Source: a bacterium
GTDB lineage: Bacteria > UBA8248 > JACPRG01 > G963555815
DNA: 64,000 nt
Assembly (NCBI GenBank): GCA_965261595.1
Contig: CBDHDG010000006.1
Span: 1,672,799 to 1,736,798 of the forward strand
Reading direction: 5' to 3'
Shown here: positions 1 through 64,000 of the stretch, piece by piece
Layout: each line of letters begins with the position of its first letter
Position numbering within the stretch: the stretch's first letter is position 1
The notes under the pieces: model-generated
Databases searched by the model: none
Told to the model about the DNA's origin: nothing
The model's input: only the letters and a program-made list of their open reading frames with translations
Made by a program: the position numbers and the translations under genes

Positions 1-9
1 GGGGCGGAG

Positions 10-852
10 TTGGGACTGGATCAGCGGCTGATGATGCCCCAGTTGACATTCGAGGCATTGCGGGATTCCCTTCCCCGGGCCGCCTTCGTGGACGCCTCTT
101 CCCTGCTGCTGAGAATGCGGGCCATCAAGTCGCCTCGCGAGATCGAGCGAATCAAGGAGACGGCCCGGATTTTCAGCGGCGCCATCGAGGCCTGTTTCCG
201 GTCCCTGGAGGAGGGGATGACCGAGGAGGATGTGAGCCGGCGCCTCGTCCACCTCATCGTCGACGGCGGGGCCTTTCGTCCACCCCTGTACCAGAACATC
301 GTCATCACCTCGGGCGGGGACTGGGGGCTTAAATTTCTCCCCCCGACGAAGAAACCCCTCCGCCGCGGCGACCTGATCTTCATGGACGCCGGCTGTGTCT
401 ATCGGGGCTACTGGAATGAGTACAACCGGATGGGCGTCGTGGGAGCGCCCGACGGCCGGGCGCTGGAGAACTACCGGATCGTGAGGGAGGTCGTGGATCG
501 CACCGTCGCGGCGATGAAGCCCGGCGTGCGGGTGTCCGAGGTCCTGAAGGAGACCGTCGCCGCCTACCGCGATCTGGGTGTTCCGGACGAAAAGCGCCCC
601 GTCTACGAACGGGCGCCTTACGCCCACATCGGTCACGGCGTGGGTCTGAGCGGGAGCGAGCGGCCCTTCCTCCAGATGGATAACGACGACCCCCTGGAGG
701 TGGGGATGTATTTCTCAGTGGAGGCCTATCTCACGGATCGGGAGAAGTTCGGCGACGAGCAAACCGTGATCATCACCGAAGGCGGACCCGATGTCATTTC
801 CACGGCCTCGCGCGAGCTTTACGTCATCAAGACCCGGGGGGAGGGGGATTAA
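10..852 (+). CDS. M24 family metallopeptidase (Xaa-Pro aminopeptidase/creatinase-like), 5'-partial at window edge
   Basis: ORF translation shows the M24 pita-bread signature region (YAHIGHGVGLSGSERP, EAY...) and an ORF open to the window start. Confidence 0.7.
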   Translation: MGLDQRLMMPQLTFEALRDSLPRAAFVDASSLLLRMRAIKSPREIERIKETARIFSGAIEACFRSLEEGMTEEDVSRRLVHLIVDGGAFRPPLYQNIVITSGGDWGLKFLPPTKKPLRRGDLIFMDAGCVYRGYWNEYNRMGVVGAPDGRALENYRIVREVVDRTVAAMKPGVRVSEVLKETVAAYRDLGVPDEKRPVYERAPYAHIGHGVGLSGSERPFLQMDNDDPLEVGMYFSVEAYLTDREKFGDEQTVIITEGGPDVISTASRELYVIKTRGEGD

Positions 853-1039
853 CGCGGAGGCTGAGGGTCAACCGACCCGCGCAACACCGCTTTCGCGATT
901 GGGTGGACCCTCCATTGGAATTCGACCCCGCCGCCGCCCCTTGGAACGAACGGTTGATGAGAATTTTGCGTTGGACGGGCGGGCGGCATGGTTTGTGTCC
1001 GCTATCCGCGGGACTTAGCCTGATCGGGATGTCGGCGCA

Positions 1040-2032
1040 ATGAGCCAGATTCGATTCCTCTCCGGCCGGGAGGTTGAAGAGCTCTTGAGGTGGGAGGAGA
1101 CGATCCCCATCCAGGGGGAGGCGTTCGCGCTTTTGTCCTCGAACCGGATCGACATGCCCGTCAAGACGCTTTTGCTCACAGAGCGGCCGAAGGCCCACAT
1201 GCTTTTCATGCCGGCCGTTCTGGAGAATGCGGGAGGGTTCGGGATGAAGTTCACGGGCCGCTTTCCGGAAAACTTGAAAAAGGGCCTCCCCGCCCGGATG
1301 TCGGCGCTTCTCCTGATGGACGGGGAGACCGGTCAGCCGAGGGCATTGTTGGAAGGGGCGTATCTGACGGACCATCGGACCGGGGCTTGCGCCGGTTTGT
1401 CCACCCAACTCCTGGCCCGGGAAGATTCCAGCGTCGTGACGGTCTTCGGCGCGGGCGATACGGCGGGGCCTTGCCTGGAGGCGGTGTGCCACGTCCGGGA
1501 CATCGAAAAGGTGTGGGTGGTCGGCCGGTCGGAATTGCGCGCGAAACGATTTGTCGAGGACATGAAGGCCCTGGGGGGGCGAATCCCGCGAGATATCGAG
1601 TTGACGAAGGACAGGAACAGGGCCGTCCGGGAGGCCGACATCGTTGTGGCGGCGACCAACGCAAAGGCGCCGGTCTTCGATGGCCGCGACCTCCGGCCCG
1701 GAACGCACATCAACTCCGTCGGCAACGTAAACGGACGAGAGCTGGACAGCGAAACGGTCCGCCGGGCCCGCGTCCTGATGGACAGCCGCGAAGGATGCCT
1801 TGCCTATGCCCGGGATATTTATCTCCCGATCAAGGAAGGGGTCGTCGTGGAGGGGCATTTGCGGGAAGAGATCGGACAAGTCGTCCTCGGGGAGCGCCCG
1901 GGACGTCGGGACCCGGAAGAAATCACCCTGTTCAAGAGCCTGGGAGTCGCCATCCAGGATATCGTCACGGGTTTTCATGTTTTGAAGGAGGCGGAACGGT
2001 TGGACAGGGGAAGCCTCCTGGACTGGGGCTGA
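1040..2032 (+). CDS. ornithine cyclodeaminase / mu-crystallin family protein
   Basis: 330 aa with a Rossmann GAGDTA motif and a family-typical length and layout (VTVFGAGDTA...ADIVVAATNA). Confidence 0.65.
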   Translation: MSQIRFLSGREVEELLRWEETIPIQGEAFALLSSNRIDMPVKTLLLTERPKAHMLFMPAVLENAGGFGMKFTGRFPENLKKGLPARMSALLLMDGETGQPRALLEGAYLTDHRTGACAGLSTQLLAREDSSVVTVFGAGDTAGPCLEAVCHVRDIEKVWVVGRSELRAKRFVEDMKALGGRIPRDIELTKDRNRAVREADIVVAATNAKAPVFDGRDLRPGTHINSVGNVNGRELDSETVRRARVLMDSREGCLAYARDIYLPIKEGVVVEGHLREEIGQVVLGERPGRRDPEEITLFKSLGVAIQDIVTGFHVLKEAERLDRGSLLDWG

Positions 2033-2393
2033 AAGCCGCCGCCGGAAGGAATACCCGCCCCGGAAGAGCGGACATCGGAAGCGCCGTCCGCGATGTCCGC
2101 CGCGATAGTCGGCCTCTTTTCATGTTTCCCCCTTCGGCATATTCTCTCCCGTCCTTCCTTGAATCCGGTTGCGGACCTCTTGGGCCTTGGGCTAACATTG
2201 ACCCAGTTGATCTTCTTTTCCTGAGAATGACCGTTCGGAGTCTCGGTGGCCGGCTGGGCGGGACGTGCGGTGCGTCCGCGTCCGGCGGGGTTGCGCGAAT
2301 GGCGGCGGTGGCGCCAGGGGAAATCCCAGGTTTCGAAGGCGCACTTCAAGACCCCGGGCCTGTTGTCCGGCTCACACTGGAATGGACGGCACG

Positions 2394-3560
2394 ATGACAC
2401 TGGAACGCGCGAACAGACTGAAACGGCTTCCGCCCTACCTTTTCGCCGAGCTGGATCGGATGAAGACCGAGGCCGGGAAGACAGGGTTGGATATCATCAG
2501 CTTCGGGATCGGGGACCCCGATCTGCCCACCCCCCCCCACATCATCGAGGCGCTGGAAGCGGGGGGCAGGAACCCGGCGAACCACCAGTATCCTTCTTAT
2601 GAAGGGATGCCGTCGTTCCGTCAGGCGGTGGCGGACTGGTACAAGGGGCGCTTCGACGTGGACCTGGACCCGGAGCGTGAAGTCCTATCCCTCATCGGGT
2701 CGAAGGAAGGCCTCGCCCACATCTCGTTGGCGTTCATCAATCCGGGCGATGTCGCGGTGATTCCGGACCCCGCCTATCCGGTGTACGAGGCCGGGGCCGT
2801 TTTCGCGGGCGGCGAAGTGGTCGCGATGCCGCTCCTCCCGGAGAATGATTTCCTGCCGGATCTGGAAGACCTCAAGCGCGGCGTCCTGAAAAGGACCCGG
2901 CTGCTGTTTCTGAACTATCCCAACAACCCCACGGCCGCTGTGGCGACCGAAGGCTTTTTCGCCCAGGCCGTGGAGTTCGCCCGCGAGCACGATGTCGTCC
3001 TGGTCTACGACGCGGCCTACTCGGAGATGTATTTCGACGGCGTGAAGACGCCCAGCATCCTGCAGACCCCCGGCGCCAAGGACGTGGCCGTGGAGTTTCA
3101 CAGCGTCTCGAAGACGTACAACATGACGGGATGGCGGATCGGGTTCGTCGTGGGCAACGCGGACGTTCTCTCCGGTCTCGGCGCGGTGAAGACCAATGTG
3201 GATTCCGGGGCCTTCCAGGCCGTGCAGGAGGCCGCCGTCGCCGCGTTGGCGGGCGATCAGTCGTGTGTCGATGAGATGCGGTCGGTCTATGAGCGCAGGC
3301 GGGACGTCATGGTCGAGGGGCTGCGCGGATTGGGGCTGGAGCCCAACCAGCCGTCCGCGACTTTCTATGTATGGGTTCCCGTCCCGGAGAAGTACACCTC
3401 GATGGAGTTCACCGCCCACCTGTTGCGGGAGACCGGCGTGGTTGTGACCCCGGGGAACGGTTTCGGCGAAAACGGCGAGGGTTTCTTCCGCCTGGCCCTG
3501 ACGCAAAGCGAGGAGCGCATCCGGGAAGGGTTGGAGCGAATCCGCAAAGCGGGATTTTGA
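2394..3560 (+). CDS. dapL: class I aminotransferase, LL-diaminopimelate aminotransferase (DapL)-like
   Basis: N-terminal LPPYLFAELDR...GIGDPDLPTP and PLP-lysine region SVSKTYNMTGWRIG. Start chosen at the ATG at 2394 (MTLERANR) rather than the upstream Arg-rich extension. Confidence 0.6.
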   Translation: MTLERANRLKRLPPYLFAELDRMKTEAGKTGLDIISFGIGDPDLPTPPHIIEALEAGGRNPANHQYPSYEGMPSFRQAVADWYKGRFDVDLDPEREVLSLIGSKEGLAHISLAFINPGDVAVIPDPAYPVYEAGAVFAGGEVVAMPLLPENDFLPDLEDLKRGVLKRTRLLFLNYPNNPTAAVATEGFFAQAVEFAREHDVVLVYDAAYSEMYFDGVKTPSILQTPGAKDVAVEFHSVSKTYNMTGWRIGFVVGNADVLSGLGAVKTNVDSGAFQAVQEAAVAALAGDQSCVDEMRSVYERRRDVMVEGLRGLGLEPNQPSATFYVWVPVPEKYTSMEFTAHLLRETGVVVTPGNGFGENGEGFFRLALTQSEERIREGLERIRKAGF

Positions 3561-3625
3561 CCGAGGGGTTCCGGCCCGTTCAGAGACCGGGGGGAAGCGG
3601 ATCGGCCCGGCCATCGAGAGAGAAG

Positions 3626-4111
3626 GTGGAGGCGTTCATCGGCGTAGGCTCCAATCTGAATCACCCCAAAGAGCGATGCGCCGAGGCGATGACCCGCGTT
3701 GGAAATGCGGAGGGCGTCCAGGTCATCGGGCGCTCCCGGTGGTATGCGACCGCTCCGGTGGGGCCGGTGGACCAGCAGGATTTCGTCAACGGCGTTCTCC
3801 GCGCGGAGACCCGTCTCGACCCGGCGGACCTGCTTGGGACATTGAAGGCGATTGAGGCCGACATGGGCCGGCGCGATGGTTTGCGGTGGGGACCTCGCGT
3901 GATCGACCTGGACCTGCTGCTGTTCGGCGACTGGGTGAGCGCGGGGCCGAATTTGACGATTCCCCACCCGGAAATCGGCGAGCGCCGGTTTGTCCTCGCC
4001 CCCCTCTGCGACCTTGCCCCGGACGGGATCCATCCGATCTCGCGGAAGACGTTCCGTCAGATGCTGGAGGACCTGGGGGAAGGACAGCGGGTGGTTCCGA
4101 TCCCCGAGTAA
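3626..4111 (+). CDS. folK: 2-amino-4-hydroxy-6-hydroxymethyldihydropteridine pyrophosphokinase (HPPK)
   Basis: VEAFIGVGSNL...RWGPRVIDLDLLLFGD HPPK motifs. In-frame GTG start at 3626 preserves the conserved N-terminus. Confidence 0.8.
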   Translation: MEAFIGVGSNLNHPKERCAEAMTRVGNAEGVQVIGRSRWYATAPVGPVDQQDFVNGVLRAETRLDPADLLGTLKAIEADMGRRDGLRWGPRVIDLDLLLFGDWVSAGPNLTIPHPEIGERRFVLAPLCDLAPDGIHPISRKTFRQMLEDLGEGQRVVPIPE

Positions 4112-4125
4112 GGGCCGCGCATTGT

Positions 4126-4758
4126 ATGGATCAGGCGCGCTATATCGCGATCGAAGGCCCCATCGGGGTGGGAAAGACGAGTCTGGCGGAGCGCCTCGCC
4201 GAGGTGATTGGCGCGTCGGTCCTCCGCGAAGTCACCGAAGAGAACCCCTTTCTGGCGAACTTCTACGCCGACGCCGACCGGCACGCCTTTCAGACGCAGC
4301 TCTTTTTCCTCCTTAACCGGTACCGGCAGCAGCTTGATCTGACCCAACTGGATCTGTTTCAGAGCGGCATCGTGAGCGATTACATCTTCGCGAAAGACCG
4401 AATCTTCGCCTGCGTGAACCTGGATCCGGACGAAATTGTCCTCTATGAGGAGATATACTCCCTGCTGCGGACCCGGATCCCTTCGCCGGATCTCGTGGTT
4501 TTCCTTCAGGCCGGCACGGACGTCCTCATCGATCGCATCCGAAACCGGCGGCGCGATTTCGAGCGGTCCATCAAGCCCGAATACCTGGAGCGCATCAACG
4601 AGGCTTATAATCGCTACTTCTTCCGCTATTCCGAAACCCCTCTCCTGATCGTGAACACCGATGCCATGGATTTCGTTCACCGGGAAGAGGATTTCGACCA
4701 CTTGGTCCGAGAGATCGTCAATCTGAAGCAGGGAACCCACATTTACGTGCCCCGTTAG
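4126..4758 (+). CDS. deoxynucleoside kinase family protein
   Basis: P-loop IAIEGPIGVGKTSLAERL plus dNK-family ERS motif region (RIRNRRRDFERSI). ATG at 4126. Confidence 0.75.
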   Translation: MDQARYIAIEGPIGVGKTSLAERLAEVIGASVLREVTEENPFLANFYADADRHAFQTQLFFLLNRYRQQLDLTQLDLFQSGIVSDYIFAKDRIFACVNLDPDEIVLYEEIYSLLRTRIPSPDLVVFLQAGTDVLIDRIRNRRRDFERSIKPEYLERINEAYNRYFFRYSETPLLIVNTDAMDFVHREEDFDHLVREIVNLKQGTHIYVPR

Positions 4759-4819
4759 GGAGCCCGGGAGGCCCGGGGGGCCGCGGGGGCCAAGCGGCGC
4801 GGCAGCCTCGGGAGTTGAA

Positions 4820-5659
4820 ATGCAGGTCCTGACCTCGGCGGGCGCCATGAATGAGAAAGCGCGCGGCTTGCGCGCGGAGGGAAAGCGCCTCGGGCTTGTC
4901 CCCACGATGGGGATGTTCCACGAGGGCCACCTGGGTCTCATGCGGCGCGCGCGGAAAGAGAACGACGTCCTTACGATCTCCCTCTTTGTCAACCCGGCCC
5001 AATTCGGTCCCGGGGAAGACTTCGAATCCTATCCCAGGAATCAGGAGGCGGACCTCCGGAAGGCGGAGGACGAGGGGGTGGATTTGGTGTTCATGCCGGG
5101 CGTCGAGGAAATCTATCCCCCGGGCGACAGGACCTTCATCGAGGTCGAGGGGCTCTCGGACGTTCTCTGCGGAGAGAGGCGGCCCGGACACTTTCTGGGC
5201 GTGACGACGGTCGTGGCCAAGCTCTTCGCCCTCTGTCTTCCCCACCGGGCGTATTTCGGAAAGAAAGACTTCCAGCAGTGGGTCATCATCCGGCGGATGG
5301 TTTCCGACTTGCGGATGGATGTCGAGGTCGTCGGGTGTCCAACCGCGCGGGAGCGAAACGGTCTCGCCCTTTCATCCCGAAATATCTATCTCGATGATGA
5401 AGATCGAGCGAGCGCGGTCGGCCTGCGGCGCGCCCTGCTGGCCGTCTCGGAAGGCTTTCGAGGGGGGAGCGAGGATGTGCCCGCTTTGGTGGAGGTCGCT
5501 TCAAAAGTCCTGGAAGATCACGGCCTCCGCCGGGATTATCTGGTCATCGTCCATCCTGAGACGCTTGTCGGTTTGGACAGGGTTACGGGTCCGGCCGTGG
5601 TCTTGGGCGCGGTTTGGTGCGGGAAGGCCCGGTTGATCGATAACCTGGAGCTGGACTGA
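4820..5659 (+). CDS. panC: pantoate--beta-alanine ligase
   Basis: LGLVPTMGMFHEGHLGLMRRA HIGH-type motif and full-length PanC. Confidence 0.85.
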   Translation: MQVLTSAGAMNEKARGLRAEGKRLGLVPTMGMFHEGHLGLMRRARKENDVLTISLFVNPAQFGPGEDFESYPRNQEADLRKAEDEGVDLVFMPGVEEIYPPGDRTFIEVEGLSDVLCGERRPGHFLGVTTVVAKLFALCLPHRAYFGKKDFQQWVIIRRMVSDLRMDVEVVGCPTARERNGLALSSRNIYLDDEDRASAVGLRRALLAVSEGFRGGSEDVPALVEVASKVLEDHGLRRDYLVIVHPETLVGLDRVTGPAVVLGAVWCGKARLIDNLELD

Positions 5660-5691
5660 GTCGGAGCGCGTCCGTGACGCCCCCCATTGTC

Positions 5692-5894
5692 ATTCCCGCG
5701 TAGGCGGGAATCCATCAGTGTTTCCGATCGGTCCCAATCTTTCCGCCCGCCGGCTGCGCCGAAGGCCCTTCCTCCCCCCTCTTGTATATTTCTCAACTCA
5801 TTGATCACGTGGGCGGGATGATGGACCGGCAACTCAGAACTCCGGATTCCCGCGTGCGCGGGATTGACGGCTCGGGGACAGGCCGCGCGGGAAT
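5692..5894. promoter_or_regulatory. cluster of ATTCCCGCG / CGCGGGAAT palindromic motifs (candidate operator sites) upstream of the TPR-ExbBD-TonB operon
   Basis: Perfect hairpin ATTCCCGC-GTAG-GCGGGAAT at 5692-5711, a near copy at 5846-5865 and a third CGCGGGAAT at 5886-5894, in the 415-bp intergenic region before the gene starting at 6075. Confidence 0.25.
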
Positions 5895-6074
5895 ATTGAC
5901 ATGTCGGAATGAATGTAAATATTCTGATGGTTAAATGCATTTCATCCTTTCCGAAAAAGGGGGGGAGACCGGCGATTGGCTTTCCGCTAAGCGGGACTTG
6001 ACTGAAACCGGACCGCTGTGATGTCGGCGGCCTGGGAGAATCAAGCCGAGACGCGCTGAATTTTCAGGGATATA

Positions 6075-8588
6075 TTGAAGAATATGAGATTCAAACCCAT
6101 ATCGATCGCGGTGTCCATCGTGGTCGCCGTTATGGCGGTTCAAAGGGTTCCGGCCGCGGCGAAGATCGAAGATTACGCCTTCGGCCTTCGCCTCCTGGAA
6201 GACGGTCACTTGGACGCCGCCATCCTGGCCTTCGAGTCTTATCTGGAGAACAACCCGAAGGGCGCCCGGCGGGCGGAAGCCAGGTTTTTTTTGGCCGAGA
6301 CCCGGCATGAGAAAGGGGTCATCGCCGAGGCCCTGAGAGAATACCGGACCTTCCTGGCCGAGAATCCCGAGCACCCCTTCCGGTCCACGGCGCACTTCCG
6401 GATTGGCAAAATCGAGTTGGGCAACGGCCGTCTCAAGGCTGCGGCCGGCCAGTTCTCCAAAGTCCGCGACGGACCGCTGATCGACCAGGCGTTGTATCAC
6501 CTGGGACACATCCAATTTCGTCTTGAGGATTGGGCCGCCGCAATCCGCGCGTTCTCGGACCTGCTCGGCCGATTTCCCTCCAGCCCCTTCAGCGCCGGCG
6601 TTCGGTATGTTCTCGGGATCGCCCACTACAAAGGTGGGCAGGACACCCAGGCCCTGAAAAACCTTCAGGCCTACCTGAAGTCGCCGCGGCCCGGAAAAGT
6701 CGAGTCTTTGTGGGCGCATGCGGTCGCCGGGATGATTCGCAAGCGGCAAGGGAACTGTGATCCCGCGATCCGCCACTTCGAGGTGGTGCTCCAGGCGGAT
6801 CCTCGATTTCCCCCCAGGGGCAGCGCCGCCTGGGGGCTGGCCGAATGTCTTTATGAGAAAAAGGATTATCATTCCGCGGAAAAGAAATATGCGGTCTACC
6901 TGGAAACCTATGCCAAATCCCCCCAGATTACGCTGGCCCGGATTCGCGCCGGTCACAGTCACTTCATCGCCGGACGGTATCAGGATGCGCTCGGATATTT
7001 TCGGAAGCTCGCCAAGAAAAATGTCCCGCCCCAATATCGGCAATGGGTCCTGTACTGGACCGCCAGATCCCTGGACCTGTCGGGCGACCCGGACGCCGCT
7101 TTGCGGGGCTACGAAGAGCTCATCCGGTCCTTTCCGGACGGATCGGCGACCTATGACGCCGCGGCCAGGGCGGCGGCCATTCGGTTACGCCGGAAGGAGT
7201 ATGAACGGGCCGTCGAGATCCTCTCCGTGCTGAAGAGCGCCCCGGACGGCCTCCAGGCCGCTTGGGCCGTTCGAATGACGGGGGAGGCGCAGTTTGCGCT
7301 CGGCCGCTTTGGGGAGGCCTACGAGTCTTTTCGGGAGGTCCTCCCCAAGGTTCAGGATAAAGCCATCCGGCGGGAGATGATTCGGAAGCTTGGCCTGTCC
7401 GCGTTCCGGATCAAGAAAGACCGGGCGGCTCTTGAGCACCTCGGCGGCTGGTTGCGGGGGGAGGAGAAAGGCCGCCCGGATCAGAAGCGGGAGCCCTGGC
7501 CGACCCGCCGGTATGAGGTCCTCAAGGTCTTGGCCGCGGTCCAGACCCGGTTGGGTCTGTTGCGGGAAGTGGCCGATACGTGGACCCGGTTGGAGGCCGA
7601 GGCCGTTCGTGTGGACGAAGGCGGAACGGCCGACGGCCTGACAGAATTTTCCGCGAATCGCGGGTTTGTCCTGTTTCGGTTGAAGGAGTATGCGTCTGCC
7701 GAGCGGGAATTTCGGAATTGGCTGACCCGCTATCCGCGGGACAAGCGGCGTCCGCTAATCCTGCTTCATCTCGGCCTGGCCGAGATCCGGACCGAAAAAT
7801 TCGCCGATGCCGTTTCGCACCTGGATGCCTTCCTGAAAGAAAACCCGTCCCACCCCCGCGTCCGCGATGCCTTGTACGCTTCCGCCCTGGGCGCGATGCG
7901 CATGAAGGATTATGCCTCCTCGGCCCGGCGGCTGGCGAACTGGCTGGCGGGTGCGGGGGAGGGTGGGGACGCCGGGCGGCAGAAGGAGGCTTGGTTTCTG
8001 CTCGCCGCCGCCCGGTTCGAGTTGGCGGAGTGGAAATTGGCGGCGGCCGCCTATCACCGAATCCTGAAGGGCTATCCGAAGGAGAAGCGAAGGGAGGCGA
8101 TCCTCCACAAATTGGGAGTGGCCTACGACCGGATGGCCGAAGTGGACGGGTTGGACGCGGTGCTCGGTTGGGTGAGCGTGCATGCGCCGGAATTCAGGAA
8201 GGGGAAGCTTTTTCTTCGGCTGGGAAAGGACCGGCTCCGCCGGCGGCAATGGAAGCGGGCCGCTGCGTATCTCCGGGTGGCCGCACAGTCGGAAGACCCC
8301 ATTGTGAGAGCGGAAGGTCTTTTCCGCCTGGCGAGCGCGAATGTGCAAGGAGGGAACCAGCGGGAAGCGCTTCAGGCCATCGAGAAAATCCCGAGGGCGG
8401 TTGAGGAATCCGCGGATTGGAGGGGGGACGCCGAGTACCTTCGCGGGGTGGTCTATGAGGCCGAGAGACAGTGGGAGAAGGCGGTGAAGGCGTATCGCGT
8501 GGCCGCCCGTCAAACGTCCAGTCCATCCGTCGCCCGTGCGGCCCTGGACCGAATCGGCAGGATAGAGTCCGCCAAATGGAAAAATTGA
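6075..8588 (+). CDS. TPR-repeat protein with N-terminal signal peptide
   Basis: 837 aa with a signal-like N-terminus (MKNMRFKPISIAVSIVVAVMAVQRVPAAA) and repeated TPR-like A/Y/L helical motifs throughout. Confidence 0.75.
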   Translation: MKNMRFKPISIAVSIVVAVMAVQRVPAAAKIEDYAFGLRLLEDGHLDAAILAFESYLENNPKGARRAEARFFLAETRHEKGVIAEALREYRTFLAENPEHPFRSTAHFRIGKIELGNGRLKAAAGQFSKVRDGPLIDQALYHLGHIQFRLEDWAAAIRAFSDLLGRFPSSPFSAGVRYVLGIAHYKGGQDTQALKNLQAYLKSPRPGKVESLWAHAVAGMIRKRQGNCDPAIRHFEVVLQADPRFPPRGSAAWGLAECLYEKKDYHSAEKKYAVYLETYAKSPQITLARIRAGHSHFIAGRYQDALGYFRKLAKKNVPPQYRQWVLYWTARSLDLSGDPDAALRGYEELIRSFPDGSATYDAAARAAAIRLRRKEYERAVEILSVLKSAPDGLQAAWAVRMTGEAQFALGRFGEAYESFREVLPKVQDKAIRREMIRKLGLSAFRIKKDRAALEHLGGWLRGEEKGRPDQKREPWPTRRYEVLKVLAAVQTRLGLLREVADTWTRLEAEAVRVDEGGTADGLTEFSANRGFVLFRLKEYASAEREFRNWLTRYPRDKRRPLILLHLGLAEIRTEKFADAVSHLDAFLKENPSHPRVRDALYASALGAMRMKDYASSARRLANWLAGAGEGGDAGRQKEAWFLLAAARFELAEWKLAAAAYHRILKGYPKEKRREAILHKLGVAYDRMAEVDGLDAVLGWVSVHAPEFRKGKLFLRLGKDRLRRRQWKRAAAYLRVAAQSEDPIVRAEGLFRLASANVQGGNQREALQAIEKIPRAVEESADWRGDAEYLRGVVYEAERQWEKAVKAYRVAARQTSSPSVARAALDRIGRIESAKWKN

Positions 8589-9187
8589 CCCCGAGCGTTT
8601 TTGGGGGCCGGCCGTGGGCGGCCCTGTTCACGGTCTCCCTCATCCTGGGGGTGTCTTCGGGAACCGGGTTCTCGCAAGAGGGGAAGATCCAGCTCGATAT
8701 CCCCGAGGTCGTCGTTATCGGTCTGGGCGTCCCGCTGATACGCACCCGGCAGCTCATCCGCCCCGTGCCGCGCAACCTCACACCCCGCGGCGTGGCCGTT
8801 TCGCCCGATGCCGGGGAGATGCGGCGTCCGATGGGGCCGATCTCATTTGATCCCGGTCCGGCGTTTGTCCCGCGCCTCGCGCGTCCGGCTGATTGTTACG
8901 GAAACTCATTTTCGAGCGGGTTGCTCATCGAGCGTGAGGGAGCGCCGGCCCGCTTTCGGATCGGCTATCTGGCATTCCTGGAGAACCGGCTTCCCCGGGC
9001 GGAGGAACACTTTCGGGCCGGTCTCAAGGAGAACCCCGATCCCTTCTCGGTCTCCTTTCTCGGGTACTGGCTTGGCGAGGTGCTTCTTCGCCGCGGACAG
9101 CGGGCGGAGGCCCGGCGGGCGTGGGAGCGGGTCGCGGGCGATCCCGCGGGGTTCTACGCGGGAGCGGCCGCCTACCGCTCGGATTGA
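8576..9187 (+). CDS. hypothetical secreted protein (signal peptide, C-terminal TPR-like region)
   Basis: ATG at 8576 overlaps the upstream stop. Hydrophobic N-terminus WAALFTVSLILGVSSG. Stop overlaps the next start (TGATG at 9185-9189). Confidence 0.45.
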   Translation: MEKLTPSVFGGRPWAALFTVSLILGVSSGTGFSQEGKIQLDIPEVVVIGLGVPLIRTRQLIRPVPRNLTPRGVAVSPDAGEMRRPMGPISFDPGPAFVPRLARPADCYGNSFSSGLLIEREGAPARFRIGYLAFLENRLPRAEEHFRAGLKENPDPFSVSFLGYWLGEVLLRRGQRAEARRAWERVAGDPAGFYAGAAAYRSD

Positions 9188-11703
9188 TGGCCTACCGCCG
9201 GGGGGAGGACCGGGAGGCCCGGGCCTGGATGGAGCGGGTGCTCGAGCGCTTTCCGGGACATCCCCAGGCGGTAGTGGCCGATTTCATCGCCGGAGAGATC
9301 TCTTTGCGCCGGGATGACCTTGCCCGCGCCGCTTGGCATTTCGCCGGCGCGCGGCAAGCCGCCGCGGAGCGGGGACGGGAGCGACTCCTGAAGCTCGCCT
9401 TGTTTCGCGAGGGGATGACAGCGTTCCATCTTGAAAGGTATGAACGCGTAACCGAGTCCCTGGATGCTTATCTCAAAACCCCCGGCGCATTGGCCCATGC
9501 GCGTTCGGCCCGCTTCGCCCTCGGCTGGTCCTACCTTCAGGTCCGCCTTTATCTGAAGGCGCGGGACGCCTTTCTGAAATCCCTGCGGGCCGATTCGGAT
9601 GAGACAGGAGAGGTCTCGCTCGGCTGGCTGTTGAGCGCGCTCGCACTGGGTCGGGAGGACGAGGTCCAAGGCGCTTTGCGCCGCCTGAAGGGGATTCGTC
9701 CGGACGGGCGATCCGCTTTGTGGGGTGCGTTGGCCTGGGCGCGCCGGCTCCACCGCTCGGGCCGATTTCAAGCGTCGGTTGAGGTTCTCGAAGAGGCCCT
9801 GCGCGGCCTGAAGGGCGCCGAAGCCGCCGGGAAGGAAGACCTCATCCGCTGGGCCCGGCTTCTGTTGGCCTTTTCCCTCTACAACGCGGGTGGAAAAGAT
9901 CAATCGGCCTCGGAGATTTTCCGGGATTTGTCGGAGGCCCCCGCGGGCGTTGGAGATGTCCTTCGGACCCAAGCGGCGTACGGGCTTCTCCTCGCACGGT
10001 TGGGCGCCGGGGCCCTCAAGGGGGCGGTGAGCGCCGCGGATTCCTTCGAGAAACGGTTTCCAACCGACCCGCGGTTGGCGGAGGCCCGGTTCTGGAGAGG
10101 CGAAGCGCTCTTACGGCTCAAGCGGCCCGCCGATGCGCGGGGGGCGTTCGAGAAAATCCCCCCCCATCACCGTCTGGGTCCGGAAGCCGCGTTGGGACGG
10201 GCCTATGCCTTTTATGACGAAGGACGCTGGCCGGACGCCTTGGCCGCTTTCGGCGAGGCGGCGAAACGGCTTCGGGGGCGTCCCGCGCTTCTGGCCGAGG
10301 TCCGGGTTCGGCAGGCCGAGGCCCACTACAACATGCGCAATTACGGCCGCGCGGGGGAAATGTACCGGAAAACCCTGAAAGAATTTCCGGATGGCCGCAT
10401 GGCGAAGACCGCCGCTCTTCGACTTGGGGAGATGCAGTTCCGGCGGGCGAATTACCAAGAGGCGGAGAATACGTTTGCGGAGTATTTGCGTCGGTGGCCC
10501 AAAAGCCCCCGCGGCGATGAGGCCTATTTTTGGAGGGGGTTGACCCGGATCCGGCTGGGGTGGTTTCCCTTGGCTCGTGTATCGCTGTCCCGGCTCGTGC
10601 GGGATTATCCCAAGAGCCGTTACCGGACCATGGCCCTTTTGCAGATCGGGCACTCCTACTACAACCAAGGCGATTTCATGGAGTCCATGGCCGCGTACAA
10701 CCGTGTTCTCGCCCAAAATCCCTCCTCGGAGGAGGCGAGGGAAGCCAGATACGGAATCGTGTTGACCCAGTTGCGGTCGGGCGACACGGACAAGTTCATC
10801 CGCGACGCGCGGGCCTTCATCCGGAAGGAGCCGGACCACAAGCTGGTCACGACGATGGAATTCCAGGTGGCCGAGATCTATCTGGCGCAGAAGCGATACA
10901 AGGACGCCCTGGCCGCCTACGTGCGGGTCTTGCGCCGGGGGGGGCCGGATTCCGATGTGGTCCACTTTCGGATCGGCGAGATCAAGCGCCTGGAAGGCAA
11001 GCCGGCGGAGGCGGCGGATTATTTCCGCGATCTGCTGGATCGGTTCCCCGACAGCCGCGTCCGGGGAGACGCCCGGTACCGCCTGGCCGCGTCCCTGGCC
11101 GAGCTCGGCGATTGCGAGGGCGCCGTGCGGGAGTATGGTCTCTTCGTCCGGAACCACCCGAGGCATAGCCTGCTGACGCAGGCGCGCTATGAGGCGGCGA
11201 ACTGCGCCCTGCGCCTGAACGACCAGGACGCCGCGGAACGATATTTTTCACAAGTCGTGCAGAGCGGCGGGGCCGGCGCGCTGGTCGCCGGCAGCCACTA
11301 CGCCCTGGGCCGTATCGCGCGGAAGAACCGGCGTTTCGGGCAGGCCCTGTCTCACCTGGAAGCCGCGATGAAGGGCGACGTGGGCCGGGAGCTGCGGCCG
11401 CGCATCCAGTTCGAGCTGGGGAGTCTGCGGGAGGCCGGAAAGCAGTATCCGCGCGCCGTGGTAGAATACCTGAAGATCATTTACTTGTATCCTCGGGAGA
11501 AGGTTTTTGTCCACCGGGCGCTCTTGCGGGTGGCGCGGATTTATGAGTTGCAGGATAAGAAAGGGCAAGCCATCGACCTCTACCGGAAGGTTCTGAAGGG
11601 TTCGCCCGATCCGTCCGTTCGCCGGCGCGCGCGTGCGCGTCTGGAGTTGCTGAAGGGGGTGTCTGAAGAAATGCGGTCCCAACCCGCGGAGAAGGTCCGA
11701 TGA
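9187..11703 (+). CDS. TPR-repeat protein
   Basis: About 840 aa of repeated TPR-like motifs. Translationally coupled to the upstream ORF and to exbB (stop overlaps ATG at 11700). Confidence 0.75.
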   Translation: MAYRRGEDREARAWMERVLERFPGHPQAVVADFIAGEISLRRDDLARAAWHFAGARQAAAERGRERLLKLALFREGMTAFHLERYERVTESLDAYLKTPGALAHARSARFALGWSYLQVRLYLKARDAFLKSLRADSDETGEVSLGWLLSALALGREDEVQGALRRLKGIRPDGRSALWGALAWARRLHRSGRFQASVEVLEEALRGLKGAEAAGKEDLIRWARLLLAFSLYNAGGKDQSASEIFRDLSEAPAGVGDVLRTQAAYGLLLARLGAGALKGAVSAADSFEKRFPTDPRLAEARFWRGEALLRLKRPADARGAFEKIPPHHRLGPEAALGRAYAFYDEGRWPDALAAFGEAAKRLRGRPALLAEVRVRQAEAHYNMRNYGRAGEMYRKTLKEFPDGRMAKTAALRLGEMQFRRANYQEAENTFAEYLRRWPKSPRGDEAYFWRGLTRIRLGWFPLARVSLSRLVRDYPKSRYRTMALLQIGHSYYNQGDFMESMAAYNRVLAQNPSSEEAREARYGIVLTQLRSGDTDKFIRDARAFIRKEPDHKLVTTMEFQVAEIYLAQKRYKDALAAYVRVLRRGGPDSDVVHFRIGEIKRLEGKPAEAADYFRDLLDRFPDSRVRGDARYRLAASLAELGDCEGAVREYGLFVRNHPRHSLLTQARYEAANCALRLNDQDAAERYFSQVVQSGGAGALVAGSHYALGRIARKNRRFGQALSHLEAAMKGDVGRELRPRIQFELGSLREAGKQYPRAVVEYLKIIYLYPREKVFVHRALLRVARIYELQDKKGQAIDLYRKVLKGSPDPSVRRRARARLELLKGVSEEMRSQPAEKVR

Positions 11704-12299
11704 TTGAGTTCCTTTTACGGGGCGGCGTTCTGATGGCCCCCATCCTCTTTTGCTCGGTGTTGGCCTTGGGCATTGTCATCGAGCGCATGTTCAACCTGAG
11801 GGTGAAGCGGGTGATCCGGACCGCGGAGCTGGAGGAAGTGGAGTCCATGATCCGGGCGAAGCGGATCTCCGAGGCCAACATGATCCTTCGCCGCTCCACC
11901 TCGGCGATTTCCCGAATCCTGCTGGCGGCCATCCTCAATCACGACAAAGAACGGACGGAGATCAAGGAGTTGATTGAAGACGCGGGCCGACAGGAAATCC
12001 CGACGCTGGAGCGTTACCTGGGCATCCTTGGGTCGATTGCGGGGATCACCCCCCTGCTGGGGTTGCTGGGAACGGTGGCGGGCATGATCCGGGTGTTCGA
12101 TGTCATCTCGAAGGCGGGCGTCGGCCAGCCCAACGCCCTGGCGGGCGGGATTTCCGAAGCCCTCATCACCACGGCCGCCGGACTCACCGTCGCCATCCCG
12201 GCTTTGGTTTTCCATGGTTACTTCGTGAGCAAGGTGGACGGTCTGGTTCTGGAAATGGAGAAGCACTCCCTTCGGCTCCTGGACATCCTGAAACGATAG
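11700..12299 (+). CDS. exbB: MotA/TolQ/ExbB proton-channel family protein
   Basis: 199 aa, 3 TM segments, conserved LGLLGTVAGMIRVF...ALITTAAGLTVAIPA region. Confidence 0.85.
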   Translation: MIEFLLRGGVLMAPILFCSVLALGIVIERMFNLRVKRVIRTAELEEVESMIRAKRISEANMILRRSTSAISRILLAAILNHDKERTEIKELIEDAGRQEIPTLERYLGILGSIAGITPLLGLLGTVAGMIRVFDVISKAGVGQPNALAGGISEALITTAAGLTVAIPALVFHGYFVSKVDGLVLEMEKHSLRLLDILKR

Positions 12300-12327
12300 G
12301 CGCCTCCATCCATATTCGGGAACTGAC

Positions 12328-12744
12328 ATGAAATTCCGCCTTCACAGACGTCCGGCAGTGCTCCAGAACCTTCTTCCCCTCATCGACGTCGTTCTCCTGC
12401 TATTAATATTCTTCATGGTTTCTTCGACGTTTGTCCTACAACCGGGAATCCAGGTCAGCCTCCCGAAATCCACCATCGCCGAACGCCGGGAGCCGGAGGA
12501 CGTGACGCTCATCCTGACCCGTGAGAAGGCCCTGTACTTGAATGATCGCAGGGTGACCGTGCCCGAGTTGTGGGGCCGGCTGGTGGACATGTATCGAAGG
12601 CGGCCCGACTTCATGTTGGTCATCAAGGCGGATCGGCAGGTCCCTCATGGGAGTGTGGTGGAAGTGATGGACATCGCCAAGCAGGCGGGTGTCCGCCGCC
12701 TGGCCATCGCCACTCGGCCCAAGAAGCAGGAAGCCAAACGGTGA
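12328..12744 (+). CDS. exbD: ExbD/TolR biopolymer transport protein
   Basis: 138 aa, single N-terminal TM (LIDVVLLLLIFFMVSS), ExbD-family length and layout. Confidence 0.85.
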   Translation: MKFRLHRRPAVLQNLLPLIDVVLLLLIFFMVSSTFVLQPGIQVSLPKSTIAERREPEDVTLILTREKALYLNDRRVTVPELWGRLVDMYRRRPDFMLVIKADRQVPHGSVVEVMDIAKQAGVRRLAIATRPKKQEAKR

Positions 12745-13649
12745 GATTGCGGTGGGGATTTTGGGCTGGCGTGGGGGCTTCGATTGCCGTCCATGTCGGG
12801 TTCATGGTGATTGTGCCTCCGCCCGAGCCCCAGGCGGTGATGAGGACGCCGATGCACGTGGTCGAGCTTCGGAGGATGCGGATCCCGGTTCCGACCCCCC
12901 CCCCCCCCCCGAGCCCGCGGGAGCGTCCCGAACGGGAGCCGGTCGTCGGGCCGCCTCCTCCGCTCCCGCCTCCTCCGCCGGCCGCCTCGCCTCCCGTCGC
13001 GGCGCTGCGCCTGGAGGAGATGGTCCGGGCGGCCCGTCCGCCTGATTTCAAGGCCCCCCTTCCGATCCCGTCCGCCTTTGTGTTCGCCGACCGATTGGGG
13101 AAGACCCCGGTGGTCGCGCCGAAGGTTTTCAGTCACGCGAAATTGCCGCGTGGGACCCCGGGCGGATCGCCGCCGGTCGGCCGGTTCAAGATCCCGTCCG
13201 TCCGGTCCGGCGCGGCGGGGAGGCGGTCGGACGGGTTGCGAGCTCTTCGGAAGCGATTGATTCGGCAGGAGCTTCTCAAGGCTTCAGAGGCCGAGCCGGA
13301 GGAATTGGAGATCCGGGGCCCCGTCGCCGGGCGAGAATTGGTTTACCGGCCTCCGCCCCCCACCCCATTCCGCGGTGCGGAAGGCGAGATCAAGTTGAAA
13401 TTCTGGGTGCTTCCCGATGGGACCGTGGGGCGGATTGTTCTCCTGGTCCGGGGGGACTCGTCCCTCGAGACGACCGCCATCGGGAATCTCAAGCGATGGA
13501 AATTCAACACCCTCCCTCCCGGCGCCCGGGTTCCCGAGCAGTGGGGGACGATACGGTTCCGGTTCCTTTCCGGCGCGGCGATTTCGCCCATCGCCCCGGG
13601 GGTGCGCGTGCTGAAACCCAAGGTTCTCCGAGAGCTTCCCCTTCCCTGA
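12741..13649 (+). CDS. tonB: TonB family energy transducer
   Basis: GTG at 12741 overlaps the exbD stop (GTGA). N-terminal TM, Pro-rich spacer encoded partly by a C14 tract, C-terminal TonB domain (KLKFWVLPDGTVGRIVLL). Confidence 0.7.
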   Translation: MRLRWGFWAGVGASIAVHVGFMVIVPPPEPQAVMRTPMHVVELRRMRIPVPTPPPPPSPRERPEREPVVGPPPPLPPPPPAASPPVAALRLEEMVRAARPPDFKAPLPIPSAFVFADRLGKTPVVAPKVFSHAKLPRGTPGGSPPVGRFKIPSVRSGAAGRRSDGLRALRKRLIRQELLKASEAEPEELEIRGPVAGRELVYRPPPPTPFRGAEGEIKLKFWVLPDGTVGRIVLLVRGDSSLETTAIGNLKRWKFNTLPPGARVPEQWGTIRFRFLSGAAISPIAPGVRVLKPKVLRELPLP

Positions 13650-13688
13650 GTCTCATCCGATGACGGATTCAGGGGTGCTCCCGCGGGG

Positions 13689-15041
13689 CTACGTCGGGGC
13701 GGTGCGGCTGATGACCTCGGCCGAGTCTCGTCGGATGTTGGTGTAATGGGAATCCCGCCGGGGATAGCCCATGCGGATGAGAAACAGGGGCTCGTAGGCG
13801 TCCGGAATGTCGAGAATTTCCCGAAGCGCGGCCTTGGGCTTTTCCTGGACGATGATGGAGGTTTGAAACTGAACGCCGGCGCCCAGGGCCGCGGCGGTCA
13901 GCCACAGCGCTTGGATCCCCGCCCCCACGCCGTTGAGGATCCGCCGCCGGAAGGGATCGTCGGCCGCAAACCGGCCCGTGGAGTTTTCGATGACCCCCGT
14001 CAGGTAGGCGCCGGTCGTCTCGGGGGACGTCTCGGCCTCGCGCAGCATGATCCGGTGCGCTCCCAGGGCCATGGCCAGCGGGGCGAGGGCGGTTTTCAGA
14101 CCGAGTCGCGCGAGCGTCCTTTTCACCCCGGTCAACCCGAAGTGACCGACCCACTCCCCATCTCCCCGCCGCTTCCATTCCTTTTTCTGAAAGCGCAACC
14201 ATCCGCAGGTCTCCCGAAACCGCCCCCGGTCCCCGGTCGCCTGTTTCCAGGCGCGCTCTTGAAGCCGGGTCAGCTCCATGGTGTTTCCGGATTCCTCCGC
14301 CAGGACGAGCGCCGCCTCCATCGCCCCGTGAGCATCGATGGCCCGGCGGGCTGCGGAAAGCATCCGCACGCTGTCTTCCGGCCAGGGATCGGTCCGCAAC
14401 ATCGGCGCCCGGTCGGTTTGACGCGACCGGATGCAATCCAGGGCCTCCATTCCATCGGCGTGTTGGGGCCGTGGCTGAATGTGGACGGGCTTGGCTTTGA
14501 ATGAATCCAGGTGGTAGACGGCGGGGGCGGGTCGCGATGCGTTTTGGGGGTCGCCGGATCTCCCGATTCCGAAGAGGAGATACGGTTCCAGGTTGTCCGG
14601 GAAGGAGAAGCTCACGGGACGCCAGGATTTCACGATTCGATCGGAGGGTCCCCGGACGTTGCAGGCCAGACCCAATGCCGCCGAGGCCGCTTGGATGTTT
14701 AGGCACGCCGTGCCGAGGGCGATGTAGGATTCGGAGCCCAGCGGGTCGGCGACGGGCAGCATCCGGTTTCGGTCTAGATGACAGAGGATCCACGCCCGCC
14801 CATCCGCGAGATCCTTCTCTTCAGGAACGGCGGAGAAGGCCCGGGCCGCCTCTTGTCGGCAGCCGGGCGCGCGCAGGACCTGGAAGTGCCAGGGTTGTGT
14901 GTTGTACGCCGAAGCGGCCCAGCGGGCGGCCTCCAGAATCTTGTTCATCTGTTCTTCGGACGGCGCGCCGCCGTCCGGTGGAGCCGCGCCGCCATTGCCG
15001 GGCGGGGCCAACCCTCTTTCGATGGCCTCGAAGATGTCCAT
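13689..15041 (-). CDS. nitroreductase family protein with two nitroreductase-like domains (SagB-type dehydrogenase-like)
   Basis: YNTQPWHF nitroreductase motif and a second homologous half. Start taken at MDIFEAIERG (15041); a longer start at 15125 is possible. Confidence 0.6.
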   Translation of the reverse strand: MDIFEAIERGLAPPGNGGAAPPDGGAPSEEQMNKILEAARWAASAYNTQPWHFQVLRAPGCRQEAARAFSAVPEEKDLADGRAWILCHLDRNRMLPVADPLGSESYIALGTACLNIQAASAALGLACNVRGPSDRIVKSWRPVSFSFPDNLEPYLLFGIGRSGDPQNASRPAPAVYHLDSFKAKPVHIQPRPQHADGMEALDCIRSRQTDRAPMLRTDPWPEDSVRMLSAARRAIDAHGAMEAALVLAEESGNTMELTRLQERAWKQATGDRGRFRETCGWLRFQKKEWKRRGDGEWVGHFGLTGVKRTLARLGLKTALAPLAMALGAHRIMLREAETSPETTGAYLTGVIENSTGRFAADDPFRRRILNGVGAGIQALWLTAAALGAGVQFQTSIIVQEKPKAALREILDIPDAYEPLFLIRMGYPRRDSHYTNIRRDSAEVISRTAPT

Positions 15042-15324
15042 GTGCGCAATTCTACCAGACAAGGCCGGGCGCGAGTGGAGAGAGCCGACGCGGCTTGTTC
15101 GCCCTTTCCTCGAATAAATCGCCATTCACGCGGAAAAAGGGGGGGGGATTCGACGTTGTGGAAGAGACGCTCGCGCTTCCCCAAGTCGACGAAACGCCGG
15201 GTCCGGTTCGCCTTGGACGGAGTCGCGATAGGTTTGGGGATTCCGGTGGACCATGGAACCATGAATCCCCGGCGCGCGCGAAGGCGGCGCCGGCGGTCGA
15301 ATGAGTCTATGAACGAGTTCTATC

Positions 15325-16179
15325 TCACTCGGAAGGCGCGCTTGCCGGCTTCGCCGGCTTTTGCGGTGTTTCGATGATTTCCGTGACCATGCCGTCCACA
15401 ATCCTGATCAGAAACCGCTGAACTTCTTCCCCCCCCTCCACATAACCGAAGGGCATCAACGTCAAGCTCCCGGTGGGGGTTGTGACGGACTCGAACCCGG
15501 GGCCCCACAGAAACCCGTCGGCAAAGTATACGTACCCGTAGAAGGATTGATAGAAGGCGCCGCCCAGGTGATAGCGAAGCTCTCCGGCGGTCATTCCGGC
15601 GCGCACCTTCGCGATGGCCCGCTCGGCCCGGGCGAAGGCCGCCCGGGTGAGGCGGGTCGTTTCGAGGTGCTTCCGGATCGACCGGTTTTCCTCTTCCCGG
15701 GTCGGGTCCTTCCTTAAAACGGGCGGGGATCCCCGCAACGTGGAAGGCTCCGGCCGGGGCATGTCCAGTACGGCCCGGACCTTTCCATTTTTCAAGATAA
15801 CCAGGGTTCGCTCGACCACGCGCCAGCCTTCATGATAGCCGAAGGAATATTCCTCGATGAGATCGCCCGCGCCGCCCCGCAGGTGGTTCTTCCGGCTGAG
15901 GCCCGTCAGCCAGCCGTCACCGCCCGAGAAGGTCGTGTACCACTCCTCCCCCGGATAACGGCGAAGTCCCAGGGCCCGGACGAAGGCCTCCCGGCTCATT
16001 CCCGGCCGAACCCGTCTCAGACGCTCTTGCGCCATCAGATAGGCCCCGTATTCGGGATTATTGCCGACGCTCACATGTCGCCTTTCCCGCGGATTGCCTT
16101 CGACACTCCACCACGACTGTCCGCAACCCGAGAGAGAGAGGATCAGCAACACGCACAAAAAAATGTTTGGAAAAGTCAT
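15325..16179 (-). CDS. lipoprotein, function unknown
   Basis: Start MTFPNIFLCVLLILSLSGC gives a lipoprotein signal with an LSGC lipobox. Confidence 0.55.
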   Translation of the reverse strand: MTFPNIFLCVLLILSLSGCGQSWWSVEGNPRERRHVSVGNNPEYGAYLMAQERLRRVRPGMSREAFVRALGLRRYPGEEWYTTFSGGDGWLTGLSRKNHLRGGAGDLIEEYSFGYHEGWRVVERTLVILKNGKVRAVLDMPRPEPSTLRGSPPVLRKDPTREEENRSIRKHLETTRLTRAAFARAERAIAKVRAGMTAGELRYHLGGAFYQSFYGYVYFADGFLWGPGFESVTTPTGSLTLMPFGYVEGGEEVQRFLIRIVDGMVTEIIETPQKPAKPASAPSE

Positions 16180-16195
16180 GGTCGGATTCTTTTCG

Positions 16196-16627
16196 TCAGA
16201 GGGTTTTGGGGAGAAACCTCCGGCGCACGCGCGCCATGTAGCTTTGATACCGCGGGTCCGAAAGGAGAAACCGCTCCTCGGCCAAGGCCCGAAGCGGCAG
16301 TCCGATGAAAAGGGCCGACACAATGACCCAGTTTCGGGCCAGGGGGTTTTCCAGGACTATGCCGAGAAAGAAACAAAGCTCCCCCGTGTACATGGGATGC
16401 CTCACCCACCCATAAAGGCCTCGATCGGTCAGGCCCCGATCCGCGGGAACCAGTCCAAAGCTGCGGCCCAGTTTCCGCACTCCCCGTGGCTCATGGGTGC
16501 TGCCCTCGGACATCTCTTTCACCTTTTCCTCGATCAAGCCACGAACATTCGAGGGTTCAGGCCCCATTATTTCCTCTGTTACCGGGCCTATCACAACTTC
16601 TCCGCCGCTAACCTTTTCCGTGCTCAT
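16196..16627 (-). CDS. isoprenylcysteine carboxyl methyltransferase (ICMT/PEMT)-like protein, apparently lacking the N-terminal TM half
   Basis: C-terminal TDRGLYGWVRHPMYTG...EERFL motif typical of the ICMT/PEMT family. The N-terminal 70 aa are non-hydrophobic, so it may be truncated. Confidence 0.45.
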   Translation of the reverse strand: MSTEKVSGGEVVIGPVTEEIMGPEPSNVRGLIEEKVKEMSEGSTHEPRGVRKLGRSFGLVPADRGLTDRGLYGWVRHPMYTGELCFFLGIVLENPLARNWVIVSALFIGLPLRALAEERFLLSDPRYQSYMARVRRRFLPKTL

Positions 16628-16804
16628 CCCGCCCGCGCGGCCGAAGCCCGACTTGTCTCGGGCGACAGATCTCCGGCCACCACCTCAAGGGTGTAGCTCA
16701 CACGGTTTCGGGTCTTTCGGTTCCGCCCCAGGGACCGGGGGGGAAGGGGGGCCGTTCGGACCGTCCTGACCGCTTCTCCACGTCCGGCCCTTCTCTTCAC
16801 ACGC

Positions 16805-18395
16805 TCAATTTCCCGGAAATGAAAAGACCGGCTTGAGCGGTCTGGTTTTCAGACCGCCCCGCCGCGCCCTGGCGATCAGTCCGGGATAGCGGTTTCTCCG
16901 GATAAAAATCACGGCGTTTTCGGGAAGAGGACTCGCGTAAATCAGCGCGAAGTCGGTCCGCGCCTTCATGCGATCGAGCATGGGCCATTTCTTTCCCATC
17001 AAGACCACGTCCGTGGGATACCGGTCCAGGAGGTCGTTCCAGGAAATTCGCTCCGCGCCCGGCAGGAACGCCTTTCCGTAATGGAATGCCATATAGGCCT
17101 GTTCGGCCCCGGGCGGATAGACGTTCCGGTAGCGGCCGTCATAGGCGAGCAGGTTATGGGCGGGTTTACCGGCGGCCGAGTCGGGACCCAGGCGCCACAG
17201 GACGAACTGAGCCCAATTGAACCAGACCGCCAGGTTCCCGCGAATCCCGTTATCGCGGATGAATTGAACCGCCCGCATGGGGAAATGGGCGGTCTTCATC
17301 GGGATGCGCCAGGGGGTGTAGACGCCGTACAGGGCGCCCGCCGCCGTGACGCCGAGGATCAGGGCAAAGACGAGCGCCGTCTTCATGACCCGCTGGGCGC
17401 GTCGACCGGGCAGGTTGGGTGGGGGGAGGGGGAGATGAGAGAGAGGGGGGGAGTTGCCGCGCGTCCACCGGGCGCGAATCGCGCTTTCCAGATGCTTGGG
17501 AATGAACATCGCGGCGGCAATGCAGAAGAACACCGTATGCCGGATGTGGACAAGCCCGCCGATGACCAGCCCCGCCAGGAGAAGGACCTCGAAGGCGTCC
17601 CTTCGCCGGCGGGTGAAAATCAACGACCCGGCCGAGATGAGCAGAATCACCTTGAAGAAGGGGAAATCCACATCCACGTAGGGGAACCGGCCGGTGAAGA
17701 ACTTGAGCGGGACCCACTCGGCCATCACGATGGGGCGGGGGGTTGTCTGATCGAACCACAGCCAGCGGTAGAGCTCCCGTCCGTACGGGTTTGATCAGGG
17801 TGACCAGCGCGCTTGCCAGGAAGGCGGCGGCCGTCCAGACAAGCAACCGGCGGGTCGATTCCGCGAGGGCGGCGTCTTGCCGCGCGAACAGCAGACGCAA
17901 ACCCGTCACCCCGGTCAGCAGCCCGATGACGACGAGGCCGGCTAGGAACCCGCCGTGGGTGTTGGCCCACAGGAGCATCAAGGGGACCCAGGCCAAGGTC
18001 CACGTGGGGTTCAGGCTTCGAGTCAGGTGAGTCCGGGAGATCAGGGCAAGGAGCAGTGTGAAGAGGAAGAAGGTGAACAACTGCGGCCGAAAGGCCATCA
18101 CCGGGGCGATTCCGCCCCATGCGAGGGTGAACATGACGACGACCTCCAGCAGGTTGCGCGTCGTCGCCCGTCCCACCCGGAGGATGCAGGCGAGAAGCCC
18201 CGCCACCAGGAGCAAGCGGAAGAGCCAAAGGCCGAAGGCGCCCCAGTGCGTCCAGGCGAAGGCGATGAGAATCTGGCTGAGCCAAGCGTGGCGGACCCAC
18301 TCAAAAACGGGGTTGATCGGCTCATGGAACCGGAGGGTGTAGGACATAGGGGTCCGCCCACAAGAATTGACCGCTCTGGAGCGTGTATTGGCCAA
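16805..18395 (-). pseudogene. polytopic membrane protein (glycosyltransferase-like multi-TM N-terminal domain plus soluble C-terminal domain) split across two reading frames
   Basis: ORFs 17250..18395 and 16805..17728 are both protein-like and join near 17770-17790 (LIKP | YGRELYRW) with a +/-1 frame change. A further frame break near 18340 separates an upstream TM segment (FFLVCLLIGGCLALG). Confidence 0.5.
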
Positions 18396-18889
18396 AACGG
18401 ATGTGGCCCCAGAGGTCCGGGTCGGGTGAAGCGACCTGCATGCCCAGGGCGAGACAACCGCCGATGAGAAGGCAAACGAGGAAAAAGGAATTCAGGTCAA
18501 CGCGGTCGAACCGGGATATCCACTTTGCGGCGGCGGGGGGGGGGCGCGAAGAACGAGATGAATCAGACGGGCTCACGGGCGCGCGTGCCTTTCGAAGATA
18601 TCTCAACGGGGGCGGGCGCGACGTGCGCGGAACCCTCTCGGACCGCCGAGGGGCCGCCGCGGACTTCGATTCCTTCAGCGAAAATAACGATTGGGCGTCG
18701 GAGAAGGGCCGCGGGGCGAGGCGATGTCCGAAATCCCCGGAAACCCGGGAGCGCGGCAAGAATTCACCGTGTTCCTTACCGTTCCGTTCGGGATTCATAC
18801 TCCCGATGTCGGCGGTTGTCCCTGAGGATGTGAAGAATCAAGGCAATCGGAATTATGCCCTTGACAAAGTAGGCCACAAGGTCTATATT

Positions 18890-19060
18890 CTAGGGTATGG
18901 CTGATTCATCGTTCACTTCAGCGTCTTTCGACCTTTCGCCCACAATCTTGTCTACTTCCTTCATAACCCGTTTTCCGAATATCTTCTCCATAAAATCATG
19001 GCCCGAAAGTTCGAGGTCTTCCTTTTTCAGTTCGTCTTTCTCTTTGGGGGATTGACCCAT
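18890..19060 (-). CDS. small hypothetical protein inside the IS, divergent from the transposase
   Basis: 57-aa charged ORF (MGQSPKEKDELKKEDLEL...) abutting the transposase start. Weak support only. Confidence 0.2.
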   Translation of the reverse strand: MGQSPKEKDELKKEDLELSGHDFMEKIFGKRVMKEVDKIVGERSKDAEVNDESAIP

Positions 19061-19949
19061 GGACATGAACCTCGTTTCCTTGATGGACCGCTTCAACTGC
19101 GATAAAAAGTGCCGAAAGGCCCTGGAGCATATCCGGTGGCCCAATGGTGTCGCCTGCACCCGTTGCGGCGATATGGACGTTCTTCCTCTTCCCAAACACT
19201 GCCGATGGGAATGTAAGTCATGCGGCTACCAGTTCAGCGTCATGTCGGGGACCATCATGCACGATTCTCATCTTGCCCTTCGCAAGTGGTTCCTGGCGAT
19301 CTACCTGATGTGCGAGTCGAAGAAGGGGATTTCCGCCCTTCAGATGAAGAGAACGCTTGGGACAACCTACCGGACGGCCTGGCACCTGTGCCACCGAATC
19401 CGCGAGGCGATGGGCAATGATCCGTTTGAGGGGCCTACGCTTCTCGGAGTGGTAGAGGTCGATGAAACGCTTGTGGGAGGCAAGAAGAAGGGCAAGGGCC
19501 GTGCCTACAAGGGCAACAAGGTTTGGGTCGCAGGAGCCATCCAGCGAGGCGGCAAGGTCCGGGTCGAGCGTATCTCCGACGTGAAACGTCACACGCTCCA
19601 TGGATTCATTAGCCGCGCCGTTCGGGACGAAGCCGAGGCCATCTATACGGACGAATTGAAGTCCTACCTGGGAATTGCCGACAACAATACGCGCCATGAG
19701 ACGGTCAACCATTCAGCCGAACAATGGGTCATTGGCGAAGTTCACACCAACAGTATAGAAGGTGTTTGGAGCCTATTCAAGCGTTCCCTGATGGGTGCGT
19801 TCCACAAGATGAGCGCGAAGCACATGGACCGCTACCTCGAAGAGCTTGAATGGCGGTTCAACAACCGGAACAACCCGAATCTATTCCAAGATACCCTTGC
19901 CCGCATTATGGACACTAAGAATCTGACTTATCGGGAGTTGGTGGCTTAA
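19059..19949 (+). CDS. IS1595 family transposase (zinc-ribbon plus DDE domain)
   Basis: N-terminal CxxC...CxxC zinc ribbon (CTRCG...CKSCGY) and a DDE_Tnp_IS1595-like core (ISXO2-like), 296 aa. Confidence 0.9.
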   Translation: MDMNLVSLMDRFNCDKKCRKALEHIRWPNGVACTRCGDMDVLPLPKHCRWECKSCGYQFSVMSGTIMHDSHLALRKWFLAIYLMCESKKGISALQMKRTLGTTYRTAWHLCHRIREAMGNDPFEGPTLLGVVEVDETLVGGKKKGKGRAYKGNKVWVAGAIQRGGKVRVERISDVKRHTLHGFISRAVRDEAEAIYTDELKSYLGIADNNTRHETVNHSAEQWVIGEVHTNSIEGVWSLFKRSLMGAFHKMSAKHMDRYLEELEWRFNNRNNPNLFQDTLARIMDTKNLTYRELVA

Positions 19950-20020
19950 GTCTTCCACGGTTTCCCTCGTCATTAACAGACTCTGGTGGAAGTTGTATAT
20001 GCAAGAGGAATAATGGAACA

Positions 20021-20614
20021 TCACCAATTTTCTCTGCATACCTGCGCAAGGCCTTTATAGACACTTGTTGATTGTCTCCGGGGATCTTTTCCTGAACTCC
20101 TGCAAAAGTCTCCAGAAACCCTGGAATCCCCCCCCCAATTACTTGACAAATCTTTGACGATAATGGCATCCTTGAGCTGGCTTAACATAACCTTGATCCT
20201 TGGATCTTTTGTTGCCTGATGAGGATCTATGGAAAACCACAAACAAGCCGCCTGAGACAATGATAGATTTTTGTGTTTTTGGTATAATGAAACATCTACC
20301 TCTATGGGTTCTTCACCTGGAGCTACAGTATCTGTGTGGATGCACTCATCGATCTTCTTGTCTAAACGTTCCACCTCGAGACGAAAAGGCGCCATTAACA
20401 AGTTCCATAGGAATGTTGGAACGATAGCCACCAATATGAATATGATAGCGATCACAATATTATCCGTCATTTCTGAACTAGCCTTTTCTTCTTCTCCGAT
20501 ATAGCTGAGTAGCAAAATAAATATCGCAGGAACGAGAACCAACACAAGGACGGTTCCAAATGACAACCCAAAACTCTTCCACGTGTCAATACACGCTTTC
20601 TTAAAGATTTCCAT
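20021..20614 (-). CDS. passenger gene: hypothetical 2-TM membrane protein (about 38% GC)
   Basis: 197-aa ORF inside the IS between the transposase and the right IR. Two TM helices then a soluble domain. AT-rich codon usage foreign to the host. Confidence 0.5.
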   Translation of the reverse strand: MEIFKKACIDTWKSFGLSFGTVLVLVLVPAIFILLLSYIGEEEKASSEMTDNIVIAIIFILVAIVPTFLWNLLMAPFRLEVERLDKKIDECIHTDTVAPGEEPIEVDVSLYQKHKNLSLSQAACLWFSIDPHQATKDPRIKVMLSQLKDAIIVKDLSSNWGGDSRVSGDFCRSSGKDPRRQSTSVYKGLAQVCRENW

Positions 20615-21144
20615 GCAACAAAACTACACATGGGATCGGGCTTTGTCAAGGGCATAATTCCGAAGGCAATGGTCACCGCCAACAGCCAAAAGACCACCGT
20701 AGCTAATCCCACGTTTCATCCTCCATGATCAGGATATTCGGTTCAAGTCCGGAGCTTACGACGCTTGGTTTCCACGGCCGGGGTTCGATCCGGACCCCGG
20801 CGACGTTTCTCAGAGATCCTCTTCCCGCGCAACGACGCCCGAGGTCATGTTCCCGCTGATCATCTTATCAGGACTTTCGTTCTCACCGAGAGACAAGGGG
20901 GGATGGGCCGCTTCTCGACCGATCCTGGAACTCCTGACTTCCCAACTCACCGGATGATCAACAACGACATTCCTATATATTTGGAAGCCGCCCTGGCGCA
21001 AGTGATCTCTGGGAGTAGTCGAATATTAATGAATAACCAACCGGCTCGGTCGTGGGGACCATGGAGGGGGGCGCGTCGTTCTCGATCCTGTTTGCGAGAG
21101 GGCGGAAATCGTCCCCGGCGGAAGGCGTCAGCCGCCGGTCGTCT

Positions 21145-23463
21145 TTATGATCTGGGGCCCCCGAGCGCCTCGACGACCTTTTCCGGGGTGATGGGCAGGC
21201 TCCGAATCCGCGCGCCCAAAGCGTGGGCGACCGCGTTGGCCACGGCTGCGGCCGTTGGAACGAGGGCCGGCTCGCCCAGTCCTTTCGCGCCGTAGGGGCC
21301 CTCCAGTCCGTGGCGGCCGGCTTCCGCGTTCTCGATGAACCGGACGCGGACATCCGGCGCGTCCACGATGGTGGGAATGCGGTAATCGTAGAAATTCGGG
21401 TTCATCACCTGCCCGCCGTCAAAGACCATCTCCTCCGACACCGCCCAGCCCAACCCCTGGACGACGCCGCCCTCGACCTGGCCCTCGGCGGTGAGGGGAT
21501 TGATGATCCGGCCCGAGTCGTGGACGGCCGTTACGCGCTCGATCACCACCCGGCCGGTCTCGATGTCCACGGCCACCTCGGCGACGTGCGCGGCGAAGGC
21601 GTAGGCGAGCGTCGCGTGGCCGTAGCGGGAGGCGTCCGGGATGACCACCTCGGGAGGCGTGACAAACGCGCCTTCGCCGATAATGGGTTTTCCGCCCGCG
21701 GCCGTGACCATATCGCGCGTGGCGTCGGAAAAGCCCATCCCCCGCCCGGGCGCGCCCTCGACGCGGATCCGGCCGTCCCCGGTTTCGAGATCCTCCGGCC
21801 GGCACTCCAGGCGCTCGGCCGCGAAGGCGAGGATTTTCTCACGGGCGTCCCGGGCGGCCCTGGCCACCGCGTGGCCGCCCACCGTCGTCACCCGGCTCGC
21901 GTACGCCCCCAGGCAGGCCGGCGTCACGTCGGTGTCCACGCCGGAGACCCGGACGTCCTCCAGGCCGACGCCGAGCTCTTCCGCGGTGATCTGGGCGAGC
22001 ACCGTGCGGGCGCCCTGGCCGATGTCCGTTTCGCCCGTTAGGAGGAAGGCGCGGCCCTCTTCGTCGACCTGGACGACGGCGGCGCCTCCGTCGAAGTCCC
22101 CATAGGCCCCCCGGAACCCGGAGCCGTGGATGCAGCAGGCCATTCCGACGCCCCGGAGGATGGCCTTTCCACGCGGCGAAGAAGCGGGAGGCTCAAAACC
22201 CCCCGCGCGTTTTCGGTCCCAATCCGTCTCGGATTTCGCTTTCTCGACGCATTCCCGGATTTCGGCCGAGCCGATTCGAAAGCCGTGCATGGTCACGTCG
22301 CCGGGACGGACGAAGTTCTTCATCCGGAGCGCGGCCGGGTCCATGCCCAGCTCTTCCGCGAGGATATCGACGCCGGACTCCAGGGCGAACGCCCCCTGCG
22401 GGTTGCCGAATCCCCGGTATCCCCCGGTCGAGAGCTTGTTTGTATAGACGAGCTGATATTGGTTTTTGACGTTGGGGATCCGGTAGAGGTTGTCCATCCG
22501 GTAAGAGGAGATGCCCGTGATGGCCGGCGCCTCGTTGCTGTACGCCCCGTTGTCGGCGATGACATCGGAGGATTTCGCGACGAGACTCCCTTCAGAATCG
22601 GCCGCCAGTCTCAGGTGGATGGTCATGGGGACCCGAGGGTGGGTGGTCAGAAACTCGTCGGTGCGGGTGTTGTCCAGCCGGACGGGTCGCCCGGCCTTCT
22701 TCGAGAGAAGCGCGGCGATCAGGTGAAGGCGGACCATTTTCTTGGAGCCGAATCCGCCGCCCACGAAAGAGTGGATCATCCGGATGTCGGACGCCTTCAT
22801 CCCGAGGATTTCGGCGTAATGGCGGCGCGCGATCCAGGGGTCCTGGATGCCGACGTGTAGCGTCAGGCGGCCGTTGGGGGCGAAGTCGGCGACGGCCCCC
22901 ATGGGCTCCATGTAGCACTGGTGGGCGGAGGACGTCTCGAACGTGGCCTCGACCTTGTGGGCGGCGCGCTCATAGGCCCGGTCGAACTTGCCGCGCTCCA
23001 TCTCCCCCCGCATCGCGATGTTTCCGGGCTTGTCCTCGTGGAGGAGGGGCGCCCCTTCGGCCAGGGCCTCCCCGGTCGTTCCGACTACCGGCAGGGGATC
23101 GTACTCGACATGAATTTCCTCCAGGGCCTCTTCGGCGGCGTCGGGATCGGTCGCGGCGACGGCGGCGACCTCGTCCCCCGCGTACCGGACCTTGTCGACG
23201 GCCAGGACGGTCTCGTCGTGGATCATGTGGCCCCATTTGACGTCCGGGCAATCGGCGGCGGTCAGGACGGCGCGAACGCCCTTGAGGTTTTTGGCCCGGG
23301 AGGCGTCGATGGACAGGACCCGGGCGTGGGGAAGGGGGCTTCTGAGGACCTTCGCCCAGAGCATCCCGGGGACCGAGACATCCGAGGCGTACTGGCCCCC
23401 GCCCGAGGATTTCTCCCAGGATTCCACGGAGGGAACCCGCTGGCCGATGACGCGATATTCCAT
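21145..23463 (-). CDS. xanthine dehydrogenase family protein, molybdopterin-binding (large) subunit
   Basis: 773 aa with aldehyde oxidase/XDH a/b hammerhead and MoCo-binding domain motifs (GGGFGSK, GQGARTVLAQI, HDSGRIINP). Start at MEYRVIGQ (23463). Confidence 0.85.
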   Translation of the reverse strand: MEYRVIGQRVPSVESWEKSSGGGQYASDVSVPGMLWAKVLRSPLPHARVLSIDASRAKNLKGVRAVLTAADCPDVKWGHMIHDETVLAVDKVRYAGDEVAAVAATDPDAAEEALEEIHVEYDPLPVVGTTGEALAEGAPLLHEDKPGNIAMRGEMERGKFDRAYERAAHKVEATFETSSAHQCYMEPMGAVADFAPNGRLTLHVGIQDPWIARRHYAEILGMKASDIRMIHSFVGGGFGSKKMVRLHLIAALLSKKAGRPVRLDNTRTDEFLTTHPRVPMTIHLRLAADSEGSLVAKSSDVIADNGAYSNEAPAITGISSYRMDNLYRIPNVKNQYQLVYTNKLSTGGYRGFGNPQGAFALESGVDILAEELGMDPAALRMKNFVRPGDVTMHGFRIGSAEIRECVEKAKSETDWDRKRAGGFEPPASSPRGKAILRGVGMACCIHGSGFRGAYGDFDGGAAVVQVDEEGRAFLLTGETDIGQGARTVLAQITAEELGVGLEDVRVSGVDTDVTPACLGAYASRVTTVGGHAVARAARDAREKILAFAAERLECRPEDLETGDGRIRVEGAPGRGMGFSDATRDMVTAAGGKPIIGEGAFVTPPEVVIPDASRYGHATLAYAFAAHVAEVAVDIETGRVVIERVTAVHDSGRIINPLTAEGQVEGGVVQGLGWAVSEEMVFDGGQVMNPNFYDYRIPTIVDAPDVRVRFIENAEAGRHGLEGPYGAKGLGEPALVPTAAAVANAVAHALGARIRSLPITPEKVVEALGGPRS

Positions 23464-24143
23464 TTTCCATTCCCAGGATTCGGGCAAAGCCGAACCCGCC
23501 GATGCCCTCGTATTGCCGTTAGGCGCTTGCCCCACTTCTCAAGGGCCGCATTCCGCCGCGCCATTCAGATTATCACGGTTCAGGTTGCGCGGCGGGATAT
23601 AGAGGTTGTGAATCGATCACGCGGGAACACCCGGGTCCGTCGCTGTCTATGGCGGCCGTTGGCGGTGTCAAGCCGGATCATTCCGCCAGCATGGACTGGA
23701 TATTTCCGGCCGCTCGGCGGGATCGACCCTTCAAGAAATCCGGTGGTTCAATCATTGTTCGGACAATATGGATTTGTTCTAAGTAGAACCCCCGTGGCAC
23801 TATTTGTGCAAGCTTAAAAAGATGGGAACCATACATGCGCTCAATAGCGGTTCACGGTTTTGACCCTCCCGGATAAGTCAGAGGGGGGATGGGTCCGCGT
23901 GAAATCGTATTACCCCGCTACGCTTTGGGGGAGCCGCCCGCCTATCGCCCCGGGTGTTGTCGGAGGGGCGGAGATCCAGGGTCCCGAAGGTCGGGTTGAT
24001 CTTGGGGTTCCGGTGCGCCTCGGCGGCGCATTTCACGGTTTCCGTAAACAGAAACAAATCAAGGGGGGGACGCAAGAAAACGGGCGCCCCCGCCCTTGGG
24101 TTTCGTTGGACACTCGATCGAGTCATCAAGGCAAACCAATCGG

Positions 24144-26324
24144 ATGATCAAGCGACTCCTCATCTGGCTCACCTCCCTGCTTTATGAGCGAACCATCCTC
24201 GTTCTGAGCGTGATGTTCGTTGCCGGCGTGGCGGGCATGATTTGGGATGTTTCCCGTGTGCAGACAAATCTCATCGAAGCGACGGCATTGGAATACGCGA
24301 CCGAGCACACCCACGCTCTGGCGGAATTTCGCACGCTCTATACGTCGGAAGTGGTTGCCCGCGTGAGGCCCTATGGGACCGAGGTGACCCATGACTACAA
24401 ATCAAAGGAAGGAGCCATCCCCCTTCCCGCCACGTTGAGCATGGAGCTCGGCAAAAGAATCGGGAAGCATCGTTCCGGGCTTCAATCCCGGTTGTACAGC
24501 GCCTATCCGTTTCCCTGGCGAAAAGACAAGGGCGGCCTGCGGGATGAATTTGCCAAGGAAGCCTGGAACCATTTGCGCCGGAATCCCGATAAACCTTTTT
24601 ACCGATTCGAGACATTCCAGGGCCGCCGCTCATTGCGATACGCGACGGCGGATTTGATGCGGCCCGCTTGCGTCAACTGTCACAACACGCACCCCGACTC
24701 CCCCAAAAAGGATTGGAAAGCGGGAGACGTAAGAGGGGTTCTGGAAATTGTACGCCCCATGGAGGCCATCGTCGCGCAGACGCGAGAAGGTCTAAGAAAA
24801 ACCTTTGGCCTGATGGTGGTGATGGCCGTGATGGGGCTGTCATGTCTCACCCTCGTGATTGGCAGGCAAAGGCGAACCTCGGCCGACTTGGGGCAGCGGG
24901 CTGAGGAGGTGGAAGCGGCCAACCGAGAGCTGAAAACCGAGATCGCCGAGCGCAAGCGGACCGAGGAGGCTCTCAAACTCACGCAATTCTCCGTCGAGCG
25001 ATCGGTGGACGCGACCTTCTGGATCGCGCCGGACAGCCGGATCCTGAACGTGAACGATGCGACATGCCGTCACTTCGGGTATTCACGGGAAGAGCTTCTC
25101 TCGATGACCATCTCGGACATCAACCTGGCCTACCCGCGGGAGAAATGGACCGAGCATTGGGAAAAAGTGAAGCGAAATGGATCTCTGACTTTCGAATCCA
25201 TCTTAACGACCAAAGACGGCCGGGAGATGCCGGTCGAGATTACCGCCAACTACCTGGAATTCAACGGAAAGGAGTACATTTTCAGCTTTGCCCGCGACAT
25301 CACCGCGCGCAAGGAGGCGGAGGAAGCGTTGCGACTCACGCAATTCTCCGTTGACCGGGCGGGAGACGCCACCAACTGGATCGCGCGGGACGGCAAGATC
25401 CTCTATGTGAACGATGCGGAATGCGACTATCTCGGGTACTCGCGGGAAGAACTGCTCTCCATGACCATTTTCGAAATCGATTCGGAGCAATCGCCGGAGA
25501 AGTGGGCGGCGCATTGGAAAAAAGTGAAAGAAGCGGGTTCGCTTACATTTGAGTCAAGCCAAGTAACCAAAGACGGCGGGAAAATCCCGACCGAGGTGAC
25601 CTCCAGTCACCTGGAGTTCAACGGAAAGGAGTACCTCGTCGGCTTTGTTCGCGACATCACCGAGCGCAAGCGGGCAGAGGAGGCGCTGCGGCTCACGCAG
25701 TTCTGCGTTGAGCGGGCGGGGGACCCCGTTTTTTGGTTCGGCCCGGACGGCCGGTTTCTTTACGTGAATGATGCGGCGTGCCGGTATCTCGGGTACTCAC
25801 GGGAAGAGCTGCTCACGATGGCCGTCTCGGACATCAACCCGCAGCGTACGCCGGAGAAGTGGCCCGAGAGATGGGAAAAGAGGAAAGGGCGCGGACCGCA
25901 GACCTTCGAGACCCGCCACCTCGCCAAGGACGGCCGGACGGTTCCGGTCGAGGTGACCGCCAACTACCTGGAGCTTAACGGAAAGGAGTATATGTTCAGC
26001 TTCGCCCGCGACATCACTGCGCGCAAACAGGCCGAGGAGGCGCTGCGGCTCACGCAGTTCGCGGTGGATCAGGCGGGGGACGCCATTTTCTGGGTGACGC
26101 CGGATGGTGGATACCACTATGTGAATGACGCGGCGTGCTGGTATCTCGGGTACTCCCGGGAAGAGTTGCTCTCCATGTCGGTCTGGGACGTCCAGCCGGA
26201 TCTTTCGGCCGGGCAGTGGCCCGAGAGGTGGGAAGAGCTGAAACGGATCGGCGCTTTATCCGCCGAAACCCGCTACATGACCAAGAAAGGCGGAGTCGTT
26301 CCGGGCGAGGTATCCATCAACTAA
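24144..26324 (+). CDS. N-terminal part of multi-PAS hybrid sensor histidine kinase: 2-TM periplasmic CxxCH sensor domain plus PAS domains 1-4, ending at an in-frame TAA
   Basis: MIKRLLIWLTSLL TM1, extracytoplasmic domain with CVNCH (c-type heme motif, DUF3365-like), TM2, then four LRLTQF...NYLEFNGKEY PAS repeats. TAA at 26322-26324 replaces the conserved Tyr codon TAC. Confidence 0.8.
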   Translation: MIKRLLIWLTSLLYERTILVLSVMFVAGVAGMIWDVSRVQTNLIEATALEYATEHTHALAEFRTLYTSEVVARVRPYGTEVTHDYKSKEGAIPLPATLSMELGKRIGKHRSGLQSRLYSAYPFPWRKDKGGLRDEFAKEAWNHLRRNPDKPFYRFETFQGRRSLRYATADLMRPACVNCHNTHPDSPKKDWKAGDVRGVLEIVRPMEAIVAQTREGLRKTFGLMVVMAVMGLSCLTLVIGRQRRTSADLGQRAEEVEAANRELKTEIAERKRTEEALKLTQFSVERSVDATFWIAPDSRILNVNDATCRHFGYSREELLSMTISDINLAYPREKWTEHWEKVKRNGSLTFESILTTKDGREMPVEITANYLEFNGKEYIFSFARDITARKEAEEALRLTQFSVDRAGDATNWIARDGKILYVNDAECDYLGYSREELLSMTIFEIDSEQSPEKWAAHWKKVKEAGSLTFESSQVTKDGGKIPTEVTSSHLEFNGKEYLVGFVRDITERKRAEEALRLTQFCVERAGDPVFWFGPDGRFLYVNDAACRYLGYSREELLTMAVSDINPQRTPEKWPERWEKRKGRGPQTFETRHLAKDGRTVPVEVTANYLELNGKEYMFSFARDITARKQAEEALRLTQFAVDQAGDAIFWVTPDGGYHYVNDAACWYLGYSREELLSMSVWDVQPDLSAGQWPERWEELKRIGALSAETRYMTKKGGVVPGEVSIN

Positions 26325-26360
26325 CTGGAATTCAACGGCAAAGAATACTCCCTGGGCTTC

Positions 26361-29180
26361 GTGAGGGACATCTCCGAGCGCATGCGCGCGGAAGAGACGC
26401 TACGGCTCACGCAGTTCTCCGTTGACCGGGCCGGGGACGCCACATACTGGATCGGTGCGGACGGCCGAATCCTCTATGCCAACGAAGCGGCGCGCGCGGA
26501 TCTCGGGTACTCAATGGATGAAATGATCTCCATGACGATCATGGACATCAATCCGGACTACTCACCGGACACCTGGGCGGCGCATTGGAAGCGGCTAAAA
26601 GAAAAGGGTTTCTATACCTTTGAAGGGCGCAACGTGACCAAAGACGGCCGCAAATTTCCGGTCGAAGTGACTTCCAACTATTTGGAGTTCAACGGAAAAG
26701 AGTACATTTTCGGCTTCGTCCGCAACATCACCGACCGCAAGGAGGCGGAGGAGACGCTGCGGCTCACGCAATTCTCCGTTGACCGGGCCGGGGACGCCAC
26801 ATACTGGATCGCGGAGGACGGCCGCTTCCTCTATGTGAACGACGCGGCGTGCAAAATGCTCGGATACTCACGGGAAAAGCTGCTCACGATGGCGGTCTGG
26901 GACATCGACGCCAATCGCCGAATGGAACAGTGGATCGATAGACGGGAAGAGCGGAAACGCCATAAATTCTATACGTTAGAAACGGGCCACATGGCCAAGG
27001 ACGGCAGGGTCATCCCCGTTGAGATATCCGCCGACTGTCTCGAGTTCGGCGGCAAAGATTACATATTTGTCTCCGCCCGCGACATCACGGAGCGCAGACG
27101 GATGGCGGACGACTTGCGGAAGGCGAAGGAGGCCGCCGAGGTCGCCAGCCGCGCGAAGAGTGAATTTCTCGCCAACATGAGCCACGAGATCCGGACACCG
27201 ATGAACGGTGTGATCGGCATGTCGGGGCTTCTCCTCGACACCGGTCTCAGCGATAAACAGCGCGAGTACGCCGAGATGATTCGAGACTCGGGTGAGAACC
27301 TGCTTGAGATTGTGAATGACATTCTCGATTTATCGAAGATTGAGGCGGAAAAGCTGACCATCGAGCCGGTCCCGTTCGACCTGCTGTCCGTTGTGGAAGA
27401 GACGACCGAGTTCTTGGCGCCGAAGGCCGATGAAAAGGGCCTGTGTCTCATTGCCCGCTACGCCCCGGATCTCCCCCGTCACTTCATCGGTGACCCCGGA
27501 CGAATTCGACAGATTCTCATTAATTTCATGGGCAACACCATCAAGTTCACGAACGAGGGGCACGTTCTGCTCGGCATCGAGGCGGACGCTGGGCGCGAGG
27601 GAAAATCAGGTCTTCGGATCTCCGTGGCGGATACCGGCATCGGCATCCGCGAAGACGCGATCGAGCGGATCTTCGAAAAATTCACACAGGCCGACGCTCC
27701 AGCCTCCCACGCGCATGGCGGAACGGGCCTCGGGCTTTCGATCTGCAAACAGCTCATCGAGTTGATGGGAGGGACCATCGGGGTGAACAGCAGGCCCGGC
27801 GCAGGATCGACCTTTTGGGTCACCCTCCATCTTCCCCTCGCCTCCGCCGCCTCGCCTCCGCCCCCGCCGGAGCTGGCGGGTGCTCGCATCCTGATCGCGG
27901 CCGGAAATGAGCTCAAGAGGCAAATCCTGTACGAGCAAGTGAGGCATTGGGGAATGCGCGCGGACCGCGTCACTTCCATCGAGGAGACGCTGACCGCGGT
28001 TCATGACGCCCAAGAGGGCGTCGACCCATATCAGGCGGCCATTTTCACCGGCCAAAAAGACGGCGTGGACGCCGAGGCATTGGCCCGTGTCGTCCAATCC
28101 GACCCCAATCTGCGTAAGGTCCCCGCGGTCATCATCGCCCCCTTGGGGCAGCGGGTGGATGCGGATCGAATGGCGAAAGCCGGAATCGCCGCATGCCTGA
28201 GCGAGCCTGTGCGGCAATCCGATCTGATGAACGCCCTGGCGGCGTTGCGCCGCTCGGCAGAGACGGGGCCCCTTCCGGAAAGGGTGACTCGGTTTGCCCC
28301 GGCCGATTCCCACTCTGAAAGGCCTGCCCGGGACCGACAGGACGGTCGGGTTCTCTCTCGCGTTTTGGTGGCTGAAGACAATGCCGTGAACCAAAAGGTG
28401 GCGAAGGGGATGCTGGAGAATCTGGGCTTTCGTGTGGACGTGGTGTCCAATGGCAAGGAGGCCCTCGAGATGTCCGCACTGCTCCCCTACGACGTAATTT
28501 TCATGGATTGCCGTATGCCTGAGATGGACGGATACGAGGCGACGGCATTGATCCGCCGGAGGGAGCGGGAGGGTGGTTCTCGCGTCCCGATCATCGCCCT
28601 GACGGCCCACGCCATGCAGGGTGAGCGGGAGAGGTGTCTGGCGGCGGGCATGGACGACTATGTCACCAAGCCGGTGAAGGTTGATGAGCTGAAGACTGTC
28701 CTGGCGCGCTGGATCGGAGACGTGGGAACGACGGACGCCCCGGCTCCCGCCAGGGTGGAGGGGGCCCGCGAAGTGACCCTCGACCTCGAGGCGCTCCGAG
28801 AATTGGTCTCTGTCGCGGCGGCATCGGGTTCCGGCTTCGTGGAGGAAGCGGTGGCCACTTATTTATCGCAGACGCCCGTTCAAATTTCGGCCGTCCGAGC
28901 GGCTATAGCGCACAAGAACGCGCAAGACCTCAGCCGGGAGGCCCACAGCCTCAAGAGCCGCAGCGCAATCTTGGGCGCGCGAAACATGAGGGCATTGAGC
29001 GCTGAGCTGGAAGGGCGCGCGGAGGCGGACTCGCTGGAGGGGGCGGGAATGCTCCTCCGGAGATTGGAGGAGGAGTTTGACCGCGTGAAATCAGCGCTCG
29101 AGTCCGGGCTGTGGAAGGGCGAAGGGGTAAGCGTTTTGACAGCGGCCGGCCCGCTTGTTGTTTCTGAGAAGCCCGAATGA
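26361..29180 (+). CDS. C-terminal part of the same hybrid histidine kinase: PAS 5-6, HisKA, HATPase_c, receiver, HPt
   Basis: Same frame as 24144-26324. Motifs SHEIRTPMNGVIG (H-box), GTGLGLSICK (G2), receiver DVIFMDCRMPEMDGYEA, HPt SREAHSLKSRSAILGA. First in-frame ATG after the stop is 26361. Confidence 0.8.
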   Translation: MRDISERMRAEETLRLTQFSVDRAGDATYWIGADGRILYANEAARADLGYSMDEMISMTIMDINPDYSPDTWAAHWKRLKEKGFYTFEGRNVTKDGRKFPVEVTSNYLEFNGKEYIFGFVRNITDRKEAEETLRLTQFSVDRAGDATYWIAEDGRFLYVNDAACKMLGYSREKLLTMAVWDIDANRRMEQWIDRREERKRHKFYTLETGHMAKDGRVIPVEISADCLEFGGKDYIFVSARDITERRRMADDLRKAKEAAEVASRAKSEFLANMSHEIRTPMNGVIGMSGLLLDTGLSDKQREYAEMIRDSGENLLEIVNDILDLSKIEAEKLTIEPVPFDLLSVVEETTEFLAPKADEKGLCLIARYAPDLPRHFIGDPGRIRQILINFMGNTIKFTNEGHVLLGIEADAGREGKSGLRISVADTGIGIREDAIERIFEKFTQADAPASHAHGGTGLGLSICKQLIELMGGTIGVNSRPGAGSTFWVTLHLPLASAASPPPPPELAGARILIAAGNELKRQILYEQVRHWGMRADRVTSIEETLTAVHDAQEGVDPYQAAIFTGQKDGVDAEALARVVQSDPNLRKVPAVIIAPLGQRVDADRMAKAGIAACLSEPVRQSDLMNALAALRRSAETGPLPERVTRFAPADSHSERPARDRQDGRVLSRVLVAEDNAVNQKVAKGMLENLGFRVDVVSNGKEALEMSALLPYDVIFMDCRMPEMDGYEATALIRRREREGGSRVPIIALTAHAMQGERERCLAAGMDDYVTKPVKVDELKTVLARWIGDVGTTDAPAPARVEGAREVTLDLEALRELVSVAAASGSGFVEEAVATYLSQTPVQISAVRAAIAHKNAQDLSREAHSLKSRSAILGARNMRALSAELEGRAEADSLEGAGMLLRRLEEEFDRVKSALESGLWKGEGVSVLTAAGPLVVSEKPE

Positions 29181-29230
29181 AACTCTGGAATTCCACCAAG
29201 TGTTTTTACCATGAGAAAGGACCACCCGAG

Positions 29231-30316
29231 ATGAGTGGAAAGATCCGCGTTTTGATCGTTGAGGATTCAGCTTTGGAGCGTTTCCTCCTCTGTGAGATTC
29301 TCTCCCAAGAGCCCGACATCGAGGTGGTCGATGTCGCGCCGGACGCCGATCGCGCCCGAAATAAAATGCGAATTCATAAGCCCGACGTTCTGACGCTGGA
29401 CGTGAAGATGCCGGGCGAGGACGGCATTGCCTTCCTCACCGGGCTTATGTCCACGGACCCTCTTCCGGTCATCATGGTCAGCGCGTTCACCCTGGCGGGA
29501 GCGAAGACCACGCTGTCCGCCCTCGAGAAAGGCGCGGTGGATTTCGTCGCGAAACCCGATGGCAGCAAAGATGAAGATCTTGAAGTGTTCCGGCGGGAGC
29601 TCATCCGGAAAGTGCGCGCCGCCGCCACGGCCCGTATGGGGCGGCATCCCCGGCCGGTCCCGACCCACGCGCCGGCGGAGCTGCCGGAAACACCGGGATT
29701 CATCGTTGCGATTGGAACCTCGATGGGAGGTCCGGAAGCGTTGAGGAGTCTTCTTCCGAGACTTCCGGCCAATTTTCCGGCGATTCTGCTCGTCCAGCAT
29801 ATGCCGGAGTACTTCACCCAGGCCATGGCCGAGAGCCTGGATAAGATCTGCGCCATCCACGTGAAGGAGGCGGAACAGGGCAAACCCGTCCTACCGGGTC
29901 AGGCGCTCATTGCTCCGGGAAATTGCCACATGGAGTTGCGGCGCCTGGGAACCCGCTATTATGTGGAGATTCACAAAAACCCCCGGGTGCGCGGGTTCCG
30001 GCCTTCTGTGGATGTGTTGTTCGAGTCTGTGGCCCAATACGCGGATTTGGACACCATAGGGGTCATCCTGACGGGGATGGGCTCGGATGGGGCGAAGGGC
30101 ATCTCCCGGACGAAGGCCGCCGGCGCGTACACCATTGCCCAGGACGAGGCAAGCTCTGTCATCTTCGGCATGCCCAAACAGGCCATCGCGACGGGGGCCG
30201 TCGATATCGTGCTTCCTCTCGAGGGAATCCCCGGCCATCTCATTAAAGCGATGCAAAGGGCAGGGGCGCCCTTGAAGAAGCCGGCCGGATCGCCGTTGGT
30301 CGCAGCGAGAACCTAG
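29231..30316 (+). CDS. cheB: protein-glutamate methylesterase CheB (REC plus methylesterase)
   Basis: REC domain (IRVLIVEDSALER...LTLDVKMPGEDG) and CheB catalytic domain (IVAIGTSMGGPEAL, HMPE..., GMGSDG). ATG at 29231. Confidence 0.85.
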   Translation: MSGKIRVLIVEDSALERFLLCEILSQEPDIEVVDVAPDADRARNKMRIHKPDVLTLDVKMPGEDGIAFLTGLMSTDPLPVIMVSAFTLAGAKTTLSALEKGAVDFVAKPDGSKDEDLEVFRRELIRKVRAAATARMGRHPRPVPTHAPAELPETPGFIVAIGTSMGGPEALRSLLPRLPANFPAILLVQHMPEYFTQAMAESLDKICAIHVKEAEQGKPVLPGQALIAPGNCHMELRRLGTRYYVEIHKNPRVRGFRPSVDVLFESVAQYADLDTIGVILTGMGSDGAKGISRTKAAGAYTIAQDEASSVIFGMPKQAIATGAVDIVLPLEGIPGHLIKAMQRAGAPLKKPAGSPLVAART

Positions 30317-30702
30317 TGCTTATTTGCGAAAATTAGCATCTTCTCAAAGGCGGCAAATTGCCAATAAAATTCAGTCAAAATTGCCCAAAAATTAATACGC
30401 GAACTTTTGCAACCAAGCACTAGTGTCGCGTCCCGGAAATAAATTCACGATTTCCGAACCTCCTCAAAGTAGGGCGCCACCGGCGGTTTGCCCGCCAGCG
30501 CCTCATTTTTCGGGAAATCCAAAGGGCATCCTGTCACCTGATATTTATTGAAAGGATTTCTGAGACGCGACACTAGGCCAAGTCATTCCCCCTTCTTTCG
30601 GACAGGTTGTTGTCCCACACCGAGTTGACAAGATGAAGAAGGCTTGGCTTTTCTCTTTGTGAGAAACGCAGCCTCACCCGCCGTGTCGCTTGGACCCGGC
30701 AC

Positions 30703-30981
30703 GGGCTCCGCGCGCGCGCGGGGGGGGGGCCACCGACGCCAGCACAGAGAGCACTGATCGAGGGGCTCCGCGCGCGCGCGGGGGGGGGGCCTCTAAGCCC
30801 CCCAGCCCGTCTATCATGCGGCCGGCTCCGCGCGCGCGGGGGGGGGACGATCGCGGCCTTTCTTTTCTCAAAGGTTCCAATGGCTCCCCCCGCGCGCGCG
30901 GGGCGCGCGCGCGGGGGGAGCCCTGGCCAAATCTCTATCTCAGGTGACATAATGGGCTCCGCGCGCGCGGGGGGGGGCCTC
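30703..30981. CRISPR. CRISPR-like orphan array: about 5 units of a 26-29 bp GC-only repeat (GGGCTCCGCGCGCGCGCGGGGGGGGGGCC) with about 32-bp unique spacers
   Basis: Repeat copies start at about 30703, 30763, 30823 and 30955, plus a palindromic double unit at 30882-30922. Period about 60 bp. Spacers 31-35 bp with no mutual similarity. AT-rich leader-like region upstream (30317-30480). No cas genes in the window. Confidence 0.4.
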
Positions 30982-31162
30982 ACGGAACTGACCGGAAGCC
31001 GCGCGGAGCGCAGCGCGAGGCCTCGTGAAGGGGCATGTGTAGAGTCGATTAAATTGTTGTATGCTTGGATGATGTGACGCCACGCTGGAAACTGCTTCTC
31101 CTCATGGGGGGAAGCCGTTTCCCGATGTCGGGAAACCCAGGGGCCCTGCTGAAAGGGGGTAG

Positions 31163-32836
31163 GTGGTGTTGTGGATCATTTTGGCGATCGTGTTTGTCGT
31201 GGCCGCGCTTGCGATTCCTCGAAGGTTTCCCGATCCATCGGCAAAGAACGCCATCAGGGTGGTGTGCGGAATTCTCGCCCTGTTCCTCGTATTCTCCACC
31301 TCATACGTGCATGTCGGGGCCGATGAGGTCGGCCACCTCAAGAAAATTTATTTCGGGCGGTCACTGCCGCCGGGAAAGATCATCGCCGTAAACGGAGAGA
31401 AAGGACCCCAGGCGGAGATCTTGCCGCCGGGTTTCCATTTCCGGCCCTTGCTCAACATCATTTACGATGTCGAGAAAAGGCCGATCATCGAAATTTCTGC
31501 AGGGAAATACGGATTTCTTACGGCAAGGGACGGCCGTCCGCTGAGAAAGGAACAATTTTTCGCGGAAGGATGGCCGGAGGTGGAATTCGTCCAGATGGCT
31601 CAGGATGCGGCGCAATTCATCAAGAAAGGGGGGCAGAAGGGACCTCAGCTCACGGTGCTGAAACCGGGACGATACCGGGTGAATCAGTACCTGTTCGAAG
31701 TGAAGCTGGACGTTGCGACGAGTATCGCGCCCGGCACGGTCGGCGTGGTCAAGTCCAACGTCCAGGAGCGGAAAGAGTGCAAACCACTGAAAACCGGGGG
31801 TGAAGGTGCGCTTTCGGCGCCTCTGGTGCCGAAATTCTGCATCGGCGTGTGGAACGAGCCCCTCTTTCCCGGAAAGTATTATCTAAACCGCAGCGCCTAT
31901 GAAGTCACAATCATCAGCACCCGGGTGCGTGCATGGACGTATAAGGGGGGATACACGAAGCGCAGAATCGACCTCACCCTGGATCAAGAGGGCAAGATTT
32001 CCCAGAGCTTAAGGAGCGTGGGGATTCCCGTCCCGCAGAACGCGGCCGATTCCGCAATCCTGATCCGGGTCGAAGGCTGGGAGATTCCCCTGGAGCTTCG
32101 GGTCCTGGTGCAGATTGCGCCCGAAAACGCCCCGTTCGTCGTCGCCTCGGTCGGCGGCCTGGATAAGGTCGAGAATGCTGTCCTGACCCCGGCGCTGCGA
32201 AGTGTCGTCAGAAATGTCCTGGGCGCGAAGGGGCGGAAGGTCCTGGAGCTTCAGGACCAGCGGGCCGATCTCGAGGCCCTGGTCGAGTCGAAGATCCGGC
32301 CCGAAGGCGGGAAGGCCGGCATCTCCATCAACGAAGTCCGCTTTGCCGACCCCGTCATTCCGCCGGTGCTCCTGGTCACTTGGCGCCGTGAGCAGCTCGC
32401 CGAGCGACTCAGGCGAACCTACCAAAGAGAGCAGGCCGCGCAAGAGGAACGCATCAAGACCGAAAACACAAGGGCGCGGGCCGATAGACAGTCGCAGATC
32501 GTCGGGGCCGAGATTGCGGTGAAGGTGGCCGAACAGCGAAGGCAGGCGGCGAAACTGGAAGGCGAAGGCGAGAAGCTTCGCCTCCTGGAGATCGCCGCCG
32601 GCCAGCGGGCGCAGGTCGATGTGCTGGGAAAGGACCGCGTGTTGCAGTTGGCCCTGCTCGAAAAAATGCTCGCCGCCGCCGTAAAGAATCCGGCGCTGGT
32701 TAAGGTTCCCAACGTCCTGGTGCAGGGTGGGGGAGGAGGCCTCGCGGGCGCCGCTGCCATCCTTGGTCAGAGTAATCTGGTGCAGGGATTGGTCCGCCGC
32801 GCTCCGGTCGAAGGCTCCCCCACGAGGAAGAAGTAA
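31163..32836 (+). CDS. SPFH/band-7 domain protein (flotillin / YqiK-like)
   Basis: N-terminal TM (WIILAIVFVVAALAI), SPFH domain, long Ala/Glu/Arg/Gln-rich coiled-coil C-terminus. 557 aa. Confidence 0.7.
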   Translation: MVLWIILAIVFVVAALAIPRRFPDPSAKNAIRVVCGILALFLVFSTSYVHVGADEVGHLKKIYFGRSLPPGKIIAVNGEKGPQAEILPPGFHFRPLLNIIYDVEKRPIIEISAGKYGFLTARDGRPLRKEQFFAEGWPEVEFVQMAQDAAQFIKKGGQKGPQLTVLKPGRYRVNQYLFEVKLDVATSIAPGTVGVVKSNVQERKECKPLKTGGEGALSAPLVPKFCIGVWNEPLFPGKYYLNRSAYEVTIISTRVRAWTYKGGYTKRRIDLTLDQEGKISQSLRSVGIPVPQNAADSAILIRVEGWEIPLELRVLVQIAPENAPFVVASVGGLDKVENAVLTPALRSVVRNVLGAKGRKVLELQDQRADLEALVESKIRPEGGKAGISINEVRFADPVIPPVLLVTWRREQLAERLRRTYQREQAAQEERIKTENTRARADRQSQIVGAEIAVKVAEQRRQAAKLEGEGEKLRLLEIAAGQRAQVDVLGKDRVLQLALLEKMLAAAVKNPALVKVPNVLVQGGGGGLAGAAAILGQSNLVQGLVRRAPVEGSPTRKK

Positions 32837-33231
32837 CCTGGATTTCGCAGGACCCGTTTTTTTTTGCTGCCGGACGCCAATTCGCAGGTTGCGGAAAAAC
32901 CGCCCACGCGGGGAGATTTCCAGAACGCCTCGTTTTCAGGATGTAGCGCGGCTCCTTGCGGGCGCCCGTGAGGGCTTGCTCTGCCATCGCTGGAAAGGAT
33001 CAATGAATCGGTGGGTGACCCTCCCAACGCAAAAATCGGGCGGACGCGGGGTCAACCGACCCTCGGCCTTCTCCCCCCCAAGGAGTCGCAATCCCGAAGG
33101 ATTCGTATCCGAAAAGGTCCGACGGTCCTGAGGAAGATCGTTTTTCAGCACCCCGCGAGTACGGATTCCTCGCCGGCCCCTTACACAGGGTTCGGGTCGG
33201 CCGTTGGCCGGCTCACCGGAATGACACAGAG

Positions 33232-33666
33232 TCAGGTTCTGCGCGACCCCTGCGGCCGGTATGCGATCTTGGGCCACCGGGTCCACGGTTCCTCTTCGAA
33301 CCGGACCCGGCCGAGGGACTTCAGGTTTTCCAGGACGGCCCGGGTCTCGCGGACGAAGGCCGGCAGGTCGATGGGGACGTCGGGGTCGCCCAGAACCTCC
33401 AGCTTGGAGAGTCCTTTCTGGAGGTTCAAGACGGCCGGCGCGTGCCACACCTTCTGAATCTTGACGAATCCGGCCGCGACCTGAATCAGGCCCTGATAGA
33501 AGAGCCGCTCGGTCGGGTTTCCCTCCCGCCAGAGGTCTTCCCAGGCTTCGTGGGATTCCCAGTATTCGCCGCCGTTGAAAAGCGCCACCCCTTCCCGCGC
33601 CCGGCCGGGGAACGAGATGGGGTCGTCGTAGACCTCCCGGTTTTCCGGTTTTGAGCGTTCAGGCAA
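33232..33666 (-). CDS. DUF309 domain protein
   Basis: GEYWESHEAWEDLWR signature. Confidence 0.55.
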   Translation of the reverse strand: MPERSKPENREVYDDPISFPGRAREGVALFNGGEYWESHEAWEDLWREGNPTERLFYQGLIQVAAGFVKIQKVWHAPAVLNLQKGLSKLEVLGDPDVPIDLPAFVRETRAVLENLKSLGRVRFEEEPWTRWPKIAYRPQGSRRT

Positions 33667-33671
33667 CGGTT

Positions 33672-34490
33672 CTATCCCTTCGGCGCCTTGCCGAAGCCGA
33701 CGACGTCCTCTCCGCCGTCCACGCCGATCACGTTGCCGGTCATCCAGTTCGTCCCTTCTTTGCAGAAAACGGTGATGGCGGCGCCGATGTCCTCCGGCGT
33801 GGTCAGGCGGCCCCCGGGGTTTCTCTGCCGGGTGACTTCGATCATCATCTCGTGGCCGGGGATCATCCGAAGGGCCGGGGTGTCCGTTACGCCCGCCCGG
33901 ATGGAATTGGCCGTGATCCCCCGGGTGGCGAGCTCGGCGGCGAGCTGGCGGATGTGGGACTCCAGAGCGGCCTTGGCGGCCGATATGGCCCCGTAGTTCG
34001 GGATGACCCGGTGTCCCCCCTCGCTCGTCATGGCGAAGATCCGGCCGCCGCGTCCCATGAGGCCCCGGTGGACGATGTCCTGCGTCCAGTACACCAGGCT
34101 GTGCGCCATCACGTCCAGCGTCATCTCCATCTGTTTCTGCGTCATGGTTCCGGAAGGGTCGTCGGCGATGTAGAGCCTGAGGGCGCCGAAGGCGAGGGAG
34201 TGAAGGAACGCCTTGAGGGTTCCGCCCCCCGCCTCCTCAAAGGCCGCGGCCGTCGCGTCCAGGACCTCCGCCCGCTTTTCCGGGTCGGCGGCGTTCACGT
34301 TGAAAAAGAGGGCCTTCCTCCCCATCCCGATGATCTCGTCCCGAACCGCCTCGGCCAGCGGGCGGGTCTTCTTGCGGTCCAGGTGGACGCCGATGATGTT
34401 CATCCCGTCTTTGGCCAAGGCCCGGGCCGTCGCGCCGCCGAAGCCGCTGGACGCGCCCAGGATCAAGGCCCAAGGTTCTCCGTTCGACAT
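33672..34490 (-). CDS. SDR family oxidoreductase (enoyl-ACP reductase-like)
   Basis: ILGASSGFGGATARALA Rossmann motif plus YGAISAAKAALE catalytic Y-x3-K region. Confidence 0.75.
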   Translation of the reverse strand: MSNGEPWALILGASSGFGGATARALAKDGMNIIGVHLDRKKTRPLAEAVRDEIIGMGRKALFFNVNAADPEKRAEVLDATAAAFEEAGGGTLKAFLHSLAFGALRLYIADDPSGTMTQKQMEMTLDVMAHSLVYWTQDIVHRGLMGRGGRIFAMTSEGGHRVIPNYGAISAAKAALESHIRQLAAELATRGITANSIRAGVTDTPALRMIPGHEMMIEVTRQRNPGGRLTTPEDIGAAITVFCKEGTNWMTGNVIGVDGGEDVVGFGKAPKG

Positions 34491-34517
34491 GAGGATTCGA
34501 CTCCTTTCGGTCTTTTC

Positions 34518-36054
34518 TCAGACCTGATTATAGCGATGAAGCCGGGGCGCGGTGACGCCGGCCTCCTGTTCCCACCCCCGGCTGTGGCGACGGATTCCCT
34601 CCAGAACCGGCGCGAAGAATTCCAAGTCCTTCCCCAGCCGTTTATATCTCTTCCGCGCCGTCTCGCGGAACCTTCGGCCGGTATCCGCCTCGTTCACCCG
34701 AACGCTCTTTCCCTCCCGCCGGACGACCTCGCCTTGGGTGAGGACCGTGTGGACGTCCCTGGGTCCTTGGCATCTGTGAAGGAGGATCGTCCACGGATCG
34801 AGGTCCGGATGGGAAGCCGGGTCGTCGAAGATCCGTCTTCCGTCGAGGATGACGATGTCGGCGGTCTTGCCTTCCTCCAGGCTGCCCAGGCCGTCGTGCA
34901 TCGCGATCCGGTTGCCTTCCTGAATTCCGCGCGTGAACCATTCCTCGGCCGGGATCGGCTCCCAGTCGATCGAGGGCGGCCGCGCCAGGAACCAGCCGAG
35001 GCGCATTTCGGTCCAGATGTCGTTATCGTCGTTGAAGGCGGAGCCGTCCGTCCCCATGGCGAACCGGACTCCCTCCCTGCGCATCACGGAGACAGGTGCG
35101 ATCCCGCTGACCAATTTAAGGTTCGACGTCGGACAATGGACGATGGCCGTTCCGGTGTCGGCGATCATCCGGATATCCTCTTCCGGGGGCCAAACGAAAT
35201 GGGCGAAGCTGACTTCCGGACCCAGAAAGCCGATTGCCTGGAGGTGAGAAGCAACGCTCTGGCCCAACTGTCTGGGTCCATACATCATCTCATACCGGGA
35301 TTCGGCGACGTGAATCTGGATGCCGGTCCCCGCCTCCGCCGCCTTTTTCTTGATGCGCTTCAGCAGGCCGTCGGATGCCCACTGTACGCCCAAAGGGGTG
35401 AGGAAGATCCGAATCAGGCCGTCCTTGCCGTTGAACTCACCGTAGATCCCGTCGAACACCCGGAAGTATTCATCCAGGTCCGGAGGCGCCAGGAACGCTT
35501 CCGCCCACTTCCGTTGGGCCGCCGGCAGGCCCATGAGGAAAGGCCCGTGGTCTCCATAGACGAAGGGATTCTGATCCCCCATCGAAACACCGAACGACAT
35601 TCGAACTCCGGCGTCCAGGTATGCCTGGATGGCGGCCGGGAGCCCCCACCGGGGCAGGTGCGGAGCTGGTCGGGGGAAAATCCACCACCGTAGTCACACC
35701 GGACCGCTGGAGCTCCAGGGCGGACCAGAGGGTGTACAGGTAGATCTCCTCTTCGGTCATTTCCGCGCGATAGCTCCCGAAGATCAGCGGGAGCCACCTC
35801 TCCAGAGGCAAATCTCTCAGCCCGTCGCGGATGCTGTTCCCCGCGTGATGGTGGGCGCTGACCAGGCCGGGCATGGCCACGTCGCGCTCCAGAGATCCCA
35901 GCGTTTCGTCAAAGGGGCCGCGGGCGGACAACGCGTCGTGGGGGCCGACGGCCTCGACCTTGCCTCCATCCACGATGACCGCGCCTTCGCGGATGACGTC
36001 TTCGCGGTCCCGGAGCGTCAGGACGCGGTTGGCGCGAATCAGGATTCGGCTCAT
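34518..36054 (-). pseudogene. amidohydrolase family protein, paralog 1, frameshifted
   Basis: ORFs 35470..36054 (N-terminal, HHH metal motif) and 34518..35600 (C-terminal) match paralog 2 along their length but are in different frames. Has a 1-bp insertion relative to paralog 2 near 35660-35690 (GGGGGAAAA). Confidence 0.6.
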
Positions 36055-36207
36055 GGGCGTCTCCGAAATCTTGTGAAGGACATCATTCGGAGCAATCGAG
36101 TGCGGTCACTTCCGCCGACCGGCAGGCCGGGCGTTTGGGTCGGTTGACCCCTTGCCCGGCCGCAAGGCTCCTTCCGAGCCGCGGGGATGACTCATTTGGA
36201 GCAGCCA

Positions 36208-37743
36208 TCAGATCTGGTTGTAACGATGAAGCTTCGGGTCCGGCACATCGGTCTCCCGTTCCCAGACCTGGAAATACTTGTGGATGCCTTCGATGATCGG
36301 CTCGAAGAACGGCTTGTCTTTTTTGAGCCGCGCGTGCCGGTCCTCGAGCAGTCCGGCCAGCCTGCGGCCGATGTCCGCCTCGTCCACGAGGACGTTCTTC
36401 CCCTCCCGCCGGACGACCTCGCCCTTGGTCAGGACGGTGTGAACGTCCCTGTGCCCCTGGCACCGGTGGAGGAGGACCGCCCAGGGATCGAGGTCCGGAT
36501 AGGAAACCGGGTCGTCGAAAATACGCCGGCCGTCCAGGATGGTGATGTCCGCGGTCTTGCCTTCCTCCAGGCTGCCCAGGCCGTCGTGCATCGCGATCCG
36601 GTTGCCTTCCTGAATTCCGCGCGTGAACCATTCCTTGGCCGGGATCGGCTCCCAGTCGATCGAGGGCGGCCGCGCCAGGAACCAGCCGAGGCGCATTTCG
36701 GTCCAGATGTCGTTGTCGTCGTTGAAGCTCGAGCCGTCGGTGCCGAAGGCGAACCGGAGGCCCATCTCCCGCATTGTTGCGATCGGGCAGATCCCGCTGG
36801 CCAGCTTGACGTTCTGGGTGGGGTTGTGGGTGATGGCCGTTCCGGTGTCCACGAGAATTTGGATGTCCTCCCGGGTCGGCCAGATGGAGTGGGCGAAGCT
36901 GACCTCCGGGCCGAGGAAGCCGATGTCGTTCAGGTGGCCGATGGTGCTCGTTCCCAGCAGCTTGGGGCCGTACATCATCTGGTAGCGCGACTCGACGACG
37001 TGGATCTGAAGGCCCGTCCCCAGCTCATTCGCTTTCTTCTTGGCGCGCTTCAGCAGGTCGTCCGAGGTCCACTGGACGCCCAGGGGCGTGACGAAGACCC
37101 GGACGGTGTCGTTCTTGCCGTTGAACTCGGCGTGCACGTCATCCACGACCCGAAAGTATTCGTCCAGGTCGGGCGCGCCCATGAAACCTTCCGCCCACTC
37201 CCGCTGGGCCTGGGGCAGCCCGTTGAGGAACTCCGTGTGATCGCCGTATACGAAGGGATTCTGGTCCCGCGTCGATACGCCGAACGAGACCCGGATCCCC
37301 GCGTCGAGGTATGCCTGGATGCAGGGCGGGAACCCCCACCGGGGGAGGTTCATCGAGGGCGCGTGGAAATCCACCACCGTGGTGACGCCGCACCGCTGAA
37401 GCTCCAGAGCGGACCAGAGGCTGCGCAGGTAGGTCTCCTCCTCGGTCATCCCGACGCGATAGCTTCCGAAGATGAGCGGAACCCACATCTCCAAGGGGAC
37501 GTCCGACAGCCCGTCGCGGACGTTGTTTCCCGCGTGATGGTGGGCGCTGACCATTCCGGGAATGACGACGTCGTGGTCGAGGGAGCCCAGCTCTTCGTCG
37601 AAGGGGCCGCGGGAGGACAGGTCGTCGTGGGCGCCGACCGCTTCGATCGCGCCGTCGGCCACGATCACCGCGCCCTTGCGAATGAGATCATCGCCGTCCT
37701 GAAGTGTCAGGACGCGGTCGCCTCGGATGAGGATTCGGCTCAT
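36208..37743 (-). CDS. amidohydrolase family protein (metal-dependent deaminase/chlorohydrolase-like)
   Basis: 511 aa intact. PGMVSAHHHAGN metal-binding motif. About 85% aa identical to the frameshifted upstream paralog. Confidence 0.8.
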   Translation of the reverse strand: MSRILIRGDRVLTLQDGDDLIRKGAVIVADGAIEAVGAHDDLSSRGPFDEELGSLDHDVVIPGMVSAHHHAGNNVRDGLSDVPLEMWVPLIFGSYRVGMTEEETYLRSLWSALELQRCGVTTVVDFHAPSMNLPRWGFPPCIQAYLDAGIRVSFGVSTRDQNPFVYGDHTEFLNGLPQAQREWAEGFMGAPDLDEYFRVVDDVHAEFNGKNDTVRVFVTPLGVQWTSDDLLKRAKKKANELGTGLQIHVVESRYQMMYGPKLLGTSTIGHLNDIGFLGPEVSFAHSIWPTREDIQILVDTGTAITHNPTQNVKLASGICPIATMREMGLRFAFGTDGSSFNDDNDIWTEMRLGWFLARPPSIDWEPIPAKEWFTRGIQEGNRIAMHDGLGSLEEGKTADITILDGRRIFDDPVSYPDLDPWAVLLHRCQGHRDVHTVLTKGEVVRREGKNVLVDEADIGRRLAGLLEDRHARLKKDKPFFEPIIEGIHKYFQVWERETDVPDPKLHRYNQI

Positions 37744-38009
37744 TGGAATCTCCAGTCAGGGAAGGTCGAACGGGATTCGGATCGCATAATTTGACTCATG
37801 AATTCTCCACCATGCCGTTGAAGGGTGTCAAATGGAAGGGGCCGGAGCCTTGGGGTGAGGGGTTGACCCCCTTCTCCCCGATTCACCGGGCCTCGACATC
37901 GCTCTTCCTCCAGGGATACATTCATCCCCCCACTCCCCCCTTGGCCGGGAAGGCTCGGTTGAAAGGGGGCGAGTGAATTTTCCTGACCATGCGAGAGAGG
38001 AGGTCGGAA

Positions 38010-38405
38010 ATGCCGAAGGAGGTGCTTTGTCCGAGAAACCTGAGCTTTCTTCCCAAGCCCGAGTACCCGTATTCTCCCGGAACCCGGGGCGGGCGACTCG
38101 TTTACACTTCGGGGCAGGTGGCTTGGGATGAAGGCGGCGCCCTGGTGGGCGTGGGCGATGTGCGCGCCCAGACGGCCCAAGTTCTCAGAAACGTCGAATC
38201 CGTCCTGGCCGAGGGCGGCGCCGCGATGACGGACGTCCTCAAGTGCAACGTCTTCCTGCCGGACATCCGACATTTCCAGGCGATGAACGAGGAGTTCGCC
38301 CGGGCCTTCCCCAAGGATCCGCCAGCCCGCACAACCGTCCAGGCCGTCCTGGCGGAGCCGGAGATGCTCGTCGAGATCGAGGCGATCGCGTATCTGGAGG
38401 AATAA
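38010..38405 (+). CDS. ridA: RidA family protein (reactive enamine/imine deaminase, YjgF-like)
   Basis: About 130 aa with YjgF/chorismate-mutase-like family motifs (VLKCNVFLPDIRHF...RTTVQAV.LAEPEMLVEIEAIA). Confidence 0.8.
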   Translation: MPKEVLCPRNLSFLPKPEYPYSPGTRGGRLVYTSGQVAWDEGGALVGVGDVRAQTAQVLRNVESVLAEGGAAMTDVLKCNVFLPDIRHFQAMNEEFARAFPKDPPARTTVQAVLAEPEMLVEIEAIAYLEE

Positions 38406-38551
38406 GCGGATCCCCCGCCTTCCCCGGTCCCGGTCTCGCGGGGAATGGCTGAGGGCGGCCGCGAACCGGACCGAAAGCGCCGCGGCCCCCCTCCCCTCGG
38501 GACTGGAAGGGGAGGAGGGGGGCGCGGGAAGTCGCTCTGTCACGCCTTACG

Positions 38552-39346
38552 CTAAAACGCCAAGTCGTTCATCCAGGGCGCATTGTACTTCTTCGCCAGC
38601 TCCAAAAGCTTGCCGTTGGCGATGAGCTGGTTGAGGGCGGTGTTGACGAAGTTCAGGATGTCCTGGTCGGCCTTGTTCATCGCCCAGGCAACCATGTTCT
38701 TGCTGTAAATCGTGCCGCCCATCGCCGGTTGGATGCCCGACTGGGCCGCCAGCGCGTGGTTGGCCGCGATGGAGTCGCCGATGGAGATGTCGACTTTTCC
38801 CGTCACGATCTGAAGCATCGTCATTTCTTCCGTCTTGACGACCCGCAGCTTGGCCTTGGGGGCGACCTTTTTGACCCACCCCATCTCGCCGGTTCCCTGG
38901 GTGACGCCGATGGTGATATTCGAGTTGTTCAGGTCCTCGGGCGTCTTGAACCGGTTGTCCCCTTTCTTCACCACGGCCTTGTATCCGAGGAGGTAAATCG
39001 GGCGGCTGAAGTTCACGACCACGGCCCGCGTCATTTTCGAATAGGTCGAGGCGATCGAGAGGTCAATCTGCCGGGACTGGATCCCCGCGATGAACGTGGC
39101 CCAGGCGAACTCCTTGAACACGCACTTGACCTTGATCGTCTTGCAGATGAACCGGGCGGCATCCACCATGACCCCTTTGTACTTGCCGGTCTTGGGGTCC
39201 TTGATGACATCGATGCTGAAGGGCACGACGCCGATGTTGAACACCTTCGACTTGACAATCTCCTGCATGCTTCTCGCGGCGGCGGGCGCAGCCGTCGAGA
39301 CCGCCAATCCCAATGCCACGAACAGAACCGTCAGAGCACGAAACAT
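38552..39346 (-). CDS. polar amino-acid ABC transporter substrate-binding protein (SBP family 3)
   Basis: Signal peptide plus SBP_bac_3-like body. Adjacent to cognate ATPase and permease. Confidence 0.8.
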   Translation of the reverse strand: MFRALTVLFVALGLAVSTAAPAAARSMQEIVKSKVFNIGVVPFSIDVIKDPKTGKYKGVMVDAARFICKTIKVKCVFKEFAWATFIAGIQSRQIDLSIASTYSKMTRAVVVNFSRPIYLLGYKAVVKKGDNRFKTPEDLNNSNITIGVTQGTGEMGWVKKVAPKAKLRVVKTEEMTMLQIVTGKVDISIGDSIAANHALAAQSGIQPAMGGTIYSKNMVAWAMNKADQDILNFVNTALNQLIANGKLLELAKKYNAPWMNDLAF

Positions 39347-39452
39347 TCTTCCCTCCTTGCTTTCTTGTTGGACTTGCGTCCGTTGCCCCCATGGGGCGTT
39401 GAAAAGAACCGCCTGTCCTACGGTTGAAGCCCGCGTCCGAACGCGGGCCCCG

Positions 39453-40235
39453 TCAGAACTCCGCGTGCGCGATCAGCGAAAGGAACTCGCGAGTCCGCTG
39501 ATGGCTGGGGGTTTTCAGGACCTTCTCGGGCGGCCCCTCCTCCACGATCACCCCCTCGTCCATGAACACGACCCGGTCCGCCACCTTGGCGGCGAACCCC
39601 ATTTCATGGGTCACGACCAGCATCGTCATCCCCTCTTCGGCGAGCTGTTTCATCACGCTCAGGACCTCGTTCACCAGCTCGGGATCCAGGGCCGAGGTGA
39701 CCTCGTCGAAGAGCATGATCCGGGGCTTCATGGCCAGCGCCCGGGCGATGGCCACGCGTTGCTGCTGTCCGCCCGACAAGCGCGAGGGGTATTCCTCGCG
39801 CTTGTCGGTCAACCCCACCTTGACGAGCAGCTCATCGGCTATCGTCTCGGCCTCGGCCCGCGAGAGCTTCTTCACCAGCCGGAGGGCCTCGATAATGTTG
39901 CCCAGGACGGAGCGGTGGGGCCAGAGGTTGAACTGCTGGAAAACCATCCCCACCTTCGTCTGCACCCTGCGCAGGGCGGCACCCTTCACCCGGCCCAGGC
40001 GGCCGTTTTGCTCCACCCGGCCCAGGAGATCGCCCTCCAGGTAGATCCGGCCTTCGAAGTCGTCCTCCAGGTAGGCGACGCACCGCAACAAGGTGCTCTT
40101 CCCGGAGCCGGAAGGCCCGATGATGCAGAGCACCTCCCCCCGGCCCACTTCCAGGCTCACCCCCCGCAGGACCTCCAGCGACCCGAAGCGCTTGTGCAGG
40201 TTCAGCAGCCGGACGACGGAGTCTCCCGCGGTCAT
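39453..40235 (-). CDS. amino-acid ABC transporter ATP-binding protein
   Basis: Walker [10 protein letters not shown], signature [15 protein letters not shown], Walker B MLFDE. Confidence 0.9.
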
Positions 40236-40238
40236 CGT

Positions 40239-40901
40239 TTACACCCTTCGCGCAAAGTAGATTTCCGCCCGCCGGGCGCAGAAGGCCACCGGGAAAATCA
40301 GCACAAAGTAGACGATTCCCAGGACGGTGTACATCTCAAGCGGCCGGAAGTTGTTCATGATGACGTTGTCGACCGAGTGGAGCAGCTCGTAGACGCCGAT
40401 CACCGACGCCAGGGAGGTGAGTTTCAGGATGTCGGCGAAGTTGTTGACCAGGGGCGGGAGCATTCGGCGGAAGGCCTGGGGGAGGACAATCCGTCGCATG
40501 ATCTGAGCGTAGGTCATCCCCACGACCTTGGCCGCGTCCACCTGCCCTTTATCGACGGACGCGATTCCCGCCCGGACGATCTCGGCCACATAGGCGGACA
40601 TGTGGATGGATAACGCCACGACGCAGGACCAGAAGGCCGTCAGCTTAATGCCAAATAGGATCGGGAAGCAATAAAAGATCCACACGATCTGCACCAGCAG
40701 GGGGGTGTCCCGAAGGATCTCCACATACCAGGAGGCGGGAAAGGCGATCCACCGGTTTTTGGTCTGTCGCGCAATCCCCACCATCAGCCCCAACGCCATG
40801 GAGAAGACCACTGCGTACAGGCTGAGGCCCACTGTGATGAGCGCTCCCCTCATGTACACCATCCGGAATTCCCAGACGGTATCGAAGTTCCAGTCGTACA
40901 T
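40239..40901 (-). CDS. amino-acid ABC transporter permease (His/Glu/Gln/Arg/opine family)
   Basis: EAA-like motif region (ASVDKGQVDAAKVVGMTYAQIMRRIVLPQA), about 5 TM, 220 aa. Confidence 0.85.
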   Translation of the reverse strand: MYDWNFDTVWEFRMVYMRGALITVGLSLYAVVFSMALGLMVGIARQTKNRWIAFPASWYVEILRDTPLLVQIVWIFYCFPILFGIKLTAFWSCVVALSIHMSAYVAEIVRAGIASVDKGQVDAAKVVGMTYAQIMRRIVLPQAFRRMLPPLVNNFADILKLTSLASVIGVYELLHSVDNVIMNNFRPLEMYTVLGIVYFVLIFPVAFCARRAEIYFARRV

Positions 40902-41030
40902 GACAGCCTCCCCGTTGCGGACCGCATTTCGCGCCGTTCAACGGTTTCGTCCGGCCGGGTTCACGCGGGGCCGACAGAACCATTGTCTTAAGCGCCCCGC
41001 TCTTTTCCTCGTCCGGCCCAAGGCCGGGGG

Positions 41031-42122
41031 TCAGTCTTCCAGGCCCGGGCCGGGGTCGCGGAGAAGCTGGCCGGTGATGCAACTGATGCCGTTCACGCCG
41101 CCGAGCTGGATCCCATCGGTGTCGATGGCAATGACCTCCACCCTCGCCCGCTCGACGCGCCGGATGGTCTCGACCGCTCCCTTGGCCATGATGACCTTGC
41201 CGGGCTCGAGGAGCACCAGGTTGGACGGGGCGAACTTCTGCTGCTCGTCCGCCGGAATCTCGATGAGCTCGAACCCTTTTGAGCGAAGCCACTTGTACGT
41301 CTCGTAGTCGAGTTGGTTCGGAAAGATGATGGCCTTGCGCAGGTCGATGACCCCGAAGAACATGTCGATGTGGAACTCGCCCCCCGACTCGAAGGAATCC
41401 ATGATGGTCGTGGCCCGGGCGGCGTGCAGCTCTTTGACGCCGCACCGCTCCAGGACGAATCGCACCTGATCGAGACCCTCCCGGTTCACCGAGTTGGAGA
41501 GCATGGTGAGCATCACGTCCTCGGCCACGTTGTAGAGCTCTCCGGTCTCGAAGATCCCGTTGCCGCAGACGGTGTAGATGATCGGGCAGCCGATCCGGGC
41601 CAGGAACCGCTGCAGCTCCCGCTCGACCCCGCGCTTGTAAGAGCCGTGGCCGAACCTGGACTGGATGGCCCCGCCCCGGACGACGCGGATGTCGCCCGCG
41701 ATGAACAGCTTGCGCATGGGGCCGTAGGCCCCCATCACGTCCTCGAACTCGAACAGGTTCACCTCGACCCCGCAATCCCGCAGGGTTTGGGCATAGGCCT
41801 CGTGGTGCCTGCACAGAAGGTCCAGGTCGATCTTCGCCGAGTGGCGTAGGAGGAAGAAGGTCGGGTCTTTCGCCCAGAGGGGATCCGTCTCGTGCGCGGT
41901 GGGCGCGACCAGGGCGACCTCGCGGAGCCGGCCGATGCCCTGGCTCCCCCAACGCTTCCCCCAGATGCGGGGAAGCTCATCCAGGTAGCTGAACTGTTCC
42001 AGGACTTCCGTTCGGGGAGGCTTGCCAGGCTCGTAATCCGGGTAGTTCTCCAGGGGGTAGTCTTCAAGACGGCCCTCCCAGGTGGTTTTCTCCCCTTCAG
42101 TGGTGAGTCCTGAAATTTCCAT
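41031..42122 (-). CDS. amidinotransferase / pentein-fold enzyme (arginine deiminase / dimethylarginine dimethylaminohydrolase-like)
   Basis: About 360 aa with pentein-superfamily features and a C-terminal Cys nucleophile region (GGVNGISCITGQL). Start at MEISGLT (42122). Confidence 0.55.
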   Translation of the reverse strand: MEISGLTTEGEKTTWEGRLEDYPLENYPDYEPGKPPRTEVLEQFSYLDELPRIWGKRWGSQGIGRLREVALVAPTAHETDPLWAKDPTFFLLRHSAKIDLDLLCRHHEAYAQTLRDCGVEVNLFEFEDVMGAYGPMRKLFIAGDIRVVRGGAIQSRFGHGSYKRGVERELQRFLARIGCPIIYTVCGNGIFETGELYNVAEDVMLTMLSNSVNREGLDQVRFVLERCGVKELHAARATTIMDSFESGGEFHIDMFFGVIDLRKAIIFPNQLDYETYKWLRSKGFELIEIPADEQQKFAPSNLVLLEPGKVIMAKGAVETIRRVERARVEVIAIDTDGIQLGGVNGISCITGQLLRDPGPGLED

Positions 42123-42343
42123 CGGTTCGCTACTCCTTGCTTGGGATGGTCGAGGATGGGGCGCCCGGCCCGCATCCCCGTGGCGACTTCCCGAGACCCT
42201 GACGTTCGCGGTCCGGCCGAGAAGCCCGCCACAGGCTGTCATGCGCTTTCATGTGATTGTCAGGCTAGCAAAGAACTTGAACGCATTCAACCGGCCCGCG
42301 CCCCCCCGGTACACCGCTTAAGCGGAAAGGGAGAATGGCGGGT

Positions 42344-45211
42344 TCAGGCGCCCCGCTTTTCAGTCAAGTCCCCGGGTGCGGCGAGGAGCCTTCTCAGGAA
42401 CCTGCCGGTCTCGGACCCGGAGACCTCGGCGACCTCCTCGGGCGCGCCCACGGCGATGACCTCCCCCCCCTCGTCGCCCCCTTCGGGCCCCAGGTCGATG
42501 ATGTGATCGGCCGTCTTGATCACCTCCAGGTTGTGCTCGATGACGATGACCGTGTTCCCGGCGTCGGTCAGCCGGTGGAGGACGTCGAGAAGCTTCTTCA
42601 CATCGGCGAAGTGGAGCCCCGTCGTGGGCTCGTCCAGGATGTAGAGCGTCCGGCCTGTGGCCCGCTTGCCGAGCTCGCGGGAGAGCTTCACGCGCTGGGC
42701 CTCGCCTCCCGAGAGCGTCGTGGCCGACTGCCCCAGCCGGACGTACCCCAGCCCCACGTCGGCCAGGGTTTGAAGCTTGTTGCGCACGGAGGGGACGTTC
42801 TCGAAGAATTCGAGCCCCTGGTCCAGCGTCATGTCCAGAACGTCGGCGATGGACTGCCCCTTGTAGCGGACTTCGAGGGTCTCGCGGTTGAAGCGCCTGC
42901 TCTTGCACACCTGACAGGAAACGTACAGGCCCGGCAGGAAATGCATCTCCACCTTGATCAGGCCGTCCCCCTGGCACGCCTCGCACCGCCCGCCCTTGAT
43001 GTTGAAGCTGAACCGGCCGGGCTTGTATCCCCGTTTGCGGGCCTCGGGGACCCGGGCGAACAGGTCGCGGATGAAGGTGAACACCCCTGTGTAGGTGGCC
43101 GGGTTGCTCCGGGGGGTCCGGCCGATGGGGGACTGATCGATCTCGATCACCTTGTCGATGTGCTCGAGGCCCTCGATGCCCCGGTGCCGGCCGGGCCGGG
43201 CCGTGCTCCGGTAGAGCTTCTGGGCCAGGGCCTTGTAGAGGATCTCCGTGACGAGCGTGCTCTTTCCCGAACCCGAGACCCCCGTGACGCACGTGAACAC
43301 TCCCAGGGGGAAATGAACGTCCAGGGACTTCAGGTTGTTCTCGGCGGCGCCGAGGACGGAGAAGGTCCGGCCGTCCTGAATCCTCCGGAACCCCGGAACG
43401 GGGATGCGCTGCGCGCCGGAGAGGTACTGGCCGGTCAGGGAATGGGGGTTGGCCTTGACCTCCGCGGGCGTTCCCCGGGCCACCACGTGGCCGCCGTTCA
43501 CCCCCGCCGCCGGGCCCAGGTCCAGGACGAAGTCGGCGGAGAGAATCGTCTCCTCGTCATGCTCGACGACGATGACCGTGTTTCCGAGATCGCGCAGCCG
43601 GAAGAGGATGTCGAGGAGCCTGCGGTTGTCCCGCTGGTGAAGGCCGATGCTGGGCTCGTCCAGGATGTAGAGCACGCCGACTAGGCTGGCCCCCACCTGC
43701 GTGGCCAGGCGGATGCGCTGCGCCTCGCCCCCGGCCAGGGTGGCCGCCCGGCGGTTCAGCGTCAAATAGTCCAGCCCGACCCGGGAGAGGAACTCCAGCC
43801 GGTCGGTGATCTCCCGGAGGATGCGCTCGGCGATCTTCATCTCGTAGGGGGACCACTTCAGGTTTTCGAAAAAGCCCTTCGCTTCCTTGATGGAAAGGGC
43901 CGCCACCGCCCCGATGCCCCGGCCCCCGACGAGGACGGCGCGGCTCTCCGGCTTCAGGCGATGCCCGTCGCAGGCGGCGCAGGGCTGGAGTGTCATGTAG
44001 GACTCGATCTCCCGCTGAACTTCCGGCGAGCCGGTCTCGTGATAACGGTGCTCCAGCATGGCGACGACGCCGTCGAAAGGCCTGCGGAACCGGCGCCGTC
44101 TCCGGTCGAACTCGTTGCGGAACTCGATGGCCTCCTCTCCGGTCCCTTCGAGGAGGGCCCGCCGGAACCGGGCGGGCAACTTGCCGAACGGGGTGTCCAG
44201 CTCAGCGCCGTAATGTTTCGCCAACGCCTCCAGCACCTGGACGTAGGAGGCCGACGTTTTCTCGGCCCAGGGCCGGATGGCCCCCTGCCGGAGGGAGAGC
44301 GACTTGTCGGGGACGATGAGGTCCGGGTCCACATGGGGCAGGAACCCCAGGCCCCCGCACGCCTCGCACGCCCCGTAGGGGCTGTTGAAGGAGAACATCC
44401 GCGGCGCGAGCTCCGGAAAGCCGATGCCGCAGTCGGGGCAGGCGAACTTTTCGCTGAAGAGGATCTCCTCGTCCGCCGGCCCGTCCGTCTCTTTCCCCGT
44501 GGACAGGATGGCCAGGCCGTCGGTCAGCCGCAGGGCGGTTTCGAGCGAATCCGCCAGACGGCTTTCCACCCCTTTGCGCAGGAGAAGGCGGTCGACCACG
44601 ATGTCGATGTCGTGCTTGAAGCTCTTTTTGAGCCGGACGGGCTCGGCGAGGTCCACCATCCGGCCGTCCACGCGCGCGCGCACGAAGCCCCGGCGGGCGA
44701 TGTCGGCCAGCTCCTTGCGGTACTCCCCCTTCCGCCCCCGGACGATGGGCGCCAGGATCCGCACCCGGGTTTCGGGCGGCAGGGCGAGGGTTTGGTCCAC
44801 CATCTGCTGGATGGTCTGGGAGGCGATGGGGCGGCCGCATTGGTGACAGTGCGGCCGGCCGACGCGGGCGTACAGGAGCCGGAGGTGGTCGTAGATCTCG
44901 GTGACCGTCCCGACGGTGGATCGCGGGTTCTTGCTTGTCGTCTTTTGCTCGATGGAGATGGCCGGCGAGAGACCCTCGATGGAGTCCACGTCCGGTTTGT
45001 CCATCTGTTCCAGGAACTGCCGGGCGTAGGCGGAGAGGGATTCGACGTAGCGCCGCTGGCCCTCGGCATAGAGGGTGTCGAAGGCGAGAGAGGACTTTCC
45101 CGAGCCGCTGATCCCCGTGATGACGATGAGCCGGTTCCTGGGGATCTCGACGGTGACGTTCTTGAGGTTGTGCTCGCGGGCGCCCTTGATGACGATGTTG
45201 CGATGGGCCAT
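42344..45211 (-). CDS. uvrA: excinuclease ABC subunit A
   Basis: Two ABC ATPase modules ([19 protein letters not shown]; [11 protein letters not shown]), zinc fingers, 955 aa. Start at [18 protein letters not shown]. Confidence 0.95.
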
Positions 45212-45315
45212 GGGGTGGAAGGTCCTCGGGTGCTCGCGTGAGGGTGGCCGGGCGTTCCTGTCACATCTCAATATAAACGGCGCCGGCGTGGAGAGAAAGT
45301 GAGACGGCCCGAATT

Positions 45316-45342
45316 AAAAAGCGGGGTTCCGAAGAACCCCGC
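45316..45342 (-). terminator. intrinsic terminator downstream of aqpZ
   Basis: GCGGGGTTC-cgaa-GAACCCCGC stem-loop followed on the minus strand by a T5 run, immediately after the aqpZ stop. Confidence 0.55.
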
Positions 45343-45366
45343 CGTGGGTTGTGGAGGGAGGGATTC

Positions 45367-46062
45367 TTATCCGGCCGACTCGGACGAATCCCCGCCGGTG
45401 CAGAGCTTGTACAGGACCGCGGCCAGGATCGCGCCCAGAATCGGCCCCACCCAGTAGACCCAGTGCGCGTCCCAAAATCCGGAGACCACGGCCGGCCCGA
45501 ACGTCCGGGCGGGATTCATCGACGCCCCGGTCAGGGGTCCGCCCATCAAAATATCGAAGACCAGCACCAGGCCGATGCCGAAGCCCCCGATCTTCGGGGC
45601 CTTCTCGTCCACGGCGGTCCCGTAGACCGCCAGCACCAGGAAGAACGTCAGGATGATCTCGACGAGGACGCCCGTCCCCGCCCCGATGCCGGGTCCGAGG
45701 CCCGGTGTTCCCAGGTTGACCTTGGTCCAGACCTCCGTCGAGTAGATGGTCCGGAGCAGAAGTCCGGCGATGACCCCCCCGGTGAGCTGGGAAATGATGT
45801 ACCCCACGGCGCGGCCGCCTTTGATCTTTCCCCCGACCAGGAGGCCGATGGTGACAGCCGGATTCACGTGCGCGCCCGAGATGTGGCCTAGGGCCGACAC
45901 CATAACCGCCAATACGATGCCGTGGGCCAAGGCGATTCCGAGAAGCCCGACGGCGCCGTTGGTCAGGGCGTTGGTGATGATGGCCCCGGCGCCGATGAAG
46001 CACAGGCCGAACGTCCCGATGCACTCCGCCAGATAGGCTTTGGCGTTTTCTCCCATATTCAT
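45367..46062 (-). CDS. aqpZ: aquaporin Z / MIP family channel
   Basis: Two NPA boxes (HVNPAVT, SMNPART), 6-TM layout, 231 aa. Confidence 0.85.
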   Translation of the reverse strand: MNMGENAKAYLAECIGTFGLCFIGAGAIITNALTNGAVGLLGIALAHGIVLAVMVSALGHISGAHVNPAVTIGLLVGGKIKGGRAVGYIISQLTGGVIAGLLLRTIYSTEVWTKVNLGTPGLGPGIGAGTGVLVEIILTFFLVLAVYGTAVDEKAPKIGGFGIGLVLVFDILMGGPLTGASMNPARTFGPAVVSGFWDAHWVYWVGPILGAILAAVLYKLCTGGDSSESAG

Positions 46063-46311
46063 TTCTCCTCAGCGATAGAGAGCCCCCGCAGGCCGAACAC
46101 ACCAAACCCGCGCCATGATTGGCTCGGGCGCCATCCGGCCGGGGCGGCGAATCAAGATCCGGTATTGTCGGAGTGATCCGGGCAGGGGGGGGGGCGGTCG
46201 GTTACCCGCCTATTAAAGGTGGGCTGAGGAATTATAGCACGAGCCAGGGGGTTTCAACGCGGCGGTTTCGACCCGAATTCAGAGCGGCGTCCCGCCTGTT
46301 GCGGGCGGGCG

Positions 46312-47307
46312 TTAATCACCCATCATCCGGACGAACGCCTCAAAGAAGTGGTGAGCGAAATGATCGCCATACCGATTTTGGTCACCCATCTCTTTCAGGG
46401 CCTCGAAGCGGGTGAGACGCTTTTTATAAGGGCGGTTCGTCGTCATGGCGTCGAAGACGTCCGCGATGGCCGCGATCTTGGCCGCGTCCGTCAGCTCGTC
46501 GCCCTTTAACCCATTCGGATAGCCCCGACCGTCCATCCTTTCGTGGTGCGCGAGGACGATGTCCAGGATGGTGGGATCCTGATTGCCGTTTTCGACGAGG
46601 ATATCGCGCCCCCAGGCGGGATGCCGCTTGATGGTCTCCCACTCGGACGGATTCAGGGGCCCATCCTTTTTGAGGATCGCGCCGTCCACCCGGGACTTTC
46701 CGATGTCGTGAAACAGCAGTCCGACGGAAACCAGATCCATCGAGGCCGCGCTTTTCCGCGGAAAGACCTGCTGATACAGTCCCAGGCCGTAGATGCAGAC
46801 GTGGAGGGAATGGGTGAAGGTGTAGTAGTCGTTGCTTGTCAGGCTCATCATGGAGCGCAGGGCTTTGGGGTGCAAGCTCAGATACATGGAGAGTTGACTC
46901 GCCTCATTCGCGGCCTTCTCCAGTGATTTGGGACTGATGTCGCCGGTGAACAGACCTTCCACCACCTTGGAGGCCTGGCCGTACAGGACCCCGGACCGGG
47001 TTTCCAAGGGAACCGATTCGTCGGAGAGGAAATTCCCCATTCGCGATTCAAGATAATCTTCGTAATCGGACAGGAAGCGGCGCTCGGTATAAACCTGCAG
47101 GCCTTCAGAGGTATGGAAGGCGGCCCTGAGCCTTTCCGTAAAACGCTGCCGCCGATTCATAACCAGAGAGAAGGAGCGGGACCCGTTCAACCGCTGATAA
47201 ATGGGAAATTCAAGCGGTTCGCCCCCTTGAAGGATCTCCAAGTCGATGGGCACGAGCCCCTCGAGACCGGGGCTGGTTTGGGGATCAACCTTCACCGCTT
47301 CGCTCAT
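46312..47307 (-). CDS. HD-GYP domain c-di-GMP phosphodiesterase
   Basis: HDIGK and HHERMDGRGYP motifs. N-terminal regulatory region. Alternative start at 47337. Confidence 0.8.
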   Translation of the reverse strand: MSEAVKVDPQTSPGLEGLVPIDLEILQGGEPLEFPIYQRLNGSRSFSLVMNRRQRFTERLRAAFHTSEGLQVYTERRFLSDYEDYLESRMGNFLSDESVPLETRSGVLYGQASKVVEGLFTGDISPKSLEKAANEASQLSMYLSLHPKALRSMMSLTSNDYYTFTHSLHVCIYGLGLYQQVFPRKSAASMDLVSVGLLFHDIGKSRVDGAILKKDGPLNPSEWETIKRHPAWGRDILVENGNQDPTILDIVLAHHERMDGRGYPNGLKGDELTDAAKIAAIADVFDAMTTNRPYKKRLTRFEALKEMGDQNRYGDHFAHHFFEAFVRMMGD

Positions 47308-47606
47308 CGCGGGCCTCAATTCCTTAACAAGGTGCAAAATGGCGCCGCATTCAGATGATCCTCATTCGACGAGGCTCGGAAGATTGCCGAGCGGATGCTC
47401 CGGCTTGTCATGCGGTGTCGATGGGACGGCTGGATCCGAGAATCCCCGAATCCGCCTCGCCCCTTGGACCCGACACGCCGGATTTCCCGACTATGGTTCG
47501 TATCGGCAAATTTGCCAATGGATATAAGCGGAATTGCGTCTTGAAGTCCGACAGCCGCCCCCACCCGATTCCGGGTTGTTTCCACCACCGGGGCCGCCAG
47601 GGACGA

Positions 47607-48324
47607 TCAATCGATGATGGCCACGGCCCGGATAGGCGCGCCGCTGGCCCCCTTCCACTTGACCGGCAGAAGAGAGACCGTAAAGCCGTAAGGTTTGGGA
47701 ATGGCCGCCAGGTTGGATAGATTCTCGACGTGCCAATATTCCCGGTCTTTGTAGAGGGTGTGGCAGGGCCACAGGTCTCCGCGCTCGAACATCTTCGGGA
47801 TGGGCAGATCAAAGCCGACCGCATCAATGCCGATGGTCTTGATCCCCCGGTCCAGGAGCCATTCGCAGCTCTCGCGGATCATGCCGGGATGGTCGGTCAG
47901 GTATCCGGGATGGTCCGATTTCTTCGAGGCGTCGGTCCGCAGCAGGACGATGTCGCTCACCTTGAGCGCATAATCGATGTTCGCCAGCGCCGCCTCCAGG
48001 TCGGCGATCTCGATGGCCTCGCCGCCTTTTTTTTGAGAAAGATCCAGGACCACGCCGGGCCCGTAGCAGTGTTCCAGCGGGATTTGCTCCGCCGAAGGCC
48101 CCTCCGGGTTCCCATGAAAGACGGAATCGATATGCGTTCCGTGGTGGTCGCTGAGGACGACGACGCAGTGGTTGAACAGGGTGTCGGCCCCGTATTGCGC
48201 CGCGTTCAGGCGGGCCGCGCTTTCATGGTGGTCCTCCAGCACCCGGATCAACGGGCTGATCGTCCCCCGGATAGGTCTGCATGAACCGGTGAACTTCCAT
48301 GCTGAGGTCGCTGATCCGCGACAT
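47607..48324 (-). pseudogene. cyclase family protein (kynurenine formamidase-like), frameshifted near the N-terminus
   Basis: N-terminal MSRISDLS...YPGDDQP (48324 frame) and the remainder LIRVLEDHH...DHHGTHIDS (47607 frame) are in different frames. Junction near 48246-48256. Confidence 0.5.
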
Positions 48325-48665
48325 TTTCTCGCCTCCCGGCTTGGTTTCGGCTGCGGGGGATGAAAACCGCCCGTCCGTTTGTTCTCAACAATGGGGACAC
48401 CGGCGCGGGTGACCCCCGAGTGGGGAAGCCGGCCGATTCACGAGGAATGGCGGGCGTCCAAATCAGCTTCCGGCGGGTCATTCTATCGCATCTGAAAGGC
48501 TCGGGAACCGCGACAAGGTTTAAGGCTCCGGGGTGTGGAAACAAGGGAATCCCCGATTTTTCCTCGCAAGAGCGGGGGCCGCGCCCTATTTTCGTGGGAG
48601 AAGGTTTTCTCGATGCGGGCGTGCGCTACGCCGTCACGTCCGAAATCCTCCGTTCGGAGATCCGG

Positions 48666-49706
48666 ATGAATCGGAAATCTCAAGCCATCAGCGAATCCCA
48701 TCCAGCGCCCCGGTCGGCGAGCGGTTGGGTGGCCGCGCTTGCCGTCCTGGCTCTTCTCATCGGCGCGGCCCCCGCGGACGCCCAGGGCTTTTCCATCATC
48801 AAGCCCAAGACCGAAAGGGAGATCGGGAAGAAATATGATCCGCTGATCCTGAAACAAATGGGGTACTACGCCGATCCCTTTCTCCAGCAATACGTCAGCC
48901 GCATCGGCCGGAAAATCGCCGGCGCCATCAACAGAAAAGCGTATACCTATCATTTCAAGGTCGTGGACCAGCACCGGGAAAACGCCATGGCCCTGCCGGG
49001 CGGTTACATCTACATTACGCGCGGGATGCTGGCGGTGCTGAACAGCGAGGCCGAGCTGGCCGGCGTCCTGGGGCACGAGATCGCTCACGTCACACAGCGC
49101 CATGGCGCCCGGCAGATGACCAAGGCCCTGGGCGCCCAGTTTCTGACCCTTGCGGCCGCGGCCGGGGGCGCCCTCGCGGGCGGCGGGGCCATCGCGCCCG
49201 CCATCACGCTGACGCAGGCGGTGATGAGCAACGTCCTGAGCGGTCACGGGAGGGCGTTCGAATTCGAGGCCGACGAAAAGGGGCTTTACTATGCCTGGAA
49301 GGCGGGATACGACCCCCGGGAGGCCTCCAAGTTCATGCGGCGGCTGCGCCAAATCGAGCGGTTGCGCGGGATCGGCTACCACGGTTTCGGCTCGACCCAC
49401 CCGGAGACCACCCTGCGGATCCTGAAGCTCGAAGAGCTTGCCCAGGTCCTGGCCCGCCCCGGACAGAAGCTGGCCGTGAAGGGCGACCATTACAAGGCGC
49501 AATTGTCCGGATTGGTTTACGGGGAGCGCAAGGAAGGTTACCGTCTTAAGGCTCATCGGGCGCGGGCCGGGGAAACCCTTCCCGACCTCGCCGCCAAATA
49601 TCTGGGCAACCGGAACTTCTCACTCGAGCTCGCCCTGTTGAACGACCTGGACGACCAGGCAGTCCTGAAAGAGGGCCAGCGGATTAAGATCGTTCGCAAG
49701 AAATAA
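48666..49706 (+). CDS. M48 family metallopeptidase with C-terminal LysM domain
   Basis: Signal peptide (WVAALAVLALLIGAAPADA), HEIAH zinc motif, LysM-like C-terminus (GETLPDLAAKYLGN...LKEGQRIKIV). Confidence 0.75.
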   Translation: MNRKSQAISESHPAPRSASGWVAALAVLALLIGAAPADAQGFSIIKPKTEREIGKKYDPLILKQMGYYADPFLQQYVSRIGRKIAGAINRKAYTYHFKVVDQHRENAMALPGGYIYITRGMLAVLNSEAELAGVLGHEIAHVTQRHGARQMTKALGAQFLTLAAAAGGALAGGGAIAPAITLTQAVMSNVLSGHGRAFEFEADEKGLYYAWKAGYDPREASKFMRRLRQIERLRGIGYHGFGSTHPETTLRILKLEELAQVLARPGQKLAVKGDHYKAQLSGLVYGERKEGYRLKAHRARAGETLPDLAAKYLGNRNFSLELALLNDLDDQAVLKEGQRIKIVRKK

Positions 49707-49829
49707 CCCCTCCGAACTGAGGGTGGCGGGTTCGGCCGCGCACCCGTTGCTCCCCCCCTTCCCCCCGAATTTCGGGCCACTCCAATCGTTCCGCTATTCG
49801 TTATGGAGCATGCCGGCGGGAGATCCCGG

Positions 49830-52352
49830 CTATCCCACCTCCGCCAAGTCCAGCCGATCACCCCAACGTTCTTTCACCCAGGCCCGCAGGCCCTGGTGCG
49901 CGGGCGCGGTCAGGTCCGGGTCCCGATCCACGAGGGCGAAGGCGTCCTCCCTCGCCTGCGTCAGCAGGTCGGTGTGGCGCAGCAGGCGGGTGAAGCGCAG
50001 ATCCGGGGCGCCGGCCTGTTTTGTCCCGAACATCTCGCCCGGTCCGCGGATCTCGAAGTCGCGGTCGGCGATTTGGAACCCGTCGGCGGTTTCGGCCATG
50101 ACGGCGAGGCGGGCCTCGGCCTCCGCCGTGAGCGGGGGGCGGGCCCGTAGGAAGCAGTAAGCCTTCTCTCCTCCCCGGCCCACCCGGCCCCGAAGCTGGT
50201 GGAGCTGGGACAGACCGTAGCGGTCCGCGTCCTCCACCCACATCACGGTGGCGTTCGGGACGTCCACGCCGACTTCGATCACCGTCGTTGTGACCAGGAG
50301 CCTGATGTCCCCCCGGCGAAATCCCTCCATGACCGCCTCTTTCTCCTCGGTCTTCATCCGGCCGTGAAGGAGCCCCACCCGAAACGGGTGAAGCTCGCGG
50401 CGAAGCCGATCCGCTGTCTCGACGGCGGCCTTCAGGTCCGACCGCTCCGTTTCCTCGATCCGGGGCGACACATGGTAGGCCTGCCGTCCGGCCCCCAGCT
50501 CGCGCCGGAGAAGACGCCACGCGGCCTCCGCTTTCCCCCCCACGTGCACGGCTGTCTCGACGGGCATTCTTCCAGGCGGCATCTCGTCGAGAAGGGAGAG
50601 GTCCAGGTCTCCGTACAAGGTCAGCGAGAGGCTCCGGGGGATGGGCGTCGCCGTCATGACGAGGACGTCGGGGTCGCTCCCTTTATCCCGGAGGGCCGAG
50701 CGCTGCATCACGCCGAAACGCTGTTGCTCGTCGATCACCGCGAGACCCAGGGACTTGAACCGCACGTCCGTCTGAATGAGCGCGTGTGTCCCAATGACCA
50801 AGGAGACGGACCCCTTCATTACGCTGTCGAGCAGGTCCGCCCGCTCCTTTTCCTTCATGCGCCCGGTGAGAAGCCCGGAGCGCACGCCCAGGGCGTCCGT
50901 CCAGCGCCGAACGGTTGCGGCGTGCTGCTCGGCCAGAATCTCCGTCGGGGCCAGCAGGACCGCCTGATGGCCGCTTTGAATCGCCGATAGCGCCGCCCAG
51001 ACCGCCACAACGGTTTTCCCGCTTCCGACGTCCCCCTGGAGGAGCCGGTTCATGGGCGAGGGGGCCAGCAGATCGCGGCCGATCTCCCCGAGGACCCGCT
51101 CCTGGGCGGAGGTCAGGTTGAACGGGAGGTTTTTCAGGAATCGGGCCGCCAGGGGACGATCCAGGTTGTAATCGCGGCCGCGCCGCCGCCGCTTCATCCG
51201 GTCTCTGCGCAGCGCGAGACCCGTTTGCAATCCGAACAGCTCGTCGAAGATGAGCCGCCGGTGCCACGGCGAGCGGCCGGCGTTGAGCGCTTCCGGATCG
51301 GCCGCGCCGCCGCCGTCGGTCATGGCCCCTTCCTCCGCCGCCGGGCCTTCGCCCGGAGGAAAGTGCACGCCCCGCAGGGCCTCCGACAGCGGGAGGAGTC
51401 CTCTTCGTTTCCGGATCGCTTTCGGGACGACGTCGGAGACCTGGCCGGAGAAGTCGTCGACCACCTTTTTCATCCAAACGCGGAAGGCCCTCGGCCTCAC
51501 GCCTTCGGTAGCGGGGTAAAAGGGGACGATCCGCCCCGTGTGGAGGGAATCCCGGCCGCTCCCGTCTTCCTCCAGCTCCTCCACCTCCGGGTGGTGGACC
51601 TCGAGGCGTCCCCGCCGCCGGGGGTTGGAGCGGACGACGCCGCTGAACACAAACGTCCGGCCGGGCCGGTAGCGGTCCTTCATGGAGGCGGTCCGGAAGG
51701 CGAACCAGACAGCGGTGAGGACGCCGGCCGAATCTCCCAGCGTCACCTCGTAGATCCTTCGGCCCCGTCCGATGAACGCCGCGCCGCCCTCGAGGACTGT
51801 CGCCGAGAAGGTTTCCTCCTGTCCGGGCCGGAGGGCGGAGAGGGGTTGAAGACGCGAGCGATCCACGTATTTGCGCGGCAGGAAGAAGAGGGCGTCACCG
51901 ATGGTCCTGATCCCCAGACGGGCGAAGGTTTCGGCCCGTTTCGGCCCGACCCCGCGAACCCGTTGAATGGAGTCGGTGAGAAGGGGCCCTTCCGGAGAGG
52001 GGGCCTTCCGCCGGTTTCCCGCGCGCCGTTCTTCGGCCTTTCGGCGCGGGGACTCGCGGCCGCGGCGAGGACGCCGCCGAAGCGCCTTCTCGATTTCGTC
52101 GAGAAGTCTCAACGCCGATTCAATCCGTCCACGTTTTTCGCCGGCATCCAGGCCGTCGAACCCCCGGACGGCGTCGCCGAGCTTCTTCAGGCGGGTTGCG
52201 GCCGCCTTGGGCGGCCGCTCCGCTTCGATCTCGCGGAGCCAGACCGAGACCGATCGCTCGAGACCGGTGAGGGCGTCGATTTTCGCAAAATCATTTCGGG
52301 AAGCGAACTGAAGGGGTCTTCGGAGCTTTTCGAGGGGGTCCGGTTTCGCCAT
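49830..52352 (-). CDS. recG: ATP-dependent DNA helicase RecG
   Basis: Wedge domain plus superfamily-2 helicase motifs (GDVGSGKT, DEQQRFG, SATPIPR). 840 aa including a basic Arg-rich N-terminal insert. Confidence 0.9.
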   Translation of the reverse strand: MAKPDPLEKLRRPLQFASRNDFAKIDALTGLERSVSVWLREIEAERPPKAAATRLKKLGDAVRGFDGLDAGEKRGRIESALRLLDEIEKALRRRPRRGRESPRRKAEERRAGNRRKAPSPEGPLLTDSIQRVRGVGPKRAETFARLGIRTIGDALFFLPRKYVDRSRLQPLSALRPGQEETFSATVLEGGAAFIGRGRRIYEVTLGDSAGVLTAVWFAFRTASMKDRYRPGRTFVFSGVVRSNPRRRGRLEVHHPEVEELEEDGSGRDSLHTGRIVPFYPATEGVRPRAFRVWMKKVVDDFSGQVSDVVPKAIRKRRGLLPLSEALRGVHFPPGEGPAAEEGAMTDGGGAADPEALNAGRSPWHRRLIFDELFGLQTGLALRRDRMKRRRRGRDYNLDRPLAARFLKNLPFNLTSAQERVLGEIGRDLLAPSPMNRLLQGDVGSGKTVVAVWAALSAIQSGHQAVLLAPTEILAEQHAATVRRWTDALGVRSGLLTGRMKEKERADLLDSVMKGSVSLVIGTHALIQTDVRFKSLGLAVIDEQQRFGVMQRSALRDKGSDPDVLVMTATPIPRSLSLTLYGDLDLSLLDEMPPGRMPVETAVHVGGKAEAAWRLLRRELGAGRQAYHVSPRIEETERSDLKAAVETADRLRRELHPFRVGLLHGRMKTEEKEAVMEGFRRGDIRLLVTTTVIEVGVDVPNATVMWVEDADRYGLSQLHQLRGRVGRGGEKAYCFLRARPPLTAEAEARLAVMAETADGFQIADRDFEIRGPGEMFGTKQAGAPDLRFTRLLRHTDLLTQAREDAFALVDRDPDLTAPAHQGLRAWVKERWGDRLDLAEVG

Positions 52353-52658
52353 CGGGGGTGCTTGTCATCTCCACGCGGGGCGGGAGGAGTTCGGGCGCCG
52401 ATTGCCGAAACGGCGCCGATTCAGCCCGGGCTTCAGTCGGGACCTGAAAACGGCAAGGCTTCCATCCATCCGGCCGGCCGGCGGGAAAGGCGGCGGCGCC
52501 GCCCCTGTATTTTACACCGGCCGATCCGGACTTGCCGCGGCCGGCCGGCCGGCGAAAAAAGATTTGCGAGGACCGCGGCCAGGTGATAGTTTACGAGGGT
52601 TGTCCATCCGGTTTTCAGAGTTGACACCCGTTGAAGGGCCATTCTGGGGGTTCAGGCT

Positions 52659-52892
52659 GTGGCGAAGCGATGTGACGTTTGCGGAAAAGGTCCGGTTGTC
52701 GGGAACCGGGTGAGCCACGCCCACAAGGTCTCGAAGAGGCGTTGGGAGCCCAACCTCCAGCGGGTCCGCGTTCAGGTGAACGGCGGCGTCCGCCGGCTAT
52801 CGGTGTGCACCTCCTGCATCCGGTCCGGAAAGATCCAAAAGGCCCCGCGCGGCGGATCGAGACCCGAAACCGAACCGGCCGCGACCTCCTGA
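52659..52892 (+). CDS. rpmB: 50S ribosomal protein L28
   Basis: AKRCDVCGKGPVVGNRVSHAH...VCTSCIRSGK. GTG start. Confidence 0.85.
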   Translation: MAKRCDVCGKGPVVGNRVSHAHKVSKRRWEPNLQRVRVQVNGGVRRLSVCTSCIRSGKIQKAPRGGSRPETEPAATS

Positions 52893-52915
52893 AACCTTCC
52901 TCCCGGCCTTGGTCT

Positions 52916-55153
52916 TCAGACCCGTTCACCCGCCGGCCTGAACCCGAACTGATCGCGCTCGGTTGATTTCCGCTGACCAGGCGCGCCTTTCATCCGTTCG
53001 GCCTTCAACACCCCCTGGATGCCGTTCAGCGCCCGAAGCACCCTCTCCAGATGACTCAGGTCGTGGATCTGAATCCCCAAACGGATGGTGGCCCCTTCTC
53101 CCTCCGGCCGGGTGTCGGCATGCATGTGGCCGATATTGGCGTCGCTCTCGGCGATGACCCCGCTGATCTGGGCGAGGAGGCCCTTTGCGTCCACGGTTTC
53201 CAGGTGTAACTCCACGGTGTGCTGGCCCTCGGTTTCCGCGTCCCACTCCACTTCAACGCGCCGTTCGGGCTCGTAATCCATCACGCTGACATTGGGGCAG
53301 TCGGTCATGTGGATGGTCACCCCCCGGCCCCGGGTGATGAATCCGACGATGGGGTCCCCCGGGACGGGATTGCAGCATCCGGCGGGCCGGACCAGAACGT
53401 CCTGGATGTCCTTGACTTTGACGCGGCTCGAGTCCGCCGGGCCGCCTGTGAGAATCCCGCCCTTCTCCGCCGCCCCCGCCGAGGCCTTTTTCTTGGGTAG
53501 CGACTGGATCACTTCCGGGGGCAACAGCTTCGCCATCACCTGTCCGGACGCGAGGCGGCCGAAGCCGACCGCGAGGATCAGGTCCTTCGCCGAGCTCAGG
53601 TCGAGAGCGCTGGCGGCGGCCTTCAAGCTCTTCTCTTTGAGCAGGCCGTCCCGGGCGCTTTTTCCGTAGCGGGCCGCCTCCTTTTCCAGGATCTCCCGGC
53701 CCAGCCCAAGGGCGCGTTCCGTCTCCTCGGTCCGCAGGAAGGCGCGGATCCTGTGCCGCGCGCGGCCCGTTTTGACGAATTTCAGCCAATCCCGGCTGGG
53801 CTTCCGTCTGAGAGAGGTGATGATTTCCACGATCTCGCCGTTCTGCAAGGTCCGCTTCAGGGGGACCATCTTTCCGTTGACCTTGGCGCCGGCGCAGTGG
53901 TTGCCCACATCGGTGTGGATCTCGTAGGCGAAATCCACCGCCGTTGCGTCTCGCGGCAATTCAACCACCTTGCCCTTGGGCGTGAAGACGAACACCGCTT
54001 CCTGGAAGAGGTCGGTCCGCAGGGTATGGAGGTACTCCTTCGGATCCTGGACTTCCTTTTGCCAGTCCAGGAGCTGCCGGAGCCAGTTGAACCGCTCGTC
54101 GTCCTTCTCCTCCGCCGGCCGGCCCTCTTTGTAGAGCCAGTGGGCGGCGATGCCCGCCTCGGCCACCTGGTGCATTTCCCCGGTCCGGACCTGGAACTCC
54201 ACCCTGTGCCCCCGCGGGTCCAGGACGGTGGTGTGGAGCGATTGGTACTTGTTGGCCTTGGGCAGGGCGATGAAGTCTTTGAACCGCCCCGGAATGGGCA
54301 TCCAGAGCGAGTGGATGGCGCCCAGGACCGCATAGCAGTCCCGGACGGAATCGGTGATGATTCGAAGGGCGGTGAGATCGTAAATCTGCTCGATGGAGAC
54401 GTTCTGGGCGATCAGCTTTCGGTGGATGCTGGGGATGCTTTTGGTCCGGCCCATGACGCGCACGTTCAGTTCGGAGGCCTTGAGCTCGGACTCCAGCGCC
54501 CGGGCGACTTCTTCCAGGTAGGCTTGGCGCTCCTCCCGGCTGGCGGCCAGGCGGCGGCTGATGTCTTCGTGTTCCGCGGGGTGAAGGAATCGAAAGGCCG
54601 ATTCCTCGAGCTCTTCCTTCATCCAGCCCATCCCCAGCCGGTTGGCCAGGGGGGCGTAGATGTCCGTTGTCTCCCGGGCGATGGATTGTTGTTTCCCGGG
54701 CCCGTGGAATTCGAGGGTCCTCATGTTGTGAAGACGGTCCGCCAGTTTGATGATGATCACGCGGAGGTCCTGGGACATCGCCATGAGCATTTTTCTGAAG
54801 CCGTCCGCTTGACGCTCCTGGGCGCTGGTCGCCTCGATCCGGCTGATTTTTGTCACCGCGTTCACCAGCTCGGCCACCGTCTCGCCGAACATCCGGCGGA
54901 TTTCCTCCGGCTGGGTGTGGGTGTCCTCCACCGTGTCGTGCAGCAGCCCGGCCGCCACGCTCGTGGCGTCCAAATGAAGATCGGCCAGGAGGCCCGCCAC
55001 CTCGAGGGGGTGGGACAAGTACGGCTCGCCGGAGAGGCGGACCTGTCCCCGGTGCACCTTGGCGCAGTAGACGTAGGCCTTCCGGACGAGGTCGAGGTCC
55101 TCTTCCGGCAGGTAGGTCTCGAGTTTTCCGATGATGTCTTCGAGGCGGATCAT
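52916..55153 (-). CDS. spoT: bifunctional (p)ppGpp synthetase/hydrolase RelA/SpoT
   Basis: HD hydrolase domain (HRGQ...HDTVEDT), synthetase domain, TGS and ACT regions. Start at MIRLEDIIGKL. Confidence 0.9.
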   Translation of the reverse strand: MIRLEDIIGKLETYLPEEDLDLVRKAYVYCAKVHRGQVRLSGEPYLSHPLEVAGLLADLHLDATSVAAGLLHDTVEDTHTQPEEIRRMFGETVAELVNAVTKISRIEATSAQERQADGFRKMLMAMSQDLRVIIIKLADRLHNMRTLEFHGPGKQQSIARETTDIYAPLANRLGMGWMKEELEESAFRFLHPAEHEDISRRLAASREERQAYLEEVARALESELKASELNVRVMGRTKSIPSIHRKLIAQNVSIEQIYDLTALRIITDSVRDCYAVLGAIHSLWMPIPGRFKDFIALPKANKYQSLHTTVLDPRGHRVEFQVRTGEMHQVAEAGIAAHWLYKEGRPAEEKDDERFNWLRQLLDWQKEVQDPKEYLHTLRTDLFQEAVFVFTPKGKVVELPRDATAVDFAYEIHTDVGNHCAGAKVNGKMVPLKRTLQNGEIVEIITSLRRKPSRDWLKFVKTGRARHRIRAFLRTEETERALGLGREILEKEAARYGKSARDGLLKEKSLKAAASALDLSSAKDLILAVGFGRLASGQVMAKLLPPEVIQSLPKKKASAGAAEKGGILTGGPADSSRVKVKDIQDVLVRPAGCCNPVPGDPIVGFITRGRGVTIHMTDCPNVSVMDYEPERRVEVEWDAETEGQHTVELHLETVDAKGLLAQISGVIAESDANIGHMHADTRPEGEGATIRLGIQIHDLSHLERVLRALNGIQGVLKAERMKGAPGQRKSTERDQFGFRPAGERV

Positions 55154-55232
55154 GTGCGTTTCATGGACCCCCGGCCTGTTGTATCCCGCCAACCGGCCGG
55201 GCGGGACGGCCGGGTCGGGTCGGTCTCCCGGG

Positions 55233-55460
55233 TCAAAGCCGGCTCCCCGCGCCGGGTTTCCGGCGGCTCGACGCGGAGGCGTCTTCTTCGTCGTCCCTGG
55301 AAGGGGTGACGTCGATTTCGCCGGATTCCTTCATGGTCCGCTTGAAGCCTTTGATGGCCTTCGCCAGACCGGAACTCACTTCGGGCAGCCGCTTGCCGCC
55401 CACCAGGAGGAGGATGATTCCCGCGATGATCAGGATTTCAAACAACCCGAAGCCCATCAT
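55233..55460 (-). CDS. tatA: twin-arginine translocase subunit TatA/E
   Basis: MGFGLFEILIIAGIILLLVGGKRLPEV... typical TatA TM plus amphipathic helix. Confidence 0.8.
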   Translation of the reverse strand: MMGFGLFEILIIAGIILLLVGGKRLPEVSSGLAKAIKGFKRTMKESGEIDVTPSRDDEEDASASSRRKPGAGSRL

Positions 55461-55867
55461 TCGCCGCCACCTTGAGCGTTGAGCAAACCTCCCCGTCCCG
55501 CGACACCAGCGGTTTCGCGGGACACCACCCCATGTTCTGACGATAGGTCCCGAAGGCCCGGAATGTCAAGGAAATCAGGGCGGTGAGTCAGCGACAAGCC
55601 GGTGACTCACCGCCCTCAGGCGCGCGTTCAAAGGTTGTGGGCGGACGAGACGCCGAAGGGAGGGGAGGGGGCGGGGAAGGGGGGCGATGAACGGGGAGGC
55701 CGAATCGATGTTCTGTCCGCGCCCAGCGGGAGTCGCGGCGCGGCGGGGGCGCTCCGCCGGGTCCGCAAGCCGATTGGAAGGACGCGTCTTTCGGATTTCT
55801 ATCAGAAGATGAATCCGGATGATTCACACGGGCGGGGCCGGGTGAATCATCATCATTCCGTCCGCTC

Positions 55868-58800
55868 TTACTCCAGGCGCACGGTCCGATCGCCCAGGAG
55901 GTCCTCCACGCGGTCGAGCATCTCGCCCGAGGGGTCCACGCGGAATTCGGGGAACCGGCGCGATTCCCGCCGCCGGCCGAAGTCGAACTGGAGGGACAGC
56001 GGGAACGGACCCCGGTGGTCCTCCAGGATCTCTTTCAGGTCGATCATCCGGGCGCGGACCAGCTCCCGGCTCTTCCCGGCCACCGGAATGCGAATCAAGA
56101 CGCCCCCCCCCCCCCCCCCGCCCGCCGACAGGGCGGTGATCTTCTCGGCCTTGATGGTGACGCTGCTTTCTCCCTGCTCGGCCGTCCCGGCGAGCAGGAT
56201 CGGCTCCTCTCCCTCCAGGAGCGAGGCGGAATCGCGGTAGCAGTCGGGAAACACAAGCACCTCCGCGAACCCCTCCAGGTCCTCCAGGTTGAAGCGGGCC
56301 ATGAGGTCGCCCCGCCGCGTGCTTTGGACCTTCAACCCGGCCACCAGTCCGGCCATCCGGACCTTCTGGTTTCCGTTGCCCTCCCCCAGACCCGCCGTCG
56401 AGACGGTCGTCAAAAGTTTCAGCTCCCGCCGGAACCGCGACAAGGGGTGGCCCGTGATGAAGAAGCCGAGCGCCTCCTTCTCCTGATGCAGCCGCTCTTT
56501 TTCGTCCCATTCCGGCGCCGGGGGCAGGGGGGGGGCGGCGTCGGCCCCGCCGGCCGCCTTCCCCGGGAACAACTGAGACTGGCCGGTGATCCGATCCTTT
56601 TGGTCCTGCGCCGCCCTTTCCAGGGCCGGATCCAGGACGGCCAGAAGCTGGGCCCGGTGGCCTTCGGTGGAGTCGAACGCGCCGCATTTGATCAGGCTTT
56701 CGACGACCCGGCGGTTGACGTTCCGCAGGTCGATTCGCCGGCAGAACGAGAACAGGGAGACGAACGGACCTTCCTCGCCGCGCGCCCGGAGGATTTCGTC
56801 CACGGCGCCGCCGCCGACGTTCTTGACGGCCGCGAGACCGAACCGGATGCCGGCCGGGTGGACGGTGAACCGCTTGCCGCTTTCGTTGATGTCGGGCGGC
56901 AGGACCGGGATGTCCATCTCCCGGCATTCGGCGATGTTCTTCATCACCTTGTCGGTGTTGTCCATGTCGCAGGTGAGCAGGGCGGCCATGAAGGGGCGCG
57001 GGCGATGGGCCTTGAGGTAGGCCGTCCAGTAGGCCACCAGGCCGTAGGCGGCGCTGTGAGACTTGTTGAACCCGTAACCGGCGAAATGGGCCATCAGCTC
57101 GAAGATGCGTTTCGCCTTGTCCGGCGGGACCCCGCGCTCTCCGCATCCTTTCAGGAAGTTCTCCTCCTGGCGCGCCATCTCCTCGGGCTTCTTCTTGCCC
57201 ATGGCCCGGCGGAGCAGATCGGACTCTCCCAGGCTGAACCCCGCCAGGGCGGCGGCAATTTGCATGACCTGCTCCTGGTAGAGGATGATCCCGTAGGTCT
57301 CCTTCAGGATCTCCTCCAGCGCGGGCAGCTCGTACTGGATGGGCGCCTTCCCTTGCTTGCGCCGGATGTAGTCGTCCACCATCCCGCTTCCCAGGGGACC
57401 CGGCCGGTACAGGGCGACGGCGGCGATGATGTCCTCGAAGGTCGAGGGTTTCATCTTTCGGAGGACCTCGCGCATCCCGCGGCTCTCGCACTGGAAGACG
57501 CCGGCCGTGCGTCCGTCGCCGAAGATCCGGAAGGTCTCCGCGTCGTCGAGCGGAACCCGCTCGATGTCGAACTCCGGCGCCCCTTCGGTCTCCCCGTCCC
57601 CGGCGCGGATCATCTCCTCGGCCTTGCGGATCACCGTAAGCGTCCGCAGTCCGAGGAAATCCATCTTGAGCAGTCCCAGGGACTCCACGTCGGTCATATC
57701 GAACTGGGTGACGGTTTCGCCGTTGGCGCCCCGGGCCAGGGGGACGAGCTCCATCAGGGGCCGGGGGGCGATGACGATTCCGGCGGCGTGGGTGCTGGCG
57801 TGGCGGGAGAGCCCCTCCAGGGTGCGGGCGGTGTCGATGAGACTCTTCACCTTCGGGTCGTTCTCTTGCAGCTCCCGCAGACGGGGCTCCTCCTTCAGGG
57901 CGTCGTCCAGCGAGATGTTGAGCCGGCCCGGGACGAACTTGGCGATCCGGTCCACCTCCCCGTACGGCATGTCCATCGCCCGCCCCACGTCCCGGATCAC
58001 ACCCTTGGCCATCATGCTTCCGAACGTGATGATCTGGGCGACGTTCTCGCGGCTGTATTTCTCGTTGACGTACTCGATCACCTCGTCCCGGCGTTCCATG
58101 CAGAAGTCGATGTCGATGTCCGGCATGGAGATGCGCTCGGGATTCAAAAACCGCTCGAAGAGCAGGCGGTACCGGATGGGGTCCAGGCCGGTGATTCCGG
58201 TGCTGTAGGCCACCAGGCTCCCCGCCGCCGAGCCCCGGCCGGGTCCGACCGGGATGTGCTTCTTCCGGGCGTGGTCGATGAAGTCCCAGACGATGAGGAA
58301 GTAGCCGGAGAACCCCATCTTCCGGATCATCTCGAGCTCGAATTCCAGCCGCTCGTCGTACTCCGCCCGGGAGACCCCCGGCGCGGGGCCCGCCGCCTCC
58401 AGGCGGCGGGCGAGGCCGTCCCGGGCCAGCCGGGCGACAAAGTCGTCCAGGCTGCTTCCGTCCGACGGCTCGTACTGCGGGAGGTGGCTCCCGCCGAACT
58501 CGATCTCGAGGTTGCAGCGCTCGGCCACGTCCAGGGTGTTCCGAAGGGCTTCCGGAAACTCCGGGAACACGGCCGACATCTCCTGGGGGCTCTTCACATA
58601 GAGCTGATCGGTTTGAAAGCGCCAACGGTTCGGGTCGTTGATCGTCTTGCCGGTCTGGATGCAGAGCAGGATCTCGTGGGCGAAGGCGTCGCCCGCCTCC
58701 AGGTAGTGGCAGTCGTTCGTGGCGATGACGGGGAGGTCCAGCTTCTTGGCCAGCTCGACAAGACCCGGCAGGACTTTCTTCTGCTCGGCCAGACCGTGGT

Positions 58801-59341
58801 CCTGAAGCTCGACGTAGTAGCGGCCGGCGAAGCGCTCGGTGTACCAGCGGGCGGTCTGCTCCGCCCGGGCGGCGTCCTCGTTCAGGAGGCGCTGGGGGAC
58901 CTCGCCGTTGAGGCAGCCGGTGGTGGCGATGAGACCCTCGGCGTGCTCCTCCAGAAGGTCCCGGTCGATGCGGGGCTTGTAGTAGAAGCTCTCCAGGTGG
59001 CTTTTGGTGACCAGGGAGAGGAGGTTGCGGTAGCCCGTCTCGTTCTCGACGAGCAGGAGCAGGTGGTTCAGGCCGACGGCGCCGTCGGCGGCGGGGGGTG
59101 TGCGGTCGAACCGGCTTCCCTGGGCGATGTAGAGCTCGCAGCCGAGGATGGGCCGGATGCCGTTCGCCCGGGCCTTTTTGTAGAACTTGATGGCCCCGAA
59201 CAGGTTGCCGTGGTCGGTGACGGCCAGGGCGGAAAGCCCCTGGGCCTTGGTCTTGGCCATGAGGGCGTCCAGGCGGTTGGCCCCGTCCAGCAGGCTGTAC
59301 TGCGTGTGAAGGTGGAGGTGGGCGAAATCGGCGTGCTTCAA
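55868..59341 (-). CDS. dnaE: DNA polymerase III subunit alpha
   Basis: PHP domain (HLHLHTQYSLLDGA), polymerase core, OB fold. 1157 aa. Contains an unusual in-frame G18 tract (Gly6-7) at 56102-56119. Confidence 0.95.
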   Translation of the reverse strand: MKHADFAHLHLHTQYSLLDGANRLDALMAKTKAQGLSALAVTDHGNLFGAIKFYKKARANGIRPILGCELYIAQGSRFDRTPPAADGAVGLNHLLLLVENETGYRNLLSLVTKSHLESFYYKPRIDRDLLEEHAEGLIATTGCLNGEVPQRLLNEDAARAEQTARWYTERFAGRYYVELQDHGLAEQKKVLPGLVELAKKLDLPVIATNDCHYLEAGDAFAHEILLCIQTGKTINDPNRWRFQTDQLYVKSPQEMSAVFPEFPEALRNTLDVAERCNLEIEFGGSHLPQYEPSDGSSLDDFVARLARDGLARRLEAAGPAPGVSRAEYDERLEFELEMIRKMGFSGYFLIVWDFIDHARKKHIPVGPGRGSAAGSLVAYSTGITGLDPIRYRLLFERFLNPERISMPDIDIDFCMERRDEVIEYVNEKYSRENVAQIITFGSMMAKGVIRDVGRAMDMPYGEVDRIAKFVPGRLNISLDDALKEEPRLRELQENDPKVKSLIDTARTLEGLSRHASTHAAGIVIAPRPLMELVPLARGANGETVTQFDMTDVESLGLLKMDFLGLRTLTVIRKAEEMIRAGDGETEGAPEFDIERVPLDDAETFRIFGDGRTAGVFQCESRGMREVLRKMKPSTFEDIIAAVALYRPGPLGSGMVDDYIRRKQGKAPIQYELPALEEILKETYGIILYQEQVMQIAAALAGFSLGESDLLRRAMGKKKPEEMARQEENFLKGCGERGVPPDKAKRIFELMAHFAGYGFNKSHSAAYGLVAYWTAYLKAHRPRPFMAALLTCDMDNTDKVMKNIAECREMDIPVLPPDINESGKRFTVHPAGIRFGLAAVKNVGGGAVDEILRARGEEGPFVSLFSFCRRIDLRNVNRRVVESLIKCGAFDSTEGHRAQLLAVLDPALERAAQDQKDRITGQSQLFPGKAAGGADAAPPLPPAPEWDEKERLHQEKEALGFFITGHPLSRFRRELKLLTTVSTAGLGEGNGNQKVRMAGLVAGLKVQSTRRGDLMARFNLEDLEGFAEVLVFPDCYRDSASLLEGEEPILLAGTAEQGESSVTIKAEKITALSAGGGGGGGVLIRIPVAGKSRELVRARMIDLKEILEDHRGPFPLSLQFDFGRRRESRRFPEFRVDPSGEMLDRVEDLLGDRTVRLE

Positions 59342-59371
59342 CGAGGGGCGTCCTTCCGCGAAGGCGTTCGC

Positions 59372-59692
59372 TTACTCATGCTCGGCCGAGCGGATCCGGG
59401 CGTAGAGGCCGATGTCCCGGTATCCCGGAAAGCCCTCGGAGAGCCGCTCGAACTCCTCGGTGGAAATGGCCGTCCGGATGGATTCGGTCGATTCGAACAC
59501 GGCGATGTTGACCCACCGCTCCGGGTCGTCGAGGCGGCGGTACAGGTTTGTCCGGATGAACCCCTGCGCGCGGCGCATGTAATCGGTGAGCCGGTCCCAC
59601 TGCTCCAGGTACACCTCCGCCTCGACCTCGGGGACCGTGATGACGTTGATCATGAACACCGCGCTATCGCCCGCCCATAGGTACGCGTTCAT
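59372..59692 (-). CDS. antibiotic biosynthesis monooxygenase (ABM) domain protein
   Basis: 106-aa ferredoxin-like ABM fold pattern (FMINVITV...WVNIAVFES). Confidence 0.55.
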   Translation of the reverse strand: MNAYLWAGDSAVFMINVITVPEVEAEVYLEQWDRLTDYMRRAQGFIRTNLYRRLDDPERWVNIAVFESTESIRTAISTEEFERLSEGFPGYRDIGLYARIRSAEHE

Positions 59693-59759
59693 TTCCTTCC
59701 CCGTGCAGTGAATTTCCTCGGAACTGCTTCCCGGGCGCTTTCCCCCGTTTCCCTCCAGC

Positions 59760-61328
59760 TTACTCCCATTCTATCGTACCCGGCGGCTTCGAGGTGATGT
59801 CCAGGACGACGCGGTTGATCCCCCTCACCTCGTTGATGATCCGGTTCGAGACCCGGGCCAGCCACTCGGCGGGCAGGCGCATCCAGTCGGCGGTCATGCC
59901 GTCCAGGCTGGTGACGGCCCGGATGGCCACGGCGCTTTCGTACGTGCGGTCATCCCCCATCACGCCGACCGTCCGCACGGGCAGGAGGACGCAGAAGGTC
60001 TGCCAGGCCTCCTCGTACAAGCCCGCGCTTCTCACCTCTTCCAGGAGAACGGCGTCGGCCGCGCGCAGGACGGCCAGCTTCTCCCGGGTGATCTCCCCCG
60101 GGATTCGGATGGCCAGGCCCGGGCCGGGGAAGGGCTGGCGCGTCAGCACCTCGCGGGGAAGCCCGAGCTCGGCCCCGATCTCCCGGACCTCGTCCTTGAA
60201 GAGCTCGCGGAAGGGCTCGAGGAGCTTCAGGCCCATGTGTTCGGGCAGGCCGCCCACGTTGTGATGAGATTTAATGGTGGCTGAGGGGCCTCGGAAGGAA
60301 ACGCTCTCGATTACGTCGGGGTAGAGGGTCCCCTGGGAGAGATGGGTGACCGGCGTAGGGCAGGGCCCTCCTGCGCTTTCACGCTCGGCCTCCTCAGCCA
60401 CCATTTCGAAGACTTCAATGAAGACGCGGCCGATGACCTTCCGTTTCTTCTCGGGGTCGGTCACGCCGGCCAGCGCTTGAAGGAATCTTTCCGTCGAGTC
60501 CGAAAACTTGAGGCGGAACCCGAACTTTTCGCGGAACATGGCGAGGACGTTGCGGGCCTCGTCCGTTCGCAGAAGGCCGTTGTCCACAAAGACGCACGTG
60601 AGCCGGTCGCCGACGGCCCGGTGGATGAGCGCGGCGGCCACGGCGCTGTCCACGCCCCCCGAAAGCCCCAGGAGGACGCTCCCCCCTTCTCCGACCTCCT
60701 CTTGGATCCGGCGGATGGCCGTCTCGATGAAAGAGGACATCGTCCAGTCGGGCGCGCACCCGCAAATCTCGAACAGAAAGTTCCCGACGATGGTCTTGCC
60801 TTTGGGGGTGTGGACGACCTCGGGATGGAACTGGAGGCCGTACATCCGCTTCTCCCCGTTGCGGACGGCGGCGATGGGGGCGTTGGCCGTTTCGGCGATC
60901 ACCTCGAACCCCGGCGGAGGGGAGTCGAGCTTGTCCCCGTGGCTCATCCAGACCGGCGTGGGGCTCTCCAGGCCGCGGAACAGGTCGGCGCCGTTCACCA
61001 GGGTGAGCTCGGCCCCGCCGTACTCCCGCTTCGCCCCCGGGTGGACCTTTCCCCCCAGGTGGTGGGCCATGAACTGCAGGCCGTAGCAGATCCCCAGGAT
61101 GGGCACGTCCATCTCCAGGACGGCCGGGGGGCAGGGGGGGGCGTCGCTCTCGTACACGCTGAAGGGGCCGCCGCTGAGGATCAGTCCCTGCGGCTCGAAT
61201 TTTTCTATGTCCCCCAGGGCGGCCGTGCAGGGGAGGATCTCGCAGTAGACGCGGTGCTCCCTCACCCGCCGGGCGATGAGCTGGGTGTACTGCGAGCCGA
61301 AATCGAGGATGAGGACGCGGGAGGTCAT
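59760..61328 (-). CDS. guaA: GMP synthase (glutamine-hydrolyzing)
   Basis: GATase domain (ILGICYGLQ) plus ATP-pyrophosphatase SGGVDS P-loop. 522 aa. Confidence 0.95.
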   Translation of the reverse strand: MTSRVLILDFGSQYTQLIARRVREHRVYCEILPCTAALGDIEKFEPQGLILSGGPFSVYESDAPPCPPAVLEMDVPILGICYGLQFMAHHLGGKVHPGAKREYGGAELTLVNGADLFRGLESPTPVWMSHGDKLDSPPPGFEVIAETANAPIAAVRNGEKRMYGLQFHPEVVHTPKGKTIVGNFLFEICGCAPDWTMSSFIETAIRRIQEEVGEGGSVLLGLSGGVDSAVAAALIHRAVGDRLTCVFVDNGLLRTDEARNVLAMFREKFGFRLKFSDSTERFLQALAGVTDPEKKRKVIGRVFIEVFEMVAEEAERESAGGPCPTPVTHLSQGTLYPDVIESVSFRGPSATIKSHHNVGGLPEHMGLKLLEPFRELFKDEVREIGAELGLPREVLTRQPFPGPGLAIRIPGEITREKLAVLRAADAVLLEEVRSAGLYEEAWQTFCVLLPVRTVGVMGDDRTYESAVAIRAVTSLDGMTADWMRLPAEWLARVSNRIINEVRGINRVVLDITSKPPGTIEWE

Positions 61329-61918
61329 ACGGCCGTCCCTTCCTCATCCGTCCGGACCCGCTCCCACTCCCGGATGTGCCGGCCGAAGGGGAACTCATGG
61401 CCGTACATGTGGATGTTGAAGCCGAAGTAACCCGCCGCGATGACGCCGATGAGCGACCGGGAGAACACCGTCCCCGCCTCGGGAAAAATCAGCGGAGGCA
61501 GCCCCAACCCGACCAATCCCAGGGCGGTGTAAACGATGGCGTAGTTGTACCGGTAGATGCTCTTGCGGAACGGCTCGAACTTCCCCATCCGGGTGTGGTA
61601 GTGCAGGACGGGATAGTTCTTCTCGTGATAGACGACGATGTAGGCCGCGACCATGCAGGCGTACCGGCTGAACCGGAGCTGGCTCAGGCTGAACGTCCCG
61701 AGGATCACGAGGAGCAGGGTGGATTTGTATTCCCAGGGCAGGTTGGGGGCCCCCTGCACCAGGAAGCCCATGACCGCGCCGAACACCGTCAGGGCGAACG
61801 TCATCATCGTCACCCGCTGGCTGTTGAGGTGCGCGAAGGCCGACCGAAGCGACTTGTACTCCTCGACCTCCCGGTACTTGCGGAAGATTCGGTCGATGTC
61901 GACGCCGTCGAGGTTCAT
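61325..61918 (-). CDS. hypothetical membrane protein
   Basis: About 197 aa, 4 predicted TM. Stop overlaps the guaA start region. No recognisable family. Confidence 0.45.
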   Translation of the reverse strand: MNLDGVDIDRIFRKYREVEEYKSLRSAFAHLNSQRVTMMTFALTVFGAVMGFLVQGAPNLPWEYKSTLLLVILGTFSLSQLRFSRYACMVAAYIVVYHEKNYPVLHYHTRMGKFEPFRKSIYRYNYAIVYTALGLVGLGLPPLIFPEAGTVFSRSLIGVIAAGYFGFNIHMYGHEFPFGRHIREWERVRTDEEGTAV

Positions 61919-62121
61919 GGTTTCACCGCAGTTCCAATCGAACAAATGAGATCCCGAATGAGATTGGGGGAACAGGTCGATGAAGTTCCCGATAACCTTC
62001 GAGTCTCGGTTCGGGGCGGGTGCAGAGCCCCGCCCCTACAAGAAATTCTCCGCGAGAATCGAGAACATGTAGGGGCCGGGCTCCGTACCGGCCCGCCTGT
62101 TCTGTCATTGGATTCATCCCG

Positions 62122-62967
62122 CTACGCTCCCCCGCCCACTTCGTGATAGAGGCGTCCCACGCCCTCGTCGAAGAGGATCTCGTACCGCTCGTGGAACGCG
62201 TCCGGGACCGACTTCCACCGCCGGTCGTAGCGCACATCGGCCCGTGTCTCCGCCTCGGTCATCCCTTTCCCGACGCACCCGCGCACCCGGTCCATCAACT
62301 CGATGATGTCCGCCCGCAGGGGCGAAACGGCACCCTTGTCGCAAAGTTCTCCGTGGCCCGGAACGATGGCCGCCACGTCCATCCCTTCGATGAAGTCCAG
62401 GCACGCCAGCCAGTCCCGCCCGACGCCCGAGTGGAGCAGGGGCGGCCAGTCCACGACCACGTTGTCGCCAGGCAGGAGGACTCCGGCGTCGGGGACGTAT
62501 ACGAGGGTCTGGCCCCCGGTGTGGCCCGGCTTGTGGATGAGGCGGATCTCCCGGCCCCCCGGCCGCAGGGTCATCCCTTCGTCGTACGTTACGTCCTGGA
62601 GGGTGACCTCGTATCCCTCCAGGAGGGGCAGGCCCTCCTGGTCCATCTTCTCCATCAGGCCCCGCCAAAAATCGAGCGTTCCGACGCCCTCGGGGGTGTC
62701 CCGCCGGGTGAGGGCGTGGGAGACCTTGAGGGCGCCATGGAAGAACCAGTTGCCGCCGGCGTGGTCGCCGTGGTGCTCGGTGTTGATGAGGACCTTCACC
62801 TCCCCCCCCCCCCTCCCAGCGCCGACACCGCTTCCTTCCACGCCACCGCGTGGCTGGGGCACATGGGCGGGTCGATCAGGACCAGGCCGTCGTCCGTGAC
62901 GATGCAGCTGTTGTTGCAGCCCCGGTAGCCGGTTTCCGCCCAGACGCCGGGCGCGATTTCCTTCATC
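62122..62967 (-). pseudogene. MBL-fold metallo-hydrolase, frameshifted inside a homopolymer
   Basis: N-terminal part (MKEIAPGVW...) and C-terminal part (…LINTEHHGDHAGG…) are in different frames. The junction lies in the C13/G13 tract at 62806-62818. Confidence 0.55.
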
Positions 62968-63619
62968 GGGCGCGCTCCTGGAATGAGGGCGCGCCCCCCC
63001 CTCCGGCCGCCGAGAGGGCCTCGCGCAGCGCGTCGACGAAGGCCAGGCCCCGGCGGGTGAGGCGCCCCCCCGCCCACGTATCGACCGACAGGGGGGCGAC
63101 GAGCTGGGTGCGCAGCCCCCACGTGACCTCGATCTGAACGCCCGCGTCGCGCGGAAGGTTGACGACGTTTTTCCGGTGAAGGCCCATCAGCCTCGGTGCG
63201 AACCGGACGGGGACGCCCCGCCGGATGAGGGCGTCCATGACCATCTTCCGCAACGGCATGTTCCGGCCTCCCGGGAAGACCCAGGGCGGGGCGCCGTCGT
63301 GTCCGTGGATGGAGAGCGCGACGCGCGCGCGCCTCGCCAGGGCCACGCACCGCGCCTCGTCGAACCGATGGCTCGTCACGTGATGCAACCTCCCTTTTTT
63401 GGGGACCAGGGACCGGAAGGCATAGAAGCTAAACGCCTCGCCGGCCACGGCCCGGGCCAGGGCGTCCGTCCCCGGCTCGATGGCCCCGCCGTGCACGGCC
63501 AGGACGGCCACGGGGGAATCCCGCTCGATCGTCTCAATCTCATAATCCACACCTTCCCGCTCCCCTTCCAGGAGGGCCGTCATCGTCGGGTAGCTCCAGA
63601 TCGCTTCGTCCTCGCTCAT
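62963..63619 (-). CDS. poly-gamma-glutamate hydrolase family protein
   Basis: UPF0714/PghP-like pattern (VLAVHGG...LSIHGHDG). 218 aa. Confidence 0.5.
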   Translation of the reverse strand: MSEDEAIWSYPTMTALLEGEREGVDYEIETIERDSPVAVLAVHGGAIEPGTDALARAVAGEAFSFYAFRSLVPKKGRLHHVTSHRFDEARCVALARRARVALSIHGHDGAPPWVFPGGRNMPLRKMVMDALIRRGVPVRFAPRLMGLHRKNVVNLPRDAGVQIEVTWGLRTQLVAPLSVDTWAGGRLTRRGLAFVDALREALSAAGGGGAPSFQERAR

Positions 63620-63626
63620 GCGTCCG

Positions 63627-64000
63627 TCATTCCCGCCGGTAGTTGGGGGCCTCCTGCGTGACCTCGATGTCGTGGACGTGGCTCTCGCGCAGGCCCGCCG
63701 CCGTGATCCGGCAGAAGCGGGCGTTCTCCCGCAGCTCGGGCAGGGTCCGGCACCCGCAGTACCCCATTCCCGCGGCGACGCCCCCCGTGGGCTGGTGGAC
63801 GTTGTCGGCCATCGGCCCCCGGTAGGGGACCCGCCCCTCGACCCCTTCGGGGACGAGCCTGCCGCTCTCGGCCTCCGCGCCGCCCCCGTCCGATCCGTTG
63901 GCCGGGGCCGCCTGGCCGTAACGGTCGGCGCTCCCTTGGCTCATGGCCCCGAGGGACCCCATCCCCCGGTAGACCTTGTAGCTCCGTCCCTGGTAGAGGA
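63627..64000 (-). CDS. guaB: IMP dehydrogenase, C-terminal part (gene continues beyond window end)
   Basis: C-terminal IMPDH sequence ([15 protein letters not shown]..., MGYCGCRTL...). N-terminus lies outside the window. Confidence 0.8.

What the first reader, a model, noticed from the sequence alone, without database searches (positions are those of the whole stretch)
18840..20670. Complete low-GC IS1595-family element with perfect 22-bp TIRs, 8-bp TSD and cargo genes
Inverted repeats CGGAATTATGCCCTTGACAAAG (18848-18869) and CTTTGTCAAGGGCATAATTCCG (20641-20662) are exact reverse complements. The flanking AAGGCAAT is duplicated directly (18840-18847 and 20663-20670), which suggests a recent simple insertion. 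IS1595 elements generate 8-bp TSDs. Besides the transposase the element carries about 700 bp of cargo with a 197-aa 2-TM protein at about 38% GC, against about 67% for the host. That implies recent horizontal acquisition from a low-GC donor, and an unknown passenger function.
Basis: seen in the sequence. Interest (0 to 1): 0.6.

Follow-up and report, generated by a model that had tools for sequence, protein, structure and literature searches.

The report
IS1595 transposon with frameshifted passenger gene
This is a real, freshly inserted 1.8-kb jumping gene of the known IS1595 family. It carries one extra gene for an uncharacterised membrane protein, which in this copy is broken by a one-base slip, so it is an ordinary kind of element with some instructive details.

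Summary
Perfect 22-bp inverted repeats (18848-18869 / 20641-20662) are flanked by an exact 8-bp duplication, AAGGCAAT. They enclose a 1815-bp element whose transposase has the IS1595 zinc ribbon, DDE domain and every catalytic residue. It is a "transporter IS" (tIS), a known IS1595 variant that carries passenger genes.

- The "197-aa" passenger ORF is frameshifted at a C9 run (20128-20136). Intact relatives are 233-236 aa and end at 19915, overlapping the transposase 3' end.
- GC is 49% for the element (transposase 55%, passenger 42%) against 63.5% for the window, not 38% against 67%. Being GC-poorer than the flanks holds for 63 of 66 related elements, so no particular low-GC donor is implied.
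- A third conserved gene is present: a 56-aa protein at 18890-19060 on the minus strand.
- Both repeats carry inward promoter-like sites, each with an ATG about 49 nt from the element tip.

The passenger belongs to a rare unnamed family, about 100 clusters among 1.8 billion representatives. It has two TM helices and a cytoplasmic domain that weakly resembles Xis/MerR-type winged helices. A copy with 97% identical left module carries an unrelated passenger cassette. Passenger function remains unknown.

The parts
18840..18847 (.). Left copy of the 8-bp target-site duplication, AAGGCAAT
   Evidence: Read directly. It is identical to 20663-20670.
18848..18869 (+). Left terminal inverted repeat (IRL), CGGAATTATGCCCTTGACAAAG. 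It contains TTGACA at 18861-18866.
   Evidence: The same IR type, consensus GGTRATTATGCACTTGACRCAA, is seen in 66 related elements.
18861..18889 (+). Inward-facing sigma-70-like promoter: TTGACA, 17 nt, TATATT. An ATG follows 7 nt later, at 18897.
   Evidence: Matches 11 of 12 consensus positions. A -10-like TAnnnT is present at the matching position in 66/66 left ends, and an ATG or GTG lies at element position 49 in 40/66. Function is inferred, not shown.
18890..19060 (-). Conserved small ORF, 56 aa: MGQSPKEKDELKKEDLELSGHDFMEKIFGKRVMKEVDKIVGERSKDAEVNDESAIP. It is divergent from the transposase gene and lies inside the transposase leader.
   Evidence: tblastn finds it upstream of the transposase in most of the 80 related loci. 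The motif E.IFGKR..KE.D is kept where the plus-strand ORF is broken or in another frame. Independent gene callers call a 54-56-aa gene there in L001, L083 and L086-L089. No Pfam, NCBIfam, PADLOC or PHROG hit.
18897..19055 (+). Plus-strand 52-codon ORF starting at the conserved ATG just after the -10 site and stopping 3 nt before the ATG at 19059. Possibly a leaderless upstream ORF, or simply the antisense shadow of the small ORF.
   Evidence: Its amino-acid sequence and frame are not conserved across relatives, so its coding status is doubtful.
19059..19949 (+). IS1595-family DDE transposase. It is 296 aa from ATG 19059, or more likely 294 aa from ATG 19065.
   Evidence: Pfam PF12762 at 5.3e-37 and PF12760 at 4e-9. 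NCBIfam NF033547 at 209 bits. D135, D198, E234, K241 and C33/C36/C52/C55 are conserved in 60 unique relatives. Relatives are called as 294 aa.
19915..20614 (-). Passenger gene, frameshifted here. As written it gives a 197-aa ORF at 20021-20614. With one C removed from the run it gives 232 aa ending at 19915, which overlaps the transposase 3' end (19915-19949) on the opposite strand.
   Evidence: ORFs 20021-20614 and 19915-20169. The corrected translation is 54% identical to P0002 and 95% identical over its full length to the intact 233-aa P0137. The family has 106 clusters and no annotation.
20128..20136 (.). C9 homopolymer (G9 on the coding strand), the site of the +1 frameshift in the passenger gene
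   Evidence: The sister element in L001 has C8 and is in frame. P0137 reads NWGRGISG across the site.
20621..20649 (-). Inward-facing promoter-like site at the right end: TTGACA (20649-20644), 17 nt, TAGTTT (20626-20621). The passenger ATG follows 6 nt later, at 20614-20612, which would make the mRNA leaderless.
   Evidence: Read. It falls below the scanner threshold, with a 3/6 match at -10. The geometry is conserved: ATG at element position 49 in 46/66 right ends and a -10-like TAnnnT in 61/66. Function is inferred.
20641..20662 (-). Right terminal inverted repeat (IRR), an exact reverse complement of IRL
20663..20670 (.). Right copy of the 8-bp target-site duplication, AAGGCAAT

Best explanation
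The region is a 1815-bp transporter insertion sequence (tIS) of the IS1595 family, sitting in an intergenic stretch of a high-GC chromosome.

Shown:
- It has perfect 22-bp terminal inverted repeats and an 8-bp target duplication.
- Its zinc-ribbon plus DDE(K) transposase keeps every conserved catalytic residue.
- Close relatives have inserted at many different sites, each with its own 8-bp duplication.

Inferred:
- The transposase binds the two IRs and moves the element into AT-rich 8-bp targets. Staggered cuts are repaired to give the duplication.
- Each IR holds a -35 hexamer (TTGACA) facing inward, with a -10-like box 17 nt further in and an ATG 6-7 nt after that. Transcription therefore probably starts at or next to that ATG at both ends.
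- The left transcript runs through the antisense of a conserved 56-aa gene into the transposase gene.
- The right transcript is a leaderless mRNA for the passenger gene. It converges on the transposase gene and overlaps its last 35 nt.

The passenger:
- It encodes a membrane-anchored protein with an N-terminal amphipathic helix, two TM helices and the juxtamembrane motif FLWNL..AP.R.
- Its cytoplasmic domain of about 110 aa carries the motifs AACLW..PH and LRRYA..VP.FL and weakly resembles Xis/MerR-type winged helix-turn-helix domains.
- It is not needed for transposition. It is one of many interchangeable right-end cassettes in this IS clade.
- In this copy it is interrupted by a +1 frameshift in a G9 run, so it is either inactive or mis-assembled.
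- Its biological role is unknown. My best guess, at low confidence, is a DNA- or protein-binding accessory function that benefits the element or host, such as exclusion or defence-related. A transposition function seems less likely.

The confidence of 0.85 applies to the identity and anatomy of the element (IS1595-family tIS with a frameshifted passenger). The promoter and leaderless-mRNA model stands at about 0.5, and any specific passenger function at 0.2 or less.
For: Ends and duplication.

Transposase identity and integrity:
- Pfam; NCBIfam NF033547, 209 bits against a cut-off of 75.
- D135, D198, E234 and K241 are invariant in 60 unique relatives, and the four Zn cysteines are conserved in at least 59 of them.

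Family definition: 8-bp TSD, Zn finger plus DDE_Tnp_IS1595 (PMC8101967). A tIS is an IS with passenger genes, so far restricted to the IS1595 and IS66 families (bioRxiv 10.1101/2021.05.26.445724; PMC3129680).

Activity of the clade:
- 80 related loci in MAGs.
- 66 elements with both ends found, 38 of them with 8-9-bp duplications, lengths 1355-4963 bp.
- A 93%-identical transposase sits in three copies, each with a different 8-bp TSD.
- TSDs are 40% GC against about 60% for the flanks.

Promoter geometry.

Passenger frameshift.

Passenger dispensable and exchangeable:
- The 1355-1372-bp elements lack a long right-end ORF yet have TSDs and several copies.
- L086 shares 97.2% identity over the first 1103 nt and identical IRs, but its cargo is unrelated.

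Passenger structure:
- AlphaFold models with pLDDT 83.9 and 85.1.
- TM segments.

Insertion site: intergenic, with no long ORF restored at the reconstructed empty site. The neighbouring genes are chromosomal, a Mo-hydroxylase and PAS kinases.
Against: - No expression data exist. The right-end -10 (TAGTTT) is weak and was not called by the scanner.
- Only one copy lies in the window, and neither an empty site nor other copies were found in JGI metagenomes. Activity in this genome is therefore not shown.
- The sister copies L001 and L086 lack a TSD.
- No family library recognises the passenger, so "DNA-binding" is a lead, not a result.
- The frameshift may be an assembly error.
- The ISfinder comparison could not be run.
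Confidence: 0.85

Rival explanations
1. The passenger frameshift is a sequencing or assembly artefact, a homopolymer miscall at G9. The element in the organism is then fully intact and encodes the 232-aa protein.
For: - The shift is exactly one base in a 9-nt homopolymer.
- The sister element has 8 bases and is in frame.
- The downstream reading frame is perfectly preserved, with 95% identity to P0137 right to the stop. That argues against old pseudogenisation.
- The neighbouring gene (16805-18395, minus strand) also looks split by a 1-nt indel.
- Related records have contig names typical of long-read metagenome assemblies, for example ctg17326_32x_rc. That reading of the names is my inference.
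Against: - No reads are available.
- Slipped-strand mutation at G8/G9 is also a natural event.
- The public protein record P0001 carries the same 197-aa product, but it derives from the same assembly, so it is not independent.
Confidence: 0.45
2. The frameshift is real. The passenger is a recently inactivated pseudogene, or a gene switched on and off by slippage of the G8/G9 tract (phase variation).
For: - G8 in L001 and G9 here show that the tract length differs between copies.
- The window holds many long G/C tracts: C16, C17, C12 and several G10.
Against: - The tract is not conserved in the family. P0137 reads NWGRGISG, and most homologues have no glycine run at this position.
- A phase-variable design is therefore not a family feature.
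- No population data are available.
Confidence: 0.4
3. The right-end gene is not a passenger. It is an integral regulator of the IS, for example a membrane-tethered DNA-binding protein acting on the ends, or a source of antisense RNA against the transposase mRNA.
For: - Its start sits at a fixed place, ATG at position 49 from the tip in 46/66 elements, under a promoter embedded in IRR.
- It converges on the transposase 3' end and overlaps it.
- The domain fold weakly resembles Xis/MerR DNA-binding domains.
- Homologues outside intact ISs still carry a decayed IRR-like promoter.
Against: - Elements of 1355-1372 bp without a long right-end ORF have TSDs and multiple copies.
- Right-end proteins fall into many unrelated sequence groups.
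- A 97%-identical left module carries an unrelated cassette.
- A specific protein function in transposition would not tolerate such replacement. Antisense transcription alone could still matter.
Confidence: 0.15
4. The passenger is a defence, exclusion or addiction cargo that gives the host or the element a selective benefit.
For: - A homologue in L045/L047 lies in the same tIS, immediately upstream of an N6_N4 DNA methylase-HNH fusion whose start overlaps its stop.
- Homologue P0005 is followed on the same strand by a 95-aa ORF and a 1128-aa type ISP restriction-modification enzyme, and sits next to HigB/HTH.
- P0114 lies near PIN and ResIII genes.
- Other cargoes in the clade include methylase-HNH fusions, and by my own reading of the sequences HNH-like, trypsin-like protease and MqsA-like proteins, which were not scanned.
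Against: - No PADLOC model hits the passenger family.
- The association rests on a handful of loci.
- In the window and in L001 the gene stands alone.
- Mobile DNA tends to co-localise with defence genes anyway.
Confidence: 0.2
5. One reading: the low GC marks a recent horizontal arrival from a low-GC donor organism.
For: - The element is 49% GC against 63.5% for the window, and the passenger is 42% with GC3 at 42.5%.
- The IRs and TSD are perfect.
- The same IS clade occurs in MAGs labelled as seven or more different major bacterial lineages, so horizontal spread is real.
Against: - 63 of 66 related elements are GC-poorer than their flanks, whatever the host.
- The transposase has GC3 of 70%, and its GC correlates with host GC at r = 0.61.
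- All hosts found are 50-68% GC. No low-GC host of this clade was seen.
- The element is a mosaic of a 55% module and a 42% module, so a single donor is not indicated.
Confidence: 0.1

Closest known systems
IS1595-family transporter IS (tIS), most likely the ISNwi1 group with passenger genes as listed in ISfinder (group assignment from memory)
   Same: - Zn-ribbon plus DDE_Tnp_IS1595 transposase.
- DDE with K at +7 and E-x3-R downstream.
- 8-bp TSD and terminal IRs.
- Passenger gene(s) between the transposase and IRR.
- As I recall the ISfinder table, the ISNwi1 group has ends of the form ggnnatTAT and the signature DDEK+ER4. The IRs here (CGGAATTAT, clade consensus GGTRATTAT) fit that form.
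   Different: - The nearest annotated transposases in plasmids are at most 42% identical.
- The closest relatives named by a source are called only "IS1595 family transposase".
- IS1595 members are described as having a single transposase gene (PMC8101967). This clade has a conserved extra 56-aa divergent gene and a fixed-position right-end gene.
- ISfinder itself could not be searched, so neither identity with a named IS nor the group assignment was tested.
Sister elements found here: L001 (ENA ERZ28669063 ctg59586), L086 (ERZ25071132 ctg777485) and L087-L089 (ERZ26167216)
   Same: - L001 has the same three genes, about 85% nt identity over 1.58 kb, and a passenger 54% identical.
- L086 has identical 22-bp IRs, and its first 1103 nt are 97.2% identical.
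- L087-89 have a transposase 93% identical and an 8-bp TSD at three different sites.
   Different: - L001's IR differs at 2 positions in both arms. It has C8, so it is in frame, and it has no TSD.
- L086 carries an unrelated 1.06-kb cargo with a 154-aa right-end ORF and has no TSD.
- L087-89 carry 204-aa and 103-aa ORFs instead.
Xis / MerR-type winged helix-turn-helix domains (for the passenger's C-terminal domain only)
   Different: - There is no sequence-profile match to PDB, Pfam or PHROGs.
- The domain is about 110 aa with a second strand-helix unit, and it is tethered to two TM helices, unlike soluble Xis or MerR proteins.

Membership tests
IS1595 family (insertion sequence) | Transposase with a C-terminal DDE_Tnp_IS1595 catalytic domain | tested here: met
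   PF12762 at E 5.3e-37, residues 128-268. NCBIfam NF033547 at 209 bits against a cut-off of 75. D135, D198, E234 and K241 are invariant in 60 relatives.
IS1595 family (insertion sequence) | N-terminal zinc-ribbon (Zn_Tnp_IS1595), present in all groups except IS1016 | tested here: met
   PF12760 at E 4e-9, residues 15-58. C33-x2-C36 and C52-x2-C55 are conserved. The feature is taken from PMC8101967.
IS1595 family (insertion sequence) | 8-bp target-site duplication | tested here: met
   AAGGCAAT lies on both sides. 38 of 66 relatives have 8-9-bp duplications, and three copies of the 93% relative have distinct 8-bp TSDs.
IS1595 family (insertion sequence) | Terminal inverted repeats | tested here: met
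   22/22 complementary, unique in the window.
IS1595 family (insertion sequence) | Single transposase gene as the only gene | tested here: not met
   There are two further ORFs inside the IRs: a conserved 56-aa gene and the passenger gene. This places the element in the tIS variant rather than outside the family.
tIS (transporter IS) | IS-like structure (one transposase, IRs, TSD) that also contains passenger gene(s) unrelated to transposition | tested here: met
   The passenger is present. It is dispensable, since 1355-bp relatives lack it, and replaceable, as L086 shows.
ISNwi1 group of IS1595 (ISfinder subgroup) | Ends ggnnatTAT, signature DDEK + E-x3-R, closest transposase relatives within the group | not testable with these tools
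   The ends CGGAATTAT / GGTRATTAT and D, D, E234, K241, E262-x3-R266 fit my recollection of the ISfinder table. No ISfinder sequences or table could be consulted.
Named ISfinder element (same IS) | At least 95% aa / 90% nt identity to a registered IS (ISfinder naming threshold recalled from memory) | not testable with these tools
   Only indirect evidence. The best annotated plasmid hits are at most 42% identical. Sources name close relatives only generically.
Known anti-phage defence proteins (PADLOC) | Match of the passenger to a defence-system model | tested here: not met
   0 families for the corrected passenger, P0002, P0005 or the L045 homologue.
Xis/MerR-like winged-helix DNA-binding domain (passenger C-terminal domain) | Fold match with significant score and/or profile match | tested here: inconclusive
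   [not shown]

The most novel reading that the evidence does not exclude
The window copy would be one member of a large, undescribed IS1595 clade. The clade has more than 6,600 transposase clusters at E<=1e-60 and occurs in MAGs labelled Acidobacteriota, Longimicrobiales, Dehalococcoidia, Binatia, Bryobacterales, Gammaproteobacteria and Trueperaceae, at least some of them from sponge microbiomes.

The clade would have a fixed three-part design:
- A constant left module: IRL with promoter, a 56-aa conserved protein and the transposase.
- A right end that works as a cassette slot: IRR supplies a promoter and a leaderless start codon 49 nt from the tip.
- In that slot, a hypervariable, modular set of mostly membrane-anchored proteins is exchanged between otherwise near-identical elements.

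That would make these elements a dedicated shuttle and expression platform for a diversifying class of small membrane proteins, possibly involved in exclusion, defence or host interaction, rather than ISs that picked up passengers by accident.
Probability: 0.3. Interest if true: 0.6.

Novelty: new member of a known kind. Interest (0 to 1): 0.35.

Why it matters
For the window, the result is mostly housekeeping. This is a mobile element that should be annotated as an IS1595-family tIS. It has three genes, one of them frameshifted, and it interrupts no gene.

The wider interest lies in the relatives:
- The same transposase backbone carries unrelated right-end cassettes.
- Each cassette starts at the same distance from the tip, under a promoter built into the inverted repeat.
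- Most cassettes encode unannotated membrane-anchored proteins.

If that pattern holds, it gives a concrete, testable example of how the simplest transposons act as gene-delivery and expression vehicles across phyla in dense symbiotic communities. It also defines two protein families with no current annotation, the passenger family and the 56-aa protein.

Tried and rejected
- **Exact-protein look-ups:** the window transposase, P0001 and P0137 are not on record, so the source genome and its copy number could not be examined.
- **Empty-site search:** a 28-nt junction gave no match in JGI metagenomes.
- **IRL-plus-flank search:** a 22-mer gave no match there either.
- **Family libraries:** Pfam, NCBIfam, PADLOC and PHROGs gave nothing above noise for the passenger, the small ORF and several other right-end ORFs.
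- **PDB sequence profile search** of the passenger domain gave nothing.
- **Fold searches:** Foldseek against PDB and BFVD found nothing significant. AFDB50 was unavailable.
- **RNA scans:** Rfam over the element found no RNA family. No tRNA lies in the window, so this is not a tRNA-targeted island.
- **Gene disruption by the IS:** rejected. The reconstructed empty site restores only a 37-codon ORF.
- **The plus-strand 52-codon ORF as the real left-end gene:** rejected as a protein. Its sequence and frame are not conserved, while the minus-strand protein is.
- **ISfinder subgroup table:** attempts to find it in the literature failed.
- **Homopolymer indel scan for further frameshifts:** too noisy in this high-GC sequence to be informative.
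- **Catalytic-residue check:** the first run used an off-by-one frame and was discarded. The corrected run is.
Full report
**1. Observation**

The sequence reads AAGGCAAT|CGGAATTATGCCCTTGACAAAG at 18840-18869 and CTTTGTCAAGGGCATAATTCCG|AAGGCAAT at 20641-20670. The repeat finder gives one outstanding inverted pair, 23 nt and 100% complementary. The extra pair is the T and A at the inner edges of the duplication, and only the 22 + 8 reading gives an exact direct repeat. The 22-mer has no other match in the window even with three mismatches, and none is expected by chance. The element is 1815 bp.

**2. Transposase**

The ORF at 19059-19949 (+) matches Pfam DDE_Tnp_IS1595 (5e-37) and Zn_ribbon_IS1595 (4e-9). 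It also matches NCBIfam NF033547, "IS1595 family transposase", at 209 bits against a cut-off of 75.

In an alignment with 59 other unique relatives, D135, D198, E234, K241 and E262 are invariant. The four zinc cysteines and R266 are conserved in at least 59 of the 60.

Relatives are called as 294 aa, and tblastn matches mostly begin at residue 3. The real start is therefore probably the ATG at 19065.

The published family features are 8-bp TSDs, an N-terminal zinc finger and a C-terminal DDE domain (PMC8101967). All are met.

**3. Passenger gene**

The 197-aa ORF (20021-20614, minus strand) had only two hits by word-indexed search among 5.8 billion proteins: itself, and P0002 at 236 aa. The C-terminus of P0002 aligns not with the tail of the 197-aa ORF but with a second minus-strand ORF, 19915-20169.

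The two frames meet at a C9 run, 20128-20136. The sister element has C8. Removing one base gives a 232-aa protein. That protein is 54% identical to P0002 and 95% identical over its full length to P0137, an intact 233-aa member of the same 90% cluster.

The window copy therefore carries a +1 frameshift. I cannot tell whether it is real or an assembly error. The neighbouring gene also appears split by a 1-nt indel near 17785.

The intact gene would end at 19915. It would overlap the last 35 nt of the transposase gene on the other strand.

**4. What the passenger is**

- **Family size:** an exhaustive HMMER search of 1.84 billion representatives found 106 clusters at E<=1e-3, of which 58 were at E<=1e-10. 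A profile search of the larger collection found 53 proteins, none with a Pfam domain or an informative source name; the one that has a name is labelled "hypothetical protein".
- **Conserved features:** two TM helices, a juxtamembrane FLWNLWLAPYR motif, and a C-terminal domain with invariant L..AACLW..P and LRRYA..VP.FL.
- **Models:** AlphaFold gives confident models, with pLDDT 83.9 for the full length and 85.1 for the domain. They show an amphipathic helix, a TM hairpin with a long stalk, and then a small alpha/beta domain.
- **Topology:** from the charge distribution I infer that both termini are cytoplasmic.
- **Library searches:** Pfam, NCBIfam, PADLOC, PHROGs and PDB profiles gave nothing.
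- **Conclusion:** a membrane-tethered domain possibly of the Xis/MerR winged-helix type, with function unknown.

**5. Relatives of the element**

A scan of 185,579 species-representative genomes returned 80 loci with transposases 66-84% identical. All were in MAGs labelled Dehalococcoidia, Longimicrobiales, Acidobacteriota/Terriglobia/Bryobacterales, Binatia, Gammaproteobacteria, Trueperaceae, Gemmatimonadetes or Deltaproteobacteria. Two bins belong to the SB06xx series, which is listed among sponge-associated genomes in PMC7883664. A sponge origin for the rest is my inference.

I could place both ends in 66 elements, counting the window and L001.
- The IR consensus is GGTRATTATGCACTTGACRCAA.
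- 38 of them have 8-9-bp duplications.
- Lengths run from 1355 to 4963 bp.
- The TSDs are 40% GC.

The protein collection holds more than 6,600 transposases at E<=1e-60. The closest are 98% and 93% identical. The 93% relative is present in three copies of a 2079-bp element, each with its own 8-bp TSD. The clade is therefore active.

**6. Architecture shared by the clade**

- **Symmetrical ends.** At both ends, TTGAC(A) lies at positions 13-18 of the IR. A TAnnnT box lies about 17 nt further in, and an ATG lies at position 49. The ATG is at position 49 in 46 of 66 right ends, and an ATG or GTG is there in 40 of 66 left ends. In the window the left site scores 11 of 12. The right -10 is weak. 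With only 6-7 nt between the -10 and the ATG there is no room for a ribosome-binding site, so I infer leaderless mRNAs.
- **A small minus-strand ORF between IRL and the transposase.** It encodes a conserved protein of the form M(A)Q.PKKKRKLP...E.IFGKR..KE.D. tblastn finds it in most loci. The motif persists where the plus-strand ORF is broken or lies in a different frame. Gene callers report it independently as 54-56 aa. In the window it is 18890-19060, and its ATG lies 4 nt from the transposase ATG at 19065.
- **A right-end minus-strand ORF in nearly every element longer than about 1.7 kb.** It begins about 48 nt from the tip. 41 of 44 such proteins have at least one predicted TM segment. Under a strict statistic they fall into groups of 12, 9 and 3 plus many singletons. 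The links come from shared N-terminal or C-terminal modules. The window type is shared only with L001 and L045/L047.
- **Varied cargo in longer elements.** Examples are N6_N4 methylase-HNH fusions (Pfam-confirmed only for L045). From my reading of the ORFs there are also proteases, zinc-ribbon proteins and nested ISs.

**7. The passenger is dispensable and exchangeable**

Elements of 1355-1372 bp with no long right-end ORF have TSDs and several copies.

L086 has IRs identical to the window's, and its first 1103 nt are 97.2% identical, right up to the transposase stop. The next 1.06 kb is unrelated and encodes a different 154-aa right-end protein.

Against L001, identity is 86-96% across the small ORF and transposase. 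It decays to about 50% in the 5' part of the passenger gene.

Homologues of the passenger found away from an intact IS still have a decayed IRR-like promoter in front. Some lie beside restriction-modification or toxin-antitoxin genes. That is suggestive of a defence context but rests on few cases.

**8. Base composition**

| Region | GC |
|---|---|
| Window | 63.5% |
| Element | 49.1% |
| Transposase | 55.1% (GC3 70%) |
| Passenger | 42.4% (GC3 42.5%) |

Across the clade, 63 of 66 elements are GC-poorer than their flanks. The means are 54.9% for elements against 60.4% for flanks, and 52.3% for the right-end gene. Transposase GC correlates with flank GC at r = 0.61. The GC deficit is therefore a clade property. 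It does not point to a low-GC donor.

**9. Insertion site**

The element lies between a molybdenum hydroxylase gene (21145-23535, minus strand) and a membrane-protein gene (below 18475, minus strand). Joining the flanks restores only a 37-codon ORF. No empty site or further copy was found in JGI metagenomes.

**10. Comparison with what is known**

ISs that carry passenger genes are called transporter ISs. They are described as so far restricted to the IS1595 and IS66 families (citing Siguier et al. 2009). The element is a new member of that kind.

From memory of the ISfinder table, the ends and the DDEK + E-x3-R signature fit the ISNwi1 group. I could not test this. Annotated plasmid transposases are at most 42% identical. 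Sources name the close relatives only generically.

The conserved small gene, the symmetrical promoter and leaderless-start design, and the cassette-like exchange of membrane-protein genes are, as far as I know, not described for this family. They rest on sequence comparison only.

**Verdict**

- The element is an ordinary kind of mobile DNA, a new member of a known kind.
- Interest is modest at 0.35.
- The most novel reading, the cassette-slot model, has a probability of about 0.3.

Noticed in passing
window 30700-30985: Four or five copies of a G/C-only repeat of about 28 nt (GGGCTCCGCGCGCGCGCGGGGGGGGGGCC, one of them a palindromic variant) lie about 60 nt apart, after an AT-rich stretch at 30300-30660. 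The upstream genes are PAS histidine kinases and CheB, not cas genes, so this looks like REP-like palindromes rather than CRISPR.
   Followed up: partly
window 12895-12910, 56103-56119, 62802-62813, 18535-18544, 46185-46194: Very long poly-C/poly-G tracts (C16, C17, C12, G10, G10), far beyond chance for 63.5% GC. They may be real contingency-like tracts or assembly artefacts.
   Followed up: no
window 16805-18395 (minus strand), junction near 17785: The membrane-protein gene next to the IS is split into two overlapping ORFs, 17250-18395 and 16805-17728. Removing one base in ATCAAACCCG would join them as ...LINPYGRELYRWLWFDQTTPRPIVMAEW... This is either a pseudogene or an indel error.
   Followed up: partly
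L086:2784-4966: The IRs are identical to the window's and the left 1103 nt are 97.2% identical, but the cargo is completely different (a 154-aa right-end ORF) and there is no TSD. The right terminal 38 nt match the window's left end.
   Followed up: yes
L045:3797-6800 and L047; L008-L011: tIS relatives carry an N6_N4 DNA methylase fused to an HNH nuclease (398 aa, Pfam-confirmed in L045, and a similar 473-aa ORF in L008-L011, not scanned) between the transposase and the right-end membrane-protein gene. In L045 the membrane-protein gene is a homologue of the window passenger, and its stop overlaps the methylase start.
   Followed up: partly
L008-L011, L019, L020, L022, L023, L025-L027, L029, L030 (one Acidobacteriota MAG, isolate 63da1ed5-...): A single MAG holds at least 13 loci of two different tIS types from this clade, a 3130-bp type and a 2115-bp type. 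Some lack TSDs and two have an IS256-like element nested inside. This indicates a large expansion in one genome.
   Followed up: partly
L085:4001-8453: A passenger-family homologue (P0005) outside any IS is followed on the same strand by a 95-aa ORF and a 1128-aa type ISP restriction-modification enzyme, and is preceded by HigB/HTH. Its upstream 50 nt keep the TTGAC, 17 nt, -10, ATG geometry of the IS right end.
   Followed up: partly
window 18890-19060 (minus strand) and equivalent positions in L001-L089: A 54-56-aa lysine/glutamate-rich protein with a PKKKRKLP-like N-terminus and an E.IFGKR..KE.D motif is conserved across the IS clade. It matches no family library. Its start codon lies 4 nt from the transposase start on the other strand, so each gene's promoter must lie inside or beyond the other gene.
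   Followed up: partly

Follow-up and report, generated by a model that had tools for sequence, protein, structure and literature searches.

A premature TAA codon interrupts a large hybrid sensor histidine kinase gene in the 64,000-nt stretch of DNA analysed here (the window). It is very probably a genuine, inherited nonsense mutation, which makes the gene a pseudogene of an ordinary kind and recent origin, in an operon of two genes (kinase and cheB-like) that is decaying. The stop is located at 26322..26324 on the forward strand, the strand of all features given below, in the sequence AAC TAA CTG GAA TTC (26319-26333). An initial annotation of this DNA had proposed that a single in-frame TAA splits a sensor kinase of about 1680 aa, and this was confirmed: the whole disrupted gene (24144..29180) has 1678 codons and one internal stop. 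Frame-1 translation of 24096-29180 shows no other internal stop than this one (N*LEFNGKEY, codon 727 counted from the ATG at 24144). The flanking ORFs, 24144..26324 (726 aa, identical to database protein P0129) and 26361..29180 (939 aa, identical to P0123), share one reading frame. The continuity of the protein signal over the gap, which had also been claimed, was borne out by the translation and by Pfam domains that span the TAA without interruption: a Tll0287-like domain and four PAS matches on the 5' side and two PAS, HisKA, HATPase_c, REC and HPt on the 3' side. The signal of an interrupted gene is far beyond chance: an uninterrupted 1678-aa protein (P0001), otherwise 99% identical, is present in other assemblies.

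Domain architecture of the disrupted kinase gene

The 5' ORF encodes a first transmembrane segment, an sCache_heme sensor domain, a second transmembrane segment, PAS1 to PAS3 and most of PAS4. The sensor domain (Tll0287-like/DUF3365, 24285..24758) scores 61.4 bits against Pfam PF11845 (cut-off 24.1) and carries the CXXCH heme-c motif of this domain as CVNCH (residues 176-180, 24669-24683). It lies between two hydrophobic segments (residues 18-34 and 221-240; 24195-24245 and 24804-24863), an arrangement that fits a predicted periplasmic loop with a putative covalently bound heme c. Next comes, at 24972..27113, a tandem array of six PAS repeats, each 357 nt (119 aa) long, as indicated by Pfam PAS matches and by L[RK]LTQF and xLEFNGKEY motifs at a constant spacing of 119 aa. 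DNA identity between neighbouring repeats is about 73%.

By the repeat spacing, the stop falls in PAS4 (26043-26399), the fourth of the six repeats; three repeats precede it and not four as had been stated. The codon homologous to 727 is TAC (Tyr) in PAS1, CAC (His, SHLEFNGKEY) in PAS2 and TAC again in PAS3 (NYLELNGKEY in the window), and in the repeats after PAS4 it is TAT (Tyr) and TGT (Cys). The earlier description had given the preceding repeats as NYLEFNGKEY with Tyr encoded by TAC. Tyr, which had been called conserved at this position, is only moderately so in homologues, where it is found in 81 of 184 matches to a loose motif and in 13 of 16 to the strict motif xLEF[NGD]GK.

The 3' ORF opens with a GTG at 26361, which the initial annotation had read as ATG; the first in-frame ATG is at 26382. 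It encodes the end of PAS4, PAS5 and PAS6, HisKA, HATPase_c, a degenerate REC, a second REC and HPt, and no ribosome-binding site is evident in front of it. The HisKA dimerisation/phospho-acceptor domain (27153..27350; PF00512, 82.1 bits) has the H-box SHEIRTP at 27180-27200. The HATPase_c catalytic domain (27489..27836; PF02518, 105.3 bits) has N, G1 and G2 boxes (NFMGNTIKF, DTGIGI and GGTGLGL). Its N-box (27522-27548) contains a change private to the window, A1132T (27537), at a position where Ala is found in 102 of 107 homologues. The receiver domain (28362..28703; PF00072, 110.2 bits) contains IFMDCRMPEMDG at 28497-28532, and the HPt domain (28848..29093; PF01627, 37.5 bits) contains HSLKSRSA at 28944-28967, with a second window-private change, G1606R, at 28959. 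The landmarks of a hybrid kinase are present (HisKA H-box, HATPase_c N, G1 and G2 boxes, REC Asp motif and HPt His), but in the window the sensor and catalytic parts do not lie in one uninterrupted frame. The kinase TGA overlaps the ATG of a cheB-like gene (29177..30316, REC plus methylesterase, 379 aa) in the sequence ATGA.

The sCache_heme family (PF11845) comprises extracytoplasmic c-heme Cache domains that are proposed NO sensors; at least 99% of its members have the CXXCH motif, and fusions to PAS and HisKA/HATPase_c are listed for it (PMC12889525). The protein described here resembles these kinases in having PF11845 with CVNCH between hydrophobic segments, followed by PAS and HisKA/HATPase_c. 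It differs in its six near-identical tandem PAS repeats with REC and HPt, and in that the window gene is interrupted and yields no complete sensor kinase; binding of heme or NO is putative in this case.

Conspecific alleles and inheritance of the stop codon

Seven conspecific alleles (L001, L084, L085, L086, L088, L089 and L090; about 99.7% identical DNA) have TAT at window positions 26322-26324. The stop is derived from TAT by a T-to-A change at 26324 and not by the C-to-A change that had been assumed. Four of the seven are complete, intact 1678-aa kinase genes. TAA is found in two of the nine conspecific alleles that cover codon 727, the window and L082, and no full-length conspecific allele shows an indel relative to the window over 5037 nt. 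The proposal that a nonsense mutation has recently truncated a membrane sensor kinase is supported by these TAT and intact alleles and by the TAA in a second, non-identical assembly. The initial annotation had also held that a Tyr codon in orthologues would show the stop to be nothing but a sequencing error. Such orthologues were found, but this rule was too strict, since intact orthologues are also what a recent mutation predicts.

The second TAA assembly (L082; ERZ25071015, contig_25, 894 kb) comes from a different sample by accession number. Of the 14,899 positions that it shares with the window, 26 differ, and none of the six amino-acid changes private to the window kinase is found in it. 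Its TAA haplotype is just three nucleotide differences in 5037 from the nearest intact haplotype. About ten substitutions, some synonymous and some intergenic, are common to the window and L082 and absent from the other five full-length assemblies. Because the TAA is common to two distinct haplotypes together with about ten other clade-specific substitutions, we regard it as inherited and not as a random assembly error.

That the true codon is TAT, in an intact gene, and that the stop was introduced by assembly or base calling is very unlikely. TAT is present in all other alleles, and contig names such as contig_N and ctgN_29x_l point to metagenome assemblies made from long reads, in which some errors remain. 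Both TAA assemblies may be of this kind, and a systematic miscall shared by the lineage is formally possible. Against this, the same base was recovered in two assemblies that differ at the 26 positions given above and carry different sample accessions, and it is one of the roughly ten substitutions that define their clade. It is also a T/A transversion outside any homopolymer, in non-repetitive sequence. Nanopore errors linked to methylation typically take the form of A/G or C/T ambiguities and not T/A. The differences private to the window are mainly GC-to-AT transitions, and those between the window and L001 are mostly transitions. Inspection of the contexts of all 48 window-private substitutions gave no common motif. 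These differences are real mutations, not noise.

Import of divergent DNA was considered as a source of the six window-private changes in the kinase. It was rejected, as such DNA would bring synonymous differences and none is present. A scan of GTDB representative genomes with P0001 returned distant relatives only (47% identity or less) and no conspecific or sister species, so there is no outgroup for PAS4. The sole closer relative, P0002 (74% identity), covers PAS6 through HPt and hence cannot polarise codon 727. Of the five C-terminal sites with a change private to the window, two (L991 and L1447) have the window residue in P0002, which makes the polarity ambiguous there. JGI metagenome contigs searched with the exact pattern around the stop (N at the variable base) gave no match, and a literature search on the accession numbers gave none either.

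Readthrough and gene fission as alternatives

The initial annotation had left open a readthrough or recoding site. We rejected programmed readthrough, recoding or a reassigned TAA, with full-length protein still being made, as extremely improbable. The stop does replace a Tyr codon. Near-cognate tRNA-Tyr occasionally misreads UAA, and rare readthrough would restore the wild-type residue. Both release factors, on the other hand, recognise UAA, the least leaky of the stop codons, and in the window it is the normal terminator of about nine other probable genes. It is not conserved, being absent from seven of the nine conspecific alleles covering the codon. RNA folding of 111 nt around and after the stop was no better than that of shuffled sequences (z=+0.44), and a scan of the whole window gave no tRNA gene and no Rfam match. 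With known programmed recoding (selenocysteine UGA, pyrrolysine UAG or lineage-wide reassignment) the only likeness is an in-frame stop in conserved coding sequence. The codon (TAA), its variation among alleles, the lack of downstream structure and its use as a normal terminator all set it apart.

A functional fission would give two working proteins, a heme/PAS sensor in the membrane and a soluble hybrid kinase with PAS5 and PAS6 that restarts at GTG 26361 or ATG 26382. The two in-frame starts lie 37 and 58 nt past the stop, a second independent disruption (the IS in L083, see below) is found at the same codon, and cheB is intact in the TAA lineage only. Even so, we find fission hard to credit. 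Neither start has a Shine-Dalgarno-like sequence close enough to serve it, the nearest candidate (GAGGGA) being about 13 nt 5' of ATG 26382; the cytoplasmic restart product proposed in the initial annotation may exist but has no support. The cut lies inside PAS4 and would leave a broken PAS fold in both products. The five private changes that the 3' half has collected in the window lineage all alter an amino acid and none is synonymous; one of them, A1132T, lies in the ATP-binding N-box.

Other lesions in the kinase and cheB genes

The stop at codon 727 is one of several lesions in this gene. L084 has a second nonsense mutation, W919* (TGG to TGA). L085, L086 and an NCBI MAG contig (L087) have an IS3-family insertion after window position 25936 (codon 598). 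L083 has a different, rve-type IS at codon 727 and an IS1595 element upstream; its IS junction is within 2 nt of the TAA site. We rejected the idea that the TAA is an excision scar of the L083 IS: the TAA allele is set apart from TAT by one clean substitution and no indel, and the L083 flank goes on with sequence of the TAT type.

The cheB-like gene is intact in the window and in L082, with a run of three C at 30033-30035. In each of the seven TAT-lineage assemblies that extend over cheB, the gene has a +2 frameshift (C5, compared with C3 in the window), and L083 has C7. Every examined assembly with both genes has at least one inactivating lesion in one or the other. A phase-variable locus was rejected, as the TAA is a substitution and does not lie in a simple-sequence tract. 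The C3/C5/C7 run was likewise rejected as a phase-variable tract: it is short, changes in steps of two and follows the clades without varying inside them. Lesions are also found in neighbouring genes, and nearby an IS1595 element has inserted in the window only, with duplication of 8 bp of its target.

Under the preferred reading, an inherited nonsense mutation in a decaying operon, TAT to TAA (Tyr727 to stop) would have arisen recently in one sub-lineage of a species whose closest named relatives are Tectomicrobia/Nitrospinota MAGs. The cut within PAS4 would part the periplasmic c-heme sensor and PAS1 to PAS3 from the kinase core, receiver and HPt, so that the sensor can no longer drive phosphorylation. 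The TAA strain has presumably lost the signalling function, and cheB expression is probably reduced through lost translational coupling and polarity. The whole kinase-cheB operon appears to be decaying in this species by lesions that differ between lineages, with kinase substitutions accumulating as if unconstrained. The likely routes are a nonsense mutation in one clade and the cheB frameshift in the other, followed later by more nonsense and IS hits. For annotation, 24144-29180 is best entered as one pseudogene (disrupted hybrid sensor kinase), neither as two genes nor as a recoded one. The biological value is modest: public metagenome assemblies capture the parallel dismantling of a signalling operon within one uncultured species. 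The gene resembles ordinary pseudogenes in its single derived stop, the intact alleles in relatives, the IS activity and the raised nonsynonymous:synonymous ratio described below. Nothing essential differs from them, and what stands out is how often this one operon has been hit independently.

Selection on the kinase and possible adaptive loss

Nonsynonymous and synonymous polymorphisms number 16:3 in the kinase versus 47:46 in 16 flanking genes (Fisher p=0.0099). The synonymous share in the kinase is compatible with the neutral expectation of 32% (p=0.09-0.14) and does not fit the proportion in the flanking genes (p=0.0026). Among changes private to the window the ratio is 6:0 in the kinase versus 16:14 elsewhere (p about 0.02-0.04). 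Even the intact alleles differ by amino-acid changes only, including W769L and W339L, each at a Trp that is conserved from repeat to repeat. Kinase polymorphism, in these small counts, is consistent with neutral drift after purifying selection was lost. Relaxed selection, rather than selection for loss, is the probable cause. The ratios 6:0 and 16:3 are compatible with neutrality and, being small counts, do not separate relaxed from positive selection.

Adaptive loss, in which the nonsense mutation is real but inactivation of the kinase or of kinase and CheB is favoured by selection, is a less likely account that deserves some weight. Four or five independent lesions (TAA727, W919*, IS at codon 598, IS at codon 727) fall in one 5-kb gene among about ten assemblies. 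Broken and intact alleles occur in one sample, ERZ25074053 (L001 at 29x and L086 at 5x), and ERZ28763718 is likewise mixed (L090, L085 and L083). The ratio of 16:3 is slightly above the neutral expectation, and synonymous diversity in the kinase, about five times below that of the flanks, could mean a recent sweep. A precedent is gacS/gacA, where mutations arose in parallel and gave a fitness benefit specific to the habitat (PMC8219802). Against adaptive loss, four assemblies keep a complete kinase ORF and the polymorphism ratio is compatible with plain neutrality, as given above. IS elements are active in this species and neighbouring genes carry lesions, so once constraint is gone it is no surprise that the region's largest gene is hit repeatedly.

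A narrower version, positive selection for losing a putative heme (possibly NO/redox) kinase-CheB module with codon 727 as the preferred break point, is doubtful. A preference for this codon, where the TAA and the L083 IS junction both lie as independent lesions, might reflect useful separate sensor and kinase fragments or a local mutational or insertional hot spot. If broken alleles were favoured, the locus would be an environmental counterpart of gacS/lasR-type adaptive regulator loss, and some condition would make c-heme Cache sensing costly.

Recurrent loss of function is documented for gacS/gacA in Pseudomonas protegens (PMC8219802) and lasR in P. aeruginosa (PMC9224983). As in those systems, one signalling gene has here been inactivated or damaged by several different mutations in parallel, and intact alleles persist beside the mutant ones. 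Fitness benefits were measured for gacS/gacA and lasR, whereas the pattern in this kinase is statistically compatible with neutral decay. The low synonymous diversity of the kinase is not predicted by simple decay. The case for dispensability of the whole operon draws on two deep clades, which provide no more than two independent first hits, and cheB is intact exactly in the TAA lineage.

An in-frame stop codon in the hybrid sensor kinase gene

The hybrid sensor kinase gene (24144-29180, plus strand, 1678 codons) contains one internal stop only (...GEVSIN*LEFNGKEYSLGF...) when 24096-29180 is translated in a single frame. Direct reading of window positions 26319-26333 gave AAC TAA CTG GAA TTC, in which TAA is codon 727 of 1678, numbering from ATG 24144. 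The two ORFs in the mechanical ORF list (24096/24144-26324 and 26361-29180) have a common frame. Pfam found the Tll0287-like domain and four PAS matches 5' of the stop, and two PAS matches, HisKA, HATPase_c, Response_reg and Hpt 3' of it. These three results confirm the initial annotation of a sensor kinase split by an in-frame TAA. The motifs L[RK]LTQF and xLEFNGKEY occur in six copies with a spacing of exactly 119 aa (357 nt), and there are therefore six PAS repeats. The stop is located in the C-terminal part of the fourth repeat unit, so that by motif spacing three repeats precede it and not four as first counted. The homologous codon is TAC, CAC (His) and TAC in PAS1-3 and TAT and TGT in PAS5-6; the Tyr codon TAC attributed to the preceding repeats is thus present in two of the three.

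The predicted protein has a hydrophobic segment (residues 18-34), a Tll0287-like/DUF3365 domain (residues 48-205, with CVNCH at 176-180) and a second hydrophobic segment (residues 221-240), followed in order by a coiled linker, six PAS, HisKA/HATPase_c, a degenerate receiver-like segment, a receiver and HPt. The Tll0287-like/DUF3365 domain has been reclassified as a c-heme-binding Cache domain, sCache_heme (2026 preprint, PMC12889525). Judging from this architecture, the intact kinase would relay a periplasmic redox or gas signal via the PAS array into a phosphorelay, which would end on the CheB-like regulator encoded downstream. Because of the stop, all of the protein from the end of PAS4 on is lost, and the remaining membrane sensor fragment would have no output.

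The stop codon is a recent nonsense mutation

A protein search was carried out with the joined protein, with Tyr inserted at 727. The database protein P0001 (1678 aa) shows 99% identity over the full length, and its residue 727 is Tyr. The 90% cluster to which it belongs comprises 14 members: four complete 1678-aa proteins (P0001, P0128, P0131 and P0132), two pairs of 726 + 939 aa, one pair of 918 + 752 aa, one pair of 73 + 1002 aa, and fragments of 608 and 1091 aa. The two ORF products of the window are identical to P0129 and P0123. At the DNA level, ten related loci of the same species are collinear with the window at 99.4-99.8% identity. In the allele alignment, 26322-26324 is TAT (Tyr) in seven alleles (L001, L088, L089, L090, L084, L085 and L086) and TAA in the window and L082, so T was changed to A at 26324, a transversion. 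The C-to-A change from TAC proposed earlier does not agree with this ancestral codon.

The same TAA is found in L082 (ENA ERZ25071015, contig_25, 894 kb), whose sequence is not identical to that of the window: 26 of 14,899 commonly covered positions differ, and all six window-private kinase residues (L611, L991, T1132, L1447, R1606 and L1665) are missing from L082. The two assemblies have about 10 common substitutions that are missing from the other five full-length assemblies, including synonymous and intergenic ones, plus indels. The TAA, being among them, is therefore an inherited marker of a real clade. Random assembly error at the TAA is effectively excluded, and the plain sequencing error first offered as an alternative does not account for a stop found in two non-identical assemblies. 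A systematic miscall common to both is very unlikely, as judged from the assemblies, since the T/A difference at 26324 is a transversion outside any homopolymer. Such a transversion is not the usual form of systematic sequencing miscall. The window also has 48 private substitutions over about 25 kb (12300-39350), mostly GC-to-AT transitions, with no common motif seen in their contexts; from the sequence, they have the look of real recent mutations. The window lineage thus has a long private branch, and L082 has far fewer private substitutions. It was concluded that the TAA is a recent, inherited nonsense mutation, as first suggested, and that the window copy of this sCache_heme hybrid sensor kinase is a pseudogene. 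The type of event is ordinary.

A readthrough or recoding site had also been considered. TAA ends about nine other probable genes within the window, among them the minus-strand gene for the MoCo-binding dehydrogenase (end at 21145) and the Band_7 gene (end at 32836), and the stop at codon 727 is not conserved among alleles. No stronger folding than in shuffled sequence was seen for the 111 nt that surround and follow the stop (z = +0.44). No tRNA genes or Rfam matches were found in the window. Programmed readthrough and codon reassignment were ruled out on these grounds. For translational restart, position 26361, initially read as ATG, is GTG, located 37 nt past the stop; the first in-frame ATG is at 26382 (58 nt past the stop). 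No Shine-Dalgarno-like sequence was found at a workable distance from either, the nearest candidate being GAGGGA about 13 nt upstream of ATG 26382. Any restart product would begin within the broken PAS4, and amino acid changes are accumulating in the 3' half of the kinase in the window lineage. A functional split into two working products is highly improbable.

Other lesions in the kinase gene

L084 (ERZ25068879) has TGG changed to TGA at window 26900 (W919*). In L085 (ERZ28763718), L086 (ERZ25074053, 5x coverage) and L087 (NCBI MAG contig, GCA_047517605.1), an IS3-family element (HTH_Tnp_1 + rve ORFs) is inserted after window 25936, at codon 598, with GCCG on either side. L085 and L086 have a second IS3-family copy beyond cheB. 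The copies (L085 8671-9962 and 14937-16228; L086 3-1180 and 6155-7446) are 99.9% identical and bracket the kinase 3' part and cheB. Compared with the window, L085 has a changed order of flanking genes, as could arise from inversion or transposition mediated by the IS.

In L083 (ERZ28763718), a different rve-type (IS3-family) IS of 1256 nt is present at L083 4037-5292, with inverted repeats starting TGGACTTACCCCGGTTT / TGGAGTTGACCCGGTTT. Its right junction is within codon 727, at most 2 nt from the mutated base of the window, and the flank resumes AT CTG GAA TTC. The left flank stops near 26308-26311 and about 12 nt are missing, which places the junction at window ~26309-26323. No target duplication is visible at this IS. 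Everything upstream of 26083 in L083 is replaced by an IS1595-family element. If three further independent lesions are placed in 5037 nt, the probability that one lies no more than 15 nt from the TAA is about 1.8%. At its end (...GTCAACTCCA), the IS resembles the gene sequence ATCAACT adjoining the junction, and such an IR-like target is a possible, mundane cause of the second lesion at codon 727. Broken and intact alleles are found together in single samples: ERZ25074053 contains L001 at 29x and L086 at 5x, and ERZ28763718 contains L090, L085 and L083.

Probably relaxed constraint on the kinase

Polymorphism in the kinase across seven full-length haplotypes comprises 16 nonsynonymous changes, two of which are nonsense, and 3 synonymous ones; the corresponding counts in sixteen flanking genes are 47 and 46 (Fisher p = 0.0099). 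The neutral expectation, calculated from all possible single-base changes in the kinase weighted by the window-private mutation spectrum, is 32% synonymous. The observed 3/19 is compatible with this value (p = 0.09) and incompatible with the flanking proportion (p = 0.0026). After the TAA, the window lineage gained 6 nonsynonymous and no synonymous changes in the kinase, vs. 16:14 elsewhere; the private A1132T replaces an Ala of the ATP-binding N-box that is present in 102 of 107 homologues. Amino acid changes are the only differences among the four "intact" alleles, one being W769L, and L084 has W339L; both Trp positions are conserved across PAS repeats. The 16:3 ratio and the differences among intact alleles indicate that the kinase behaves as unconstrained species-wide, in unbroken alleles as well. 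Synonymous density is about 5-fold lower in the kinase (3 per 5037 nt) than in the sixteen flanking genes (46 per 14,616 nt; flanks 12300-39350), and nonsynonymous density is equal. This low synonymous diversity is not predicted by decay alone and may be due to a recent sweep at the level of the gene or to recombination. That loss of the kinase was itself adaptive appears unlikely.

The cheB-like partner gene

The cheB-like gene (29177-30316; REC + methylesterase, 379 aa) starts at an ATG that shares bases with the kinase TGA (ATGA). The window and L082 have an intact cheB-like gene, in which the C-run at 30033-30035 is C3 (...VAQYAD...). The run is C5 in L001, L088, L089, L090, L084, L085 and L086 and C7 in L083; both forms shift the frame and truncate the methylesterase. 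An intact cheB is found only in the lineage whose kinase has the TAA. Taking the kinase lesions and C-run frameshifts together, the operon is consequently damaged in every assembly that includes both genes, with at least one inactivating lesion in 9/9. The TAA clade lost the kinase; the other clade lost cheB and then, in several members, the kinase also. The existence of two deep clades may be all that lies behind these reciprocal lesions. Translational coupling of cheB has probably been lost in the TAA clade, where the gene may also be subject to transcriptional polarity. The dismantling of one operon in parallel across strains is of mild population-genetic interest.

Genome setting

The window has a chromosomal context (UvrA, DnaE, RecG, RelA/SpoT, GuaA). 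The best named GuaA relatives (78-79% identity) are from MAGs labelled Candidatus Tectomicrobia and Nitrospinota. There is IS activity in this species. An IS1595-family insertion (18848-20662; transposase ORF 19059-19949, DDE_Tnp_IS1595, 5e-37) is bounded by perfect 22-nt terminal inverted repeats (CGGAATTATGCCCTTGACAAAG), and its target duplication is 8 bp long (AAGGCAAT); this insertion is private to the window and missing from L001, L082 and L090. Upstream of the MoCo dehydrogenase gene, L090 1-6000 encodes an integrase, an AlpA-like regulator, a Toprim/DUF7146 protein and a methylase-S fragment, and this replaced neighbourhood looks like an integrated mobile island.

A second stop/sense polymorphism is found within the same 25 kb as the kinase, in the minus-strand nitroreductase genes (13689-15041). 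Codon 14463-14465 is CAA in the window, L082 and L084, fusing two nitroreductase domains into one 450-aa ORF, and TAA in L001 and L088, which have two separate genes (237 + 192 aa). The window also has CAG changed to TAG at 17943 and a 1-nt insertion at 18345. Both fall in a hypothetical ORF of 183 aa, which is called for L001 and L088 and, as in the window, not for L082, L084 or L089; this ORF could represent a further decayed gene or no gene. The adjacent amidohydrolase genes (34671-36064 and 36361-37753) are paralogues with about 79% DNA identity, and the 511-aa amidohydrolase gene accounts for 34 of the flank polymorphisms.

Follow-up and report, generated by a model that had tools for sequence, protein, structure and literature searches.

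The question raised by this locus is whether positions 24144 to 29180 of the window, i.e. of the 64,000-nucleotide stretch of bacterial DNA analysed here (contig CBDHDG010000006.1), hold a single intact gene for a heme-containing sensor kinase that was enlarged by a recent burst of PAS domain duplication, as a preliminary description proposed. We consider it likely that the evidence as a whole is best explained by an sCache_heme/six-PAS unorthodox kinase with old repeats, whose gene is inactivated here and belongs to a module that is either decaying or being selectively switched off. All features given below lie on the + strand unless stated otherwise. The GuaA protein of the source bacterium shares 78-79% identity with those of MAGs labelled Tectomicrobia or Nitrospinota, and an Rfam search over the whole window found no RNA family.

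The architecture of the kinase is real. Pfam profiles recognised PF11845, six PAS domains, HisKA, HATPase_c, Response_reg and Hpt, and the order along the locus is TM, sCache_heme (with a CVNCH motif), TM, six PAS, HisKA, HATPase, a degenerate receiver, REC and HPt, which bears out the proposed HK-REC-HPt output preceded by six PAS domains. To call it unusual is an overstatement: dozens of proteins combining PF11845 and 0-3 PAS domains with HisKA, HATPase, REC and Hpt were retrieved, and histidine kinase and PAS domains are among the most frequent fusion partners of sCache_heme (bioRxiv 10.64898/2026.02.01.703092).

The input domain (aa 48-205; 24285..24758) is a sCache_heme/Tll0287-like (DUF3365) domain, matching PF11845 over profile positions 8-144 of 144 (61.4 bits, cutoff 24.1; E=1.7e-16). 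Its c-type heme attachment motif, CVNCH (aa 176-180; 24669..24683), does lie between two hydrophobic segments as first described, namely the predicted TM1 (~aa 17-39; 24192..24260; Kyte-Doolittle 19-mer maximum 2.2, and a helix in the AF2 model) and the predicted TM2 (~aa 221-243; 24804..24872; maximum 2.47). The domain flanked by these two segments is accordingly no more than predicted to be extracytoplasmic, the location that c-type heme maturation requires. The CxxCH motif occurs once, at the same position, in 49 of 49 homologous sensor domains, and C176, C179 and H180 are invariant in our alignment (A1). In the AF2 model the motif sits on a helix (residues 174-182) between strands 161-171 and 196-205, i.e. 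in a single-Cache fold with a short CXXCH helix inserted between beta3 and beta4, as is typical of sCache_heme. Tll0287 (5b82) was recovered by fold comparison alone, and ranked outside the top 50 in Foldseek when the TM helices were left in the model; a phmmer search of the periplasmic domain against PDB sequences gave no significant match. The closest sensor domains in the scan of genome contigs are 51-52% identical and come from Cyanobacteriota, Verrucomicrobiales and Planctomycetota.

According to its recent characterisation, sCache_heme is the first of the Cache domains to carry its cofactor covalently, and a probable NO sensor; the family is marked by covalently bound heme c and by binding NO but not O2, its "cluster 2" comprises sensors without an axial Cys, and members fused to signalling domains behave as NO sensors (bioRxiv 10.64898/2026.02.01.703092). 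The domain of the window has the features of this cluster, being fused to PAS and kinase domains and having no counterpart of the distal Cys ligand of Tll0287: the only cysteines within aa 40-220 are C176 and C179, both within CVNCH. Profile match, fold and motif conservation thus support the earlier reading of a DUF3365-like heme c sensor of redox state or gases, in agreement with the published work. The outer domain belongs to this known heme-binding family and probably senses NO or redox state. By extrapolation from the family, one heme c should be covalently bound at CVNCH, and the ligand should likewise be that of the family; candidate distal heme ligands, invariant or nearly so in A1, are Y66, Y85, H83, M172 and R165.

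The sensor is followed by six tandem PAS units of 357 nt each (24936..27077), starting at 24936, 25293, 25650, 26007, 26364 and 26721. Pfam detected them as PAS_9, PAS and PAS_4 in stretches of four and two, and TRF reported a period of 357 nt (5.5 copies, 71% matches, score 1541), with L[KR]LTQF anchors exactly every 119 aa and no indels, so that the tandem repetition itself is beyond dispute. The preliminary description went further and took the units to be near-identical products of a recent, recombination-prone amplification. In support of such a process, for which a variable copy number would be expected, one may cite the exact, indel-free period, the conserved stretches of 24-40 nt at the starts of the units and the clustering of the six units as one clade, apart from those of the multi-PAS homologues P0003-P0006. 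A 24-mer quoted as an example does occur in exactly two copies, at 25680 and 26037, while the positions given for its two variants were interchanged (the true ones are 26397 and 26754). Alignment of the nucleotide sequences nevertheless shows divergent repeats, the outcome by which the preliminary description itself would stand refuted. Pairs of units share only 64-74% of their nucleotides (26-36% diverged) and 49-65% of their amino acids, and differ at 41-58 of 119 third codon positions. The longest exact run, between units 5 and 6, is 40 nt, and high identity is limited to the first ~100 nt (0.93 in this pair, against 0.58 in the body of the unit). Moreover, PAS6 is 83% identical to a unit of P0002, a related gene, but at most 64% identical to any sister unit. 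Ten haplotypes at 99.0-99.8% identity contain no 357-nt indel: all intact alleles encode 1678 aa and all disrupted ones are colinear. A recent amplification is therefore extremely improbable. Because the units have diverged, PAS6 is nearer to the P0002 unit than to its sisters and the number of units is constant in the ten haplotypes, the amplification is old and stable, and the six units arose long ago as tandem copies, made within the gene, of a single 119-aa unit. Old repeats can evidently look recent when the repeat boundaries are conserved.

The output part contains everything expected of a hybrid, unorthodox kinase. HisKA (27153..27350; Pfam E=2.9e-23) has the H-box SHEIRTP (27180-27200) with His1014, and HATPase_c (27489..27836; E=3e-30) has its G-boxes and an N-box (27525-27548) carrying the window-specific substitution A1132T. 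Next comes a degenerate receiver-like domain (27882..28253), which covers profile positions 1-110 of 111 of Response_reg but scores 16.6 bits, under the cutoff of 30.2; in place of the acidic pair, phospho-acceptor Asp and Lys that are canonical in the homologues P0003, P0021 and P0030, it has AAGNE, FTGQKDG and LSEPV. The canonical REC domain (28362..28703; E=7.6e-32) has its phospho-acceptor Asp in VIFMDCRMP (28494-28520), and HPt (28848..29093; Pfam Hpt E=3e-9) has its histidine, His1601, at 28944-28946, with a second window-specific substitution, G1606R, at His+5.

The product of the locus would be a membrane-bound hybrid ("unorthodox") histidine kinase with an extracytoplasmic sCache_heme input. 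The signal, either the binding of NO or of a comparable small molecule at the heme or a change of the heme's redox state, would be relayed through TM2 and the six cytoplasmic PAS domains to HisKA/HATPase, and the phosphoryl group would pass from His1014 to the REC Asp and on to His1601 of HPt. The putative final acceptor is the CheB-like response regulator encoded directly downstream.

The sensor and the kinase are not joined in one reading frame in the window, contrary to the description of a single gene over this interval. At codon 727 (26322..26324), in the conserved NYLEFNGKEY strand with which PAS4 ends, a premature in-frame TAA stands instead of TAT (Tyr). The resulting 5' ORF (24144..26324; 726 aa), whose product is present exactly in the protein collection as P0122, comprises TM1, sCache_heme, TM2 and PAS1-4, while the 3' ORF (26361..29180; P0121), of 939 aa from GTG 26361 or starting alternatively at ATG 26383, comprises PAS5-6, HisKA, HATPase_c, the degenerate receiver, REC and HPt. 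The change cuts the sensor and PAS1-4 off from PAS5-6 and the kinase, in an allele in which two highly conserved positions beyond the stop are also substituted. Reassignment of the TAA codon was rejected, as five other genes of the window end in TAA.

Could the stop be an artefact of sequencing or assembly, the gene really being intact? The related contigs look like products of long-read metagenomics, judging by names alone (contig_25, ctg470076_29x_l), and consensus errors may occur in such assemblies. However, the change is a T-to-A substitution, not a homopolymer indel, and TAA recurs in L003, an independent assembly from another sample, where it co-segregates with 10 other SNPs defining the haplogroup; L001 and L004 have TAT. 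The window and L003 have 11 SNPs in common against L001/L004, yet are separated from each other by 45 SNPs unique to the window, which shows that the stop was inherited and is not a read error. A basecalling artefact at a methylation motif was also considered and rejected, since the intact allele has TATCTGG here and not CCTGG, hence no Dcm-like site. We regard an artefact as highly improbable. Four conspecific intact alleles of 1678 aa (P0001, P0129, P0131 and P0132) retain Tyr727, and we infer from the interruption that the kinase gene is inactivated in the window by the TAT-to-TAA change; the label that suits it in annotation is pseudogene or split gene rather than intact 1678-aa kinase.

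An interrupted gene may still be a working one, if a 726-aa membrane sensor and a soluble PAS5-6 kinase, produced by reinitiation, cooperated through PAS-PAS contacts. In favour of this, the 3' ORF has no further stop over its considerable length, ATG 26383 coincides exactly with the N-terminal edge of PAS unit 5, and the TAA allele is found in two distinct strains, which are also the only two haplotypes (the window and L003) with an intact cheB. Against this, neither GTG 26361 nor ATG 26383 is preceded by a convincing Shine-Dalgarno sequence (GAGGGA lies 14 nt upstream of ATG 26383), the break deletes the last beta-strand region of PAS4, and four other haplotypes retain the single 1678-aa ORF. 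Moreover, the substitutions in the N-box and beside the HPt histidine are seen in none of ~100-119 homologues: position 1132 is Ala in 114 of 119 and Thr in none, while position 1606 is A, S or G in 93 of 101 and Arg in none. Because L003 has the same stop without A1132T or G1606R, the evidence for decay comes down to a pair of sites in a single allele. Window-specific changes in the kinase are 6N:0S compared with 8N:7S in the flanking genes (leaving out six genes at 12.7-18.4 kb), a difference that is not significant, and two of the six kinase changes, F991L and F1447L, are not clearly derived; relaxed selection on the kinase is suggested at best by these counts. A functional split is very unlikely in our opinion, although reinitiation could yield the 939-aa product with some function kept.

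Inactivation of the kinase has to be considered together with the fate of the next gene. This gene, cheB (29177..30316), encodes a CheB-like response regulator and is intact here; its ATG overlaps the kinase stop codon (ATGA), a second ATG at 29231 being the more conserved start. The product contains REC (E=4e-19) and PF01339 CheB_methylest (positions 1-173 of 174, E=5e-65) domains, with GTSMGG, VQHMP and GMGSDG supplying the Ser, His and Asp motifs. A CheB-like gene also follows related kinases in L090 (the closest relative), L070 and L073. A generally conserved pairing was rejected, as only 2 of the 80 further sCache_heme loci found by scanning genomes have CheB nearby and 78 lack it. The kinase/cheB pair is immediately flanked by genes for a MoCo dehydrogenase and a Band7 protein.

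Each of ten assembled haplotypes has at least one lesion in this pair and none has both genes intact. The lesions are Y727*, W919* (in L004), three insertions of ISs and, in cheB, a frameshift at a poly-C tract of variable length; the insertions include an IS3-family element within PAS3 in L005/L006 and ISs within PAS4 in L002. In the window, 26-57 bp upstream of the kinase ATG, a 32-bp IS-end-like sequence (24087..24118, strand unassigned) matches, at 91% identity (E=7e-5), the terminal inverted repeat of the IS3-family element interrupting the kinase in L005/L006. The poly-C tract (30033..30035) is C3 and in frame in the window, while C5, C7 and C4 occur in other haplotypes or a related species, all out of frame and before the catalytic Asp motif. 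The related haplotypes are apparently long-read metagenome assemblies, judged by contig naming only, and a systematic homopolymer error could in principle explain C5 and other cheB indels, yet seven assemblies agree; C4 is also found on a k127-named contig, apparently from a short-read (megahit-style) assembly. The flanking genes have a constant length wherever they were called (MoCo dehydrogenase 772 aa, Band7 556, DUF309 144, adh_short 272 and amidohydrolase 360). Within the species the pair is apparently knocked out time and again, the window presumably carrying one allele of a two-component module that is in decay or selectively switched off. The haplotype pattern is a natural example of gene loss at the level of a module, in which either the kinase or its CheB-like partner is hit and the neighbours stay intact.

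Recurrent selection to turn the kinase/CheB pair off, and maybe on again, with poly-C as a hypermutable switch, would be an adaptive version of these events. It would account for four tract lengths (C3, C4, C5, C7) at one site over strains and a related species, only C3 being in frame, for at least five independent lesions in the kinase, for the lack of any haplotype with both genes intact beside untouched flanking genes, and for the 97% identity of the window and L090 downstream of the tract, compared with 91% upstream. However, classical phase-variable tracts are longer than 3-7 C, nonsense mutations and inserted ISs do not easily revert, assembly errors may account for some of the indels, and relaxed selection following one first hit explains the same pattern. 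We consider such a contingency mechanism distinctly unlikely. It is similarly unlikely, if slightly less so, that wild populations of the bacterium, which is uncultured, repeatedly switch off the heme-Cache kinase and CheB module through the poly-C tract and through nonsense mutations and ISs preferentially targeting the kinase. If this were true, it would mean that selection, whether fluctuating or directional, on a pathway sensing NO or redox state is directly visible in metagenomes, and, if the tract is hypermutable, the locus would be a candidate contingency locus beyond the usual pathogens.

Compared with known systems, the kinase adds a long six-PAS hybrid-kinase variant of sCache_heme, from a poorly known lineage, to a family whose principle is already established. 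Its sensor domain is 17% identical to Tll0287 (PF11845; 5B82; Deshpande et al. 2026, bioRxiv 10.64898/2026.02.01.703092), which is a stand-alone protein with Cys/His ligation, whereas the domain of the window is fused to PAS and kinase domains. The Geobacter chemoreceptors GSU0582 and GSU0935 (PDB 3B47/3B42), whose sensor domains have been placed in the sCache_heme family (bioRxiv 10.64898/2026.02.01.703092), also have a periplasmic PAS-like/Cache fold, theirs with covalent heme c, but they act through an MCP signalling domain instead of a kinase; the Foldseek match to 3b42 (E=5.6e-3) is much weaker than the structural match to Tll0287.

The C-terminal phosphorelay layout (HisKA-HATPase-REC-HPt) is the same as in the BarA/GacS, TorS and ArcB kinases. 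BarA ranks first among NCBIfam models (469.5 bits, equivalog cutoff 890), followed by TorS (422, cutoff 676.5) and ArcB (374.8, cutoff 838), and because these scores are far under the cutoffs the kinase is not an orthologue of any of the three. Unlike them, it receives its input through a heme-Cache domain, has six PAS domains and bears an additional degenerate receiver after HATPase and before REC, and the partner encoded next to it is CheB-like instead of a DNA-binding regulator. Also related are the metagenomic multi-PAS hybrid kinases P0003-P0006 (1413-1768 aa) and the GAF-PAS paralogue P0002, which have the same kinase/REC/HPt core (43% identity) and 5-8 repeats of the same ~118-119-aa PAS unit (LRLTQFSV...NYxEFxGKEY) but, unlike the kinase of the window, are cytoplasmic and have no sCache_heme. 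Since the units of P0003-P0006 form separate clades, the PAS arrays expanded independently, while P0002 has PAS6 and the core in common with the window kinase and likewise has a CheB-like gene next to it.

The ORF listing and the translation resolve 24144-29180 into two ORFs in the same frame, of 726 aa (24144-26324) and 939 aa (26361-29180). What the preliminary description took for a single gene is thus split in the window by an in-frame premature TAA on the forward strand (26322-26324); when this codon is read through, the product is 1678 aa long. Every domain type for which an HMM search had been proposed was found with Pfam: a Tll0287-like/DUF3365 domain (PF11845; aa 48-205; 61.4 bits, E=1.7e-16), six PAS domains (four ahead of the TAA and two past it), HisKA, HATPase_c, one Response_reg and Hpt. 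Hydrophobic segments (approximately aa 17-39 and 221-243) lie on either side of the Tll0287-like domain, and the motif CVNCH (aa 176-180) holds the sole Cys residues of the extracytoplasmic part. Between HATPase and REC lies a degenerate receiver-like stretch (27882-28253; aligned with Response_reg end to end at a sub-threshold 16.6 bits), which has lost three features that homologues keep, namely an acidic pair, a phospho-acceptor Asp and a Lys. The first of two receivers is also degenerate in P0002, a GAF-PAS paralogue (without the acidic pair and the phospho-acceptor Asp, and with Lys replaced by Glu); the corresponding receiver looks canonical in the multi-PAS hybrid kinases P0003-P0006 and the sensor relatives P0021 and P0030.

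The kinase cluster at 90% identity comprises 14 sequences, and DNA was compared from nine related places, with identities to the window of 99.0-99.8%. At codon 727, L001 and L004 have TAT and the four 1678-aa alleles encode Tyr; the window shares TAA with L003, a haplotype from a different sample and assembly. Because the TAA recurs in L003, because 11 SNPs are common to these two against L001/L004, and because 45 SNPs over about 22 kb are private to the window, the stop is real and inherited, the window and L003 representing two strains of one haplogroup. Reassignment of TAA as a sense codon was ruled out, since five other window genes end in TAA. Past the stop, the window allele has changes at two strongly conserved positions, A1132T in the N-box (Ala in 114 of 119 homologues, Thr in none) and G1606R at His+5 of the HPt domain (A/S/G in 93 of 101, Arg in none). 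These substitutions, at two sites only, would fit relaxed constraint after the stop; an overall nonsynonymous excess in the window kinase allele was not significant.

Other haplotypes carry independent kinase lesions. Codon 919 is changed from TGG to TGA in L004. In L005 and L006 a 1.4-kb IS3-family element is inserted after codon 597, in PAS3, and a second copy lies downstream of cheB together with a rearranged flank; the copies are inverted, on both sides of the segment with the 3' part of the kinase gene and cheB. Compared with L006, L005 (1-16300) has its Band7 side attached in inverted order, a difference that indicates IS-mediated rearrangement within the population. The L002 kinase gene contains an IS3-like element at codons 722-727 and an IS1595-type element further upstream, in PAS4. 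Comparison of L002 (4037-5292) with the window (26308-26323) places the right junction of the IS3-like element within codon 727, the codon changed from TAT to TAA in the window, with 14 bp (26309-26322) absent at this junction. The two lesions at codon 727 reflect either coincidence or a local hotspot.

The adjacent cheB gene (29177-30316; complete REC and CheB methylesterase), whose start overlaps the kinase stop as ATGA, is affected by a poly-C tract (30033-30035). Compared across the window, L001-L006 and L087-L090, the tract is C3 in the window and L003, in frame with the canonical SVAQYADLD...GMGSDG. Seven haplotypes, among them all four whose kinase is intact, have C5, L002 has C7, and L090, from a related species and with a k127 contig name that points to a short-read assembly, has C4. 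Of these lengths only C3 keeps the frame; C4, C5 and C7 shift it ahead of the catalytic Asp motif. The identity between the window and L090 is 97% past the tract and about 91% ahead of it. In each of the ten conspecific haplotypes at least one of kinase and cheB is damaged; by contrast, five flanking genes have the same length in all haplotypes where they were called. L003/L004 have a nitroreductase-family gene as a single ORF of 450 aa, which in L001 (1368-2720) is split in two (237 and 192 aa), and a TonB-like gene was called at 297 aa versus 209 aa in the same comparison; strain-specific disruptions or assembly indels therefore occur beyond the kinase module too.

The preliminary description thus holds in part. 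In the window the kinase gene carries a nonsense mutation, and the two-component module to which it belongs is decaying across the species. In the simplest reading, the pathway would have lost its value, each haplogroup taking one hit and then decaying further. A more interesting alternative to plain decay is that the kinase/cheB 'off' state may be adaptive or switchable.

The six PAS units had been described as near-identical and as a recent, recombination-prone amplification, a view that did not survive closer comparison. TRF reported a period of 357 nt (5.5 copies, 71% matches), and the L[KR]LTQF anchors are spaced by exactly 119 aa five times, with zero indels. The 24-mer noticed earlier does exist (25680 and 26037), as part of the N-terminal cap conserved in every unit, but unit pairs share only 64-74% nt and 49-65% aa identity, no exact match exceeds 40 nt, and differences are most frequent at third codon positions (41-58 of 119 differ), then at first and least at second positions. 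Units 5 and 6 are 93% identical over nt 34-100 versus 58% in the body, a contrast that may be due to constraint or to a short tract of gene conversion. The six units and one P0002 unit make up a clade in a neighbour-joining tree, and those of P0003-P0006 (5-8 each) fall outside it. PAS6 is closer to the P0002 unit (83% identity) than to its sisters (at most 64%). From the tree and these identities, the array arose by internal duplication within the lineage, before the window gene and the P0002 gene diverged, which together with the unit divergence refutes a recent origin. No change in PAS copy number was found in the ten conspecific haplotypes.

The window is chromosomal and contains UvrA, RecG, RelA/SpoT and GuaA; its GuaA shares 78-79% identity with MAG proteins labelled Candidatus Tectomicrobia and Nitrospinota, and at most 65% with any others that are named. 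A 1.8-kb segment (18848-20662) with an IS1595-family transposase (19059-19949; DDE_Tnp_IS1595 and Zn_ribbon_IS1595), where GC drops to 0.57-0.58, is missing from L001, L003 and L004 and is an insertion private to the window strain. Just upstream of the kinase start codon, 32 bp (24087-24118) show 91% identity to the terminal inverted repeat of the IS3-family element of L005/L006; they may be a solo IS end, possibly part of the promoter region. GC-rich GGGCTCCGCGCGCGCG(G)n-type elements (window 30700-30730 and 30953-30980; L005 8600-8630 and 14800-14830) flank the intergenic region that separates cheB from the Band7 gene and varies in length, and beside one of them L005/L006 have their second IS3 copy. 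Two repeats of about 1.4 kb (34671-36064 and 36361-37753; 79.5% mutual identity) fall in the amidohydrolase region, where the 360-aa gene of L001 corresponds to about 34518-35600 and a 511-aa gene lies further right. In L088 (1-1875), which has an intact kinase, a phage-type integrase gene and an AlpA-like gene replace the left flank upstream of the MoCo dehydrogenase gene, suggesting a putative integrated element.

The proposed heme sensor is supported by the Pfam match, CxxCH conservation and the modelled fold. CxxCH occurs once, at the same position, in 49/49 homologous sensor domains among the top matches, and C176, C179 and H180 are invariant in a 23-sequence alignment. The AlphaFold2 model from this alignment has high confidence (pLDDT 89.5); a short helix (174-182) that carries CxxCH separates its last two strands, and Foldseek matches the model to WalK and the Geobacter heme sensor GSU0935. 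This kind of domain is already in the literature: the family was renamed sCache_heme by Deshpande, Xing, Gumerov, Crane and Zhulin (2026 preprint, bioRxiv 10.64898/2026.02.01.703092), with CXXCH kept in 99% of members and histidine-kinase and PAS fusions among the commonest architectures. In that study, one signalling-fused member without the axial Cys bound NO tightly (k_off ~6e-4 per s) and formed no stable O2 complex, and one stand-alone member, predicted to be Cys/His-ligated like Tll0287, behaved like a redox protein. Because the distal Cys is absent from it, the window sensor would, by analogy with the family, be of the NO-sensor type.

In a genome scan of 80 loci, which covered GTDB representatives other than the window's species, a CheB-like gene followed the Planctomycetota sCache_heme kinases L070 and L073, and no such gene followed at the other 78. 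The NCBIfam models nearest to the kinase core are BarA, TorS and ArcB, with scores far under their orthologue cutoffs. For the C-terminal core the closest relative is P0002, in which GAF and PAS inputs stand where the window kinase has the heme sensor, and which is likewise followed by a CheB-like gene. The closest sensor relatives, P0021 and P0030, combine the same sensor and core with one PAS domain or none; downstream of P0030 lies a REC-GGDEF-like gene. Since P0002 shares the core with other inputs, and P0021 and P0030 share sensor and core with few PAS domains, the kinase gene is modular: its sensor is a common one, its PAS expansion is lineage-specific and its phosphorelay core is shared.

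Follow-up and report, generated by a model that had tools for sequence, protein, structure and literature searches.

CRISPR arrays are generically recognized by at least three regularly spaced direct repeats, each 23-47 nt long, by mutually unrelated spacers of one uniform length, and by differences of whole repeat-spacer units between close strains. At the type I-E CRISPR-I locus of Escherichia coli the repeat is 29 nt long (GTGTTCCCCGCGCCAGCGGGGATAAACCG) with spacers of 32-33 nt, and the leaders of CRISPR arrays are usually AT-richer. To our knowledge, the Cas1-Cas2 integrase is the sole machinery that duplicates a repeat with each spacer insertion. Other repetitive loci include integrons, in which an intI integrase is accompanied by cassettes that carry ORFs and are flanked by imperfect palindromes of 57-141 nt, and REP palindromes, into which the IS3-family elements IS1397 and ISKpn1 insert specifically. 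When Cas1-Cas2 integrates off target, new arrays reportedly arise, the small orphan or "neo-CRISPR" loci (Nivala, Shipman and Church 2018, as cited in bioRxiv 10.1101/148544 and PMC7054753).

The locus described here lies in a bacterial contig of which we analyzed a stretch of 64 kb, called the window throughout. At positions 30703-30979, the window carries five all-G/C repeat copies of 26-29 nt with the pattern GGGCTCC(GC)nG9-10CC, the fourth of which is a 41-nt palindrome, and four intervening spacers of 31, 31, 33, and 31 nt, with units recurring about every 60 nt (Table 1). This repeat-spacer array is real. A repeat search places the starts of the 29-nt copy family at 30703, 30763, 30823, 30881/30894, and 30954, which corresponds to start-to-start spacings of 60, 60, 58, and 73 nt, with 60 nt for the clean units. 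With three mismatches allowed, the 22-nt repeat core has six matches in the 64 kb against 0.01 expected from shuffles, and all of them are confined to the array site. An earlier note on this DNA, made from the sequence alone, had described about five copies with a ~60-bp period, and this is borne out, with the array end refined from 30981 to 30979. Of the 29 + 32 bp geometry given in that note, the clean units have the 29-nt repeat and 31-nt spacers, and their period of 60 nt is one base short of the 61 nt typical of type I-E; a miscount of the G-run, the length of which is uncertain, could explain the difference. R3 and R5 are 3 nt shorter than R1 and R2 through changes in (CG)n and the G-run, and R3 compared to R1 lacks one CG unit and one G, has an altered first base, and ends in AC instead of CC. 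The spacers are complex sequence and not low-complexity noise, and pairwise comparison of S1-S4 revealed no significant similarity among them. For R1 we picked the + orientation, in which it aligns with type I-E-style repeats.

Table 1. Features of the array and its flanks (window coordinates).
Feature	Position	Strand	Description
CheB-type methylesterase gene with receiver domain	29177..30316	+	upstream flanking gene
AT-richer upstream intergenic region	30317..30702		candidate leader; apparent source of the patches in S3 and S4
MITE-like segment	30420..30576		bounded by inverted repeat CTAGTGTCGCG...CGCGACACTAG, 28-nt arms, 82% complementary
DDE_Tnp_1_4 IS remnant, transposase-proximal end	30571..30672	-	ends in TIR-like GTGAGAAACGCAGCC
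30-nt junction, CACCCGCCGTGTCGCTTGGACCCGGCAC region	30673..30702	+	between IS-end remnant and R1
Repeat R1	30703..30731	+	GGGCTCCGCGCGCGCGCGGGGGGGGGGCC, 29 nt; identical to R2
Spacer S1	30732..30762		31 nt, ACCGACGCCAGCACAGAGAGCACTGATCGAG; 31/31 identical copy in independent assembly L019/L030
Repeat R2	30763..30791	+	29 nt, same as R1
Spacer S2	30792..30822		31 nt, TCTAAGCCCCCCAGCCCGTCTATCATGCGGC; unique
Repeat R3	30823..30848	+	26 nt, CGGCTCCGCGCGCGCGGGGGGGGGAC
Spacer S3	30849..30881		33 nt; contains exact upstream 10-mer TTCTCAAAGG
Unit R4	30882..30922		41-nt perfect palindrome GGCTCCCCCCGCGCGCGCG-GGG-CGCGCGCGCGGGGGGAGCC
Spacer S4	30923..30953		31 nt; reverse complement resembles upstream 30532-30580
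Repeat R5	30954..30979	+	26 nt, GGGCTCCGCGCGCGCGGGGGGGGGCC; counterpart of the single repeat in L004, L020, and L029
SPFH/Band-7 gene	31166..32836	+	556 aa; downstream flank; start codon 186 nt past the array end; protein identical to P0123

The array is set in an AT-richer, IS-scarred intergenic region that extends from cheB to the SPFH/Band-7 gene, both ordinary chromosomal genes. The upstream 386 bp have a GC content of 48.7% vs 63.5% for the window, which was counted in favor of a candidate CRISPR leader, but they are made up of IS and MITE remnants. The IS remnant has lost its transposase gene and resembles the IS end found in a related locus, L005 (local alignment score of 40; 0/500 shuffles). 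Of the 30-nt junction that follows, one part is deleted in the allele L028 and one part duplicated in the allele L021; given a + strand reading of the array, it would be the leader-proximal sequence. Promoter-like matches occur only at 30341-30370 and within S4, where a sigma-70-like match (TGGCCA-18-CATAAT) points toward the SPFH gene. A terminator for cheB was rejected as terminator-like sites are absent, and two ORFs running across the array, 30573-30983 (-) and 30690-30947 (+), were rejected as a mere outcome of the GC content: Pfam gave no match for the minus-strand ORF, and the reduction of this region to one repeat in sister strains counts against coding. No tRNA or tmRNA was detected at the array. 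The weak matches that Rfam produced were microRNA-like only and came from pairing between inverted repeat copies.

Related contigs allowed us to compare this site between near-clonal strains, the flanks of which are 99.2-99.98% identical (1-54 substitutions over 6.5 kb) and which all encode an identical DUF309 neighbor protein. At the locus itself they present at least six structural alleles. A single repeat occupies the array site in L004/L027, L020/L031, and L029, L028 has two repeats bracketing a different spacer of 32-34 nt, and L019/L030, an assembly independent of the window, has two repeats around the window's S1, i.e., close strains differ by whole repeat-spacer units. Window and L028 together hold five different spacers of 31-34 nt, each with a repeat on both sides. 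Some other alleles are IS-driven rearrangements and not spacer gains: L026 has an IS3-family element at a distance of ~20 nt to the repeat core, a 41-nt scar from the left end of an IS3-family element abuts GGGCTCCGC in L021, and an IS256-like element has taken the place of the array region in L024. These IS alleles are separate from the clean repeat-spacer alleles. Portions of the upstream region are duplicated in L019 and L021. Eight small deletions are all that separates the ~215-bp second copy in L019 from the first, and this deletion-only copy may stem from a faulty local consensus in a Flye-style contig. Finally, in almost every near-clonal strain the repeat tracts have other lengths, (CG)4-8 and G8-12. 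In this, and in lying 186 nt ahead of the start codon of the SPFH gene, they resemble simple-sequence contingency tracts, the poly-G or dinucleotide repeats of phase variation upstream of genes; unlike such tracts, the window array has unique spacers, and any effect on expression is putative.

Compared with type I-E arrays, the window array is similar in its 29-nt repeat with a G/C-rich self-complementary center, in its spacers of 31-33 nt, and in spacer content that varies between strains. It differs in a repeat that consists of G/C to 100% and ends in a G9-10CC tail where type I-E has an 8-nt handle with A/T, in variable copy lengths with one palindromized copy, and in its period of 60 instead of 61 nt. 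Further likeness comes from metagenomes, in which a search for copies of the core GGCTCCGCGCGCGCG spaced as in CRISPR arrays turned up 10 loci. At least six of these (L011, L013/L018, and L014-L017) are regular arrays with a period of 61-62 nt and unique spacers, one with the repeat GTCGGCTCCGCGCGCGCGAGGGGTTCACC and another with the nearly all-GC repeat ATCGGCTCCGCGCGCGCGAGGGCGGGCGG. The 5' half of the window repeat, GGCTCCGCGCGCGCG(G)GGG, is also present in these ordinary metagenomic CRISPR arrays, and the common core extends over 15-19 nt; yet these arrays are themselves not tied to cas genes, none being found in the neighboring ORFs of these short contigs. L013 is a plasmid-like contig (RepA_C, ParA) with a similar four-repeat array without cas. 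The locus also resembles the neo-CRISPR loci in being small and cas-less in the scanned window and in having close relatives whose site holds just one repeat-like sequence, which would follow if an array was seeded there.

On balance, an orphan, cas-less CRISPR array is most likely and favored over a new kind of element. More specifically, we give slightly better than even chances to an orphan type I-E-like array in which Cas1-Cas2, working in trans, brings about the gain or loss of units made of a repeat plus a spacer, with the I-E assignment made by resemblance. The unit-sized presence and absence between near-clonal strains and the repeat core common to metagenomic arrays support the CRISPR reading. 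The all-G/C repeat, with a 5' half like that of type I-E-style repeats from high-GC bacteria, would be duplicated with each insertion of a ~32-nt spacer, which would give repeat-spacer-repeat at a period of ~60 nt, and Cas1-Cas2 would be supplied by cas genes at another genomic site, or would have been active in the recent past. Since several near-clonal strains have one repeat at the site, the array would either have grown from a solitary repeat-like sequence, i.e., a natural neo-CRISPR birth, or have collapsed repeatedly by inter-repeat recombination, and it may indeed have originated from a solitary repeat. Slippage would make (CG)n and the G-run vary in length over time, and the GC palindrome would draw insertion sequences. 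Cas1-Cas2 involvement, I-E affinity, reading direction, and any function are inferred, and spacer-guided interference at the locus is putative only.

Several observations count against the CRISPR reading. As the earlier note had stated for 30 kb on either side, searches with Pfam and NCBIfam found no cas domain in the scanned ORFs of the 64-kb window, of which a few remain unannotated, and no Rfam CRISPR-DR family matched at the gathering threshold or permissively up to E = 10. The spacer searches proposed by that note came back empty: BLAST of the array against 50,697 phage records and 72,556 plasmids gave no significant protospacer (best E = 0.8-3), exact 24-25-mers of S1-S4 or the L028 spacer had zero matches in IMG/VR, and no protospacers were found within the window or related loci. 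S1 had no match in any of these sets, and searches of viral contigs with the two-repeat pattern, the single repeat, and the five spacer cores returned nothing. Environmental spacers mostly have no known match, so absence of protospacers is a weak test. Also against this reading, the copy lengths (29, 29, 26, 41, and 26 nt) vary in a way that is unusual in an active array, the upstream duplications in L019 and L021 are beyond what Cas1-Cas2 does, and S4 and more weakly S3 look like gap-riddled patches of adjacent DNA, which exact spacer capture does not give. In favor of the CRISPR reading, protospacers are concentrated in transposons and in CRISPR arrays (PMC5737086), which would fit spacers related to the adjoining IS/MITE-derived DNA. 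The earlier note had left the choice between an orphan array and an undescribed element; unit gain and loss as well as the look-alike arrays favor the former without proving it.

These patches are best considered together with the main rival, a Cas-independent rearrangement hot spot at a GC hairpin, which we regard as rather unlikely. A stable GC hairpin, Z-DNA-prone (CG)n, and a G-run would stall replication or break, microhomology-mediated template switching would then copy short nearby patches in either orientation with low fidelity, and re-priming in the GC repeat would yield repeat-patch-repeat with each event. The reverse complement of S4 indeed reads as an ordered, gap-riddled copy of upstream 30532-30580 with identity at 26/27 aligned bases, a score reached by 0.5% of GC-matched random 31-mers. 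The tail of S3 is likewise a patchy, ordered subsequence of upstream 30323-30365 (p about 0.03-0.045), a similarity that is marginal after multiple testing, and S3 also resembles part of a 79-nt segment in L019 (p about 0.002); a segment of L019 is resembled by S4 too. Both spacers contain one exact 10-mer from the 386 bp directly upstream. The spacers that the earlier note called unique are mutually dissimilar, but two of them are not free of similarity to nearby DNA. Such patchy copies in direct and inverted orientation are what template switching or break-induced replication would leave behind; the second upstream copy in L019 (unless it is the consensus error suggested above), the perfected palindrome of unit 4, the tract lengths varying in almost every strain, and the at least six alleles between nearly identical flanks also agree with a hot spot. 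However, template switching has no length ruler, and five independent spacers of 31-34 nt with clean repeat duplication (R1 = R2) are left unexplained by it, as are S1, S2, and the L028 spacer, for which we found no template nearby. A broader form of this idea, in which repeat-spacer units are made without Cas proteins at an all-G/C hairpin acting as a self-renewing fragile site, with repair by error-ridden patches templated from nearby or remote DNA and the hairpin regenerated on both sides, appears unlikely to us.

Folding of the repeats bears on the same question. Unit 4 had been described as a palindromic fusion at 30882-30922, and we confirmed this: its 19-nt arms are 100% complementary around a 3-nt loop, and its predicted fold of -47.9 kcal/mol (z = -7.5) was matched in stability by 0/200 shuffles. 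The "hairpin-forming" label applies to this unit but not to the ordinary repeat, for which shuffled sequences of equal composition fold just as well (z about -0.5; -0.46) and the label reflects composition, while the E. coli repeat treated in the same way showed the expected internal stem with z = -3.2. In the minimum-energy fold of the ordinary repeat, GGCUCC pairs with GGGGCC across the whole repeat and joins both ends; an internal stem of type I-E with a free 8-nt 3' handle is absent from this prediction, although an in silico fold of only 29 nt has little power as a test. We infer that unit 4 is a quasi-palindrome perfected by template switching, probably intrastrand, akin to quasipalindrome template-switch mutation or microhomology-mediated break-induced replication in which the imperfect hairpin GGCTCC...GGGGCC is "corrected" to a perfect one; this step is part of the orphan-array reading as well.

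Very unlikely, in our judgment, is a palindromic REP/BIME-like or IS-target element, i.e., a recognition site of a transposase or recombinase at which the "spacers" would be footprints of insertion and imprecise loss. The locus shares with REP/BIME elements targeted by IS1397 and ISKpn1 a GC-rich intergenic palindrome with IS3-family insertions at or beside the repeat (L026 and L021), and the IS256-like replacement in L024 as well as the old DDE_Tnp_1_4 IS end 30 nt upstream of the array point the same way. But the repeat is not dispersed: the 64-kb window and ~300 kb of related loci (34 loci) contain no further copies, and a scan of species-representative genomes with the 22-nt core gave only three single chance matches, in coding sequences of unrelated high-GC MAGs. 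Dispersed REP/BIME palindromes were rejected on these grounds, and the unique 31-33-nt spacers differ from the conserved short linkers of REP clusters. Uniform footprints of this length are not expected from IS loss, and the clean repeat-spacer alleles are distinct from those with IS. Slimmer still are the chances that low-complexity sequence of extreme GC content was misassembled or misread here. Some contigs built from short reads (L022, L023, and L034) do stop at the repeat, L022 begins with a fold-back, tract lengths vary between assemblies, and the L019 allele partly resembles unpolished consensus. Yet at least seven long-read contigs, which belong to six ENA assembly records (ERZ25068879, ERZ25071015, ERZ21829562, ERZ25074053, ERZ28763718, and ERZ28669063), have the repeat in this very position, the repeat-S1-repeat arrangement recurs in an assembly independent of the window, the window flanks show 0-2 gap columns in 6.5 kb against other contigs, and the spacers are complex sequence. 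Two further candidates were rejected: tandem duplication with divergence, as TRF found no 60-nt tandem array and the spacers are not mutually alignable, and an integron cassette array (attC), as the scanned window ORFs include no integrase and the 31-33-nt units hold no ORF.

The practical importance of the locus is modest because its immune function is only putative. If the rearrangement hot spot were true, CRISPR finders could be fooled by hairpin-driven rearrangement scars, which matters for surveys of orphan arrays, and a Cas-independent route would be a CRISPR-independent path to CRISPR-looking arrays and a possible raw material for orphan arrays or new repeats. The locus also illustrates that a repeat can be 100% G/C, and arrays of this kind are probably under-counted because such repeats break short-read assemblies. 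So far, engineered E. coli has been the main system in which the birth, growth, and decay of arrays were demonstrated. Should the CRISPR reading be true, this locus would offer a natural snapshot of small orphan arrays appearing, growing, and decaying among near-clonal environmental strains with zero, one, or four spacers, most of which hold a single repeat.

Between cheB and an SPFH/Band-7 gene is an intergenic interval of 846 bp, which houses the array. The recurring G/C-only unit with spacers described in an earlier note is borne out by reading the sequence (30301-31400) and by a repeat finder, which placed the unit GGGCTCCGCGCGCGCGCGGGGGGGGGGCC at starts 30703, 30763, 30823, 30881/30894, and 30954. 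Its 22-nt core has six matches with at most three mismatches, compared to 0.01 expected from shuffles, and is confined to the array site within the 64 kb. A diverged tandem duplication was rejected: Tandem Repeats Finder reported no 60-nt tandem array and the spacers are mutually unalignable, and we therefore regard this as a repeat-spacer architecture. The fourth unit (R4) is indeed a palindrome as the earlier note had it, and a perfect one; it may descend from an imperfect hairpin (GGCTCC...GGGGCC) that was "corrected" on both arms via intrastrand template switching. The ordinary repeat, likewise described as hairpin-forming, can fold, but shuffled sequences of equal composition fold just as well, and its predicted structure lacks the stem-plus-handle form of type I-E.

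Features of the array, its surroundings, and its alleles (R, repeat; S, spacer; L-numbers, fetched loci, with alleles noted together joined by a slash; coordinates without prefix refer to the window)
Feature	Location	Size or form	Remarks
CheB methylesterase gene	29177-30316		upstream flank
MITE-like inverted repeat	30420-30576		repeat finder
DDE_Tnp_1_4 IS remnant	30571-30672	one end	boundaries defined by comparison with five complete copies in related genomes
R1	30703-30731	29 nt	identical to R2
R2	30763-30791	29 nt	identical to R1
R3	30823-30848	26 nt
R4	30882-30922	perfect 19+3+19 palindrome	-47.9 kcal/mol, z = -7.5
R5	30954-30979	26 nt
S1, S2, S3, S4		31, 31, 33, 31 nt
SPFH/Band-7 gene	31166-32836	556 aa	downstream flank
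Variable (CG)n/G-run tracts	30708-30729 and equivalents; L004 ~9787-9814; L020 ~2779-2812; L021 ~2781-2806; L028 (rc) ~7190-7290
Allele (a)	L004/L027, L020/L031, L029	single repeat	flanks exactly as in the window
Allele (b)	L028	two repeats bracketing another spacer, CAGGGCGTCGCCTTCGAGAACGCGCTCCCCAGAC (32-34 nt)	16-nt deletion at upstream junction
Allele (c)	window	five repeats, four spacers
Allele (d)	L019/L030	R-S1-R', 79-nt segment, ~215-bp second copy of upstream region, terminal repeat
Allele (e)	L021/L025	partial junction duplicate + GGGCTCCGC, 41-nt IS3-family left-end scar, normal junction, repeat
Allele (f)	L026	full IS3-family element (TIR TGGACACTCG) ~20 nt from repeat core	upstream synteny lost
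More distant locus	L024	IS256-like element in place of whole region
Bracketing DDE_Tnp_1_4 ISs	L005 7895-9298, 12394-13797; L006, L007 7891-9294; L008 7477-8880

The window is ordinary chromosome of 63.5% GC, with genes annotated as xanthine-dehydrogenase-like, PAS histidine kinases, UvrA, RecG, RelA/SpoT, GuaA, DnaE, DapL, and PanC, as well as an IS1595-family transposase gene (DDE_Tnp_IS1595 plus zinc ribbon; 19059-19949, + strand) in a stretch of locally lower GC (57-58%). The scanned open reading frames, a few of which lack annotation, match no Pfam or NCBIfam cas family, in agreement with the absence of nearby cas genes in the earlier note; the window has no credible Rfam family and no tRNAs. 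AT content is raised in the 386 bp preceding R1 (48.7% GC), which are made of mobile-element debris, and the cheB-proximal part of the intergenic interval carries two nested or adjacent inverted repeats, 30420-30447/30549-30576 (MITE-like ends CTAGTGTCGCG...CGCGACACTAG) and 30306-30342/30394-30430. The organism is probably an Acidobacteriota MAG, as this is how the sole named relative of the SPFH protein (85% identity) is annotated.

For strain comparison, loci were fetched via the SPFH protein cluster (19 members at ≥90% identity). The neighboring DUF309 protein is identical across all compared strains, and no more than 1-54 substitutions and 0-2 gap columns separate the contigs over the downstream 6.5 kb. 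In contrast to this near-invariant flank, the cheB-SPFH interval exists in at least six structural alleles; units of repeat plus 31-34-nt spacer are thus gained or lost while the flanks hardly change. The repeat is real because at least seven long-read contigs, drawn from six ENA assembly records, contain it, and R-S1-R is independently reproduced in allele (d), whose S1 is identical to that of the window (31/31). Relative to the first, the second upstream copy in this allele (L019 2573-2776 versus 2150-2372) shows eight small deletions but not a single substitution, which may stem from a local consensus or assembly fault or from error-prone repair synthesis; the duplicate begins at window position 30452, the site of a 13-nt insertion in L004.

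Almost every strain differs in the lengths of the repeat's (CG)n tract and G-run, with (CG)4-8 and G8-12 among near-clonal strains, where sequencing error in G-runs is possible. Such hypervariability is of the simple-sequence kind used in phase variation, though an effect on expression is only hypothetical here. The terminal repeat lies 186 nt upstream of the SPFH start codon, and S4 contains a sigma-70-like match with extended -10 (TGGCCA-18-CATAAT; 30924-30953, + strand) oriented toward this gene; L019 likewise has the CATAAT directly before the terminal repeat. CheB is intact (379 aa) in the window and L019 and split elsewhere among L020, L021, L028, L029, and L004 (276+79, 294+89, or 301+82 aa). 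The sensor kinase upstream of cheB (24096-29180) comprises 742 + 939 aa in the window, a single fused 1678-aa protein in L020, L021, L028, and L029, and two differently split genes in L004 (918 + 752 aa). Either lineage-specific frameshifts or differences in sequencing may explain these splits.

The locus also draws insertion sequences, i.e., a full IS3-family element beside the repeat (L026 7210-8600), the 41-nt IS3-family scar (L021 2683-2723), and the IS256-like replacement (L024 1574-2758), and the old DDE_Tnp_1_4 end sits 30 nt upstream of the repeat in all these strains. The GC palindrome of the array attracts IS3-family insertions, much as IS1397 is drawn to REP palindromes. A related species, whose SPFH protein is 75% identical, has several copies of the SPFH gene, with an identical protein on three contigs of one sample, and the homologue (~10001-11668) is bracketed by identical DDE_Tnp_1_4 ISs (ends ~CCTGGATATCTCAC / GGTGAGAAATGCGGGCTA), much like a passenger gene in a composite transposon.

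When metagenomes were scanned for paired copies of GGCTCCGCGCGCGCG at a spacing of 35-60 nt, ten loci emerged, at least six of which are regular arrays with period 61-62 and unique spacers. Their repeats include GTCGGCTCCGCGCGCGCGAGGGGTTCACC, CGGCGGCTCCGCGCGCGCGGGGAAGAGAG, and the nearly all-GC ATCGGCTCCGCGCGCGCGAGGGCGGGCGG, so the 5' two-thirds of the window repeat are common to ordinary CRISPR repeats. The length and period of these metagenomic repeats are those that we take, from the E. coli repeat, to be type I-E. The short contigs of these look-alike arrays carry no cas genes. A cas-less mini-array of four CGGCGGCTCCGCGCGCGCGGGGAAGAGAG repeats (period 61; L013 8440-8652, L018 2427-2639) adjoins a 12-nt-period tandem repeat, and L013 is plasmid-like, encoding RepA_C and ParA. 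Scanning the genome collection for the repeat gave chance matches only, and viral contigs contained neither repeat nor array pattern.

The spacers, which the earlier note had proposed to compare with phage and plasmid databases, have no significant match in phage or plasmid records, none in IMG/VR by exact 24-25-mers (altogether a weak protospacer test), and no significant match elsewhere in the window or fetched loci. Their supposed uniqueness holds for S1 and S2, which like the L028 spacer show no local-copy signal, but not fully for S3 and S4, which resemble upstream DNA. The reverse complement of S4 is an ordered, gapped copy of 30532-30580 (26/27 aligned bases, four gaps), with a score that is equalled by only 0.5% of random 31-mers of matched GC, and the S3 tail matches 30323-30365 similarly (3-4.5%). 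Each shares an exact 10-mer with the 386-bp upstream region, and both resemble the 79-nt segment of L019 (p ~0.002-0.004). Judged by these similarities, S3 and S4 are, unexpectedly, not fully foreign.

We lean toward an orphan CRISPR array, I-E-like in repeat and geometry and serviced in trans by a cas locus elsewhere, now or recently, because five independent 31-34-nt spacers each lie between clean duplicates of the repeat (R1 = R2). Uniform spacers and clean repeat duplication point to a ruler-based integrase, the signature of Cas1-Cas2; to our knowledge, nothing else produces such a pattern. Cas1-Cas2 from elsewhere in the genome would act in trans, currently or until recently. Since several near-clonal strains have one repeat, the array could have grown from a solitary repeat-like sequence or shrunk via inter-repeat recombination. 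In E. coli, integration at off-target sites reportedly gave rise to "neo-CRISPR" arrays (Nivala et al. 2018, cited in 10.1101/148544, PMC7054753). S3 and S4 might have been captured from diverged paralogues of the adjacent IS/MITE-derived DNA, which would fit because protospacers are taken preferentially from transposons and from CRISPR arrays themselves (PMC5737086).

A Cas-independent origin at a fragile site through template switching would account for the patchiness of S3 and S4, the duplicate in L019, the R4 palindrome, and the tract instability, but leaves uniform spacer length and the spacers without local template unexplained; we consider it a tentative and rather unlikely alternative. 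That CRISPR-like arrays are generated Cas-independently at a GC hairpin seems to us unlikely. A REP/BIME-like element or IS footprint is improbable given a repeat found at a single site, and an assembly artefact, against which independent assemblies and clean flanks speak, is likewise improbable.

The feature behaves like a small orphan CRISPR array and most probably, though not certainly, is one. Both orphan arrays and spacer turnover at the strain level are already familiar; what is unusual here is a 100% G/C repeat with slippage-prone tracts, sister alleles with a solitary repeat, and locally derived patchy spacers. The short-read contigs L022, L023, and L034 terminate at the repeat, which is the exact breakpoint of this species' short-read assemblies (L022 1-110, L023 1-10, contig end of L034 in reverse complement), and one short-read contig starts by folding back through the (CG)n core. 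Illumina MAGs are likely to miss arrays of such composition.
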